A stretch of 64,000 nt of DNA from Schmidtea polychroa (taxonomy: Eukaryota), in NCBI GenBank assembly GCA_044892525.1, contig CM097886.1, forward strand, positions 16,616,001-16,680,000, in the 5' to 3' direction. A program made the position numbers and the translations under genes. The notes under the pieces are model-generated. The model saw only the letters and a program-made list of their open reading frames with translations. It did no database searches and had not been told where the DNA came from. This document shows, one piece after another, positions 1 through 64,000 of this stretch. The first letter of the stretch is position 1. Every line of letters starts with the position of its first letter.

Positions 1-2403
1 ATCCTTCGGGATAATTGATAAAGATATTTGATCGTTTTGAAAAGCTTCTTTGTCTAATTCCAGTCTGGCTTCGTCCATAACTTCAATTCTATCGGCATGA
101 TGACCTTTGTCACTTTGTTGGTCGAAGCCAATTGGCTTTGAATCTTGATGCATGGATAAATGATCCAGCTCATCTAATATTTTATCTTGAACCAAATGCT
201 TTTCTAGATCCATTGATCCATGACTTATTTCCCTTACTACAGAAGTCGTTCCCAAAGTCTGACATAAATCAAATTTCAAATTACTATCAATAGTAAGAGC
301 ATCTTCATTACCTTCCGTTATCTCTAAATATTTTGATTTATTATCAGAAGTGTGGTCTATTAACTTTTCAGAAATGATGCATACATTTGAGGAATAGTCA
401 ATGGGAAAAGATTTACAACTTTCTTTATTATTTAATGCCAAAGTGGTGGTTTCTGAAACTTCATATTTGACTTCACTTTCTTTAGTAAAACTATCTTTCT
501 TTCCTTCCGAATCGGATAATATGTCTTTATCTTCCACGATCAAGTTCTCATCCTTCGTGGACATATTATCTATATTTAATGGATAATCTTTTTTACCCGA
601 CATACGCTCTCTATTTTCATCCAAATTTAACCCTGTAATCTCACCATCTTCAATTTCCTTCTTTATCTCAACAGATTTGGATTTATTATCAAAGGTGTTA
701 TCCACTAACTTTTCTGAAATAATATCTGCGTTGGATGAATAATCAAAAGGAAAAGATTTACAACTTTCTTTTTTATCTAATGCCAAAGTGGCAATTTCTG
801 AAACTTCGTATTTAACTTCACTTTCTTTAGTAAAGCTCTCTTTCTTTCCTAAAGGATCAGATATCACGTCTTCATCTTCCATGATTAAATTTTCATCCTT
901 TGTGGACAGATTACGTATAACTAATGGATCTTCTACTAACTTCCCTAAAATAAGATCTGCGTTGGATGAATAATCAAAAGGAAAAGATTTACAACTTTCC
1001 TTTTTATCTAATGCCAAAGTAGCAATTTCTGAGACTTCATATATCACTTCACCTTCTTTAGTAAAACTTTCTCTCCTTCTTTCCGAATCAGATACTATGT
1101 TTTTATCTTCCACGATCAAGTTTTCATCCTTTGTGGACAGATTATATATAACTAATGGGTATTCTTCATTATAGGGCATACTTTTGCCATTTATATATGA
1201 ATTTAAATTCGTGATTTCACTAACTTTATATTTTGTTTCTTTGTCAACCGGCGTAAAATTATCTATTTCCATAATAATATCGGAGGTCATGTTTGTTTCA
1301 TTTATATAGCATGCGTTTATTATATAATCCTCCGTGGAAGACATGTATTTCTCATTCGGTTGTGATATAATGAAATCAGAAGATTTACTTGGAAGCACTT
1401 GGTTGCTGTCGTAAATCTCAGGAAAAGTCTCTTCGTCCTGTTCAGCATTTAACAGAGTTTTTAAATCATTTTCTAAGTTTTTGTCTTCATTCGTATTTAA
1501 AATTTTCGTTTCATCATCAACCGCGGGAAGATCCTTTTCTTCCAAACTATTGGATATTCTTTTTGCCTTTTCTAAATTGCAGATATCTGAATTAGCAGTA
1601 AAGGACATATATGGTTCATCCGTTTGCGATATAATAACATTGGAAGTTTTAGTCTCTTGAACAAATTTATCTTCTTCTGTACCATGAAAGGTCTCCTCGT
1701 TCTGTTCCACATTTAAAAGAGATTTTAAATAATTTTCTAAGTTTGAATCTTTATTTTTATTGACAACACTTTCTGAAACAGTTGGGTAATTGGTATTGGC
1801 AATATTTAGTTCGCTATTAATATATGAACTTTTTTCCTCTTTTAGTTGATTCACTAACACATTTTGTAAATTTTCTTCTTTAATCTGTTTGCTTGAATCA
1901 TCAATTGTAAAAGGCTCATTCTTCTCTTCAATTTGACGTAAAGTTTCATCAATGATTTGTCCAGCTTTGAATTCAACTTCTTTATTACTGACAGGTAGTT
2001 CAGCTTCTATTTGAAGCATATTTAACTCAGACTCCGCAATTCCTGATAAAAGTTCTCTAAGTTTCAATTCAGATTCATCAGATCTTTCAGAAACTTTGAC
2101 TTTGATGTTCTCGACGTTTTGTTTAATAGAAGTTAAGGATGAATACTTCATTGACATATTAATCAAGAGGTCTTCAACTGATTGAAAATTGCATAACTCT
2201 TTCACGAAGTCCAACATAAAAAGATCCTTATGGCTAAAGTCCATCATTGCCAATTCTGTTGTTAACGGCCGAGCAATAGATTTCATTATATACGAGTGAA
2301 CGACCATGTCAATTAATTTATTTGCTACGTCTAGAGCACATTCTTTTCTAGTCGATTGACGAGTACATAACATAAAAAGGCTATGCTTGCATTGCCACGC
2401 CAT
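1..2403 (-). CDS. Long open exon/ORF (>=801 codons, runs off window start) of an uncharacterised acidic, Glu/Ser/Lys-rich protein with internal repeats
   Basis: Manual minus-strand translation from ATG at 2403 (MAWQCKHSLFMLCTRQ...) to position 1 (...QISLSIIPKD) shows no stop. A possible acceptor (ttaag) near 2421 suggests it may be an internal exon. Absent from the ORF track because it has no stop in the window. Confidence 0.75.
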   Translation of the reverse strand, partial: MAWQCKHSLFMLCTRQSTRKECALDVANKLIDMVVHSYIMKSIARPLTTELAMMDFSHKDLFMLDFVKELCNFQSVEDLLINMSMKYSSLTSIKQNVENIKVKVSERSDESELKLRELLSGIAESELNMLQIEAELPVSNKEVEFKAGQIIDETLRQIEEKNEPFTIDDSSKQIKEENLQNVLVNQLKEEKSSYINSELNIANTNYPTVSESVVNKNKDSNLENYLKSLLNVEQNEETFHGTEEDKFVQETKTSNVIISQTDEPYMSFTANSDICNLEKAKRISNSLEEKDLPAVDDETKILNTNEDKNLENDLKTLLNAEQDEETFPEIYDSNQVLPSKSSDFIISQPNEKYMSSTEDYIINACYINETNMTSDIIMEIDNFTPVDKETKYKVSEITNLNSYINGKSMPYNEEYPLVIYNLSTKDENLIVEDKNIVSDSERRRESFTKEGEVIYEVSEIATLALDKKESCKSFPFDYSSNADLILGKLVEDPLVIRNLSTKDENLIMEDEDVISDPLGKKESFTKESEVKYEVSEIATLALDKKESCKSFPFDYSSNADIISEKLVDNTFDNKSKSVEIKKEIEDGEITGLNLDENRERMSGKKDYPLNIDNMSTKDENLIVEDKDILSDSEGKKDSFTKESEVKYEVSETTTLALNNKESCKSFPIDYSSNVCIISEKLIDHTSDNKSKYLEITEGNEDALTIDSNLKFDLCQTLGTTSVVREISHGSMDLEKHLVQDKILDELDHLSMHQDSKPIGFDQQSDKGHHADRIEVMDEARLELDKEAFQNDQISLSIIPKD

Positions 2404-3394
2404 GAAATGAAGAAATAATTCTTAACTTAATAATAAAAAATTAAAAAATTATTATTTCATTGATTAAATTTAATAAATAAAATTTAAATTTTACAGTTTC
2501 TGTCCTGGAATAAGTCATTGTTTTTCAACCGTAATTTACTGCCTACCGGAAAATAACTAACACATTTTACGAACCGGTAAAAATGTTTCTATTGTAACAA
2601 AGGAAAATAGATATTTTTATTTATAGGATGACTGTAATATCTGTTCGAAATTATGCATGCTGAATTTTTATGACTGAATTTTACGTAATGTATACCTGAA
2701 TGTCAAAGGTGCGATATTGTATTATGTATACATGTGTGTATCTTGCTTAAGATACTAACAATATAATTACTTCATTCTGAGAGATAATCAGTTTTTAGTT
2801 TTAATAAATCTTATATTTCCCAAGTCTTTCAACATATTTTATTCACATAGTAAAGTGCATATACTTAGTACTTAGTATCACATTGATGCATAGAAAATAT
2901 TTACTACTGCGATACTACCTATTTATAGCTAGCAAAAGTAATATGTGTTGTGAACTTAAGTGCTACTTCTACTATATAGCTTTAAATTGTTTTTCAAGAA
3001 TTATCTCTATATTTTTAAAACCGACAATTGAGAAACAATAGAATAGGGGTGTTAAGAGGTTCCTTAGTTGTGTGTGTATTACATTTGTCTTATATTACAC
3101 CCAACTCTTTTTTACACGGTCTTTTTTACACGATTTTGAAATAACACGGTCCACAAAAAAGGAACAAATCTTCTTTTTTTGCACGAAATATTCGGTTTAA
3201 CACTATTTCCAAAAAAAATTTGTTTTAATTTAAAATTAGTAACTCTTTAATACAAAATGCAGTTGTGTTCTGAAGTTGTAACGCTTTCACACGAAATTGG
3301 TGGTGAGGGCTTTGAAAATATGCAAGTTGCGGATATAGAGGAGTTGATGCTTGAAAAACCTTTAGATGATGAGGACTTGATTGAAGCTATAACA

Positions 3395-5446
3395 CAGTGG
3401 TGCCCAACCTAGTGCCCGCGGGCAAAAAAGTGCCCGTGGAGACTTTTTCAAATGCCCGTGGGTGTTTTTCTAAATACGGTTAAAGAAAATATCAATTTTT
3501 AACATTAAGATGTATAATGTTTCAATGAGAATTACAAGCGCATTTTTAATTTTCGAAATTAAAATTAATCAATCCCAACAATTAATTATTAAATGGGAAT
3601 TCCAAGAAAATTAAATTTTTTCCTACTTTAAATTAAAATTAATTAACTCAAATATCGTTACATCGTTAGTTAAAAAACTCTATTTAAATCAGTCAACCAA
3701 AAACAATCTCTCAGTGTGGACAACAATTTATCCAAATAAAAAAAATAATTTTTGTTTTTACAAAAATGTCTCTCAGCAAAGGGATGTCTCAAAAAAGAAA
3801 ACGTGAAGATGAAAAATCTGCGCAACAAGTGTTAAGAAATAACTGGGAAGAACAATTTTTGTTCACACATTCACAATCATCAAGGCCAATTTGTCTGATT
3901 TGTAATGACACAGTTGCAGTCTATAAAAAATACAATGTGGAACGTCATTTTAATCAGATGCATTCAGAATTCAAAATCAAATACCCAATTGGATCTTCAG
4001 ACAGAACTGACTTTATTTCAAAGAGAAAATCGAAACTTGCAGTTCAGCAAACATTTTTTACCAAAAGACAAGAAGAAATGCACGGTATGACAAAAGCTTC
4101 CTTTCAAATTTCCCTGCTGCTTGCCAGATTAAAAAAAAGTTATTCAGATGGTGAAATGGTAAAAGAGGCAATTTCTATTTTTGCTGAAAACTCAGGTGAC
4201 CCAAAAAACAAATTGCTGTCCAAAAACATAGCACTTTCAAGAAATACAGTTACTCGGAGAATTGAAGAAATGGCCAATGATGTCTCAAAACAAATTATTG
4301 TTGCTGCTTCACTTTCAAAATACTTTTCAATTGCAATTGATGAAAGCTGTGATGCAACTGACAGTGCTCAATTACTGGTTTATATAAGATGTGTCAATGA
4401 AAACTTCGATGTTGTTCAGGAACTTCTTGGCCTTTGTCAACTGAAAACCACAACAACTGGACCCAAGTACTGCAATTTTTGGAAGAAAGAAAAGAGTTGC
4501 CTACCGAGTGTGATCTTTTGAAAAACAATTCCTGGTTGAGTGAATTGGCTTTTCTTGTTGATGTCACAAATTACCTGAACATCTTGAACACAGGATTGCA
4601 AGGTGAAAATAGTTTGTTCCCAACACTATTCAATCAAATCAATGCATTTAAGGCAAAATTAAAACTGTTTTATAACAGTCTTTCTCAAGGAAATCTGGAT
4701 CTTTTCCCCACGCTTCAGAAATTTCAACTTGAAAGTTCAATCACTGTCAACTTGGACTATGAAAAATACAAACTTGCCATTATGAATTTGTCTCATTCAT
4801 TTTCTTCTCGATTTTCTGACTTTGAGGCAGAGAAGGATAACATTTTATTGTTCATTAATCCATTCTCTATATCAGAAAGTGAAATCAGCAAGTATTCTCC
4901 AAAAATACAGATGGAAATTACTGACATTCAAAACCACACAGGATTAAAGAGAAAGTTTCAAGAGCTTTGTGAATCACCTATTTCACCCGACTTAAAAGCA
5001 TTCTGGAAGCTTGTTCCAAAAAATGACTATCCTGAATTTAACAACATGGCACTCCGGTTTGTGGTCAAATTTGGATCAACTTACATTTGTGAGAAGACAT
5101 TTTCTTCAATGAACTACATAAAAAGCAAATTCAGATGTTCACTCACTGATGCTCACTTGGAAAACCTCATTCTATTATCAAATTCAAAAATCAATCCTGA
5201 TATTGATCAACTTGTTAGCCAGACTCAAATTCAAAAGCCGCATTAAAATGATGTTATAAATAAATTTGTTTGTTTTGTTTCACATTATTATTTTTATTAT
5301 TTTAAATTTTTAATACAAATGCATGTTTCCTAATAAAAAGATTGTTATAAGATCATTTTTCTATTAACTAATTTTTCAAAAATGTGCCCGCAAAGACTTC
5401 TTCATTTAAATAGTTGCCCACTTGATAAAAAGGTTGGGCACCACTG
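3395..5446 (+). mobile_element. hAT DNA transposon (SPIN/Charlie/GTF2IRD2-like), internally deleted
   Basis: Perfect 16-bp TIR cagtggtgcccaacct/aggttgggcaccactg and a perfect 8-bp TSD ctataaca (3387-3394, 5447-5454). Confidence 0.92.
3766..5246 (+). pseudogene. hAT transposase split into two frames by an internal deletion near 4460
   Basis: ORF 3766-4521 has a BED-like finger (CLIC...RHFNQMH) and FSIAIDESCD (first catalytic Asp). ORF 4434-5246 has WLSELAFLVD and the dimerisation motif (FGSTYICEKTFSSMNYIKSKFR). The DGA/CxxH/RW central region is missing. Confidence 0.85.
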
Positions 5447-6156
5447 CTATAACAGTTAATGGTATTAATGAGAACCATAGTGACGAAGGTGAAGGTGAAA
5501 TGCATCAACTAACTTCTGATTTAATTCGCGATGGCTTAAAATTTTGTACCAGTATGGAACAATTTTTTCTCACTCATGATCCTAACGTGGAACGTGCATT
5601 AAAATTCCAACGGAATTTACAGGTTTGTATGGCTGGCTATCAAGAACTTTATAAGGAAGTTAAAAAGGCAAAAACCCAGCAGCTTATAACAGATTTTATC
5701 ATAAAAAAACCAATATCAGATTTGATAGACCTAAGTGATTAAAGCAATTTTAGCCAGTCTATAATAAACGTGCACGCTTATTATAAAGTAGTGATAATAA
5801 ATATTAGTTGCTAAATAAGACTCATATTTCCAATTTGAATTTAATTTATGTGTATTTATGAACAAAAATTTTATTTGTTTTTTACTTATGGACTAAAATT
5901 ACTATTATTATCTATTTTTAATAAAAACATGTATGGATTATATTTTCTAAAACTTATATAATATGGTTTCAAGATTTACTATTTTTTGCACGGTTTTTTA
6001 GAACAACTAATGGTTCCTTTTTCTATTTTACACGGTTTTCTATAATTGTAGAACACATCCGCAATTTTACTATGGTTAACATGTCTTTTTTTACACGATT
6101 TTCGTTGGAACGTATCTACCGTGTAAAAAAAGAGTTAGGTGTATATGTATTATGCT

Positions 6157-6778
6157 CAGGGCCGGCTTTAGTTGGAAGCGGTGGATGCAAAGCATCGGGG
6201 CGCCTCTCGGAAAGGGCGCTAAAAAATTTAGAATTTTAGTTTCTTTTTAATATTTAACATAAAAACCATTAACAAATTTTTGTAATTGCTATTAAAATAT
6301 TTTTAACTTTACCAGTTTCAGTTGCTAGCGGAGAACGATCTTTTTCGAAGCTTAAACTAATTAAAAATTATTTAAGATCAACAATTTCACAAGAAAGATT
6401 AGTTGGTTTAGCAATGATATCGATTGAAAGTGATATATGCGACAAATTAGATATACATAATTTAATTGATGAATTTGCCAGTTTAAAAGCTAGAAAAGTA
6501 AATATCTAGAATAATAGTTTTGTCAATTTTTATACAAAATATATGTATGTTATGTAATTTTTGTATATTATAATATTGTTTCAATAAAATAAAAAAATAT
6601 ATAAACAAAATAAAACCTGTATTTCACTTGGAAAAGAATTATTATTAATTTTTTAATGTTTTTATTACAAATTTAATATTGCCAATTAAATTACGTTAAT
6701 TCCAAAAAACCAATAAAATAAATGGGCGTCTAAAATGAGTTTCGCATCGGGGCGCTACTAATGCTAGAGCCGGCGCTG
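6157..6778 (+). mobile_element. Non-autonomous hAT element retaining the C-terminal dimerisation domain
   Basis: TIRs cagggccggctttag / ctagagccggcgctg and 8-bp TSD attatgct on both sides. The interior encodes LTLPVSVASGERSFSKLKLIKNYLRSTISQERLVGLAMISIE. Confidence 0.85.
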
Positions 6779-6833
6779 ATTATGCTATATATATTATGTC
6801 TGTATTTATGTTCGTGAATGCGGTAAGCAATAT

Positions 6834-7548
6834 TGTAGTACCCAGTCGAGTCTCCAGCAAATAAACTGTCTCGGGACAGCTGGGGTGAATGTATGTAATA
6901 ATATATAAAAATACAATACTAAATTAAAAATAATGGATATCCAACATAAACTTTTATTCAAATAAAAATTGTAAAACCTTGAGTTCGGAGGTAGATTAAT
7001 TAGGATTTGAAAGTTGGCCTTGCCTGGATATAGGACTGAGAACTTGCAGTTTAAGATAGATTGGCCTTTGCCTAGACTTAGGACTGAAAACTTGCAGTTT
7101 AAGATAAGTTAATCTGAATTTGATTCCTTCTTTTGTCCTAATACTGTGTTCAATTAATTAATTAATTAATTGTGGGGATTTGACTCTTTAACATGTTCTT
7201 AGAATTCTTATTTTTTTCTATTATTATTTTCGGGATTTCAACCTTTATCCTTGTTCTCGTATCCGAACACAAATCCTGGTCTACAAATAGGTTTGGAATT
7301 GATCTCTACTTTTATAAGGAACTGGAATATTTAATTAACGATTGGAATTGAAATTGAGGACTTTATATTCAATTTGTTATAACTTTCTTTAATTTGAATT
7401 TAATATTTGTATAGCGATAATTTACCATGGTAAAGTATCGCTATATAGTTTTTTTATTCTTTTTCTAGCGCAACCTACGCTCAGTAAAATAACAAAGTGT
7501 CGCGACTCCTTATTTAAAAATAAATAATGCGTATAACTTTACATTACA
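6834..7548 (-). mobile_element. Probable 3' LTR of a minus-strand gypsy element
   Basis: TG...CA ends on the minus strand (tgtaatg...tactaca), preceded by a polypurine tract (AAAAGGGGGAAG, about 7552-7563) and RT sequence. Contains an internal duplicated segment (ggactga(g/a)aacttgcagtttaagata x2). Confidence 0.6.
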
Positions 7549-7559
7549 TAACTTCCCCC

Positions 7560-7990
7560 TTTTCGAAAGCTGTTATTAGTTTTTCGTTCCAATTTATTTT
7601 GATGTTTCTCTTTATTTTGTTCAGTTCGTTGAGAGGGGCTAGCATTTCGCTACATTTTGGTATGTATTTGTGATAGAAGTTGATCATGCCAAGGAAACGT
7701 CTTAGCTCTTATGTTGTTTTGGATAACAGATAATTTTTGATTGCTTTGATTTTGTTTCTAATGATTTTGTTCCGTTTTCGTTTAACAGGTGTCCCAAAAA
7801 TTTTATTTCTGTTTTAGAAAATTAACATTTTTTTATTTTAATTTTTAGTTCATGTTTGCTTAATATTTCGAACACTTTTTTAATGTATTGTATATGTTTT
7901 GTTTTGTTTGCTGATGCTATCAAAATGTCGTCTAGGTATGTGACTGTGTTTTGTTGATTTCGAAATATTTGGATGTCAGTAAATAATTAA
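7560..7990 (-). pseudogene. Ty3/gypsy reverse transcriptase and connector fragment
   Basis: Minus strand TYLDDILIAS...KKC*FSKTEIKFLGH and ELRRFLGMINFYHKYIPKCSEMLAPL, with stops and frameshifts. Confidence 0.8.
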
Positions 7991-10628
7991 ATAATATATA
8001 CGTAACATTGCAACCATGGACTTTATTAGAATGAAGGTCGCATAGACAATAGACTGTCTATTAATTTGATCTTTATGCTCGAAAAGAAAAACAGCGAAAC
8101 ATGGAGTTGAAATGTCTCTTCAAAGAAAGATATATTACCAATTTATGAAGGGTTAGGCTAAAACTGAATTTTAAACTAGGGTTGTGACGGAATGAATCAG
8201 CACACAACAGGCAACCACAGGATGAAGTGTACTTGAAATAAAAAATAAAAACACGGAGTAAACAAAAATAACAGAAAACACAGTACACAAAAGTAAAATA
8301 CCCAAATTGAAAGAAAATTTAAACAAAATCAAAAAGTGCGGCATAAAACCTACTTAAACACAACATAAACACAGAACAACAGTAAAAAATTCAGATTAAA
8401 GGCGATAAAGGAGAAATAAGAACGAAAATTAGAAAGATTTCCCATAAAATCCCAACAATGTAGATTAAGAACAAATTTGCAGTAAAAATTGGGTAAAAAC
8501 CATAAACAACCCATCAAAATGACGAAATCAACCTTGGCCGCCAAACTACCTAACAAAACTAACAAATATAAATATTTTAGTTTTAAAAGTAACAAAAATT
8601 AAGAAAGAATCAACAAAAATAGACTAAAATAAGAATCTCTACTATTGCAGTCGTCATGCTCTGGATACTCTCTATTGGCATCGAACTCATCTCATCCAGC
8701 TCTTGTCGCCTTCAAAAAGTTACTCCATCAGGTACATTATAAAGAAGTACCACTTAAGACTACATAATAAAAAGAGAAACCTAACTCAGTCAGAGCGAAA
8801 CGCTAATATGGGGGCGAAGAAACGGCCGCTCTGAATGTCCGTTGCCAACAAATTGATTCACCGGAGATAAACCTGGACTCCATGTACATGGCCTTCTCCT
8901 TTTCTTCAGGGGCTGACAATATCTTTAACTTAGTTCTATTATTGGCATAAGCGGAGCAAGAGGCGATCTGACAAGTTATCCCGAACATCTAGAACTGATT
9001 TTGTGATTTTTAGATGTTATTTTTATTTAAACATTCAGTTTTAGTTGATTTAATTGGTGATATGGAAATGTTAACTCAGATTTTATCATTATCAATAAGT
9101 TTTGGTTGTTTCCAATTTTATGAGTTATACTGATGTTTGGATTAGCCATAAAGTGGGTAATTAATGACAGTTATCTCCTAAAAAGCGATAAGACAGCTGC
9201 ACTACCTAGTTCGGTTAAAGACCTTATATAGGCCGCCTGGAACACGTGTTAGAAGTGTAAGGAAAGAGTAGTCTTAGTGATGAAGCTCACCCCTTCTTGA
9301 CCTTCACCGCCTCTGCACATCTCCAACATAGTGGAACCCATGGTTGCTTGGTGCAGAAGTAACTAAATCACTGGGAAGTATGGAAAAGGCTTATCTAGAC
9401 ATTTTCTGATCACTCCTAGGTTATCTCGAACTTTTCTTCTATTATTCAGATACGCGCGAACAGTGCTCATACCAGGTAATAATAATTATTATTAATATTA
9501 TTTTACTATTATTGGTATTATTGTTATCCCGTTAGTTTCTAATATCCCTAGTAGGGGTATCAACATTAGAAATAGAGTTCGCGAAATTTCAGTTTGACAT
9601 TACTAATTTTGGTTATAATTGTTTTGTTATTTTCATTATAATTAAGGCTTCCCAGATACAGACTAGGAGTTTGATTGCTTGTTCAAATTTTTGCCAGTTT
9701 AAGAAACATTTATTCTTTTTTTTATTAGGAATAGGGTTGTTAGCAAGAATATTCTGATTATTATAAGTTATTACCATGAATACCGGTGCTATTTTCCTTG
9801 TCATTAGAAATATTATTGTGATCCTTTTTTAATATGATCTTATAAATATTGGGACTAGGATTTAGTCTTTAAATTTAAATTAAATTAGTCAGTTTACTGA
9901 TGATCTTAATAGCCAAGTATTGCGGTAAGGGATCTGCCGCTAAATCTAGTCGAGAGAAAAATCAAGTTGTAGCATTCAAAATTCTTAAGTCATAATTTCC
10001 TAACGACATAAAACCTTCAATCGTAGTTCGATTTTTTTAGGTTAAAATAATTCGAGCCGTTTGATTTAGTAGGCTCATCTTTACTTATTTACGCCACCAC
10101 TGTATACAGTTTCAACATGGCCTATTCTGATGGGTATAGAGAGGGTTCATTTTTAATAGTCATTGGGTCTATCAACAAATCATCTTGTTTCGTCTTTCCA
10201 ATAGACGTTTCTGTGATCTGCTATTTAGCCCGACCAAACATATTTATGTTGCTCTGTTTCCTTATTTTATTTCTACTTGTTGCATGTTTACATTACCTTA
10301 TATTGTATTACCGATAAGACCAAATACCAATAATATATTTACTTTATTTGTATTATCTAAAATAATTTAACGTAACACATAATTTTAGAAATCAGATCTA
10401 ATTTGTAATCATCAGTTTTTGCCATTTTAACCCTATCAAAATTTCATTGCAATAATTATAAATAATTAAATATAATTTTAAAAACTGTAAATTTTATATA
10501 AACTGAATATTATTTATAATATTGAATTGAAGTGTTTATTTGATGAAATAAATTCCCCAGATAAACATAATATTTTATTCTTTGTTTATATTTTAGTTTA
10601 GTAAAGGCGTAAAAATCAAGTTGTATAA

Positions 10629-13600
10629 ATGTCTTGTTTTTATCATGTAACTTCTCAAAAAGCAACTGGAGTTTCTCATTCGTTTACATGTATTACATAT
10701 ATGTATTAGTTTATTTTAAATTAAACTTTAGGTAATTTTACTGGCCCTAACGATTTGAATCTGATCGTGGGAAAATTTTTTTATTTTGAAATATATTTGG
10801 TTACATCAGAGGGATTACGATTGATGAGAGAACTTCCAATCAATGGCCGAATTTCAGCAGCAGTTAATTTTAAGCGAAATGTAATAAATATGATTTAGTT
10901 ATTGATACTAATTATTTATATATCTAGGGTAGGAATCTTGATTCGATTGTTGTCGTAACGGAAAAAGCGGACGCAGCAATTATCGATTGCATTCGCGAAG
11001 ACGAGAGATTAGATTTTATCACATATGCTAGTGGGAATATTGGAGATAACTCATCGATTTTATCGGATTTGAGACATGAAATAATAATTGATCCTACTAA
11101 TCAAATTATATTATTTAAATTTTTCGATGGAGTATTCAAGGCGATATTAATGAAAGATTTGAGAACACTAGATCCAAAAGACTGTGAAACGAGTCAAGCT
11201 TTGAATGTTGTTGCATTTAGAGTGGAAGATGGGAATATATTAGGGATTTTTAGTCTACACGGATCTGAGGATTATGCAACTATTGGATTGTTTGTTGAAG
11301 TTAGTTTTCGATTGCAAATTAGTGTTTTTAGCGGGTAGATTTTTTTGAATAGGATAATAAAATGTTGAATATGAAATCGTTTAAAATGTCATTTAATCAA
11401 GTTGATGTAACTCCAGATGAATGGAAAATTGACGCATTGCCACCAGATACGCAGTTCATAATCCCCGTAGAGCCACCATATTGCGGGATTTTGATCGTTG
11501 GCAACAAGAGCGTGATTTATCACAACCGAATAGGCACACAAATCCCAGCGGAAATACCGATTCATAAGGTAGTTATTGAAGGACTGCGTTTATAGTTATT
11601 AATTGGTATATTTGACAGTCGAGTACAGTTGTGTGCTATGAGAAAATAGATGTACACAAATATCTGCTCGGTGATATGATGGGTAGACTCTACATGGTAA
11701 TTCTGTTCCACGAAGGACCCGGAACGTCCAGTACGACAGTTATTCCAAACTGCCTTAAGGTATCATATCTTGGTGAGGTATGCATCCCGGAAAATATGAC
11801 CTATCTCGATAATGGTGTCGTGTTCATCGGGTCGACGCTTGGCGATTCCCAGCTAATACGCTTGACATGCAATCCATCTGACAATGACGCAACGACAGGA
11901 GCGGCCGTGTCTATCCAGGTGCTCGAACGGTACATGAATGTCGGCCCTATCATCGATATCGACTTGCAAGAAGTCAATGGGCAAAATCAATTGCTGATGT
12001 GCTCGGGCGCATATCGCGAAGGCTGTGTCAAAATTGTCAGGAACGGAATCGGGATCCAGGAGTTGCTAATCATCGATCAACCGAATATCAAGAATGTTTG
12101 GTCGCTTAAATTCCGGAATGGATGTGCCGTTGACAATTTGCTTGGCTTTTCTTGGCCCGGTCGATCCGAGTGAGACAATAATAATTATAAATTATAATTA
12201 AAATAGTAATTAATGGAAATAAAAACAATAAAAAATAAAATAATAATAAGTTATAATTATAACAAATAAAAATAAGACAAGAATATACAAGCAACCATCG
12301 AATTACAATATTAATTGGTTCTTTGTTATTCACAATTATGTTATACAAGACTTGGAATTTTTTAAATAAATTAAATATTTACAAACTATATATCAAAATT
12401 ATTTAACCATTGTTAGGAAAAAGGGAAAGGAAGTTTTATTAAAAGAATTGGGTACCGAGTTATTCGAGGGCTGTCTGTATTATTAAAAAAATATTGCAGT
12501 AACATACCATTTAATATAAATTAGCAATATGTTCATATTTCTAATGACGATATATTTATTGGTAAATCCATTTCACCAACCCCCCCCCCCCTTCCCACCC
12601 ACACATATTTTCTAATTTTTAATTCTAATCAACATTCCTTATAATATCCTTTTATCATTCTCCTTTGTTATAATGGCTCCTTTTCAGTTATATTCATTGT
12701 TGTCTTTAGCATGCATGTATTTTATTACCATATTCACCAGTGCTTCATTTTTGAAGATATTCTGGTGTTCATTATTTTTTGTCTTTCCTCTTTATGCATT
12801 CCAGTATATTCATTCAGATTCATATTATCATTCCCTGTCAACTTTCATTCTCTAAATATCTTTCTCCCATACATAATTTCAGTCGGTGTAATTGGCATAT
12901 TAAAATTTAAATTCTCATTTTTTTATTAATTATAATTATTATTATTTATTTTTATTATTATTATATCTGAAAAATAATATTTATTGTGATAAATTTGATT
13001 TGTGGATGAATCAGCCAATTATATTGTTTTTTTGTCAATGATATTTTTTCTTATGCTTAAACTACCAAAATTCCATTTGAATTTTTTATTGCATTTATTT
13101 ATTTAGTCAATCGTTGAACATAATTTTCTGTTGCATATCGATTATTACAATATATTCAGCAAAGGCTCTTATTTAATTTCCATTTTCGAATGATCAAAAT
13201 TATTTCACCAAAATCGCTTAGTCACACTGATAAATGTTTCATTAACATTTAGAACGTTCACTCTCGAAGGTGATGATTTACGACAGGAGATTTGCCTGGG
13301 ATTTGAACTGTATGCGTCGACTGTTCACCTGTCAGTCGTCGGTAATGATGACCATATGCTGCAGGTTACCGATAAAGAATTGCGCCTGATCCCGATGGTT
13401 CGTGATAACGGGGATAACGAAAATATAAATGTCTGGAGGCCACCTTCTTCATTAGGGATTTCGCGCGCTACAACGAATGGTAAGCAAATTGTGGTTGGAA
13501 GCGGCTGCGATTTGTTCTACCTGGTCGTTCTTGGTCATTCTTTATCTCTCGTCAAGTAATTATCCCGATTCTTTTTCTACCTCATACATTATTGCAGCAC

Positions 13601-16600
13601 TTGCAAACTGACCAATGAGATTTCCTGCTTGGATATGTCTCCATTTCAATGGAACTGTCCCGGTCATGATGACCCTGCCCAATCGGAAATTGTTGCAGTG
13701 ACATTCTGGATCAAGAAATCCGTTTGTTTAGTCGATCTTAAAACGATGAAAGTTGTTGCTACGGCACCGTTGACAACACCCGGTATTCTACCGCGTTCCG
13801 TTTTAATTGTCCAATTCAATCGAAATGCTGCCCCATATTTGATGATCGGCATGGACAATGGGAATTTGATTTATTTTCAAATGGATATCTCTGCTCTCGT
13901 GCAAAACAATTCATCCGGTAACCTTTGCTATTTCTTTTGAATGCCGAGATTATTTATTGATTTTATACAATTTTACTCTAAAGAAACAATTCATTACATT
14001 TGGGGTTTTAATTTACTGAGATAAGATGAAGATCAATCGATCCTCTAATTTGGCAGCCCTGGGTAAAATATTTGGTGTAATACCGAATAAAATATTTCTA
14101 AATTACGCCCAACGATTTTTCCCAACTGGAATAGTGGTGCTTATTCTAAAACTGTGCTGATTAATTAAAATAATCTCATGTGATGCATGGATGTTTTAAC
14201 CGTTTGCGGACCGAATTAATATCGTATAAGCCATTTAAGGCCAGCACTGCTCTGGCCTACCGTCCGCAAACGGTTAAAACATGATTTCGATCATATATGA
14301 AATCAAATTAATTTCTTTTTCCATTTAAATTTGTAATAAACAATTCAAAAATTGATATCCGAAAGATTTAAACTTATTTCCCGTTCGGAATGATGATTAA
14401 ATTCCTTCGGGAATGATTGACCAATCTGCTGAATTTTCAATATGATTGGAGGATTTTAATTTAATTAAAAATGGGTTGATGAGAAACTGCTGATATGTTA
14501 TTGAATCTAGAACCATTGACATGAGACAAATTAGGCGATATTTATTTACGAAAACTTTAAGAATTTTGACGTTCATGCCTCCTCATAAAGGTTAATTTAC
14601 AATACCATTAGTTATTGGATAATACCGATTATTTTTCGATAATACTGACTCCGATAGTAAGTCAAAGAATGTAAGATAATAAAAATAAATACAATGAATC
14701 ATATATTCAATAACTTTGACTTGAGATCATATTTTTGAAGTAAAGCAGCAAAAAGTAAAGTTTATCCCAAACAAGTTATAGAGGGAAAACAATATTGGAA
14801 CATTGAATTATGAAGAGGCTGCTGATTCGTGTTGTCCTTTAGGAAAGAAATTGATACAATATTTCCATAGGAATTTTAACTGAGCAACGACGCGTGACCA
14901 TCGGTACTGGTCCGTTTATGAATCTATCTCTTTGGAATTCCCTCGGTCAGTCGCACGAGAGATGCGTATTTGTATGCTCGAACCACCCGAGCATTATTCA
15001 TTACAGCGATGGCCGGCTACTTTTCTCTAGCATTAACCTGAAAAATGAAGTCTTATCAATGTGTCCTTTGAACAGTTCAACTTATAAAAACTGGTAAAAA
15101 TTTCTGTAAAAAACCTTTCAAAGAAAATAAATACTCGCTTCTTCAGCCTCGTTCTTGTCAGTGAATCGAATATTATCTTCGGTTCAATCGATAAAATCCA
15201 AAAACTTCACGTGCGTAGTGTACCTCTCAATGAGAGTCCAAGGCGCATGACTATTCAAAAGGAAACCGATTCCATAGGTCTGATAACAATGAGGTGTGAT
15301 ACCTATCACGACAACGTGTTTCGTCCTATGCGCGCGTCAGTATCGACAAATGCGAGATTGACGAAATCTTCAAGCGGTGCCCCGGAATTGATGAAAAGTT
15401 AGTATTAGAATGATTTCGTATTTCGTTTCATTATTATTATTATTATTATTATTGTTTTACGATATATTTTGACAGTATTCCTGTCATCATCAGGTAGGAT
15501 AGAATAACTATAGAAATTATAGATTTTTGAACAAATTTATTAATTATATCATTTTTTAATAAAAAATATTTTTTTTAAATTAGAAAAATTATAATTATTT
15601 TTTTATTATTATTAATATTTATTATAGTATTATTATTGATTAATTTTATTTATTAGTTATATATATTATTTTTTTTAATATTTTTATTTTCATTATTTAT
15701 TATTAATTTTAATAAATATTGTATATTTTGTTATTTATCAATATAAAATTAATATTATAATTTTTACTTTTTAGTATTTTTTATTTATAAATATTATTTT
15801 ATTATTATTTTTCCTTTAATTTTTTAAAATTTTAATAGTTATTTCTATTATAAATATTTGACTCCTTTTCTACAATAATTACTCCCTTGGTCTCCAACAA
15901 ATTATAAACACAATTTCAAAAATTTTCGGATACAGGTTTAATGAAATTTTCCGTCTCTAGAAATACTCATATAATCATTTAATTAATTTTTTAGTCCACT
16001 AAATATAGTCTTTATTTCTTGTTTTTACTCTTCCAAAGACGTGTGAAATCAGGGATATATATAAAGATAATTAAACTGTCTAACAAATAATAATAATCAC
16101 AGATTATCTTATTATTATTTTTATTTATTAGTATATGTATCAGTTTAATAATCATGATTTAGAAAAGAATATTTAAATATACAATTAATATAATGTTAAA
16201 TTTTGATTCGATTTATTTAATATTTAATCGATTCCTTAATTATTATTAGATTTAGAAACTCATAGATAAGGAAATTTGCAAAATTATCAATCATATATAT
16301 ATAAGTATATCAACATTTTTCCTTTTTGAATGTCACCCATTGATAGTTCTTGCATCGTCATTTTATCCAAAGGTTTTTTAAACCAGTTTTAATTCTTCAT
16401 AGTTGCGAAAAACTTGTGTCTACTAAAACTTGAATTTCAATTTATTCAATTAACAAATTATTTCTGATATTTTTCTTCTTAAAACATAATGCATTTCCTA
16501 GGAACATTAATTAGAAAAATGCGAGACATCGAATCGTCTCATTTAATCATCATGAATCAAACATTTATGGAACCTGTTCATTGTCATTCTTTCTATTGTT

Positions 16601-17928
16601 CCGAAGACGTGGTGGAACAGGCGATATCTATAACGACAATGAAACTGCCAATATCAATTATAAACCATGAAATCGTCCCCGATAGCCGAAATGTGACAAA
16701 TTTCTCTCTGAAACTCGAACCCCAAGACGATCCGATGTGTGGTGGTTCCAGTAACGCCGGGGAGGTAAAGCTGACCCCTGTGTACATTGTTGGAACCGCC
16801 TATGTTGTTGACGAAGAGCAAGAACCCACCCAAGGATGCCTGTATGTATTTCATTATAACGAGCGAACTGGAGAGTTCACAGTCGTGCGAACATTCAAAA
16901 CGACCGGAGTTGCTTATGACATGCAAGAATTCGATGGAAAACTTCTATCAACATTCAACAGCTCTGTTCAATTGTTGGATCTCACGAAAGATGATCTCCA
17001 CATCATATGCCGCTATGACGACAACATCATCGCTCTGTATCTCAAACGGAAGGATGATTTCATTTTGATTGGAGATCTGATGAGATCGGTTACATTGCTT
17101 AGATACAAACCGAATGTCGCGCATTTCGAAGTGGTAAGGCTAATATATTATCAATATCCATTTAGAATAGATGATATATTGTTTCAAATTCCTAGATCGC
17201 CCAGCACAGAGCACCCCATTGGACAACTGCAATCGAGATTATTGACGATGACAAATTTCTTGTGGCTGAAAATGAAATGAATATTTTCATTGTGAGTCGC
17301 GATTTTGATTTAACGCCAACCGGGGAAGGTGTAAGAAATGATTTGTCAAATATGAAGGAGGAACGATTTCGAATGTCTGAATATGCGTCAATTCATGTCG
17401 GACAGGTGATCAATAAATTCATGGCAGGTAATCACGGAAATTGGTATCAATAATCATTTTGATCGTTGCTTAGGTAACATTCTCATGCAACCGTTGCTCG
17501 ATGAGTACCGAATCAAGCTGAAAAATTCTATTCTTTATGGATCGACCACCGGCACGATTGGACAAGTGTTTGAGATTAACCAAACTCTTTATACATTTCT
17601 AAAATCTGTGGAAAGCCAAATGCAAAACATTCTCGTTCCGATCGGCAATTTTCAGCACGAAACTTGGAGGAGTTACGTGAAAATCAGACAGTGTCGGGTT
17701 GCCGAGCGATTTATTGATGGGGATTTGGTAGAGAATTTCCAAAATTTAGATATGAAAGATAAAATGAAAATAGTTCAAGATATACGCATTCCGGTAGTTG
17801 ATTAATTAGGATTTTTTATTAAATTTTTTGTTATTTAGGTCGATTTTTCTAATGAGGTTGTTGGTTTCAAGGAATGTAGTGTAGAGGATTTAACAAGAAT
17901 TATCGAAGAGTTATCACGTTTTCATTAA
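10629..17928 (+). CDS. DDB1: DNA damage-binding protein 1 (CUL4 adaptor), 13 exons
   Basis: Exons 10629-10689, 10732-10880, 10928-11299, 11353-11568, 11619-12169, 13253-13555, 13598-13917, 14871-15093, 15147-15397, 16502-17133, 17196-17427, 17474-17793 and 17839-17928 splice in frame with GT-AG introns. Motifs MSCFYHVTSQK, YLLGDMMGRL, YLDNGVVFIGSTLGDSQL, IQKLHVRSVPLNESPR, DFILIGDLMRS, FIDGDLVE and EELSRFH* match DDB1. Confidence 0.95.
14200..14273. mobile_element. 74-bp piggyBac-like miniature element in a DDB1 intron
   Basis: Perfect 12-bp TIR ccgtttgcggac/gtccgcaaacgg with TTAA on both flanks. Confidence 0.6.
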
Positions 17929-18109
17929 TTTGTTCTTGAAATAAATTTGATATTAAATCTTTGTATTAATTTTAATTTTGAGAATAAATAAAATAACTTA
18001 AAATAAGATTTTAAGTTATTTAATATGTTAAAAAAGATTTGATGAAATTAAAAAAATAATAATTTTAAAAATAATATACTTGTTTTAAATATGGATAATT
18101 TTAAATTAA

Positions 18110-21100
18110 ATGAATATAATTGACGAAGATATTGCTTTAACGGAAATTGCTGTTAGAAATTGCAATCTACATTTCAATGATTCATTTAAATTTTAGGTCT
18201 TACGAACCCAGTATGCTAATGAGAAAAATAGTGGTCACATTAGCCAGAAAACACAATTTACATATGCTTTTAATCTATGTAGATCGAAGGATCCAGCTTG
18301 TTTACAATTAGCTCTCACATTATTGGAAGGTTCATTTAAAGATGTTTATAGAATCTAAATTGTTCTTAGATTTAAGAAGTAAGACCTGGGAAAAGGATGC
18401 AATTCGTGACTATGTCTATTTCACGACTATTGCATATCTAAAATTGAAAGTAAATTACTTTAATACACTTTTATTTGCTTGTTATTTAATTCTCTTAATA
18501 TTCAAGCTGCTAGTTTATAATTTTTTGAATTTCTCACATAATTTTTATGTTAATCGTGGTTTATCATTAATGAAAAAGTTTAGAATTCTATTTATTGAAA
18601 TATTTAAACTTAAATAATTTTAAATTTATGAATTTTATATTTTATACAATTTCAAAGTGATTTAATTCAATAAGAAATGCAAATAATGATAAATATTTTC
18701 ATTTGAATATATGACGAATGCGTTATGTAGTAATAACGCTACTATCCAATATCTGATTAAATTGTTGATTCAGTTATTTTTTGTAGTGAGTGACGCTCAG
18801 AATAAATCAGTAAATTTGGTTATTTATAATTTTATTTATATCATTTATCGACTGCACACGAAAGCCTCCATTATTATCAATATTATTATGACCGCTATTA
18901 TCAATAATTCAACTTTTATTGCTCAAAGCATTTAGATGTTATCAGGGGGTGCCAAATTAGTATAATATCTTGGATTGAAACCAAAAAATCTTTAGGTATG
19001 TAGCAAATGATGATAGAATTTTGAAAGGGGTACGATAGCTAGCTTTTACTGGGATATATAGAAATGTGATCGTGATTTGCATCTCAGAGATTGATTAATG
19101 TTCTCGCATTTTTAATACTTGTAGATTTACAATGCGTGGCAGAGCTGAACAGTAAGATTCATACTAAAAGAAGCATTATCTTTTGTTGTTTGTTTAAAGT
19201 GACCGATATAACATTGAAGTGTCGAATTGGGGGTCGTGGTAAAGTAAATTACAAATCATTGACTTTAAAATCAAATGGCCCAATCGAGAATTTTCTTGAC
19301 AAATATTTTCGAAACAGAATTATTTAAACCACCTTTTACATAATCATTTACAATATCTCTTAATGTAGCGTACAAATTTTCCTATGTAGCATATAATTCT
19401 AAGAAATTCGTATCCACTGTTATTACGAGCAATAAACAGCGCAACCCATTGATTAACGATTTCCTACATTGTTTATGCCAATTCATAAACTTTGTAGTTA
19501 AGGGAGCATCCATTAAGAACTTCTTTAAAAAATAACCAATGTTTGGCCACCCTCTATCCGTTTTCAGGAGACCCCCCCCACATGGACATCCCTTATTGTC
19601 AGAATAAAGTATAACATTGAATTTGCTTGTAATTATTGTTTAGATTATAATTTAATAAAAATAGCCAGAAATTAAAGAACTCTAATAAGAGAAGTGAGAA
19701 AATAGTATTTAAATAAGATGGGACGTAGGATACTAAATAAATCTCTGACTGAAAATATAATAAAAAATTAAAAATAGAATCTATGGTTAATTAGATTTTC
19801 TTGTAAATGACAAGTTATATAATAGTCTGAAATTTTATATGTGGTTTTAAATGAAAGTGTAAGTTGTAACAAAGGGTGCTGTTTGGGTTGTTGTAAGAAC
19901 TTGGACTCCCATACTTATTGTCAACTTTGTGAATATCCCCTTAGGGGACTTCGTTAATGAATGCTCCTTAACCTGATATTATCTTTATCCTCATAGCTAC
20001 AGTTTCCTCTATTTTGTAATTTTCTTCATTTAGATTATTCCAGTGCTCTATTAAATTCTCCTTACGTATTTATAACTTCCTGGCTTTTCTACTCGGTTTA
20101 TCCATGATTTGGTTTCTTGTATGTAATATTTTCATATTCATTTATATTTCAACAAAAACCACTGGGGAGAAAATATCGAAACAAATCAAAATGTAAAACG
20201 TGTTTCGTTTGCATTTCTGAGCCATCGACAATGTATAATTCTTTGTCTTATTTCCTTCATTGACCTTGTCAACTTCATTGTCGACCGATCAATTAAAGAC
20301 ACATGGTTTAAAATAGATAAAAAAATAATTAATATATATAAATTATAAACTTGATTTTAGCTTTCTTTTTCTGAAAACGAATCAGAAATTACATATAGCA
20401 ATTGCTAGCACGAAACTTCAAATTTTTCTATAACGGAGTTTTGAATATTTCCGTTGACTGAGTTATTGTTCAAAGGAAGTTTTGATTTCCTATCTCTTCA
20501 TAATAGAACTGTAGCTAATAAATCCAGGACATCTACAACATAGTTTTGCTATAATAATAAATCTAGCCCTGAATACTGTTAATCTATGGGAAAGCTGTAA
20601 ACTAATCTACATGTGGGTAACAAAATGGTTTCCCGGATCAATTTCCAGTTAAAAATGATAAATAAACACTGCTAAAAATAAAAATCCGTCTTTTCGATAT
20701 CAATTTCATGTCTGCTCAATCTTGATACAACCGCAGCATTTTAGAATTTCATAATTTGCTTAAACAATTCTCATTTCAATTTCCGATTACCGTTTCCGTT
20801 GATTTGTAGAAAATAGGAAATTTATTATCGAGAGGTTTATTTCTTTCGTGTTTCTGACTGGCCCAATGCCAACTGGAATTTGGAATTAGATCAATATTTC
20901 CATTTCTTACGCATTTCAGCAGGAGATTGTGAAATTGGCTCCACAAACACTTTTAAATGAATTCCGTAGTATTTATTATTATTATTATTAATAATATGTT
21001 TTATTTATTTGTTATTATTACAATGTTATTAATATTATTTAATAATATTAAATCGTGTCATTAGTCAATGGAAATGTGCAAATTTGAGAATTTATTGTTG

Positions 21101-23606
21101 TGCCTTGTAATCTCATGTGAACAAATCATTTCCACTCAGAACAGGATTTGGACAAGATTTCCTCGGTTTATTAATTTCTTAGTTGTTTGACACGCGACTT
21201 GTCAATTTGTTCGTGACATATTGTTAATTGCACCAGATAAAATTGATTCCCTTTTCATTCTTCGGCTTTTTAGTTTTTTCCCTTAGTTTAATTTTCGTTA
21301 ATCTTTATTTTTGAAATGTTTATAGATTTAGAGTAAAATAATTATGAGAGTTTTCGTTTTCTGCTCACTAATAAAATGTTATTGATTTATTTTCGTAATC
21401 CGTGATGAAATGAATGAAATATGCTAAATCTGCTAAGTGATATGAGATAGTCACATGTAAGAATATTTTGTCTTGTCCGACAATAGGAGAAAAAATTATT
21501 CATTTTTCAGCAAAAATCTTTTGGAAATTCAGAGCTTGGAACTCGTATGTCATTTATATGTGTCAAGTGCGAGTATTTCTCTTTCTATCTTTTAATTTAT
21601 TATCAAAGTATTTTTTCATCATATTCTTTCACTAACTCCTCTCTTTTTCATTAAGATTGAAATCTATGTCGTAAGAACCCTAATTACTAATTTTTATACA
21701 AATTGTTAGTATTTTTTATTTATGATTTTAAAATTCACGAAAACTAATAATAAATACTAATGAATTTATCATTAATTTCTTATTTTTACAATACAAGATA
21801 AATCAAGGTTCATTTTTTTGCTACTGCTGTTTATTATAATTTCTTACTAAGTCCCAAGATTCCGTGGAATGGCAGTTAAGAACAATATTTTTAGAGGATC
21901 TAGAAAATTGAACTTCAATAATAATGATATGTATATATAGCACAATTGACATGAATAATAGATTAACAGAGTTGAAGTATAAATAATATTTTATCGCGGG
22001 GAAATTAAGTGAAGATTTATCTAGTAAAAAGATGCAATGAGAGTAGTGTGTGACACAAAGCCAAAACCTGCGCCATTGAGCATAATGATCCGTTAATAAT
22101 TACTATAGTGGGCAGTCACGTCGTGAAGTTAATTGGATAACGAGTTAATTCGGATCATGTTCTCAGTAATTGCGTACCTCATCATCTAATTAGTATTCGT
22201 CGACACGAGCAACAATTCTAATTTTCCTTCAACTCCTTTACAAACATTGTTTTCCGTATATATTGTCATTTATTTACGGTAAATTTAATTAATTGCCTTC
22301 CGTTTATTTTATATGTTTCGGTAATTTATTAGATAATGCGATGTTTAATGAATAGTAATTAGTCCAATTTATTTGTTCACATCAAGATTCCTCATAGTGA
22401 TTTCTCAATCTTAATGCGGTTTTTTCTTTTTTGACGAATCTTTCTCTTTAGAAATATGACGATGCCCTTGAATTTGTCGATATCTTATTGAATCGAGAAC
22501 CGAGGAATCACCAAATTATCGAATTGCGAGAACGAATTAAAAAAGATCAAATTAGAGGTAAGTATAAAAGTCTTTTTCATTAATTTAATAATAATTATTA
22601 TTATTATAAACTTTAAAATAACTTGTCAATAGCAGTATTATTTCTAAATATATAATTCAACTAAATAAACAGATAAGCCATTTCTGCAGTGAGAAAACCA
22701 ATGAAAAAATAAGAAACCCAAAAGAAAATAATTGTTAAATTAAACAGGGCTTATTTTAGGTCGAGATATTTCATTTGGAAATGGCTTACCTAATAATAAA
22801 AATAGAAAATAATTCAAATTTTAGTAATTGGATTATAACTCAAAATCCGACTGTAGTTATTCTTTTGCCTCCTTCAATCAAACAACATTCTCCGCTAATA
22901 ACAGCTTTCCATTTCATTTTTACCTATATTGATCAAATGATTTACTTTCTGAAGAATTGTCTTTGATTTCTGATTCTATTCATGTACGCTTTCCAATAAA
23001 TCTTTTGCAAAATTTTCTATGTTAATTATGTATAATTTCAACAAATAAGGCAAGGATAATAATGTGAAAACTCAATATATAAAAATATATTAGACTTGCG
23101 AATAAAGACATGCTTCCTTTATTTGCTATCCTTTTTTAATTTACATGTCACTCTTTCAACGTTTTTACTTGTATTTTTAGATCAATGCAGTCGAATGACC
23201 TGAATGTAACAAAAATTCCATAATGCAAATCCTTTGTCGTATATATAATAAGAAATTTTTTCACTTTTCACCTCTGACTTCTTTTTAATTTACATTGTAT
23301 TTATTAGAAATACAAACAAATATTCAGGGACGTAGCTAGCATATCAAACCGACTACTGCTGTAGATACATTAGCAATATGTGATCCTATTTTTTTAAAAA
23401 TATTTATATTCTCACAATAATTGAAACTTTGCCGGTATCAGCTTGTACAGTAGAGCGTTCTTTTTCATCACCTATATACCTGAAGTCATATTTAAGAAAT
23501 ACTATGGATGAAAAAAATGTTAAACGGTTCGGCTTTGTTATATATTTGCTCGATGAATTACAATAATTAATAATTTTGCCCCCCTCCCCCATCTGAAATT
23601 CTGGCT

Positions 23607-23654
<48 letters not shown>

Positions 23655-25769
23655 ATGTTTGGTAGCTATCTTATGTATGTTGATATATATTTGTTGACAA
23701 ATTGTTGTTAATTTAATGTTATGTTAATTTGGTGAAGATTCTGAAGAACCCGAAAGAGTCACCGTTAAAACTTGTAGCGGGACAATCGGGGTGCGTGTTA
23801 TGTTTAAAAATATAGTAGTTGCAAATATTACAGATTTATAAATTTAACACAAAACAATAACAAAATATTAAATCTTTAAAACTTTATTACAACCAAAAAA
23901 TATAAATAGAACCTTCTGATATTTCTTGAAGTTTGTAGCAGAATATTGTAGTTGAATATTGTAGTTCCAAAATCGTATTTCATAAATCGTTGTTCAATTG
24001 TCGTTCAAAAAATTGTAGTTCATAAAACGTAGTTTCAAAAACCACACGATATTGATTTCTTTATAATAAGAAGTGATAAAAAGAATTTTAAAAGGAAAAA
24101 GTATAACAAAATCAATAAAATTAAGCAATGAAATATGACAAGGGTATTCTTAATTACAAGTACAATTTAAAAAAGAAAAAACAAATTTTGAAAAAAAATC
24201 ATAGTATCGTGGCAGCTTCTTCAAGATAACGGACAAATAATGAGAAAATACAGAAAATTAGAAGGAAGGCACTCAAATAAAATTGTATATCTCGACAGCT
24301 TTCAGAGATAATAGAAAAATTAGGAATGAATGACCAAAGGGAATTTACTGCAAATAGAAATCAAAGGCAATAATTATTTGTAAGTGCCACTGATAGCACA
24401 GTATAAAAGTGAAACACTCGAATCATTTAGTCATAAAATATATACTCTTCAAAACAAACAACATTCAATAGAAACATGGGTCTGAAAATGCTTATGGCTG
24501 ATGCCTATATCCCACAAAGTTTGATTAATACAAATACTATTATTAAACTACGGAAAATAGTTTGTTTGATTATTCGTAAAGTAATTTATTATTATTTATA
24601 TTATTATACGTTTTAGAATTATTAAAATTAAATGTTAGTGTTTTACAATTTATTTTATGTATGACAAATTGAATGGCAATGGTACTGAAAGAAGACGATT
24701 ATATAAAGAAGCTTTTTAAAATCACAGATATGTAAGCACGCGAATACTTTTAAGCTTAATTTAACTGACTTTGGTAGAACACGTGAATTTGAGGAAAGTA
24801 TTTTATAAATGTTTGAAGGGAAATCCTGAAACACAATGTCGAAGAATTGCTGTGAAGGAACATAACATTTTGCATCAAGATGGTTTGCATCCATACTATA
24901 TTCAAAGTGTTCAAGCATTTATGCCCTTTGATTATAAAGCAAGAGTTACCATCTGTCAATGGTTCATTAATTATTGTACTCCGATGAAGCATCTATCTTT
25001 AGAGACAGCATCAATAATTGCCACAGCAATCATGTTTGGACAAATGAGAATCATCACGCAGTTTTAAGATCGATGCACCAGTATTTCTTTTCTATCAATG
25101 TTAAAGTGGAATCTTAATGGGGCTTATATTTATATTTATATTACAGAACTTTATCTTCTTTTTCTCCTAAATGACTTGCCTAAACTTATGGAAGATATTC
25201 CTCTAATCCATTCTAAACATATATGATTCATGTATGATAGTGTCCCTGCTCATAAAAATCATGATAAAAGTGTTATGTCAACAATTTGCAAAAAACAATA
25301 TGCAAGTTAAAATCGTGCTTAAACAAAAATATTACATGCAATTCGTTATTTCCTTGTTTTATTGCCGTCGTTATATTTTCTTTGATATGGCGAATTTTTT
25401 TGGTATCATGCTCTCTTTGGAATTATAAAGTACTTTCCAAATGTTTCTAATGCAATTTGATTCTCAAATTTTAAATATTCGGCCAGTTTTCTTCGTCGTA
25501 TTTTCACTGTTTTAGTTTTGTTGTCTTCAAAAGTCTTTCGTTTTATTACTTTCAATATTTGGGGTTATTTCTTTTGTCACCATTTCATGAAAATTTTATG
25601 TGTACATCCTCAGAACGCCATAAAAATCGCCTTTCTACCAAAATTGAATGATCGCATTATTCTAGATGGCTTAGTTGGTGCGGCGGTTATTGGAGGGGCA
25701 GCCGCCACAGTTGGTCTTATTGGATTGGGTATTGCAGCCCTTGGTATAGCCCTTGTCAAGAGGAAATAA
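18110..25769 (+). CDS. FIS1: Mitochondrial fission 1 protein, 5 exons
   Basis: Exons 18110-18151, 18197-18329, 18370-18449, 22452-22557 and 25666-25769 splice in frame. Product has TQFTYAFNLCRS, RDYVYFTTIAYLKLKKYDDAL, EPRNHQIIEL and the C-terminal TM anchor DGLVGAAVIGG...VKRK*. Confidence 0.92.
23325..23608 (+). mobile_element. Degenerate hAT remnant in FIS1 intron
   Basis: Starts with cagggacgtagc and ends at ctggctac. Encodes TLPVSACTVERSFSS..LKSYLRNTM (hAT dimerisation domain). Confidence 0.6.
23607..23650. repeat. (CA)n(TA)n microsatellite
   Basis: Directly visible. Confidence 0.9.
24650..25260 (+). pseudogene. Degenerate Tc1/mariner-family (DUF4817-type) transposase remnant
   Basis: Fragments such as NPETQCRRIA...ILHQDGLHPYYIQSVQAFMPFDYKARVTICQW resemble this family; many stops and frameshifts. 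Confidence 0.55.
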
Positions 25770-26151
25770 AAAACTGACTAGATTTATTTTTGACAGTTGC
25801 GGTATTTCTATGTAAATTTTCAAATGCTATTTTCTGTAATGCTTGTACTGAAATATTGAATAAATTTACATCAATTGATTTTTGATTATTTATTTGGATC
25901 AATGTGAACGATTTTTAATATCAATAAATTATATTTGTATTTTTTGTTTTAATGAACCAATTAATAATTTTGTTTATGGTTTAATTTTAACTAGAATAAG
26001 TCGGTGATATGTTTTGAAAAATAAGTTTCAAATATGACGCAAGAGTTTTTATTTCTGTTTCTTTTTCCAAATATAATTGATCAATATCTTACTGTTTTAT
26101 GTTTACCATGAATTCTCGTCAGCGTCTTCAAGTTTTCTTGATAGATACAAA

Positions 26152-26372
26152 CAGTGCTTTTTTCTGACGGAACGGCGTTCCGGCACCTTTTTTCGCTGAA
26201 TGATTTTTAAAAATTGACATGTTTTGGTAATAAGTTACTAATAACTAATAAGTGTATATTTCGTGTCCTGCATAATTATTTTATTTGTTACCTAATTTCA
26301 GCGTCATTTTTTTGCATATAAAGTATAGTACAGACACTTTCCGGCACCTTTTTTTCCAGAAAACAAGCACTG
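26152..26372. mobile_element. hAT-type MITE
   Basis: TIRs cagtgcttttttctg / cagaaaacaagcactg, 8-bp TSD gatacaaa on both sides, and an internal repeat ttccggcacctttttt. Confidence 0.8.
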
Positions 26373-29300
26373 GATACAAAAATAATTTTATATTTTTGGT
26401 AGTTTTATTGTATGATGATTTATCTGGAAAAAAATAAAAATATGATTTTTATGCAAGGTGGAATTTTTGATAAATAAATTAGACATAGAAGCATATCTGG
26501 TCATTAATCACAAAACTAGTTTTCAGCTAATAGAATTACAACTTTGTATTAATCAGTAAAATCTTAATTTTGTCACCATTCACAGTTTTCATATTTCCTT
26601 TATCTTCATTTCTTTTGTTTATTATAGATATAATAATAAATTTCAAAAAAAGTCTTCAGTTGAAATTTATTTGTCTAAAATTATCCTTAAAATGAACCCT
26701 TAAACTAGACCTTGGAACATGTAATTTGAAGTATCCGAAAGATCCAATAAGAAATATTTATTTTCTTTCCGTGTATATTATCGATTATCGCCAGCGATAA
26801 GTCTACTAACTACCATTATAGAAATTTAGTGAGGAAGCCTCCCACTTAAGAAATGCTGAATCGAGTAAAACGTTTTTCAAAAGAATTCAAAGTAAAGACT
26901 ACTTATAGATTAGATATCGATACCGGATGTTTTCCAAATATCCTTTGTGACGGGAAGAAAATCTCAAAAGTGTACTTGGTGACTCCTTGAAATGATAGAG
27001 ATTGAAATTCTCTTTTGAAGACTTTAAAGTATTTCAATCATTTAAACAATATTTGAAACGTGATAAACTAATTTTGAGTGATGGAAGAAATCAAAAGTTG
27101 ACGGATGATTGCAATCGCGATTGCTAAATGATATAAAATTACAAAAGTTCGTGTTTGCGGGTGTGGATTTCCTTTTTATTTCAATAATATTAATTCAATA
27201 TTATAATCTCGCATTATTAAGTTTGTCTTACATAATTTGATACTTTTGTTAGTATTTATGTTGTCGAATTTCAAATTTGCAAAGTCTTCACTTGAAACCT
27301 GTGCAATTTGATCGAATATCTTATTATATGCAAATTAATAACGAATATGTTCATATTTGACTTCGGTATTAGGATCACTTCATTTCGTTCGGTTCTTTGA
27401 TCATTCTCATTTCGTGGCGTGTTTGGATTGATTAATAGTATTTTTTCAAAAGAAATACGCTCTTTCAAAATCTGAAGCTTAAAGACCTGATCTCATTTGG
27501 TTTTATATTTACAAAATTGTTGACACGGTTTTAAAATAATAAATTATAATTAAAATAATCGAAATAATGAATGATGACAAAAGATATGAAAAGGGAAACA
27601 ATTATTGGTCAATACCAAAAGGTATGAAGATAATAGACCAATGAATGAAGGAGAAATTATTTAAAAATTGATTAAATTATTGAAATTTAAACAGGAAAAT
27701 ACCGCTAGTACAGATTAATTATTAGAAAATAAGGAAAATAAGAAAAATACATAAATCTTAGGAAACGGAAATTACGAGTGACATGTCATTGGTATTATGA
27801 TGCGTTGATTAAAATTAATAATTACCAATGATAAAAAGAACTATTAAAAGAAATTTCTGTGTGTTGGAGACAGAAAATTGCATAGATAAAACCGGGAGAG
27901 AAAAACGTTCGAAAGGGTTTCGTATTATTGTAGAAAATATATTAGAGAATACATGGATAAATTATTGATAGGAGATTTTACTAATTAAAGGAGAAGATGA
28001 GTTGTGAGTTAAATTATTGAATAAAAATGGTTATTAAATGAAATTCAGTGAAATCAAAAGATAAGTAATATTTCCTGTGAGAATATAATTAAATTAATTA
28101 AATAAATAATAAAATATTAAATGAATGTATGTTGTGGATTGATGTGGTGTACAAATTCCTTATGCTTACATTACTCGACGTTTAATAAAAATACTTACCA
28201 AGATGACGCTAACTCTAAATGAAACTTTTTATAATGTTTTTGGAACAACAGTACAACTTAAAGAGACAATTTTGTCCTTGTATGCTGATTTATTAAAGCA
28301 TTTCATTTATTTCAAAAATGAGCATTTGTGGAAAGGAAACAAAAAAAATCAGTCAGTAAATATATCAGGGAAATCGTCTCTTTTGATGTCACATAAATAT
28401 GAGAGAAAGCTTCTATATTTATGGTGGGTTATAGGTAACCATAATTGTACCTTTTCATGCTGTTATCAGCATACCAAAGAATACAACGTTTACTTACCAA
28501 TCAATACCCATTTATGTGTCGAATGGACGAATGTTAGAAAAAATGAGCTCATTCTGGTGAACTATAGTTAGCTAGCATTCTCCCGGGTTAGCTGACTATC
28601 GATGGAAGATATGTATCCGATTTACTTCACGGTTCTTGCTGTCATTTAACACTCAAGAATTATTAACACTCAAGAACATGTAAGAATTATAAGAAAATTA
28701 TACCTACATAATTAATTTAAATTTTATTACTAACAAAATAAATTATTTATCTCAATTTTAATCGATTTGCGATTGAACATCCGTTGTTCAACATTTCAGA
28801 TTTAAACTCTACATATCATCGTAATCCGAATGGTTTAAATTAATCAGTAAGATAATTTTATTAAAGCTCTCATTTATTTTGATTTATGTTTACTGCAAAT
28901 TATTATCTAATTTAAAATTTTATAAATTATGTTTGTCCTATTATTCTGAGAAACCAAATTAGTTTTGTTGAAGCTATACATTGCTTATATTTATAAGTCG
29001 AAAACCCTATTTAAAAAATCGGCAACCAAATTGTGCTATGAAAGTAGTTCGTCACCAATTATCAAAATTTAATTACAGAAGCAGCCATCACCTATAAAAA
29101 CGAACCACAATATAAATTACTCAGCAAACTCAACAAATACTATTGATTAACTATTGCAAACTGCTGTCAGATAAAGTAAATTAATCTCGCATGTTAATCA
29201 ACCAAAAATTAAAATAATTGTTTGATAATCTAACTTTAATAAAATAAATTGCAATTCAACAAATATCGCTTATGCTTCTACGTTGTTCTTTAGAAAATAA

Positions 29301-30416
29301 AAAATTATACCAACACTAAAATATGCCTATGAAAACAAATTCGACAAATTACACTGTCACAAAATTTCCTTCCCCAAATAATTTATCTACTTTTGTAAAA
29401 TTTGATTGTATGTTATGTTATCTATTTTCTCTATTATGGCTACCGGGCAGATATCGATTGTTGAAACTGCATATTCATCGATTATTCAATTTAATTGTTC
29501 AAACTATTTATTCATCAATTATTGTGCTAGTGTTTGTTAAATTTAATTTTATCTACTGTTACTCTTATTTGGGACTCATGATCAAAATTTATGTACAAAA
29601 CTTCAATCACGTTTTCTGGATATGAGATTGTACAATTTATATAATTAATGAAGCATTTATGTGTCACTTACCAGTATTTGAAGCTTTAAACCGACATTTA
29701 AAAAGCCGAACATAAAATGTTGTCATAAGCATAGATTTGTATTTTTCTAAAACAGCTTTGTATTTATAAATGAGTTTGTGTATGGGAGTTTGCATGTGTG
29801 TATTTGTGCATTATTGGCATCATGTGGCTATGAACCTAGGGATGGATTCATACGTAATCAAATCAAGTTTAGAAAATGAACTTCCGAAATTCGACAGCAA
29901 GGTTAACTTTTTCAGATCGGGTGTGGGATTTAAAGATGATAAGTAACTAAGCTGAAACATTTTTGCGGTTTCTGTTTTTACAATTAGAGTCAAGAAACAA
30001 TAACATTATTGAAATTAGACTACATTTTGAAGTCTTCATTGTTTGGCGTAAAGATTGAAATATAACCGATCAAACCTAATACTACCTTAACCAAACTTTG
30101 AAAGACACAAAGTACTTCGGGATACGATAAATAAATTTCTTTTGAAATGTAGAACTGGAAGATGATAATCTATTCATTTTTTCATTTAATAGAACCATTT
30201 AATTCGACCTTTTTCACTCCACCCTAATGTGGAATATTGTTAAAATATTGTTAAAATCAATAAAGAACTCCAAACATCAAAAATGCAAAAATTAATTAAA
30301 ATTTACTAAAAATCGAAAATCAATAATGAACGGGGGAAGCGGATATGGTTGAACGCCAAATCGAAAGACAAATACAGAAATTATAAAGTGATGATTTCTT
30401 GGTAGCAACATTTATT

Positions 30417-30524
30417 ATTTAAAACAATAAAGTGATAATTTAAGTCTTTTGCTGTGAATAATGTATTTAATTAAATACATTATTTGCAGCAAAAGGCTTA
30501 AATTATCACTTTATTGTTTTAAAT
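30417..30524. repeat. 108-bp near-perfect palindrome (foldback)
   Basis: Arms tttaaaacaataaagtgataatttaag...aataatgtattta and its reverse complement, with 3 mismatches. Confidence 0.85.
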
Positions 30525-31474
30525 ACAGAAATTATAATGAAAATTTAATAAGGAGTTCACAGGGAAAGTTATAACGAAAAAACAAATTAATTATAGTTAA
30601 TTAATCCGTAATGGGAAGTCCAAGCTAATGGAAAGCCTGAGTACTGGAAGCAACCCGAAGGGCATTGAGACCCGTTTTATTAGATAGGAAAGCAAACTCA
30701 CCCGAGCGCTAGTCCAGAGCAAACAAATTAAAATGATTTAACAACCCTCAAAATATTTACCCAAGATTCCTGAAAGCTAACTATTTGTCATAACCCTAAA
30801 TTTTGTGGATAATTGCCCTCTTAGAAAAAATATATAAAGAGAGCTCATAAACAGACAACCGCCAGTTGGTCGAAGAAACAAGAGAGAATTTGTGTGAATA
30901 AGTCAGTAACTAATCTAAAGACAAAATCTAGTGATTGAAAGCAATTTTAATTCTCGTACCAGAAAAGGTGAATGCCCCTTGGGTTTCCTACCTTCGCGAG
31001 TAATATTTATTGGAGAGAAAGGTACAAATCTAGTGACGAATTGAAATTTTGATTGAAGTTTAATAAAGTTATTCTGTACTGGGTTACGATATATTTGTTT
31101 AAATAAGAACACGAGGAGTCAGAGAAAACAGACTTGAAAAATAATAACTTCACAGTATTACAATTGCATGTTTCTGTTGGGAGTATCTTAAATAAATTTT
31201 GCTATTTAAAGTCTTCTTCTAACCATCATGGATAAATTATTATAGAAAATTTTCAAGAAAAAAATTGGCATCCAGGATTTTCACAAGTCTTTATTAATTA
31301 AATAGAAAATGTTCTTGAAAGTTCATTTAAAACACGAAGAAAACCATCAAACTCAAAGCTAATAACTATGATAATATTATAACAATAATAAGTTAAATAA
31401 TTTTTAAAAAATATCCTGCGATTTCAAAGAGCAAATATGTTTTCCTGAAAAATCAAAGAATGTTCATATACAGT

Positions 31475-31702
31475 TAAGGTGACCAGATTTTTAGATGGGG
31501 AAAGCGGGACAACTTTGAAGGAAGGGGGTATCAACAAAAATTTTCATATAGAATAAAAATAATATAGTAATATTTTTTTGATTTTTAACGTAAGTACAAT
31601 TTATAAATATAAAAAATTGTATAATATTTTATTCCTTGACATATTTTTTATTCATTTTCACGCAGGATAAATCGTGAAAAATCGTGACGTCTGGTGACCT
31701 TA
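31475..31702. mobile_element. hAT (Tip100-like) MITE
   Basis: TIRs taaggtgaccaga / tctggtgacctta; flanks tatacagt / tgtacagt (8-bp TSD, 1 mismatch). Confidence 0.7.
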
Positions 31703-32368
31703 TGTACAGTCCCGGATTCCGGTTGAGAAACCTTAAGATAGATATGATTATGAGACTTCCACGATTCCTTTCATTATTTGAATAAAACTCCGTCCAACAG
31801 TTAACAGCTCGCGATTTGATGGTTTCTTAAGGTCTACAGACATTTTGACCTGAAACATTATGAGAATTGAATGCAAACTTCAGATTTCAGAAAGTATAAA
31901 CAACCTATTTATGACATTTTTCAAATGCTTCATGATTCCACAGGTCTGTCACAAGAAAACGAAAATAAACGCATTACCAACGGCAACTTCCATAATTAAA
32001 ACATCTTTGCTAAACAAAATCCGCTCAGAAAATTCTCACCGTTTGCCAAATTTCAGTTCGCAAATTTTATAGACTTGATTCCCACAGGGGATTAATTGCC
32101 CGGCGTTTTCAAGAGTTTTTCGATTTGGCGTCTGAAAATATTTTTCGAATTTGTTTCAATCTATTTTTACATCAAATTTGTATTCATTTCTTCTCATAAC
32201 CCTCCATAGGCATATATGAACAACTCCATTGATAAACATATATATTGCAGACATTTCTCTAAACATATTTTGAAACTTCAAATAATTTTCAGACAATTTT
32301 AAAATGGTTTTCAACGAATTAAATTTCTAATTATGCATGAAAAATTCAATTTACAATTTTATTTTCAA

Positions 32369-32371
<3 letters not shown>

Positions 32372-32435
<64 letters not shown>
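32372..32435. repeat. (ATT)n microsatellite
   Basis: Directly visible; it explains the poly-Ile ORF 32337-32519. Confidence 0.95.
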
Positions 32436-32438
<3 letters not shown>

Positions 32439-35138
32439 AATAATATTGTTGGGTTTTATGATATCAAAATCAACCGTTGTGTTGGGCTGAATCGAAGGGT
32501 ATCCAAGAAATTAGGTTAAACATAATTAAATTAAAATAAAAATAAAACAAAAACAAATTTAAGAATAAAATAGAATAGGATATAAGAAAAATAATAAATT
32601 AGAAAATAAGAGTTAAAACAAAAAATATAAAAATAAGGAAAATTGAAATAGGACAATAGAATGACAAAAAATAACGTAAAATGTAGTAAATAATAAAGAA
32701 ATTAAGGAAAATAAATAAAAAACACAATAAAACTAAAGAAAATAGGAAAAAATAACTCAAAAACAAGAAAAATAAATTAAAGCAATAAAATTAAGCGGCA
32801 CTCAATTCTGATTGGTCCGCACACATCAAAAATTAATATATAAGGAAACACAAAAATTATAAACTTACAGTTAAACAACCAACTTTACAGGTAAGATAAA
32901 TTTTAACAGTGACAGTTAAACAACCAACTTTACAGGTAAATAGCAGCAACGCACGAGAATCAATCTAGATACCAGGAGATATTATCAAACAGTTAACAAT
33001 CGACGTAAATTCCGAGTAACCATTTATTCGATTCGATACCTTCCGACTCAGCCTATAAATCTATACGAATTACTTGGTAAGAAATTTTTCGATTTATACT
33101 TTTATCTAAGTAATAGTAGTCATGTAATTTTATGAAATAATTATAAATTTAAACTGAAAATAGTTTCCTTTTCGTTTGATTCCTAATGATAAATTTGCTA
33201 ATTAGATGATTTAGTTAATTAATAAAATGAATTATTATGAACTTTTTATGATTGATTTTCATGCATTATTATTTAATGATTATAACTTTTCGAGAAACGT
33301 GGCGTTGAGATACTCTAGTGTCATGGTGTGAGGTGCCTTCGGGAGCTCCACCGGTGGGCCTAGGGTATTTCAATCACGCAGCTGATTCGGGCCGTAATGT
33401 GGGGGCTTCCTCACGGGTCCGTCGCTGAAGATGCGACTAAAATATGTGAACAATACTGTAGAGATGGTAACTATCAAGCAATGGGAAGTGTAGTCATATG
33501 AGAAAAATCTTGTTCGAGAGTTCGCGCAGTGATTGAGGGCGTCATACTATTGTCTTTATCAAATTGAAATTGGTACTATCATCTAAAGATCTATACAGGA
33601 TTTTCCGTTAAATCAGTCTGGACACCAGTTATAGCATATTATCTGCGTTCATGATTCCACTCGAAATTATTCCCGAAACCTTCAGCCTAAGGATCTTCCC
33701 AACTGCTACTTTCATCATCTATATCCATCACGTACAATCAACTTTGCTGCGTCTCTCTAAAAACCTACTTGTGGTAAATTGTGACAAACAAATAGTTCTC
33801 AAAAATAATAAACCATAAAATAATAACGAATCTAGTCAGGAAAAATGTATTTATAAAAACAATCAAACATGTCGTTCCCTTGTATATCGAATACCAAACG
33901 TTTGTGGCAACTGATGCAAAGTTAGGATGGGAGGTAACTGATCCGATAGACCCTCCATGGGCATAAAATCCGAGTCTTAGAGATGTCACAGAGGGTGATG
34001 GAATAGCCGCATTTCGTCGAATTATATTTTCCAGCGATAGTTAATGAATTTCCAACTCGATATAGACAGTGGGCATGTTGATGGTGATAAAATCCATGAG
34101 GGGAGTAGAAATTATAGCTTGAGTAGTTGACCAGTTTGTCTACGAAACAAATTCCATCTAGTAATAGCGGCACGCAAAATCTGCCTATGCAAAATTTCCA
34201 CGAGAGATAGAAATTCAACACGGCGTAATACAGCATCTGATAATTCATGCAAGCTGCCAAATAAGATAAGAGTCTCACGAAGTGAGTACCCGCACACATG
34301 TGTAAATGCACACATTGCAAGTTCTAATCGCCAAAGTCCACATGCTGGTGCTCACCAATAATAACACGCATATCACTAGCCATAATTCTATGAGTCTATC
34401 TTCCAGGTGATACGTTCCTTGAGATCGCATAGTCATCTAACCCGATAGTAGATAATTCACCGCGAACGGCTAACATGAGAAAAATCCACCGGGTGTGTCA
34501 GATGAAAATCTCGGCTATTTACCGAAAGCACTAGACATGAGTGATGATAACACGAGTCACCAACAACTCAATAATTAATTTTAAATTAGTAAATAAATGT
34601 GTGATTTGAAAATAAAATTATAATAAATTATAGGCAATATAATCGAAAGCCTAAACAAAATACAAACAAAATGCAACTCAATTAATCCAAGTCTATTACT
34701 GGAACTGCAAAAATTTAATGTTTTTACTTAATGATGAATTAAAACCAACTTATCTAATTATCTATAAAATCATTATAAGGATTAGCTAAATTTTCACTTA
34801 GTAATTATTTGGTTCGGGTTGAATTTCCAATGCTATTTACCCTCTTCAAGAAAATTTCCGTCATCAATAATTCCTCTTAAACATGTAATTTTCATTTTCT
34901 TTAGTAATGATGTGCAACCTTCGTTAAGTAAAGCCTAATGTTGTCAGTTGAATTTCTAGTGGATAAACACCCAGAGTGCGCATAGGTTGATGGCATAGGA
35001 AATCCCTCTTGATAAATAATCCGTTTATCTTTTCCTGTAAAAATGTCTAATATTGATTAACGCATGGTGGCGAAAAATGATGATTTTCTAAATTTGATCT
35101 ATCCCATTTAGTGTTATTATTCTTCTTAGCTAGTAGAC

Positions 35139-35888
35139 ATGTTACCCACTGCAAAAACCGTCCTCAGACCCTGTTTTTCTTGTTCCGACAAGAATTCAAT
35201 CATCAAGGATCTGCAGGCCCAAATCGGAAAGTACAAAAAGAAGATGGACGAGTTAGAGAGGACATGGTTTAGTCCCGCCCAGATGAAAGAGACCCAAAGG
35301 AAATTACACCGAAGCGAACATTGCCGGGACGCTCTAATCTCCGAGAGTCGTGCCCAAAGGAGTTTGATCAAGGAGCAGTCCGAGGCGCTGCATAAAGTGT
35401 ACATCCAGGCCGCGGCAACTAGAAAGATAGTGAAAATTCCCATCGGTGAAGCCGACAATCTCTTTCCGGCCCACCATGATACTTCTGCCAAATCACCGCT
35501 CCCTTCGAAAAAACCTTGCCGGCCGTGCGTAGAAACACAACTCTCGCCAGAGCAACTAGAGGTGGCTTTTGTTGGAAATAGTCGGGTACTGCCTAACGTC
35601 GCCTCTACATCGGCGGTAGCCCCAAACAATTCATCGACCAACAAGCCAAAGCGTCGGCAGCTATCAAGGGCTGAACGCAAAAGGAAACAGCGTGAGCGAA
35701 TAGCTGCGAAGCAGCCCAAGCAACTGCCGGACCTCGGGAGTAATGTCAATAACGTCCCTGCTATGATTGACCTAACAACAAGCACACTAGGGCGGATCAT
35801 ATCAGCCGCTGGGGTGACGTGGGATGAAAACGCCTCCGAATTCTTCGATTTGGACGAGTTGCTCGCCGACTCCGAGTGGGAAAAATGA
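35139..35888 (+). CDS. Intronless 249-aa hypothetical ORF in a GC-rich island, probably a mobile-element accessory gene
   Basis: Open ORF with CxxC, a coiled-coil stretch, a basic NLS-like segment (KPKRRQLSRAERKRKQRER) and an acidic C-terminus. Much more GC-rich than the flanks. No recognised family. Confidence 0.45.
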   Translation: MLPTAKTVLRPCFSCSDKNSIIKDLQAQIGKYKKKMDELERTWFSPAQMKETQRKLHRSEHCRDALISESRAQRSLIKEQSEALHKVYIQAAATRKIVKIPIGEADNLFPAHHDTSAKSPLPSKKPCRPCVETQLSPEQLEVAFVGNSRVLPNVASTSAVAPNNSSTNKPKRRQLSRAERKRKQRERIAAKQPKQLPDLGSNVNNVPAMIDLTTSTLGRIISAAGVTWDENASEFFDLDELLADSEWEK

Positions 35889-37587
35889 GGATTTTCCCGT
35901 GAGATGACCTCATCCGTCGGAGAGTCCTGAATCAACTAATATCGTTTCCTGTCCTTGTGTTTTTCTCTTATTCTAATTTTGATGTATAAATTACGACGCG
36001 CCTGTATTGCAATGTTTGAAAATAAACCATTTTTGTCTGTATACGGTTTTTGTTTTTCGTTCATAAGGGATTTAACATTGAGTGGTAAATAGCATTGAGG
36101 TTTTTTTAGATTCGAAGAGTATTGTTCAATTTGCAATCCAAACCAAGAGCATGGCGACAGGGTGACAGAATGTGTAGACGTAAGTCCTTCTATCGGCAGT
36201 CAGGGTTAGGAAGTCGGGGTGTCAGTGAGGAGTAGTCCGAAGGAGGTGGCTCACCTGCTCACTGGCACCTCGCCATCATAGCACAGTTCTAACGTGAAGC
36301 AATTCACGGGTGCTATGTTGGAGTATAGATTATGTACGGGCCCTGCTCGGGGTGACACAGTAATGACAGGTATAATCGTAACGGGCGTTCATCCCCTAGG
36401 CTAGAAGGTCGAACTAAGTGTGGTCAACCGAGTAGTGCCCCAACAGTTGGTTACTCTGACTCCACGTGTTCCAAAATCAATATACAAAAACTCCCAACGT
36501 ATATTTGTTTTATAACAATTCACAACTCAACAATTAATCACACTGTTGGTTAATCGCAATTCTTACACAATTTCAGATCGAACTCCGCTCTGGAAGGTCT
36601 CGGCCTTGTACTATTAAAAAAATAGGTTTCACCTATTGTTTGATTCCGCTCTCTGATCCGAACTCCTTCCTTTCTGACTCCTAAATTCCTCTTATAATTC
36701 CTTTTTCCTTTTTATTTTTATTCCTTGAACTCCTATCGTCTGTTTCTTCGTATCCCTACCTAAGGCTATCGCCGATTATGTGAATTTTGAGTTTCCTTAT
36801 ATACTCCCATAATCGTTGTAATTGCCCCATTTTTGACCTAATTGGTTTTGACTTCTTCAGCTATCATTCCCTAATTGACTATTTTTGTTGACCCTCTTCG
36901 TAATTCCCTGTCTTTTGTTTACCCTCGTTTATCCGATTGTTTGGATAATTGCCCTCTGAATTCCTCGTTTGTTTACCCTTCCAAATTGCCGTGCTCGGGT
37001 TTTCTTCATCGCTTGGGTTCTCCATTGGCTCGGGCTTCCCATTAGCTCGGGTTTCCCATTAGCCAATTAATTAATTAATTAATATTTTACGTTTTTCCAC
37101 ATTTGTCTGTTTTACGACCCTTTCTACACATTTTCTAACAATTTCTTGCTCACTGTCTTCTTCACCATCCCTTAATCTACCCCTCTCCCGTTTTCCAGCT
37201 TCAATTTCGATAACTTTTCACTTTATTCCACTTCCTCCGGTTTGCGCATTTTCCCATTTCATGTCTGATTGTACCCTTTTATAGTTCTGTTTTTATCATA
37301 TCTTTCTTTGCCATTGCTTCTCTGCTTGACCGCCATTCAATTTCGGCTTTCCTTTTAATCTGAACTATATAATTTAGTAATTTATTTTCAAACCTCAACA
37401 ATATTATTATTTTTTATTATTATAAATATAATTATTGTTAATTAAACTGTCGTCGAGGATTTTAACATCAAACGAATTTTGGTATATTCACATCATTTTC
37501 TAGATTAATAAAATTTTTTTTGTTGGGCAATCTACAATATCCATAAATCTAAAATATTTCGCATTCTAAAATTATTGAACTTATATA

Positions 37588-38120
37588 TGTTACGGTGAAA
37601 GTAGATATTGTGGCAAATGTACACATTTTCCGGTAAATGTGCACATTAGCCTCCTCATTTGGGTAATGTGCATTCAACTAACATTTACAATTTCAAATAA
37701 GGGAAATGTACATTGAATTTTCGGTTCTTGTTTGATATATCAATAAAGACCATATACTCCGAGTTTATCCGACAATATATTCTGTCCCCCTATGGGTATT
37801 GCTAGCAAGGGTACTGGTCACATTCAACATGTCGCAACATGTACCCTTGCTAGCAATACCCATAGGGGGACAGAATATATTGTCGGATAAACTCGGAGTA
37901 TATGGTCTTTATTGATATATCAAAATACTCTTATTTATAAATTAACTAAAACATTGGATATTTATATATTTAATTTTAATTTAATTTTAAGTGGGGGGAA
38001 ATATCAAACAAGAACATACATATACATTATATTCAGTTCACTTATACCTAACTTTTTGGGAAATGTACACATTTTACGGTAAAAGTGTACATTTCCCAAG
38101 ATTGTACATTTACCGTAACA
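37588..38120. mobile_element. Non-autonomous TIR element with TGT...ACA ends, superfamily uncertain
   Basis: Ends tgttacggt / accgtaaca within TA runs; internal repeats of aaatgtacacatt. Confidence 0.55.
37731..37924. repeat. Perfect 84-bp inverted repeat with 26-nt spacer
   Basis: 37731-37814 is the exact reverse complement of 37841-37924. Confidence 0.9.
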
Positions 38121-41096
38121 TATATATATATATATATATATATACGTTTCGTTTTTAATAGTTTCATTATCTTTTCGTGTTCTTTTCATTTATTATGATT
38201 TTTCTGGATATATTCTATTGAGTTTAGAACCAAATGTAGTTTTCCTGAAAGGGAGTAAGAATTTCGAGTTCGACTTTGATAATTGAACAATTTCGTTCAC
38301 TCGCTTTTATACATGTTTCTTTTTTTTGTTCTGGTAAGATTGGACCGATTTGAATCCGGTTGATAGGCAAAGAGATATAGTTTTAGATAAAAATATTCAT
38401 TATACAATACCAACTTTACATAACTNNNNNNNNNNNNNNNNNNNNNNNNNNNNNNNNNNNNNNNNNNNNNNNNNNNNNNNNNNNNNNNNNNNNNNNNNNN
38501 NNNNNNNNNNNNNNNNNNNNNNNNNNNNNNNNNNNNNNNNNNNNNNNNNNNNNNNNNNNNNNNNNNNNNNNNNNNNNNNNNNNNNNNNNNNNNNNNNNNN
38601 NNNNNNNNNNNNNNNNNNNNNNNNNNNNNNNNNNNNNNNNNNNNNNNNNNNNNNNNNNNNNNNNNNNNNNNNNNNNNNNNNNNNNNTCCATCTTTTAAAT
38701 ATTTGGAATAAATTTGTTCAAGATACTTGTGAAATTGTTGGGAATTGTTACATTTATCGGTGGAATTTTTCGATGAAATTTACAAGTCTCTATTAAAAAG
38801 GGAGCTTGTAAAATTTCTCATTTAGGAAAAGAGTTTAATTTTTTTATCGTCAGCATAAAAAAGAATTCTGGAGTCAGTAAATTTATTGCCAGATGCAGTC
38901 GCTTTTGTTACGAAAAATTTCAATTTCTTGTGTTGGTTAATTAATAATTTATTTATCAGCGTGATGTGAAATAAAATTTGTAGAATTGAATGAAAAATAA
39001 ACAGAGAATTTAGGGACATTTATCTACTCAGTTTCCCCATCAAACCGATGATGGACGTTAATAATGGAAATTTTTTGATGGATTTATCCTTTTTATTCAT
39101 TGATAACGCGTTGCTTCATGGCGCATTTATGTTGACACTGACAAAATTAATGTTTTATTGTAAATGTTTTTTGAGGAGAGTTTACCTTGGCGTGATGTGC
39201 GGAATCAGATCACGAAATAATATTTTAGCAATCGCATCGCCTGTGCTGGAACATCTTATATTTCCACAATTAGTCCATTAGATATTGTTGGGACAAAACT
39301 GGCACTAGATAAAATAAAAGTCTAATAGAGATGATTTTGTAGAAATAGGTCAACACAATACGAAAAACATAGCACATAAACCAAACTAAACTTAAAACAC
39401 GAGAAAACACCAAGTAAACAGTATAATACGGAGAAAAAGACATAAAAATCATAAACATAAAAATAATACTAAAATAATTACATAAGAAAAAAAATAATAC
39501 AAAGATAATAAAAAGAAATTACAAGATTAAACAGAAGACGATAATAAGAATCAAAATATAATAATAAAATTTTAGCAAAAAAAATTAGACAATAAAATAA
39601 GAAATAGGAAAAAATACAAAAATTATCATAAAAAGGACGAAAATAGATGAAAAGTTGTGAAATTCAAAAATGAAGTCGCGAATAAATTCAATAAATTGAG
39701 ATTTCTCAAAGTAATACGTTAATAAAAATAGATTAGAAAATACATAAAAAATATAATTCAAATGAATTAAAAATTGAACAAAACCGAATAAAAACTGCGA
39801 AATTCAACATGAGGTCGCAAATAATAAAACTTAAATAAATTTTAAAAATTTAAAAATTGATTTAATAAAAATTAATAAAAATCGTCTTTAAAATTATAAA
39901 AATTACGACAATAAATAAATTAATTAAAAATATTTGAATTTGTTTTAATGCACTAATGAGGTACACTAACAAGCACACGCAAAATCAGGTATAAATACCG
40001 ACGCTATTTTTGACATATATAAATCTATGCACATGACAACATTTTAGTTTTAAATTTTATGTACTATAATTTTTATCGAGAATCATCTGTGAGTAAATCT
40101 TTTGTTATTTCAATGTAATTTCTATGTTATTTCTTAGTAATTTCTACATTATTGTCATTTTATTAAATGTTTTGAAGATTAATGTTATTTTATGATGTTA
40201 CATTTTTTAACTTCAATGACATATTTGTCTGACTTGTGTACGTCTACGTTTTTTACAATTCTTATGTCCGTTGAGCGTCAAACAACAGTAAAGACCGTGA
40301 AGGAAATTGGATACATCTTCCATTGATAGTCCGTGGACCTCTAATCGTTGTTTAATATATTTGACTGTTTAACACTAGCTACATTGTAGTACTCAGTTAG
40401 AGGTGACAAAAATGAGTGAAATGGCATTTCCTTCTACTAATTTTACAAAAATGAATTCTTCAATAAGCAACAAGTGTGAACAATTATGGCATCAGCAACA
40501 TCTCAATTTACAATGATTAGGATTATGTTATAACAGAATCTATTTTTAAAATTAGCATAAAAAATCACAATACATCTATTTGTATGGACTTATCATTTAT
40601 TAGCATTGGCGTATGCAATGTGGAAGATATTAGATCTTCTATCTATGCATATTTGAATTCTTTTTAGCTTGTCTAAACTATTATCACCTATAAAAAGCAA
40701 CATGCAACGCTTCAATATCGCTTTCATAGCAAAAAGTTCAATTATTATAATATTCATTCAACTGATACTTAATGCACATACATCTTACCTGATTACATGA
40801 TTGACTGCGGAGGTGGTATGTAGACTGTGTCCATGATCATGTCGCATGCTAGCAACTAGTAGCAAACTCCAATTAATATTTGAAAAATGAAAAATATTGA
40901 TTATCGGTAAAGCTAAGTCAAATAAAATATTAATTTAAATAAATAGGGAATTATCGAACTTTCTATATCACTAATAAAAGCTCCCCTCCCTCCTCTAAAG
41001 GAAAATTTTCCTACTCTACTGTTTATTAATGTTATATTTTAATTAGGTTATGTAATCTTCTGTCAATAATTATAGACAATTAAATATCATATAGTT

Positions 41097-41731
41097 CAGT
41101 GTTTCCCAAACCGGGGTACGCGATGGATTTTTGTGGGTACTCAGGCCTTTTCAATCTTCTATTATCTAAATATTAAACGATAAATAAAACAAATTTAAAT
41201 AGATTAAAATGTCTTATTAAAATTTTATTAATACAGAAAAATATAAATATAATCTTGTTTTTTATTTATTGTTTATATTTTCGAATCAATAATATATTTT
41301 TAAAAATAAACTAAGTTTAAAAATCAAAGCATAAAGTAAATCTTTTATTTAAATGTAATTATAATGTAAATCGCTTCGTTTTAAATTTATTTTTAGAATT
41401 TTTTATAAATTTAATCTTCATTTAAATTTAAACCAACTGTTTCATAATAATTCCTTTTCAACTTTAATTTTAGATATTAACCAGAAAAAATTTGCTTTTA
41501 AATTTTTAAGCCTTATTGATTTTGATAGTCAAGGCGAATATTTTTTAATATCCCTAATTTTAACATTATGGATCGTTGGCTCAAATCTGGCTATTAATTT
41601 AAAGGTAGTATATTTTAAAAAAGATATTATAAAAAAATTTAATCATTATATAAAATTTTAAAGCAAAGGGGTACATTATATAATGAAAATGATCAAGGTG
41701 GTACGCAGTCCCAAAAGTTTGGGAAACACTG
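41097..41731 (+). mobile_element. hAT (Buster/Charlie-like) MITE
   Basis: TIRs cagtgtttcccaaac / gtttgggaaacactg; flanks atatagtt / atatggtt. Retains a transposase-like start MDRWLKSG. Confidence 0.8.
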
Positions 41732-42854
41732 ATATGGTTAATCAAAGTTTATATTAAATATTGATTATTAATTAAAATAAAAAATATACCTAATCAAATT
41801 AAAATAATAAATATTATATTAGAAATACGTTATAAAATGTCAAGATAAATGGAAAACCCATAAATCGAAATTAAAAGTGCTTTGAATAGTTCACAATTAA
41901 TCAAAAGGTAAAAAATTGAAATGCAAGTGGAAAAATCAATATATTTCAGAAACTGGAAATCGGTGGTAATTAAAAAATAAATGCTTATCAAATCATTTCA
42001 AATTGGCGGAAGAAGTGTAAATACAAAAATACAAAATAATTAATTAATTAATTAAAATATTTGTTTATCCCATCAACTAAATAAATTTGGTTAAAATGAA
42101 TTATTTAAAAGTTATTCACACCGTAAAAGAATAATGAATAATCTGTTGACAAAAACTTTTAGTAATTGATGATCTTACGAATAATTTTGGTTTTTGACAT
42201 GCGTTGATAGAATGAAGCTTTTGCATTCATTTATTTCACACAAATGAACTTTGAACTTTAAGGTCATTATATTTATTTAAATTAATATTTTTGTTTTAAT
42301 TAATAAATACTCATATTTCAATTTACAATTATAACTGTAAATGGGCGTATTTGTTATAAATCTCTTTGTCTAGCTCATTGATAATCCGATATCCCATTCA
42401 AATGTAGAATTTGTAATTATTTGATAATGTTTTCTCCGGGTTATTAAAACAAAGAATTTCTTATCGAGAATTTAACTTTGAAAATCAGCTTTTTTGTAGT
42501 CTCTGTAATATTTCGGTTGTTTTTGATGGGGAGAAGTCGCATGCGTGATCGAGAAGATTCATTCGACTGTAAAATTACACTGGACAAGCATCACGCAAAA
42601 ATCTGAGCAGCTTCAGAAAATTTGTTTTAACGAGATTTCTAATTAACTGAATCTTTATGATTAACTTGCTTTTTTTATAATTTATGCCAAGTANNNNNNN
42701 NNNNNNNNNNNNNNNNNNNNNNNNNNNNNNNNNNNNNNNNNNNNNNNNNNNNNNNNNNNNNNNNNNNNNNNNNNNNNNNNNNNNNNNNNNNNNNNNNNNN
42801 NNNNNNNNNNNNNNNNNNNNNNNNNNNNNNNNNNNNNNTACAAGAAAGAAAATG

Positions 42855-43020
42855 CACTGGAACTTTAATTTCAATCAAATCATCTACTGAAAACTGCAAT
42901 CCAATAACATGATCTAAATCACTTGTCATGAAATGTTTATCGATTAACCTTTTTTCATAAACATGTCCTGATAATTTATTAACAACTGGAACTTCAGGCA
43001 ATTTCGTTAGGAGCAGAACA
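42855..43020 (-). pseudogene. PRPF19: PRP19 (PRPF19) N-terminal U-box fragment, intronless
   Basis: CSAPNE-(frameshift)-LPEVPVVNKLSGHVYEKRLIDKH...DDLIEIKV matches the Prp19 U-box. Confidence 0.75.
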
Positions 43021-43084
43021 ATTTATTGAAATTTTAAGGAAAATTAGAACTGAATAGATTTCATTAGAATAGGCTTTCAAGACT

Positions 43085-43380
43085 CCAACGGAAACATTAT
43101 TTTCCGACTCCCAAATCTAGATAGACGATCCAGTTGCAGCACATAGCCAATATATGTTTGACGAGAAGATAAATTTATTAATAATCTCACATATTTCTAA
43201 AGCGCATAAATGTCTTCCTTCAGATGAGTTCGATAACATTAAAGTTCCGTCCCATGATCCAGACAATGCAAATTGACCATCATTTGACATAACAACATCA
43301 CTTTCAAAGTCATCCCAAATAATCATAGATTTATCCCTTGATGAAGAAATAAAACTGTTTGGATAGATGTTAGTTGCAAT
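43085..43380 (-). pseudogene. RACK1: RACK1 fragments with internal deletions, intronless
   Basis: IATNIYPNSFISSSRDKSMIIW, SDVVMSNDGQFALSGSWDGTL and [36 protein letters not shown] match RACK1 WD1, WD2 and WD5/6. Confidence 0.88.
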
Positions 43381-43690
43381 CTTTGATTTTGAAGCAGCCA
43401 TAATCACACGACTATTCATTTTCATTGTTTCTGGTATCCATGAAATAAACGCCAAAGTACCCTGATAGTCATATAATGCATAGCAAACTTCTTTAGCATA
43501 TGTTTCGATCATGTGTAATCTGAATCTTTCATAAAGAGTACCTAATTCCCCAGTTTCTAATTGAATAGTTCTATCCTTCCCTATCCTTCTGTTTGTTGAG
43601 TCCAAAGATTACATATTGAAGTATGTGTTGTAATTTAATTTAATTAAGATATCCTTTAACTGAAGGATCACATTTAACACCTGAAGCCAT
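43381..43690 (-). pseudogene. ADF/cofilin processed fragment, from start codon, C-terminus missing
   Basis: MASGVKCDPSVKGYLN*IKLQH...YVIFGL then TIQLETGELG..YERF...CYALYDYQGTLAFISWIPETMKMNSRVIMAASK (ADF-H domain). Confidence 0.8.
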
Positions 43691-44683
43691 TTTAACCAAG
43701 GAACTTTATCAATTGATTTGTCCTAAAAATTTAAATCCTTGCACAACTAAAACAACCGCTTTTTCCAACACTTCCAGAAAATCCAATTCAATTTGCAAAC
43801 AAAACAAATCAATTTCCATTTACAATAAAAAAATTAAACGTACCAATTCCTCGTGTCTGTGTGCGCAAACCAACACGAAACCCATTCCAACATCCACGCG
43901 CACACAGACGTGACAAAAAATGAAATCGGCCGAAACAATGATAATAAAATCACAGTGTAATATTTGTTTTTGAATGTCTGACATTTTATTAAAATAAAGA
44001 ACTAATAAAAGCTTTGTTTGTGAAACACAGTGCAGGTCTTAATAGTAGACTAGTTTCTAGCATTTTGCTCTCATCAGTACTATGCAGGAGATGCGAAGAT
44101 TTCCATTCACTTCAGGTAAGTATAGAAAGTGTTGAATTACTTCATTGCATACTTTTCTTGGTACACTGGATCGGATTGATTGCTATTCAGCTTGGTCACA
44201 GAAATTCTGTAAACTTGCAAACATGGTGTATAAAAATTCTTACTCACATCCGCGCACAAATAAATTTAGTCGAAACACAGAAACTGTTCGCAAGCGCATC
44301 CGATAATAAAAATAATAAATATTCTTATTTATGAAGTACAAGATATAGATATTCAAATAGAGTTTGAAAAGATTAAAGACTTCTTTCCACTATTGAACAA
44401 GATATCACTTCGTCTACAGATGTGCCTATTTGACTGGGAAACATTTTTTGACAGCCAATATGAAACATAAGCTGGGATATTTTTCCAAGGAAAGCATCAT
44501 CTCAAAAAATAATATTAACAAATCTGTTGAATATATTCATGATAAATTCACCTTCAGATCTATCAAACTTGCAAAACGTTCACAAATATATATAAAGTCT
44601 TACTTTCGAGAAAAAATATGCAATTTTCAAAAAAGAATTTTAGTTTAGTAATTTTATAATTTTAAAATTATCATCCTTTTTAT

Positions 44684-45120
44684 ATGCAGCATCGTTGTAC
44701 TTTTCCAGTAAAGAAGAAACTAGAGGCATTAAAAAAGCTTCGAGAAAATAATGGAAACTTTTTTATGACAGCAACAGACCTAAATATAACCATCAAGATG
44801 CTCAGAGATTGGGCTGGCAAAGAATCCTTATTGATCGGTTGTTTTAAAAACAGAACAAGGTATAAAATCGTCGGGGCCCACTCTGAAAGTGAAACTAAGG
44901 GATTGGATTACTACAGAGGGGAGAACCAATTAAAGAATAATTACATTCAATAATCTGCGAAATAAAGCCATCAAAATAGCTAAATCATTAGATATTTTAG
45001 ACTATTGGAAGTAATGGTTGGATTATCAATTTTTTATCAAGAGATGGATTTTCATAAAAAAAATCACGATTATTGGTCAAGAAAATAGCCGTGATCCATT
45101 GAAAATCAAACCCACCGCTC
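44684..45120 (+). pseudogene. Degenerate pogo-family transposase N-terminus (HTH plus CENP-B HTH)
   Basis: FPVKKKLEALKKL...DLNITIKMLRDW followed by an SNGWIINFLSR-like motif; stops present. Confidence 0.55.
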
Positions 45121-45403
45121 GATTACTTAGATCACTTGTAAAGATGATATTTTGAGAAAAGGAATTGAGCATTACAATGAAAAATTGAAATCAGATTTAA
45201 ATCACGGCCTGTTGGTTTAGATCAGTGGTTCCCAACCTGGGGCGATTTTGGTTATTTTGGGGGCGATGGGTATTAAAAGTGGGAGGATTAAAATTTTATT
45301 ATAAAATATTAATCTTGTTCAAACATTTAATATGGAAATATAGGTATTATAATGACATTATAAATCTTTTATTTGCTGAAAAATTACAATTTAAAACATT
45401 ATA

Positions 45404-45641
45404 CTCCCTCTGTCCAAAAATGATGGTCCAGTTTGACTTTTTTTTGAATTTCTTTTATACGTAACAGTGATACTTAAAATGCAGTTTTGTTATTTGTTCA
45501 ATCAATAAAATAAAATTATTTAATGTGTTTTTACTGTAAAAGGTTTTACAAAAACCGTTTAATTTTTTATATTCTCTATTGACAATAATTTTTGGAAAAA
45601 GGCTAAAATGCAACTGGACTATCATTTTTGGACAAAGGGAG
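45404..45641. mobile_element. Tc1/mariner-type MITE
   Basis: 30-bp TIRs ctccctctgtccaaaaatgatggtccagtt with 2 mismatches; TA flanks. Confidence 0.8.
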
Positions 45642-47200
45642 TATATACTTTCATATATTTTAAAAATTATTTAAACCTAATTACTAATAACATTGTGTAT
45701 TTTTATTGAGTTAGAAATTAAAAAAAATTAAATATTTTTGTTTTAAAAGTATAATTTTTACAATATTATTATGAATATTCTTATGTAATTGGGATACGTT
45801 CTTTTATTAAATAATATAAAAATATTTATATCCTTTTTTATTCTTAAAAAATATGTAAGAAAATGTATATTTTAACTTTTTTCTGCTTTATTATTTACAT
45901 TTTACTTCAAATTAAAATAATGGCATACAATGAAAATGAAATGAGGGCGATAGGTAGCAGTAAACCTCCAGAAAGAGGAGATGAGCCAAAAACGTTGGGA
46001 ACAATTGGTTTAAATGATTCGGCATCAGAAAAAGACGAAACGAATGCTCGAATTTGCAAATAATGAAAAAAAGGTCAAAAAATTCATGTTTTAGGGGTAG
46101 TCTTACTTTTTGAACAAATGTAATATCAATCCAGTGAAACAAACAGTAATAATTTTGTAATAAATTTAGACAAAATCATAATTTTATTAATGTCTGTCAC
46201 CGGGAAATTTTCCCAATTAATGTAAATGTTTCTCAATCCATGTCAGATTTGTGAATTTATCTCAGAATATCGATTTATATTTTCCAAAAAAAACTGGGAT
46301 ATTTCCAAATCAAATTTCTGGTAGTGGATAATTGATTGTTGTTTTAATCGATAAATTTCCTCAATATGTGCAAACAAACATTTGACGGTTTCACAATCTA
46401 TACTTCTCCCGTAAATGCTTTTTTGTCTGGAAAAATAAATCTCTGATTCTTTGATACATTATTTTGTTTTTTGTTGTTGATTAATAATAATTACAATTAA
46501 TTAACATTTTCCCTGTTGATTGTTGCTGCGNNNNNNNNNNNNNNNNNNNNNNNNNNNNNNNNNNNNNNNNNNNNNNNNNNNNNNNNNNNNNNNNNNNNNN
46601 NNNNNNNNNNNNNNNNNNNNNNNNNNNNNNNNNNNNNNNNNNNNNNNNNNNNNNNNNNNNNNNNNNNNNNNNNNNNNNNNNNNNNNNNNNNNNNNNNNNN
46701 NNNNNNNNNNNNNNAGAAAAGCGACTGATACTGGTCTTTTTACAACTCATGAGAGTTTTTGTGAATATAAATACAGGAGGAATATGATGAGAGGATTAGC
46801 TCTTTGTGCATGGTCTTTATCATCCACGTTTATCAATTCAGTGAAAAGTGTTGATCTTTTGGTTGTGTTGCTTCTTAAAAATGGATATTCTAAATCTTTT
46901 CTTGAGTGCATGACAAAATAGACTATTGCTAAATGGATGTTGGATACTCATGATCCTTGCACAGGTTTATCTGAAGATAATGATCATATTGATATCGAAG
47001 TTAATATGTTGTCAATTTCGGAAGGTGGAAAAATTATAATTTAAATATTAATTTAAATTTTAAATCTTCTTGCTGTAATGTGAAGATATGGATAAACGCA
47101 AAAGACGAAGCAGGTTTTTGGTGGAGTCGAAAAATCCAGACAACTTTCAAACAGATTTTGGTATAATACTTGTATTATCAAATTTATTATTTTTCTTTAG

Positions 47201-47850
47201 GAATATGCTACTGTCCAACAAATCTGGACTTAGCAAAATTGCGAGAATATGTTAAATTACATGTTAATCTACTTAAAAATGAAACTATTTCTCATTGAGG
47301 ATTATTTCCAGCAATTCCGTTCAAAGGCCATTGCATATAATGGCTTAGAACCTTTTAATTTCTAAGGCATTCACTGTATGTCATGGGCTTCCGCGCTTAT
47401 AGTATTAACAAAACCTATAGAACCTTTACAGGATATCGATATGTTTAATTTCTATGATGGAGGAATACGGGATGGGTTAACATTTGTTAACAAACATTAT
47501 GTTGCAAGTTCTGAAGATACATAAATATTGTTTATAGAAATTAATAATTTGTATGGTTGGGTCTTAGCCAAAATCTTTCCCACGGCGACTTTGTTTGGGT
47601 GTATGAAAATCTGAATGATGTGCTGAGTAAGTATGTGAATGAGAATATTCGATATCAATATGCATTATTTTTTGAACGACTTTCATCTTGCTCCTGAGAA
47701 AATGTATCCACCTGGTTCGAAGGTTGAAAATCTGATGTTCATGCATTGGTCCAAGAAAAACCATGTTTTTCATTCGAGGCTTCTTAAACTGTATATTGAA
47801 CTGGAGGCAAATGTATTTAATGTACATAGAATAATTAAATTACAATATAT
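47201..47850 (+). pseudogene. Polinton-type protein-primed DNA polymerase B fragment
   Basis: YMLIYLKMKLFLIEDYFQQFR, DIDMFNFYDGGIRDG, INNLYGWVLAKIFP-HGDF and NDFHLAPEKM...VHRIIK align with pPolB (GIRGG, DANNLYGWAM, LPLAPE); stops and frameshifts present. Confidence 0.85.
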
Positions 47851-47874
47851 TTAAATCATAACTCGATAAAAAAC

Positions 47875-48184
47875 ACCTCCATATAAGATTTGAGGAGAAA
47901 TATTAATCCATGTTTTATTAACTTGATGCACAAATAAACTTTTCAGTTTACCTCTCAAGGTTCGATTCAATTTTTCAATATGAGAAGCTTTGAATTGAGA
48001 ATACACAGAGAAAAGATTGATTTTGAGTTTATCCATGAGTTGTTTCAGTTTACTGTTGTAAAATTCCTTTCCTAAAGAAAAATAATAAATTTGATAATAC
48101 AAGTATTATACCAAAATCTGTTTGAAAGTTGTCTGGATTTTTCGACTCCACCAAAAACCTGCTTCGTCTTTTGCGTTTATCCAT
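47875..48184 (-). pseudogene. Polinton-type rve integrase fragment with an apparent 40-nt GT-AG intron (48111-48072)
   Basis: Spliced reading KNPDNFQTDFG-KEFYNSKLKQLMDKLKINLFSVYSQFKASHIEKLNRTLRGKL matches the Polinton INT core (QTDxGKEF...KASxVERFNRTL). Confidence 0.8.
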
Positions 48185-48589
48185 ATCTTCACATTACTGC
48201 AAGAAGATTTAAAATTTAAATTAATATTTAAATTATAATTTTTCCACCTTCCGAAATTAACAACATATTAACTTCGATATCAATATGATCATTATCTTCA
48301 GATAAACCTGTGCAAGGATCATGAGTATCCAACATCCATTTAGCAATAGTCTATTTTGTCATGCACTCAAGAAAAGATTTAGAATATCCATTTTTAAGAA
48401 GCAACACAACCAAAAGATCAACACTTTTCACTGAATTGATAAACGTGGATGATAAAGACCATGCACAAAGAGCTAATCCTCTCATCATATTCCTCCTGTA
48501 TTTATATTTACAAAAGCTCTTAGGAGTTGTAAAAAGACTAGTATCAGTCGCTTTTCTGTATATTTCAGTTTGATATAATAATAATTAGT

Positions 48590-48880
48590 GGATAATAATT
48601 AATTTGAATGGATCAAAGCATCAAAATTGAGTTGTAATAACTTGTCCTGGGTGGCCAAAAACACGCGTGACCTTGTATTGTCTTGTGTTTGAGAACAATA
48701 CCTTTTCTGTTAGCAAATGCAGGTCGCTTCTGTTCGATGGATAGCTTCAGTTCGTTTAGTTGTGAGCAGTATTTATCTGAATTTACAGCTCATACAAAAA
48801 TATTCCCTTCAAGTCCTACCAAATACATAACATTACCTGGGCAGCACTTTTCCCTTTCCGAAGAAAAACAACATAAGGTG
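48590..48880 (-). pseudogene. mariner transposase fragment
   Basis: VMLCIW*DLKG...NSDKYCSQLNELKLSIEQKRPAFANRKGIV...QDNTRS matches the mariner catalytic core. Confidence 0.7.
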
Positions 48881-50692
48881 ATGTAAATGCTCTATTTGTT
48901 CCAATATTTAATTTGTTTTTAATTTTTGAAAAACATGACTTTTTAGACAAATAATAATTAAAACTGATTTAGATGAACAACATCAAAAGTTATCACATGT
49001 TATTATATATTTAATACAAATTTGTTTCATAACTTAGTGCAAATAGCAGATTCGTACTAAACAGGACAGATTTATGTACCAACCTAATAAATACCATTAA
49101 AAATAATAAAATCGCATTGTCCAACAATGATATCAAACGACTATGAGTGGGAAAAAACACTAGTCTCGCATTTGGACATTATTTAGGAATCGATGATAAT
49201 GACTCGAATCGCAATGAAAGATGACAATGATAAAAACAGAGTTATATTTAAAAAATATTTTACAAAAAACAAAAATGTCTTTGTTATACATTGTTATTCA
49301 CTGTCTCGTCTTGTGTTAAAGCATACGATTTCAATTCTATAATATAATATTTCAAAGTTGTTCTATTATGGCGTCACTTATATTTTAATTTAAAAACTTA
49401 GGAGCTCATTTTCATGGAAACTAAGCATTTGTTGTATATACACACCATATATTTATGTGACCTACATAAAATTCTGGGTCGACCTAGATATTTTCTAGAA
49501 AAGGGAAATAATAATAATAATAATAAAAGGAAATTTTTTTTATCAAATTGAACTCCTCATAAACATTTCCTGATTTTTTGATTTTGTTTTCACTCAAGAA
49601 AAAAATTAACGAAGAAAATTTCATTGTTTGTTTGAAAGTGACAAAATTATTTTTTTGTAAAGAATTTCATTTATAATATCACAAATTTCTGACATCGGCG
49701 TCTTATATTTGACCAAATTTTTTTATTGTTTTTTCATATCAAGATTTGATCCAGGGATCAGGGAGGTTCTTAGTTTATTGGTGTTTACTTCTTGAAACCA
49801 TGCTCAAGATGACTAAAGCAATTAGTAATTATAATCTTAATTCCCTCTTTTTCTTCATTTTTTTGAGTGCTTCAAAACTAAAATCTTACTCTTTCAATTA
49901 AATGCTCCTTTAGCTTACCTTATCATTCTCATTAACTCTATATATAAAATCGCAAATCCAGTGAGACCAATATGACCAAATAAAAGAGGTAAAACTGAAA
50001 AATTCCTATTTAGTGTAGGTGCATCCGATATCAGCATCGATCGGCGGCGTCCTTCTAAAACAAAGTCCGTCAAAATCAATAATCTCCAAGAATTAATCCG
50101 AAAATCTACCAATACCAATCGATAATCTGCTGCCTGTGGAATCGAAAATCCAATTGTAAAATATACGAAAATTTTGTCGGTTTTTGTCTGATTTGTGAAA
50201 ACTTTTGGGATTATTGAAATTTCTATCTATCGATTATGGGAGAATAATCAATTTTCTGTTGCAATTTCTCGGCAGAATTGAATATTTCATGAACTGACAA
50301 CTTGAGTGGCGCGCTCAAAATCAATTAATAAATAATCGGTCGATTAAACCCCATTAAAATATTTTTAAATCGATTTTTTTAAAATTAATGTCAATAAAAT
50401 TAATACAATTGCTAAATATTTCTTTTTTATTGTTTTGAATTTTGGCTGATTTTTTTTTGACTAGTTTTGTTTGAATAAATGATTTCCATTTTTTTTTCAA
50501 CAAAAATCAGTAAATTAAAACCTTTGCAGATATATTATTAAATCGGTAAAGTGATTTTTTTTATAATAATTTTATGAGAATATTGTGTATAAATATTAAT
50601 AATTAGGAAATAATTATAGCTTTTGTTTGATTGATTTGATACGATTTCTGTATTTTGATACGATAAAGAGATTTCTTTATGACAGATTCTTT

Positions 50693-51753
50693 TAAAATAA
50701 ATATTTACAATAAATAATTACGTTTCCCTCATTTCATTGTGCGTAGTATGAAAACAATTATTTATTTATTTTATTTTAATTATTTGTTTCTTTGCATTTA
50801 TTTTATTTATTTTATTTTTATTAAGTTATAAAATACAAAACCAATATTCATATCCTCTTTCTATAAATGTCACTTAATATAGATTATTTCATACGAAATA
50901 TAAATTAATAGTAATATTGCACATTCCGATGGATATTTGCGGAATAGATATCATCAAAAAAATAGATTGTTTGTTTTAAAAAGAACCTTTATTGAACTTT
51001 TCTAAGAAGATCCAGACTTATAATATCTCTCCAACTTGATCTTTATCCAATAAGCTTAGAAATTCTAATAATATTTTGATGATCATTCAGTAACCATATA
51101 AACCTTTATAAACTTCAGTATTAGACACAAGTCAAAAGTTCTAAAAGATTGAGGATAAACATTCTTGAGCATTAAATCATTCATTTGGGTTTGAAATGAA
51201 TTTCTTTGCCTTGGTTTAAATCCAATTTTCCAATGAAACAAAAAATATAGCATATTTTAATAAATCTATTCTTCTAAAATAAATATTTACAATAAATAAT
51301 TAAGTTTCCCTCATTTCATTGTGCGTAGTATGAAAACAATTATTTATTTTATTTTAATTATTTGTTTCTTTGCATTTATTTTATTTATTTTATTTTTATT
51401 AAATTATAAAATACAAAACCAATATTCATATCCTCTTTCTATAAATGTCACTTAATATAGATTATTTCATACGAAATATAAATTAATAGTAATATTGCAC
51501 ATTCCGATGAATATTTGCGGAATAGATATCATCAAAAAAATAGATTGTTTGTTTTAGAAAGAACGTTTATTGACCATTTCAGTAGCCATATGAACCTTCA
51601 GTATTAGACACAAGTCAAAAATTCTAAAAGATTGAGGATAAACATTTTTGAGCATTAAATCATTCATTTGGGTTTGAAATGAATTTCTTCGCCCGAGTTT
51701 GAATCCAATTTTCCAATGAAACAAAATATATAGAATATTTTAATAAATCTATT
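50693..51753. repeat. Tandem duplication (about 578 bp plus about 479 bp copy with internal deletion)
   Basis: 50693-51270 and 51275-51753 are near-identical; copy 2 lacks about 100 bp. Confidence 0.85.
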
Positions 51754-52839
51754 TTTGTTTTATTTTAATAGATTTTTGAGGTGCTTTGACGAAGTGAAAA
51801 TGGAGGAGAAAATGAATTACAATTAAATCTTGCATCAATAATGAAAATTATCCATTAACAAATTTCTCTCCTAAATCGCGAGCTGCATTGACGACTTCTA
51901 ATAAGGCTTATAGCCGAATATCATCATTATTAACATGCCTAATAATAACAGCAAAATTATGACTTGCATTTCGAAAATATTTTCAATTTTTACATTTATA
52001 TTTCACTAGAGAGATTTTATTTTATTTAAATATTTTGTTTTAATTCACTGGTTTATTGAAAATATTCAAATTGCAAATTTGTCGTCAAAACTGACAGGAA
52101 AACTTTAATTAAAATGTCTTTTCGCTGTCTTGGAAATTGAATCTGAATTAATGGGTTTAGATTTCCTTNNNNNNNNNNNNNNNNNNNNNNNNNNNNNNNN
52201 NNNNNNNNNNNNNNNNNNNNNNNNNNNNNNNNNNNNNNNNNNNNNNNNNNNNNNNNNNNNNNNNNNNNNNNNNNNNNNNNNNNNNNNNNNNNNNNNNNNN
52301 NNNNNNNNNNNNNNNNNNNNNNNNNNNNNNNNNNNNNNNNNNNNNNNNNNNNNNNNNNNNNNNNNNNNNNNNNNNNNNNNNNNNNNNNCCAAAGCTCTAA
52401 AATCCTGGAGTGGTTTAATAATTATTGTTAACAAATCTGGTTGAATGAAAAATAATGAGAGCGGTTTGATGTGAAAAGATATAAAATTATCATAAAATTT
52501 TTATTGAATTATCTCGATCAGAATTTGAAAATTTTATCAAAATTGGTCCTAATTAGAAAATGCGCTTCAAAAATTAAACACAATTTCGTTTTTTTTTCGT
52601 TAGAAACTTTGTTTAAATTGATGCAATATAATAAATAAATATTTGTTTTTATCACTAACTTTTATTATATTGATTTGTTATGATGATTAACATTTATTTG
52701 AATGAGATCTTGGGGAAATTATTTGTGAAATTTTCAATAATTTTTAAAATATTTTAAATTACACAATAATATTAAAACTACTTATTATTATTTTTTAAGT
52801 ATAAATTTAGTATTCATCATTCTTGTCCTCTTTAGTAAT

Positions 52840-54170
52840 GTTCCAGCAATTTAGCTACCCGATTCTTCTAGGCTTCACTACATTTGGAAATTCGAGTTCA
52901 ACTTGGCGAGGTGATACAAATTGCAGTATTTCATAAGGTCCTTCATATTACATCCTGTTTTCTCTTTCGTAGCTCTAATATACCATTACTTTCTCTCTTA
53001 CATTAGAAATAGTTGAACATCTTTTACTTTGATCTATATTTTTGACTGACTTTAAAATTTCATCTTTTGGTTCTTTAATATATTCTGATAAGTTTCCGAG
53101 TCATAACAGAAATTGTAATGACAGTAATTTGTTTTTTCGCATTGTTTATGAATGCTAAAGCTTTATGATTTGTTCTTGCAATGAACCTTTTCACAAAAAG
53201 ATATTGTCTAAAATGCACAATAAATTCATTATGACTTAATATTTATTTATTGATGTTATTTTTTATCCCATTTTATGTACTGTCAAATGCCCTAACCCAT
53301 ATGCAATCACAACTTCTATCTTGTCATCTTTCATTTGATTTAACACCACGACGATATCTCCAAAACTAGCACCAATGTCAATTATAAACATTGGGAATTA
53401 AAGTACAGGAGCTTCGTATAGACCTTTCTTTTAAATAATACAACTGACTTCAAATTCCTCATTCCAAATGGTTTTTTCAATTTTTTCCCGGAGTTGGATG
53501 TGATAAATATGTGAAAAATCTTTAGTAAAGCGTCATTAATAATCTATAAGCCCCAAAAATGACCCAGACACACATTTGGCTCTATGATCAATTCAATTTC
53601 TTTTTTTCTTATTTCTTTTTGTATGTACACCTTTATTACTGACAGTATGCCCAACATAATTTAATCCACTCCTAAGGGATTAACACTTTTCTATATTAAA
53701 TTTTAATCCTGCCTTTAAAAATAATTCCTTCTAAAATGTGGTGAATCAATCTATGAAATGTGGCAGGATATGTGGATAATATGAATGGTAACCATTTTAA
53801 ACAGAAGTGTCCTTTTTTACTAACTTTTGTTTTATCTGAGTTTTCATCCTATTCATCAAGCCTGTCCAAAATCGATTGATGAAAATATTTTTGATCTTTC
53901 GAGCCAATCTAATAATAATTACATATACATCATTGGAAATGAAGTTTTTTTGTCACTGCATTTAGTCTTCTATAATCTTGACACATACGAATAGAACTCT
54001 TCTTTTTCTATTATGATCAATGGAGTTCTATGAGCTCTGATACTTACTCATAATTTTTGCCTTCAATAAATTTCCAATTAATTGTATTGGTTGCCTATGG
54101 AGGTTCTGAAATATCAGTATCGAGTCTCATTTGAGTGTGTAATTTATTGCCCAATTAGGCTGACTTCCCG
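52840..54170 (-). pseudogene. Heavily degraded gypsy pol remnant
   Basis: Minus-strand fragments RMCQDYRRLNAVTK, IFSSIDF, AGLKFNIEKC and YVGHTVSNKGV. Confidence 0.6.
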
Positions 54171-56873
54171 TTTCTGAGATGGTTATCCAAAATTTATTTT
54201 TTTTACTTAAATTTTATTTTATTGCCCATTTAACTTACTTACCCAAGATTCACAATGACCTACGGGTTTGCTTAAAATAGTCAATTAATTAACTAATTTA
54301 TTTGTTTTTTGGTTCTTGGCTTTTCTAGGGAACTATTTTATTTTATTTTATTTCATTAATTTTATTTCCCACCGGTTACCACTTTTTTTACCGAAAAATA
54401 TTGATTTTTACTTTCAAATTTTATATAACCATTTTAATTGATTTTAAAAAATTGTAATTTTCTATTTTATTTTACATATTTTAATTTAACGCCAGCAATT
54501 TTTAAAAAATATAAATCTCTAAATAAATATAAACAAAAGCACGATATCGTTTCAGTCTATCATCTTTAGGCTCTGAAAGTCCACAATATCGGTTATGCAA
54601 GTTGCAAGAAATTGTTTTCAGCGAAACTGAAGTGATAGCTTCTATCTTCATCATCGTCATTAATTTCCCCTCGCAGAAATTTTATTATAGGTCTGCTGGC
54701 ATGATTTTGCGTAAACAATATCTTAGGCGTATTAACTACCCATTGCGGGTTTTTACAATAAACAGCATAAGAATAAGGTCATCCACAATTCAATTGATTC
54801 ACTGAATAAATCTCAGGATTCAAAGTTTTTAGCAACTATTCTCTACTTTTTTGTCTTGACATATCTGCCTTCGACAATAAGTTATCTTTTAACCGATCAT
54901 TGTGAATACAATCGAACAATATGTTTCTTTGAAATTTAACAATTAAGAATTTCATCTAACAGCTCTTTTACTCTAAAGTAGAAACGATTGGGGGTTGCTG
55001 CAGAAATTAGTTTTTGCTCAAACGGTTACGTACCTGCTGCAGAGTGCTACACTTATTTTTTCTGGGATTTTCAATACAAAAAAGGTCCTATAGAAAAAAA
55101 GCCAGGATTTTTCTGACTATAGGGGGGGGGTCTCCATTGATCCTAAGAATTTCAAAATAAATTTCATTTCTCGCTAAAAAAGCATGAAATTTTCTAAGTA
55201 TAATTTAGGTGGGCCTCCTTGGTCCTGGGGTTTTTACATGAGGTAATTCAAGGATTTTATCAACTATAGATTTCTGTAACGTCAATATACCGATAAATGA
55301 GCTTCTTGTACTTTATTAAAGATACCCAGTTTTTTTAATCTTTCTATAGAATCTTAAGATCTCCCATCAGCTATAAATCACAAATTACAATAAGGCCTAA
55401 ATCACAGCCATTTTTCTGCTTCAAAGTTAGATTATCGAACGTTAAAATTTAAAATTAATTATTTTCGCTGCTTTTTTGTAATTGAATTGTTAGATTCGCT
55501 TTTACCATGGTCAAAATATTTAATTTTATAATTTTATGCCTAATTAAATTTTGTCTATCCTCGTCTTCCTTTCTCTGATGGATTGATACAATCCCAAGTA
55601 ACGTCCAATAATGTTACTCGTTACAGGCATTTTACACAGTTGAGGTATTTCTAACGCCTAGTGATTTTATTTTTTAAATTATGTTTCCATATATCTGAAT
55701 TGTCATCGACAACTTGTTTCGCTAACTTAAATAACATTATAAATCCTAAATTACATATTACAAACAACGATAAATATTAACAAATCATTTAATACCCTAC
55801 TTGGTCAATCCTGAGTTGGATTGACGCGTCTGTGATCATTTTGTTTCTGAATTTGGATTTCTTTTATGTACGCGCACAGATGCGAATAAGGAATGATGAA
55901 TCTTTGAGTATATTGAATTTTAATTGTCGATTCTTTGAGTTGTCGGAATTTGCTTTTGAATTTTCTGGTTATTATCGATTTTTGGATGTGATTGTTCGAA
56001 GTTTGGTTTAAAAAGGTGAATTTTTTGATTTGCATTTTTTGTAAATAAAGTTTTTCGAGATTCTATTGTGTTTTTACAAAAATTAAAAAGCGACTTGCAA
56101 CTTATAAAAAAAATGATGACTAAACGAAATTTGGATTATGAAGATTTTAACGATTGGAAAAGATCAAAGATTATTGAACATTATGATGTTTCTTGTAAGA
56201 ATGGATCTAATGGAGCTGAACTTTATGATGCATTACCTAAAAACATAATCGAAGTTCTAACTCACGATGGGAATGATAGAGTGGAGTTTGTGATGACAAT
56301 TAAACACTATTATATATTTGAAAATGACTAATTGACTATTATATTTAAAAGTATAGATAAACTAAAGGTTATTTCGTGAATATTATTATATTTTAGATGT
56401 ATATTACAAAATATATATGTAAGAATTGGAGAATATGTATTATAAAAAATATAAATATTAATGTTACATTTATGTCCTGTTCTGTATATTAGAAATAAAT
56501 GAGTGCGCGACCTTTTTATAATTTTTAAATTAAAAACCTCAAAAATGAATGATTCATACAAATGTTCATCTACTGAAAGCACAGGAAAAATGTTTTGAAA
56601 AAAAAGGGCCCAAAATCATAACTCTAGTATCCATTGACTGCATGTTCTGTGATATGACGGTGAGAAGGAATATCAACACCAGCTTTACGATATTTATCGT
56701 TCGTAATGTCCATTCAATATATTGGTGAAGCATTTCTTTGATCCCAAAATTGTTCAAACTGCAGAGTTTTGAGCACATTTTTATTGATTAAAAGATGTAA
56801 ATGTTTGAAAGAAAGAAGATATATTAGAATATTAAAACAATGTATTTTAATTTAATTAATTTAATAATGTATT

Positions 56874-57167
56874 AGTAGTGAGAATACACCCCCACTCACC
56901 CCCGACCACCCTACAAAAAGCACCTTATTTGCCCCATTAACACACAAAAAACAGCCATAAAAGCATAAAAAACGCTATTTTGGAAAAAAAAGAAAATCTA
57001 AAAAAGAACGAATATTGGGCTAAAAAAAAGGAAAAAAATTAAAAAAAAAGGATTATAAAGCAATAAATAAAAAATAAAATTATAAAGATGTTATAAGTGG
57101 AAGATGTCTTCATAATATTTAAAAAGTAAAAAAGGTCGGGGGTGAGTGGGGGTGTATTCTCACTACT
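56874..57167. repeat. 294-bp unit bounded by a perfect 34-bp inverted repeat with Polinton-like termini
   Basis: agtagtgagaatacacccccactcacccccgacc (56874-56907) and its exact reverse complement (57134-57167). Confidence 0.9.
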
Positions 57168-57247
57168 CTATGGCAGTATAATAATAAAAATAAAGCCGAA
57201 ATAATCGAAAATCGAAAATCGAAAATCGAATTTTTCACTATAAAAAA

Positions 57248-58534
57248 ATGAATTTTAAAATTCAAGAAAGAAATAAATTGAATCTTGATTACAATAAGGA
57301 ATTCACCCATGAGATTAAAAAGAATGATGTTTTAAAAATCTCTCCAACTTCAGGCTCAATAGCAAATTTAAATCGATCAGGAGACATAGTTTTTCAAAGC
57401 CTTCAAACTTCAAACCCTATAGATATTTGTAATGCAAAATTATATTACAAGATTGAACTAGAAATTGATGCCGATAAAAATATAACCCTTGAAAATAATT
57501 TCTTTCCAAACTTATTCAGCAACATGAGATTAAAACTAGGATCATCAGAAATTGAAAGCATATTATATCCGGGAGTATATTCTACAATGTTAAATTTTAT
57601 TTTAACAAGCTCTGATTATAAAAATGAATATGGAGAATTAACCGCATGGATTCCTGATACAAACAAAGGGGATGTAGACAAAGACGGCATGGATGCAAAC
57701 AATGGCTATTATAAAAGAGTTAAACTTTACAAGCTGAAAAAGTTCGAAGGTTATTTTGAATTAAAACATTTATTTGGATTCCTTCAAAACTATAATCGAG
57801 TACTTCATAATGTTTTTATAGAATTCATCTGTAATAGGGTAGAGGATGATAAAAGATTATTCTTTGGGGATAGGGATACAACGGCTAAATTAAAACTATC
57901 AACGCTTGAACTCCATATACCTGAATGGACCTTAAACCCACATTCTGAAATCCGACTGCTTGAAAGATTAAATTCCAACAGAAGTATAAACGTAAATTAT
58001 TTAAATAGAATCTGTAGTGAATTCAGCATGACCGAGGGATCAACATACTCTATAAAGGTTGCAAATCTTGCATACCGCCCAAGATATATCTTAATCGGCT
58101 TCAAAGAAATAGATTCATCATTTCAAAAAAACAACAATCTATTTATTCAAAAGATTGCTGCCGATAATTTAAAAACAATTCAAATCCAACTGAATAATTC
58201 TTATTACCCTATAAATCGAATGGAGTTTAATATTGAAAATAATGAAAACATATTCCCATACTTGAATTATATTGAAACATGTAAAGAATTCAAGGTGGAG
58301 CCACAATTAAACCTAGATGATTTTAAAAATCTATATTCCATATTTTGCATAAATGTATCAGACCAGGATGATCGCCTAGCCATAAACAATGTGGACGTCA
58401 CTCTACACATAACAAAGGATTCCAACTTTAAATCCAAGGTTTATACATTAATATTAGAAGAAAAGAAAATAGAAATGAAGTTGTATGCCGGAAAGATTTC
58501 AATCATAGAAAATGTCAGAGGAGAAGGCTCATAG
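57248..58534 (+). CDS. Double jelly-roll major capsid protein (Polinton PY / hexon-like)
   Basis: 428 aa. NLNRSGDIVF, TLENNFFPNLFSNMRLKLGSSEIESILYPG, KHLFGF, KLSTLELHIPE, RPRYILIGF and IQLNNSYYP resemble Polinton MCP motifs; context supports the call. Confidence 0.82.
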   Translation: MNFKIQERNKLNLDYNKEFTHEIKKNDVLKISPTSGSIANLNRSGDIVFQSLQTSNPIDICNAKLYYKIELEIDADKNITLENNFFPNLFSNMRLKLGSSEIESILYPGVYSTMLNFILTSSDYKNEYGELTAWIPDTNKGDVDKDGMDANNGYYKRVKLYKLKKFEGYFELKHLFGFLQNYNRVLHNVFIEFICNRVEDDKRLFFGDRDTTAKLKLSTLELHIPEWTLNPHSEIRLLERLNSNRSINVNYLNRICSEFSMTEGSTYSIKVANLAYRPRYILIGFKEIDSSFQKNNNLFIQKIAADNLKTIQIQLNNSYYPINRMEFNIENNENIFPYLNYIETCKEFKVEPQLNLDDFKNLYSIFCINVSDQDDRLAINNVDVTLHITKDSNFKSKVYTLILEEKKIEMKLYAGKISIIENVRGEGS

Positions 58535-58580
58535 TATAATATCCATAGTATAATATCCATAGTATAATATCCATACTAAA

Positions 58581-59450
58581 ATGGAATCCTGGTATTGCGA
58601 AAGCTGTAGATCTCAAGTTAGAAAAAAACACAAAGCCCGCCATCTTAAAACTAAAAAGCATATGGAACAGCCTTCGGAACACCCTTCGGAAGGAGGCGAT
58701 CTTCAAAGTTCAAGGTCTACACTTAGAATCCTCAAACCTTTTACAACTGAAAAGTATCCGGGTGAAAGACATTTATTCCGCCATAACTATACTGGCCCAG
58801 GAACTCGATTGGATATTCGCCTTGATGAAAATAATAATCCTAAGCCCGGAGAAGAACCAATAAACAGAGTTGATGCCTCTGCACTTTCTCATGACATAGC
58901 CTATAACTCTGAAAACCTTAGAGATCGACATCTTGCGGATATAAATCTGATCCACGATTTAAATGCCATAGAAAATCCAAGCACGGGAGAAAAGATCCAA
59001 AGAGCCCTAGTTAAATTAGCCATGAAGGCCAAGATCTTTGTTGGCGGAGAAGTAGAAGCACCTCGTTCTGCTCTTCTAGGCCTTATTCATATGCCTTGTA
59101 AATCTATAGAAGGAAATAAAATAATTCTAGTGCTTATTGATCTGGAGTCCCGAGATGTATTTCTTAAGGCTATAAAAAATAAAGACTCTACACAGCTGCT
59201 CGAAGGTCTTGAGGGCCTATTCGAATCAAATCAAATAATCCCAAGTTATCTGCACACAGATGAAAACATAGAATTCCCGGATCTTGTAATAAAACCTATA
59301 GGTTGTGTAGACAGGAAAATTATTAAGGAAGAAATAAAAAAAATAAAAAATATTTTTTGGAATCACTTTAGTTCTAAAAGAAATCAAATATGGTCCTCAT
59401 CGTTTATATCAGAGCCTATACCAGAGTCTACATCACTCTCTATAACATAG
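58581..59450 (+). CDS. Zn-finger + parvovirus-type phospholipase A2 + degenerate rve-integrase-like domain fusion
   Basis: WYCESC...RHLKTKKH (C2H2-like); HNYTGPG and DASALSHDIAY (PLA2); C-terminal GNKIILVLIDLESR..LKAIKNK...IPSYLHTDENIEF...IKNIFWNHF (INT-like). Confidence 0.75.
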   Translation: MESWYCESCRSQVRKKHKARHLKTKKHMEQPSEHPSEGGDLQSSRSTLRILKPFTTEKYPGERHLFRHNYTGPGTRLDIRLDENNNPKPGEEPINRVDASALSHDIAYNSENLRDRHLADINLIHDLNAIENPSTGEKIQRALVKLAMKAKIFVGGEVEAPRSALLGLIHMPCKSIEGNKIILVLIDLESRDVFLKAIKNKDSTQLLEGLEGLFESNQIIPSYLHTDENIEFPDLVIKPIGCVDRKIIKEEIKKIKNIFWNHFSSKRNQIWSSSFISEPIPESTSLSIT

Positions 59451-59556
59451 TCCCCTTGGACATAGTCCCCTTGAACAGAAGCAGAGTCTATAATAAAGTG
59501 TGCATACAAACTAGAGCCATCAAAAATTTCAGTTCTCATTTTTATGGATTATAATT

Positions 59557-60360
59557 TTACTGCACTAGGTTTGTGTACACAGCCGAATTATCCCGATCTA
59601 GAAATATATAGCTATGTTTTTTATTCCAATGATGATCCATGTCCATGTCAAACCTAACCTTATCAGGCATCACTGTTGAAAATAAGTCTGTGTAAATCAA
59701 TGCCCTATCTCTTTTATCCAATTTAAAAAAGATAAAGCAATTAGCATTATTCCTTATGGAGTGCTTATCCAAAGCATAATAGGTTTGTGAAATATAAATC
59801 GTATTGCAATTACTATGGCGACCTCTTAAAAAATATGTCTTTTGAATATTTTGATTTTTCATATTGACAACATCATCAAATACAACCAGATGCTTCTTAT
59901 TCTTGGGAAGATCGTCACAGTACATAATATCCTCAGGTCTATTTGAAAATAAAACATCAATCTTTCCCTCTGAAGAATCTTCACAGAGGCCCTTCCTTGT
60001 TCCACGCTCCTCTGCTTCTGCAATCCACCAATCAATAATATCCTGAGGGCTTTGAACTTCTGCAGGCACTTGGTCTTGATTTTTAAAAATATCAATCAGT
60101 GTTTTTTTACTTAGATTATTCTCAAAGCCATATTTTAAAAGCTGAAGTTCCGGCTGCCCTATGGTCGTGGAATAAATGATTAAGTTATTATAGTCCAGGA
60201 ATCCTTGCTCAAGCAGCATTTTTAAAAGAAGAACGTTCTTTCCACAGCCCGAAGGTCCTATAATCAACAATCTAAAGCTACTGGGGAATATTTTATGATT
60301 AAAAATAACCTTATTCCGAGTTAAGATGGGTTCCCAGGATTTAGAATTTTCTCTATTCAT
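59557..60360 (-). CDS. A32/FtsK-HerA-type genome packaging ATPase
   Basis: RLLIIGPSGCGK (Walker A), LVVFDD (Walker B), RGRHSNCNTIYISQ (Arg finger/sensor) and IRNNAN. Confidence 0.9.
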   Translation of the reverse strand: MNRENSKSWEPILTRNKVIFNHKIFPSSFRLLIIGPSGCGKNVLLLKMLLEQGFLDYNNLIIYSTTIGQPELQLLKYGFENNLSKKTLIDIFKNQDQVPAEVQSPQDIIDWWIAEAEERGTRKGLCEDSSEGKIDVLFSNRPEDIMYCDDLPKNKKHLVVFDDVVNMKNQNIQKTYFLRGRHSNCNTIYISQTYYALDKHSIRNNANCFIFFKLDKRDRALIYTDLFSTVMPDKVRFDMDMDHHWNKKHSYIFLDRDNSAVYTNLVQ

Positions 60361-60375
60361 TTTTTAATCTTAAAA

Positions 60376-60906
60376 ATGGTCGACACTGAGGAATATTTAG
60401 AAGAATTAATAAAATCGAATAAAAGCAAATCTGTGGTCATCGATGGCAAGAAGTATTTTATTGGAAAGCAAGTAAGGCAAAGAGTAGAAGAAGAAAAGAG
60501 GAAAGGAGGCTTTCTACCCCTGGCAGCCTTAATACCTGCAATCATCGCGGGCCTAACCACAGTCTCCGGGGCAGCCGCAGGAGTTGCAAAGACCGTGAGC
60601 AATGCAAGAGAGGCAAGAAACAAAGACCTTGAAAAACAAAAACTAGAACTTGAGATTGCAAACCTAAAGAAGAGCGATAGTGGGACGGCAGTAGGCAAAG
60701 AGGGCACTGCTCAGGGCACTGCGTTATACCTCGATCCCTATAAAGGCCGAGGGCTAAATGATTTTTTAAAAAATCAAATTTTACAGTCCGTGGAGCTATC
60801 TTCAAAGGATAAAGAGCGTCTAAGAAGAATGTCTAAAAATTTAAAGAACGGATGTCTTTGTGAAATAACAGGTGAAGGTTTATATTTAAAACCTTGGAAT
60901 TTATAA
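60376..60906 (+). CDS. Adenovirus pX-like internal/core protein
   Basis: KGGFLPLAALIPAIIAGL..SGAAAGVA resembles the adenovirus pX hydrophobic segment; LYLDPYKGRGL and GEGLYLKP are Gly-rich motifs. Confidence 0.55.
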   Translation: MVDTEEYLEELIKSNKSKSVVIDGKKYFIGKQVRQRVEEEKRKGGFLPLAALIPAIIAGLTTVSGAAAGVAKTVSNAREARNKDLEKQKLELEIANLKKSDSGTAVGKEGTAQGTALYLDPYKGRGLNDFLKNQILQSVELSSKDKERLRRMSKNLKNGCLCEITGEGLYLKPWNL

Positions 60907-60913
60907 TATAAAA

Positions 60914-61828
60914 ATGGTACTCGAAGAAAGATTAGAGCTTTTAAAAAAATTACATAGTGAACAGGATAAATATAATAAAAAAACCATAAATCTAAACACC
61001 GAGTCCTTGGTCTTGCATGATGAGTTAAGCAAGCAACAAGAACCGACTATTAAAGCCATAGAAAAAATGCATGCCAAGTATTATGATGAAGAGGATCCTA
61101 GCCTCGGGGATAACACCCTCGGACTTGAAGGTCTAGAGCCTTTTATATTTAATCCTGAAATTAATAAAAGAGGCTTAAGTGTTACAACAACTCCAACATT
61201 TAGACATAATCCAAATAATGGATTTCAAATACTAACACTTAATAATCATAACTTTATACTATACGCCCAGAATGCTATGGCATATCTCAGATCTCAGAAT
61301 GTTTATAGCCATCAATATATAACCTTTGAATTTACATATAATTTTTCAGAATTACTTTGTGGGCGCATACCAGTGGAGACTACACTTGATGAATGCGAGA
61401 GTTATATGAGGTTAATAGAGGTCGTACAAGCATCCCACATTGCCCCACATATTACGAATCTAAGAAAATTTATAAACCTTAAATTTTATGAGAACAGAAG
61501 TCTAATAGAAAATTTAAGCGATAAAGAATTAACCGATAGATATACCCAGAAGGTTTTGGAGAACCTCTCAACCTCTGCTATTGAGGCAGTTCGTTCTGGA
61601 ACGAAGCCCGAAGAAGAAGAAGAAGAAGAAACTACCCCTGAAACACACAGTGAGTTCTTCGGTGAAGGCATAAGGAATAGTATAAATTTTTTTATTGAGT
61701 TAAGAAAACTTTTATCTGCAAGGAAAGCAGGACATAATAATTTAGATTCTGATATTTTAAAGATCTCAAAGGAATTATTATCCAGAGCTTTGCTTTCAAA
61801 GCAAAAGTATAAGAAGTACAAGAATTAA
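60914..61828 (+). CDS. Conserved Polinton-type hypothetical protein
   Basis: 304-aa open ORF. LSKQQEPTIKAI at the N-terminus and GEG...LRKLLSARKAGHNN...ISKELL at the C-terminus recall a recurrent Polinton ORF. Confidence 0.55.
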   Translation: MVLEERLELLKKLHSEQDKYNKKTINLNTESLVLHDELSKQQEPTIKAIEKMHAKYYDEEDPSLGDNTLGLEGLEPFIFNPEINKRGLSVTTTPTFRHNPNNGFQILTLNNHNFILYAQNAMAYLRSQNVYSHQYITFEFTYNFSELLCGRIPVETTLDECESYMRLIEVVQASHIAPHITNLRKFINLKFYENRSLIENLSDKELTDRYTQKVLENLSTSAIEAVRSGTKPEEEEEEETTPETHSEFFGEGIRNSINFFIELRKLLSARKAGHNNLDSDILKISKELLSRALLSKQKYKKYKN

Positions 61829-61839
61829 CACTATAATAA

Positions 61840-62259
61840 ATGAATCCCAGTATCCTAGATTTCTTGAAAACCTTTGGAATAAAATCAAAAACAAACTTTG
61901 ACCTAAAGGATCATGCAAGGCTGTTAAATCTAGATCTTAAAATACTAATGAATGATGAGCTTGAGGGAACTAAAAAATCAAACATAATAATAAACTATCA
62001 AAACTCGGATAAAAAAGGCTCACACTGGGTCTGCCTTAGGGATAGAAGATTTTATTTTGATTCATATGGCATTAAGCCCACAAAGGAAGTCGAGCAGTAT
62101 ATGCTTCCAGATTATATTTTTAATTCTCTACAGCTCCAACCTTGGAACACTGAAATATGTGGAGTTCTATGCCTATATGTTCTCTACTGCTTGAATCAAG
62201 GCCATGGGTTTAAATCCGTGATAGATGAAATCCATAGGGGTTTAAAATCTATGTTATAA
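61840..62259 (+). CDS. Adenain/Ulp1-like cysteine maturation protease
   Basis: GSHWVC (His), YFDSYG (Asp) and QLQ...ICGVLC (Gln, Cys). Confidence 0.88.
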   Translation: MNPSILDFLKTFGIKSKTNFDLKDHARLLNLDLKILMNDELEGTKKSNIIINYQNSDKKGSHWVCLRDRRFYFDSYGIKPTKEVEQYMLPDYIFNSLQLQPWNTEICGVLCLYVLYCLNQGHGFKSVIDEIHRGLKSML

Positions 62260-62262
62260 GAA

Positions 62263-62949
62263 ATGGCGGATAAATATTCTAGAACTTTATTAATAAATTC
62301 AAATGAATCAGATTTTAGTATAAACTTTGAAGACAGCATTATTTTAGAACAGGATTTAAGTTATGAACTAGGACTCCTGTGGTTTTCATGCTTTAATACC
62401 ATTTTTAATATAAGCAATAAGAATAATAAATTTAAGATCGCGGGAGTTCCTTGTTCCATAGAGCCAGGAGCCTATGAACTAATTGATTTAGGAAAAGCAA
62501 TTTTAAAGCAAACAAATAATAATCTTGAAATAAAAGCAGATCTTCAAACTTCAAAATGTATTCTAACTTTAAAAAAGAATATTAAACTTGAATTCTCAGA
62601 GTCTAGTTTCTTTCATAGTATTTTTGGCTTCGAAGTCAAAGAATATATAGGAGAAAGCTTTAGATCTAAAAATATTATTCAAATTACAAATACAAATTCC
62701 ATAAACATTGAATGTGACTGCATTATGGGTTCTTACAATAATGGCAAGCATTCCAAGATCCTATATTCCTTTCCTTCTAACACCGTTAGGGTTGGATATA
62801 AAATAATCGAAAGAATGAATCCTCCAAACTATTTACCCATATGCAGGAAGAACCTGATGAGCATTCATTTTAGAATTGTGGATGAAGATGGAAATCTAAT
62901 AAACTTTAATGGTGAAAAGATTACAATGTATTTACACCTGAAGCATTAG
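62263..62949 (+). CDS. Minor capsid (penton-like, single jelly-roll) protein
   Basis: IEPGAYEL, INIECDCIMGSYNNG..SKILYSF, GYKIIE and IHFRIVDEDGNLINFNGEKI..LHL match the Polinton mCP pattern; follows the protease gene. Confidence 0.8.
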   Translation: MADKYSRTLLINSNESDFSINFEDSIILEQDLSYELGLLWFSCFNTIFNISNKNNKFKIAGVPCSIEPGAYELIDLGKAILKQTNNNLEIKADLQTSKCILTLKKNIKLEFSESSFFHSIFGFEVKEYIGESFRSKNIIQITNTNSINIECDCIMGSYNNGKHSKILYSFPSNTVRVGYKIIERMNPPNYLPICRKNLMSIHFRIVDEDGNLINFNGEKITMYLHLKH

Positions 62950-62998
62950 GAGAGAAGCCTCTTTTTCTGGAGAGAAGCCTCTTTTTCTAGATAAATAA

Positions 62999-63931
62999 AT
63001 GGCTTGTAATAAATTTGGTTTATACAATGATGGTTTAAAAGATGAAGATGTTATAATGCTTACAGAAAAAAGATTTGTTAATGAGAGGGGTGACAGCATG
63101 AAAGGAGATTTATTTTTAAATAGTCACAAGATAAAAGAATTAGGCCCTCCAACCGATAATCTTGACGCTGTTAATAAAGCATACCTCGAGAGCTATGTGA
63201 ATTACTATGTGCATTCCTATATGCGGCCCCTTCTGCGTTCCTATACACTTACATTTCTGAGTGACTATATGCCTGAGTATGTGACCTCCTATATGAATTC
63301 CTATATGCCTATGCATATAAACCGTCCTATCGATAATTTGGCTACAAGGCTTTTAAATTTAGAAACCCGTTGTTGTTGCATTGATACTTCTCAGGCCTGG
63401 AGGGTTAGAGCAGCGGAACTGAAAGAAAATAAATTGCTATCAGTAATGGAGTACAAACATTTTTTAAAGGTAGATTCTTTAATTGTCGAAGGTAAAGATT
63501 GGTCGTGTTATATGGTTGTTAAAATCATTGACCCTTATTTCTATTTATTCATAGATGGTTCTAACACCATGACATGGTTTGCAAAATCTGTGTATAATAC
63601 TAAATTAAAAAAAGGAGATGTTATAGTTACTGATTACAATCATTCTAAAGGTCTCTGGCATAATGGCATTAATACTGGACGCCCTTACAAAGTATTAAAT
63701 ACAACTATTGCTCTTGCAAAGACACAAGTAGAATACATTGATATAATATATTATAATAAAAACATTAATCAAGACACATATTATACACTATGCAATTTAT
63801 ATAGAGATGTATTAACAAAAGTAACTGAGTATGACATGCGAGTAATATTACACAGCCATGATTCTCCTAAACATTCAATGATATTATCCCAATTTAGAGA
63901 CTCTAAAAATCTGAAGCCTCTAAAACTCTAG
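62999..63931 (+). CDS. Putative fibre/receptor-binding protein
   Basis: N-terminal NKFG and a GDSMKGDLFLNSHKIKELGPP..NLDAVNKAY fibre-shaft-like repeat, followed by a beta-rich C-terminal domain; located next to the penton gene. Confidence 0.5.
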   Translation: MACNKFGLYNDGLKDEDVIMLTEKRFVNERGDSMKGDLFLNSHKIKELGPPTDNLDAVNKAYLESYVNYYVHSYMRPLLRSYTLTFLSDYMPEYVTSYMNSYMPMHINRPIDNLATRLLNLETRCCCIDTSQAWRVRAAELKENKLLSVMEYKHFLKVDSLIVEGKDWSCYMVVKIIDPYFYLFIDGSNTMTWFAKSVYNTKLKKGDVIVTDYNHSKGLWHNGINTGRPYKVLNTTIALAKTQVEYIDIIYYNKNINQDTYYTLCNLYRDVLTKVTEYDMRVILHSHDSPKHSMILSQFRDSKNLKPLKL

Positions 63932-64000
63932 GGGAGGGGGAGAAAGGGGGAAGGGGGAGAAATATCATTTTTATCGCCTAATAAATGGGGGATCAAAAAG

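What the first reader, a model, noticed from the sequence alone, without database searches (positions are those of the whole stretch)
57248..63931. Complete, undecayed virion-morphogenesis module of an endogenous Polinton-like virus
Seen: eight consecutive open ORFs with 3-106 bp spacers, contrasting with decayed elements across the rest of the window. Known: MCP, penton, A32 ATPase and adenain are the full adintovirus/Polinton capsid toolkit; PLA2 and pX-like proteins are entry and core factors. The MCP is the first gene after the terminus, and polB and a canonical integrase are not in the window. Inference: a recent, possibly virion-competent insertion of an undescribed lineage.
Basis: partly seen in the sequence, partly recalled or inferred. 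Interest (0 to 1): 0.75.

Follow-up and report, generated by a model that had tools for sequence, protein, structure and literature searches.

The report
Integrase-dead Polinton borrowing a relative's integrase
This is one of nine copies of a virus-like jumping element (a Polinton) that keeps its capsid genes but carries only a crippled integrase fused to a phospholipase, yet sits in cleanly cut insertion sites, so it likely borrows the integrase of its far more numerous intact relatives in the same genome.

Summary
The eight open ORFs are real: major capsid protein, PLA2 fusion, A32 ATPase, pX-like protein, an unknown ORF, adenain-like protease, penton and a fibre-like protein. They form the left half of a 14,477-bp Polinton with AGTAGT ends and a 6-bp target-site duplication, joined to host DNA.

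Intact modules are not rare here: 97 of 98 scored capsid matches in the genome have no stop. This copy is not autonomous. Its polB has an in-frame stop, and its integrase is ORF2, a zinc finger–PLA2–integrase fusion lacking catalytic residues and both flanking domains.

Nine copies share this dead integrase and form one clade. Five have clean, different 6-bp duplications, and both the remnant and the capsid genes are under purifying selection. An abundant sister family carries the same fusion with a full DDE triad and similar ends, and likely integrates the dead clade in trans.

The fusion is common in public proteins, but ten paper searches found neither it nor the dead form. The scan noted other Polinton families in this genome, not this one. 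Verdict: new variant of a known kind.

The parts
56868..56873 (.). Left copy of the 6-bp target-site duplication (TGTATT); the right copy follows the right end beyond the window
56874..58125 (.). Left arm of the terminal inverted repeat, 1252 nt. In this copy alone (of 17 compared) it extends over the first 289 MCP codons
   Evidence: 99.0% to the right arm, 3 mismatches, 2 gaps
56874..57167 (.). Terminal 294-nt unit: starts AGTAGT and is closed by a perfect 34-nt inverted copy of the terminus
   Evidence: fold z -8.97
57248..58534 (+). Major capsid protein, double jelly roll, 428 aa
   Evidence: PF21738 E 1.3e-25; dN/dS 0.08-0.10
58581..59450 (+). ORF2, 289 aa: C2H2-type zinc finger, parvovirus-type PLA2 (YTGPG and HDxxY intact), GG motif, then dead integrase core
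59067..59405 (+). Integrase-core remnant inside ORF2: first Asp replaced, Glu position aligns to Lys, N-terminal linker/domain and C-terminal domain absent; frame open in 9 of 9 copies
59557..60360 (-). A32-type packaging ATPase, 267 aa
   Evidence: PF04665 E 3.1e-7; dN/dS 0.14-0.20
60376..60906 (+). Core protein with an adenovirus pX-like stretch after a GG motif, 176 aa
   Evidence: Adeno_PX E 1.3e-3, below cut-off
60914..61828 (+). Conserved 304-aa ORF of unknown family
   Evidence: no informative hit; dN/dS 0.26-0.30
61840..62259 (+). Adenain-like cysteine protease, 139 aa
   Evidence: invariant H/D/C motifs; weak Peptidase_C5 in 2 of 11 copies
62263..62949 (+). Penton / minor capsid protein, 228 aa
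   Evidence: Foldseek to viral minor capsid proteins; Atlas score 0.98 to clusters with viral members
62999..63931 (+). 310-aa protein with an N-terminal tail-fibre-like motif; likely a fibre
   Evidence: phrog_2710 E 6.8e-5
63985..64000 (+). Start of a 182-aa conserved ORF (L001 985-1533). The element runs on beyond the window in L001 (L001 position 1 = window 63001): 116-aa and 184-aa ORFs (L001 1721-2629, -), protein-primed polB split by one in-frame stop (L001 2654-6991, -), right terminal repeat with an inverted partial MCP copy (L001 7090-8350), then TGTATT

Best explanation
This is an integrated copy of an integrase-defective Polinton lineage that keeps its capsid, protease and ATPase genes under selection and is likely inserted by an intact integrase supplied in trans, most likely that of the abundant sister family in the same genome. 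Shown: element boundaries, 6-bp duplication, dead integrase shared by nine copies, purifying selection, intact fusion in the sister family, gene-by-gene mosaicism between the families. Inferred: in the parent family the integrase is made as a zinc finger-PLA2-integrase precursor, packaged in the particle and released by the adenain-like protease at the GG/GxG site after PLA2. The dead lineage replicates in cells where sister elements are also active, and its AGTAGTG ends are bound by their integrase. This particular copy also has an interrupted polymerase frame, so it would need help for both replication and integration.
For: (1) All 9 copies found in the genome lack the same N-terminal and C-terminal integrase parts. 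Subgroup A (4 copies) lacks the first Asp. Subgroup A2 (5 copies) lacks the WxD motif of the second Asp. By contrast, 119 of 120 public PLA2-integrase relatives and 4 of 4 aligned sister copies keep DDE. (2) The nine cores lie on one side of a 100/100 branch, and their PLA2 domains form a clade (88/83) nested with the sister family (91/91), so the loss most likely happened once. (3) Five of the nine have perfect, different 6-bp duplications. Two near-identical A2 copies (dS 0-0.03) sit at different sites with different duplications, so insertion followed the loss. (4) Structural genes have dN/dS 0.08-0.44. (5) All groups end in AGTAGTG. (6) Gene trees disagree between A, A2 and sister subfamilies, as expected if they replicate together. 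(7) A GG/GxG motif follows PLA2 in 101 of 112 public fusions versus 4 of 621 control windows.
Against: Four of nine copies give no clean duplication: one lies in a microsatellite, one lost its outer end, one lost its MCP side, and one has mismatching ends. The helper is not identified; other Polinton families with their own polB exist in the genome (earlier scan notes, untested here). Alignment around the catalytic Glu is ambiguous: MAFFT keeps Glu with a one-residue gap, HHalign gives Lys. One A2 copy has an Asp near the second position in one alignment. The integrase-core tree joins long branches. Only 28 of 112 border motifs fit a hydrophobic-x-GG/-x-GxG pattern, and 17 the strict adenovirus pattern (pattern recalled). 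No particle, transcript or protein evidence was obtained.
Confidence: 0.7

Rival explanations
1. Cassette replacement: intact elements integrated first and made the duplications; dead-integrase cassettes later recombined into them.
For: Strong mosaicism between A, A2 and sister subfamilies in MCP, polB, penton and protease trees.
Against: Terminal sequences are specific to A and A2 copies, not sister-type, and match between the two ends of each copy. Two A2 copies at different sites share the same terminal 40 nt. Replacement would have to convert both ends each time.
Confidence: 0.12
2. The remnant is still involved in integration, as a partly active enzyme or as a non-catalytic subunit that the helper integrase needs, rather than being a passive leftover.
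For: The frame is open in 9 of 9 copies at dS 0.55-0.96 between A and A2. A neutral simulation leaves it stop-free in 1-2% of runs per branch of 0.3-0.4. Four independent pairs pooled give 52/262 synonymous versus 88/1025 non-synonymous differences, p 1e-6.
Against: A and A2 lost different aspartate motifs and both flanking domains. dN/dS is 0.17-0.67 against 0.08-0.12 for intact sister cores, which fits a relaxed structural role equally well.
Confidence: 0.1
3. One reading: a recent, autonomous, virion-competent insertion whose integrase lies downstream.
For: All morphogenesis ORFs are open and under purifying selection; duplication and termini are intact.
Against: There is no other integrase ORF between the termini. 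ORF2's integrase is dead. polB has an in-frame stop in the assembly, read the same way in the contig of run X1, although contigs of X3 and X4 read it otherwise.
Confidence: 0.04
4. Ordinary decay after insertion: each copy integrated with a working integrase that then degenerated.
For: Several copies are broken in other genes.
Against: The same deletions occur at nine unlinked sites, the cores form a single clade, and the remnant shows purifying selection without stops.
Confidence: 0.04

Closest known systems
Polintons/Mavericks (Polintoviricetes), group 2 / PLA2-bearing type
   Same: 13-25 kb size, terminal inverted repeats, (AGT)2 ends, 6-bp duplication, pPolB, MCP, penton, ATPase, protease (PMC8097293 and 10.1101/2023.08.22.554363, passages read). 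Phospholipase is called common in group 2 (10.64898/2026.06.19.733378, passages read).
   Different: The integrase is fused behind PLA2, and in this lineage it is catalytically dead yet conserved; this copy's polB is interrupted.
Alpha (Mayetiola-class) adintoviruses, Starrett et al. (PMC8502044; section 3.1 and passages read)
   Same: Hexon, penton, adenain, packaging ATPase, PLA2 and pX-like sequence; exchange of modules between lineages.
   Different: There PLA2 carries a C-terminal pX (PLA2X), and the integrase has a C-terminal chromodomain per PMC11071296 (passages). Here pX is a separate ORF, PLA2 is joined to the integrase, and no chromodomain was found in the local intact fusion.
Sf Maverick 1 and 2 (PMC5803895, passages read)
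   Same: A parvovirus-type PLA2 with catalytic residues kept in an integrated Maverick.
   Different: PLA2 (CAP) and integrase-chromodomain are separate ORFs.
Butterfly Polintons with gene-containing TIRs (10.1101/2025.02.07.637071, passages read)
   Same: Terminal repeats that extend over hexon, giving a second copy.
   Different: There about 2 kb with hexon and adenain; here 1.26 kb with two thirds of MCP, in one copy only.
Defective retroviruses and non-autonomous transposons complemented in trans (recalled; complementation also mentioned in a PMC8097293 passage)
   Same: Keep cis ends and rely on a relative's enzyme.
   Different: Those usually lose coding capacity; here only integration is outsourced while capsid genes stay under selection and polymerase genes are kept.

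Membership tests
Autonomous Polinton/Maverick | Terminal inverted repeats with AGTAGT ends | tested here: met
Autonomous Polinton/Maverick | 6-bp target-site duplication | tested here: met
   TGTATT both sides; empty-site form in 8 of 9 host-repeat copies
Autonomous Polinton/Maverick | Protein-primed polB gene, uninterrupted | tested here: not met
   Gene present (PF03175) but split by one in-frame stop in this copy; sibling copies vary
Autonomous Polinton/Maverick | Retroviral-type integrase with DDE triad | tested here: not met
   Remnant only in 9 of 9 copies; met in 4 of 4 sister copies aligned
Autonomous Polinton/Maverick | Double jelly-roll major capsid protein | tested here: met
   PF21738 E 1.3e-25
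Autonomous Polinton/Maverick | Single jelly-roll penton | tested here: met
   Foldseek E about 1e-6 to minor capsid proteins, from a low-confidence model
Autonomous Polinton/Maverick | A32-type packaging ATPase | tested here: met
   PF04665 above cut-off
Autonomous Polinton/Maverick | Adenovirus-like maturation protease | tested here: inconclusive
   Motifs invariant; Peptidase_C5 weak in 2 of 11; no PDB sequence hit
Alpha adintovirus | PLA2X gene (PLA2 with C-terminal pX) | tested here: not met
   PLA2 fused to integrase; pX-like sequence in a separate ORF
Alpha adintovirus | Integrase with C-terminal chromodomain | tested here: not met
   No PF00385 in local fusions; present in 5 of 120 listed public relatives
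Alpha adintovirus | N-terminal OTU-like domain on PolB | tested here: inconclusive
   Pfam gives zinc fingers and PF03175 only; no profile-profile test run
Polintovirus (particle-forming) | Virions or nuclease-protected free genomes | not testable with these tools
   Only assembled contigs of public runs were available

The most novel reading that the evidence does not exclude
Animal Polintons of this lineage package their integrase as a protease-cleaved PLA2-integrase precursor. A long-lived cheater lineage keeps a dead integrase core because that core recruits or pairs with the helper's active integrase, so a virus with its own capsid and polymerase outsources only integration.
Probability: 0.25. 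Interest if true: 0.75.

Novelty: new variant of a known kind. Interest (0 to 1): 0.5.

Why it matters
How Polintons move in animals, by particles or inside the cell, is still open. The fusion of an entry enzyme (PLA2) to the integrase, with a protease-like site between them, gives a direct test: integrase fragments should be found in particles. A lineage that keeps inserting with clean 6-bp duplications after losing catalysis would show that Polinton integrase works in trans and that several Polinton genomes are active in one cell. The intact capsid module alone is ordinary.

Tried and rejected
Contamination or misassembly of the insertion: rejected (empty-site form of the host repeat; flanks held without differences by contigs of X1 and X3).

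Expression: no RNA holder listed; this is no evidence either way.

Runs X5 and X6 of a second study cover host flanks and sister-family sequence but have next to no cover over several A-specific bins. No contig joins across the site, so absence in that strain is not shown.

Contig depth over A-specific pieces in X1/X3 (about 25-46) against flanks (7-25) gave no hint of a large free pool, but contig depth is not a copy number.

The junction of the extended right repeat fell in a skipped repeat and was not checked by contigs.

Dead form elsewhere: the remnant alone found no public protein (0 of 150 candidates). Of 24 of the 150 listed profile hits that I aligned, those reaching the core kept DDE or were fragments or unrelated tails.

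The fold of ORF2 was uninformative (pLDDT 39.4). Complex prediction of remnant with intact core: no answer. PDB sequence searches were blank, as was the phage search with the protease. The 304-aa ORF stayed unassigned.

Literature: ten searches showed no description of a PLA2-integrase fusion or of an integrase-dead, capsid-keeping Polinton lineage. I read passages of 11 papers, not whole texts. Repbase entries and supplementary genome maps (notably of PMC8502044) were not seen and may show the fusion.
Full report
Observation. The eight ORFs and their 3-106-bp spacers are as described. Pfam identifies the major capsid protein (E 1.3e-25), a parvovirus-type PLA2 (2.1e-8) with a weak integrase-core hit (0.0015) in ORF2, the A32 ATPase (3.1e-7) and a weak pX-like stretch. 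The 228-aa ORF folds at low confidence (pLDDT 54.7) and matches viral minor capsid proteins. The 139-aa ORF has invariant protease motifs and weak adenain hits in 2 of 11 copies. The 310-aa ORF starts with a tail-fibre-like motif. The 304-aa ORF is unassigned.

The whole element. The window is G000:C2:16616001-16680000 in a 781-Mb genome of 1012 contigs, four of them very large; a planarian host is my recalled guess and was not tested. The 34-nt terminal sequence occurs four times, all in this element, which spans 14,477 bp from window 56874. TGTATT flanks both ends. The element interrupts a host repeat: in 8 of 9 other copies of that repeat the left flank continues into the right flank with the hexamer once. 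It is therefore a real insertion.

The right half. It encodes three or four small ORFs and a protein-primed polB. One in-frame stop splits polB into 315 and 1092 aa. The contig of run X1 reads the break as assembled, while those of X3 and X4 read it otherwise, so a near-identical sibling or allele likely exists. The right terminal repeat of this copy is extended to 1261 nt and carries 289 MCP codons; the two arms differ by 3 mismatches and 2 gaps. None of the other 16 copies compared showed this. Gene-containing repeats have a precedent in butterflies (10.1101/2025.02.07.637071, passages).

Not a lone survivor. Of 98 scored MCP matches, 97 have no stop, and 95 lie at 89-91% identity to the window protein. 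In that sister family ORF2 is a zinc finger-PLA2-integrase fusion of about 460-470 aa where full length (rve E 7e-12) with a full DDE triad. About 96-97 of the 141 further matches have open frames of 455 codons or more (hand count). Five of six sister copies checked have 6-bp duplications. The fusion is widespread: 573 public proteins scored E 1e-10 or better, most of the 120 listed carry both domains, and one is named from a coral. Of these 120, 119 keep DDE and 112 keep the PLA2 HD motif. A GG/GxG motif follows PLA2 in 101 of 112, mostly 50-56 residues after HD, against 4 of 621 control windows. That it is a protease site is inferred from adenovirus biology (recalled); only 17 fit the strict pattern.

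The dead-integrase lineage. Nine loci match the window's remnant far better than the intact cores: four A and five A2 (a second A marker also finds four loci). All lack about 55-70 residues before the core and the whole C-terminal domain. A has Gly at the first Asp. A2 has lost the motif of the second Asp. The Glu aligns to Lys by HHalign, though MAFFT can keep it with a gap. PLA2 catalytic motifs are intact in all nine. The cores group together at 100/100 (long branches), and the PLA2 domains form a clade nested with the sister family. Five copies have perfect, different 6-bp duplications. One lies in a microsatellite, two lost an end, and one has mismatching ends.

Selection. The remnant frame is open in 9 of 9. 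dN/dS is 0.17-0.33 within A and 0.35-0.67 between A and A2 at dS 0.55-0.96, against 0.08-0.12 in intact cores. Four independent pairs pooled give p 1e-6, and a neutral simulation is stop-free in 1-2% of runs at branch lengths of 0.3-0.4. Structural genes have dN/dS 0.08-0.44 (the window copy against three others; polB was not tested). FastTree gene trees are discordant: A joins A2 for the ATPase, pX and the 182-aa ORF, but joins a sister subfamily for polB and penton.

Mechanism. Shown: the loss of integrase catalysis preceded at least five clean insertions and most likely happened once. Established for Polintons: 6-bp duplications with (AGT)2 ends mark their insertions (PMC8097293, passages). 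Inferred: an intact integrase acted in trans, most simply that of the sister family, which shares the AGTAGTG ends and exchanges genes with the dead lineage. Other Polinton families in the genome, noted by earlier scan agents and seen as a distant polB, are alternative helpers. Further inferred: the fusion is a virion precursor cut by the protease, and the remnant keeps a structural or partner-binding role. Confidence in trans integration 0.7; rivals are cassette replacement 0.12, a remnant still acting in integration 0.10, autonomy 0.04 and decay in place 0.04.

Comparison and novelty. It works like a group 2 Polinton/Alpha-type adintovirus, but this copy fails two defining tests (DDE integrase, uninterrupted polB), so I file it as a defective derivative. 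Published PLA2 genes of Polintons are PLA2X or stand-alone (PMC8502044, section 3.1 and passages; PMC5803895, passages). Ten searches and term look-ups in PMC3671162, PMC11131425, PMC11071296, PMC6431247 and three preprints showed neither the fusion nor an integrase-dead lineage. Repbase and supplementary maps were not seen. The scan's index had no note on this ORF or place. Interest 0.5.

Noticed in passing
window 56874-57167 and the ends of 13 other copies (L004-L041): Each terminal repeat opens with a 243-296-nt unit closed by an inverted copy (12-35 nt) of the terminus in 13 of 14 ends tested. The sequence differs between most copies but is uniform within a copy, so each end could fold back into its own duplex origin.
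   Followed up: partly
window about 10900-17810, + strand: Multi-exon DDB1/CPSF-A-type beta-propeller host gene.
   Followed up: no
window 3688-5246, + strand: hAT/SPIN-type transposase split over two frames.
   Followed up: no
window 43117-43608, - strand: Frame with cofilin and WD40 hits, probably a pseudogene patchwork.
   Followed up: no
L023 (G000:C76:1993-11992): Tandem array with a period of about 1.2 kb, each unit holding two Polinton terminal motifs, upstream of a sister copy on a small contig.
   Followed up: no
L011 1181-1735, L013, L015, L029: One sister subfamily carries a separate 181-184-aa ORF resembling the polB C-terminus, where dead-integrase copies have other small ORFs.
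   Followed up: no
L011 6541-9254 and L039 3105-5588: A distant second polB type (about 28-30% identity; endonuclease VII hit in L011) lies next to copies of this family, showing nested or adjacent Polinton families.
   Followed up: no
window 50686-51756: Local duplication with about 480-580-bp spacing, 84-98% alike.
   Followed up: no
window 35130-35888 and L001 8650-8990: Similar unclassified open frames (shared KRRQLSRAERK-like stretch) occur in the window and just beyond the element's right end, probably one repeat family.
   Followed up: no

Follow-up and report, generated by a model that had tools for sequence, protein, structure and literature searches.

The 64,000-nucleotide stretch of Schmidtea polychroa DNA analyzed here (the window) carries part of an integrase-defective derivative of a Polinton family, and one of its frames joins a zinc finger and a parvovirus-type phospholipase A2 (PLA2) to a pseudoenzyme derived from the retroviral-type integrase (rve) family. 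The dead integrase core, or stub, is under purifying selection and is not simply decaying. Our leading reading, to which we give a probability of roughly 0.45, is that the stub works as a core subunit without catalysis of its own, at the genome ends and in concert with the integrase of a helper element. The features of the frame are as follows.

58581..59450, + strand: zinc finger-PLA2-dead integrase core frame, open, 289 aa; sole integrase locus of the element
58596..58664, + strand: C2H2-type zinc finger pattern C6-x2-C9-x12-H22-x5-H28, read off the sequence
58692..58697, + strand: Gly-Gly 5' of the PLA2 (at 29 of 30 loci), a predicted protease site
58698..59036, + strand: parvovirus-type PLA2 domain (PF08398) with YTGPG loop and HD pair
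59037..59048, + strand: FVGG (residues 153-156), predicted protease site 3' of the PLA2
59070..59393, + strand: trimmed integrase core, full D-D-E triad absent (dN/dS 0.25-0.30)

Pfam placed the PLA2 at residues 64-145 (PF08398, E 2.1e-8, above the cut-off), and with YTGPG at residues 70-74 and HD at residues 104-105 the motif set of YxGxG calcium loop and HD pair is complete, in agreement with a first-pass annotation of this DNA that had described the PLA2 as intact; phospholipase activity is predicted from these motifs. The zinc finger region gave weak Pfam matches only (E 0.047 and 0.51). The integrase-like core matched PF00665 over residues 169-232 at E 0.0015, below the cut-off. Replacement of the first catalytic Asp by Gly, proposed in the same annotation, was found at Gly167 (59079-59081), and the second Asp is retained as D227, followed by the shortened D2-to-E segment that had also been proposed. 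The third catalytic position reads as Glu in MAFFT with a one-residue gap and as Lys by hhalign and helix register. The integrase has in addition lost ~45-60 aa from its N-terminus and ~90-110 aa from its C-terminus, which the first-pass annotation had not recorded.

The assignment of the C-terminal part to a catalytically incomplete retroviral-type integrase core was upheld independently of the weak Pfam match, since the dead-core profile matched the intact sister integrases with a profile-profile probability of 99.0 (E 6e-18) and a profile built from the ten dead cores alone retrieved 80 matches among 1.84 billion proteins, 18 of the top 20 scanned being rve proteins. The corresponding fold was likewise recovered, as a core model with pLDDT 84, built on an alignment rich in intact integrases (13 of 19 rows), matched PFV integrase in Foldseek (E 1.5e-5) and ASV integrase with Z 13.8 and rmsd 2.4 over 124 residues. 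Its closest structural matches were the PFV, ASV/RSV and MMTV integrase cores, and retention of an RNase H-like core fold is predicted by this model; a model from the ten dead rows alone had a mean pLDDT of 43, with the PLA2 part low as well. A PDB sequence search with the window core gave no match, and the structural matches listed for the core model included no Polinton intasome. Modelling of a complex between the window core and a fragment of an intact sister integrase, run without alignments, scored 0.00 and provides no evidence either way.

The whole insertion runs from window position 56874 to G000:C2:16687350 (14,477 bp), and its remaining features are listed below.

56868..56873, no strand: target-site duplication TGTATT, left copy, 6 bp; its right counterpart follows G000:C2:16687350 (L031:8350), beyond the window
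56874..58123, + strand: left terminal inverted repeat, ~1.25 kb, starting AGTAGTG; 98.4% over 1292 aligned bases against the other end
57134..57167, - strand: inverted internal copy of the terminal 34 bp, present in other dead and intact copies
57248..58534, + strand: double jelly-roll capsid gene (PF21738, E 1.3e-25)
59557..60360, - strand: A32-type packaging ATPase, 267 aa (PF04665, E 3.1e-7)
60376..60906, + strand: protein-X-like core protein with GG-FLPL, in its own frame apart from the PLA2 (PF05829, E 0.0013, below the cut-off)
60914..61828, + strand: 304-aa conserved frame, no family match, in the dead and intact copies examined
61840..62259, + strand: adenain/C5-type cysteine protease, 139 aa; carries His, Asp, Gln and Cys motifs and matches Peptidase_C5 clusters by Atlas features (0.96-0.97)
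62263..62949, + strand: probable minor capsid (penton) protein, 228 aa, no Pfam match, kept in all ten dead copies
62999..63931, + strand: 310-aa conserved frame, no family match, in the dead and intact copies examined
L031:2657-7054, outside the window after the 310-aa frame, - strand: protein-primed family B polymerase (PF03175, E 4.6e-10 in L031:2657-6043)

Both the capsid and the ATPase matches lie above the cut-off; the cysteine protease had no match in Pfam or PDB sequence searches, and the 228-aa frame is presumed to be a minor capsid (penton) protein from its size and position. Terminal inverted repeats starting with AGT and a 6-bp target duplication are hallmarks of Polintons. The element has both, together with the polymerase, capsid, ATPase and cysteine protease, and lacks the intact retrovirus-like integrase. 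It is filed as integrase-defective because neither a full triad nor a separate integrase occurs in any of the ten dead elements found in this genome.

Several other properties of the element were observed. Its right end carries, at L031:7058-8101 (minus strand), an inverted copy of the first 289 capsid codons (57248-58123), with the protein 99.7% alike, and the inverted ends of the other nine dead copies are far shorter and hold no capsid codons. The terminal 27-35 bp (56874-56907 and 57134-57167 at the left end of the window copy) are repeated in inverted orientation ~230-300 bp inside each end in most dead and several intact copies; the internal repeats are absent elsewhere, and could fold back during replication. 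Three tandem 17-bp TATAA-containing units (58533-58578) precede the PLA2 frame, and the start codons of four genes (capsid, 304-aa frame, protease and minor capsid) have TATAA-like boxes just 5' of them. The polymerase of the window copy has one premature stop that is absent from the 10 compared copies; programmed read-through was rejected, the stop being private to the window copy (1 of 11 compared). Polymerase modules have been swapped among close copies (L063-L068), and three copies whose polymerases are 94%, 75% and 61-66% identical to the window polymerase match the window element at mostly 85-98% in their capsid-side genes.

The 781-Mb assembly is AT-rich, and the window also holds intron-split genes. 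Outside the element, frames on the host side may correspond to a broken hAT-type transposase at 3688-5246 (+), to exons of a DDB1-like gene at 10928-17805 (+) and to a WD40 (RACK1-like) fragment at 43117-43608 (-).

The short, dead form was found at the same ten places in each of three genome searches, in which 150 candidates each, of 2359, 2437 and 2469, were scored, with counts that are lower bounds; intact-type places numbered at least 140 per search. All ten dead copies lack the region from the Gly site to the core and all sequence beyond the helix after the core, and the integrase N- and C-terminal DNA-binding regions are missing in every one. None retains the full D-D-E triad. The first Asp was lost in four copies (to Gly, the window copy among them) and the second Asp in six, and aligners disagree on the third position, which comes out as Glu or Lys, or in one copy as Asp. 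That the frame is a local deletion or assembly artefact was rejected, in keeping with the first-pass view of a genuine fusion: the ten copies lie on five contigs, form one clade and show purifying selection. In a second sample of the same study, contigs cover 30 of 30 bins of 58400-60400. One RNA run gave no cover over the core, which does not count as evidence on expression.

A separate, catalytically intact integrase, which the first-pass annotation expected the element to encode, was found in none of the ten dead elements (tblastn, E<=1e-5, 20-22 kb each), and the 13 other frames scanned of the window element gave no other integrase-type Pfam match. Thus, a working integrase can come only from other copies. 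Perfect 6-bp duplications nevertheless flank seven of the nine elements examined, or seven of the eight with both ends, which together with the missing triad and integrase points to insertion in trans. The inverted ends of the dead copies are 90-100% alike and start with AGTAGTG, as do those of intact copies, and the dead elements were likely inserted by the integrase of abundant intact relatives with matching ends.

The ten dead cores form one clade (99/99) on long branches out of the intact integrase of the same genome; long-branch attraction may draw the most divergent dead core into this clade. One copy carries an intact-type PLA2 before its dead core (AU p 0.008) and gene trees conflict across the element, which together indicate that dead and intact genomes meet and recombine. 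Dead core DNA matches its nearest copy at 70-98%. Outside this genome, none of the 28 public proteins and 52 metagenome loci inspected showed the dead form, a search with the dead-core profile yielded nothing at E<=1e-10, and no relative turned up in scans of viral contigs. Two contigs from the DNA run of another study match 59082-59161 at 82-86%, where dead cores range over 70-99% and intact ones over 62-73%; this is a weak hint that their sequence is nearer the dead than the intact form.

A derived origin of the fusion, implied in the first-pass annotation, was not borne out, since intact zinc finger-PLA2-integrase frames are the norm of the family. A genome search gave 148 matches among 135 of 3761 candidates scored. 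Of 20 sister loci inspected further down the list than the top ten, 12 carry a single uninterrupted frame, 456-485 aa long, with zinc finger, PLA2 and full integrase with D, D and E, so that here no stop or frameshift parts the PLA2 from an intact integrase; the remaining eight hold the same fused gene broken through stops or frameshifts. The same domain order, whose wider occurrence had been raised as a question, was thus found in sisters and also in public homologues, 20 of 51 of which match both PF08398 and PF00665. A complete fused frame with the triad occurs at 8 of 52 metagenome loci, and an Atlas cluster of 67 members has been automatically named 'Phospholipase A2-like/Integrase core domain-containing protein'. 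Because intact frames are this widespread, PLA2 and integrase were joined while the integrase was alive; judging from these sequences, the fusion is older, and catalytic death and trimming came later.

At another 8 of the 52 metagenome loci, the PLA2 frame ends within a few residues of the Gly site, and at the one such PLA2-only locus inspected the integrase begins directly after it as a separate gene. On a 6.3-kb metagenome contig (L150), PLA2 and an intact integrase adjoin each other as two genes; beside them the contig holds a 1162-aa frame bearing a helicase-like motif, and it lacks a capsid gene. In the S. polychroa genome, two intact-type copies stand in tandem at L091-L092 (G000:C3:49673501-49693500), the first without a polymerase end.

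Evidence that the dead core is still constrained was provided by codon analyses. Core dN/dS was 0.25 over the ten dead copies, 0.29 among the four without the first Asp (p ~0.003) and 0.30 among five without the second (p ~2.5e-8), under a single-ratio codon model in which p values are approximate because topology and kappa were fixed in the null. Branches within these subgroups postdate the loss, and the constraint is therefore not carried over from the active enzyme. Intact cores gave 0.03 (n=9, one of ten comparators being left out for a frame broken upstream of the core, and all being chosen from search lists and not randomly). Among the dead copies the PLA2 has a dN/dS of 0.07, PLA2 values overall spanning 0.06-0.09, and minor capsid and ATPase genes in the same subgroups fall at 0.23-0.28. 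A shifted-frame control ranged from 0.6 to 8.3 and the antisense frame sharing third positions from 0.41 to 0.64; the constraint signal is frame-specific.

The core is open in all ten copies at 106-129 aa, with many in-frame insertions and deletions. On a nine-copy tree, ~31 nonsense changes would be expected in the core under neutrality and none is present; within the subgroup of the window alone, 2.2 are expected and the absence is not significant (P 0.11). The 26 columns invariant in all ten dead cores sit in strands 1-3, the next helix and the basic helix with the Glu position. Elsewhere in the dead copies, 19 of 99 gene-by-copy cells were flagged as broken by tblastn, some perhaps through alignment artefacts, and the zinc-finger end of the frame is lost or split in two copies. 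The PLA2-only frames that end at the Gly site indicate that the stub could have been dropped.

The first-pass annotation also described an adenain-like VGG site at the domain boundary. A Gly-type site does part the PLA2 from the core, F-x-G-G or F-x-G-x-G standing 3' of the PLA2 at 25 of 30 loci and in all ten dead copies, with the downstream Gly missing at five loci, all intact-type. VGG proper is confined to four of the ten dead copies, where Phe at P4 falls outside the consensus. A further Gly-Gly ahead of the PLA2, which that annotation did not mention, is better conserved than the downstream site. The adenovirus protease consensus is given as (M/I/L)XGG-X or (M/I/L)XGX-G with relaxed P4 use in the available text of PMC4246237; here the Gly pattern fits, P4 is Phe at the downstream site and P4 is variable at the upstream one. 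Since the P4 requirement is known to be relaxed, cleavage at the predicted sites is plausible.

Under the core-subunit reading, the zinc finger-PLA2-core polyprotein would be packaged in the particle and the protease of the element would cut it at the Gly sites. The PLA2 would breach membranes at entry, a role of such lipases that has been argued by analogy with parvoviruses (PMC4642659, available text). Insertion would require full-length integrase from a co-resident copy, as has been proposed in trans for integrated polinton-like elements that are integrase-less (PMC4642659 and PMC11296320, available text). The freed core may then take the structural 'outer subunit' places in a mixed integration complex. 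This step is the most speculative and borrows from the foamy virus intasome, where core-only outer subunits support integration and their flanking domains are dispensable (PMC6333793, available text). We favour this reading because strands 1-3, the next helix and the basic helix have been kept while catalysis and flanks have been lost, in the likeness of those outer subunits; from the analogy, end binding and pairing with an intact integrase are, speculatively, predicted for the core.

Other observations speak against a core subunit. In retroviral integrases, the helix that follows the conserved Trp contributes to the surface through which cores dimerize. This helix is shortened in the dead cores, most in the subgroup of the window, pLDDT falls below 50 beyond model residue 118, and the stretch past the second Asp has been deleted or scrambled. 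Ten dead against at least 140 intact-type places are also not what efficient hijacking predicts, and integrase-less elements insert in trans without any stub (PMC11296320, available text). A more specific version, that the stub is a core-only adaptor which is packaged with the PLA2, freed by the protease, fills a hybrid complex and recruits a co-resident full-length integrase to its own ends, is possible but to our minds rather unlikely. If true, two viral genomes would naturally share the parts of one intasome, and the lineage would be a surviving intermediate between integrating Polintons and the non-integrating, adenovirus-like viruses that arose from them.

A close rival to the core-subunit reading is a role in the virion core, in which the stub would serve as a packaging tag, or as a DNA-condensing or end-capping protein, of a mostly free virus that is occasionally inserted by a helper. 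The position of the gene between capsid and ATPase in the structural cluster, purifying selection on the capsid, protease, PLA2 and ATPase of the dead lineage, and the small number and divergence of the dead copies all agree with it. The dN/dS of the stub equals that of the minor virion genes, its basic helix outlasted the catalytic and flanking parts, and an inactivated domain is retained structurally in the adenovirus vOTU (PMC11161782, available text). Such a role is held back by the PLA2-only relatives, which indicate that an integrase tail is not generally required for PLA2 delivery, and we consider it tentative, at well under even odds.

It is improbable, in our judgment, that the stub is a jobless relic, under constraint only because misfolding of the tail would damage the PLA2 to which it is fused, or the transcript. 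A dN/dS tenfold that of the intact core, the many in-frame length changes and the different catalytic residues lost by the subgroups are what a relic would leave behind. A single stop at the Gly site, however, would lift such a burden, and frames of this kind occur in nature; no stop arose on the tree on which ~31 were expected, and the invariant columns also argue against passive persistence.

We rate as slightly less probable still an antagonist that poisons or tempers the integrase complexes of the intact family in a dominant-negative manner, favouring the dead lineage in co-infected cells. Its fold without catalytic residues or either flanking domain, and a core that evolves fast yet under constraint away from a nearly invariant intact integrase, would suit this function, but the dead elements themselves depend on a working integrase for insertion and the intact family is still very abundant. 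Residual activity through substitute acidic residues is very improbable: although 6-bp duplications flank the elements, each copy retains one or two of the three acidic positions and an invariant Asp lies nearby in strand 2, none of the copies has the triad, from which the two subgroups have lost different residues; intact integrases have the strand-2 Asp as well, in addition to their triad; and the flanking N- and C-terminal regions, which hold DNA in retroviral intasomes, are missing.

The zinc finger-PLA2-integrase polyprotein of the family, with its Gly sites, leads to the prediction that integrase is carried in the particle and freed by the maturation protease, which would give an immediate, testable account of how an incoming Polinton obtains its integrase. 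The sub-lineage that lost catalysis, kept its core under selection and is still inserted provides a natural dead-versus-live pair from one genome, with which roles of the integrase core beyond DNA cutting, and the way in which integrating viruses abandon integration, can be probed.

No description of a PLA2-integrase fusion, or of Polintons with a dead integrase core, emerged from our literature search; the intact fusion may appear in supplements, Repbase or subscription journals. As the intact architecture stands in databases under automatic names, it is undescribed at most, not unseen. Animal Polintons/Mavericks described as alpha adintoviruses (Starrett et al. 2021, PMC8502044, available text) have in common with the window element the capsid, ATPase, adenain-type protease, protein-primed polymerase, parvovirus-type PLA2, protein-X-like protein, inverted ends and target duplication. 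In those viruses the PLA2 is joined to protein X (PLA2X) and the integrase is its own gene, whereas in the window element the PLA2 is joined to the integrase and the protein-X-like match lies in a separate frame (60376-60906). The Ca-loop and HD motifs of the window PLA2 are shared with parvovirus VP1 (PF08398) and the Sf-Maverick CAP, whose PLA2 domains are capsid-tethered or free-standing, in contrast to the integrase-tethered one here; CAP and INT of Sf-Mavericks are given as separate frames (all PMC5803895, available text).

Integrase-less polinton-like elements (PMC4642659 and PMC11296320, available text) resemble the window element in being inserted without an encoded working integrase. 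They have no integrase gene, while the window element keeps a trimmed core under selection and is otherwise complete. The outer subunits of the foamy virus intasome (PMC6333793) are, like the stub, non-catalytic cores with dispensable N- and C-terminal domains. They are the same full-length protein as the catalytic ones, and the available text of that paper does not mention a core-only subunit encoded apart in a different genome; the likeness would be an analogy of mechanism, not of membership. Closest of all are the intact frames of the family (in the same genome, in public proteins P0002-P0043 and in the Atlas cluster), which share domain order, Gly sites and the capsid-ATPase position. They are 430-485 aa long, with D-D-E, both flanking regions and a dN/dS of 0.03, and by their sequence they represent the direct ancestor of the stub.
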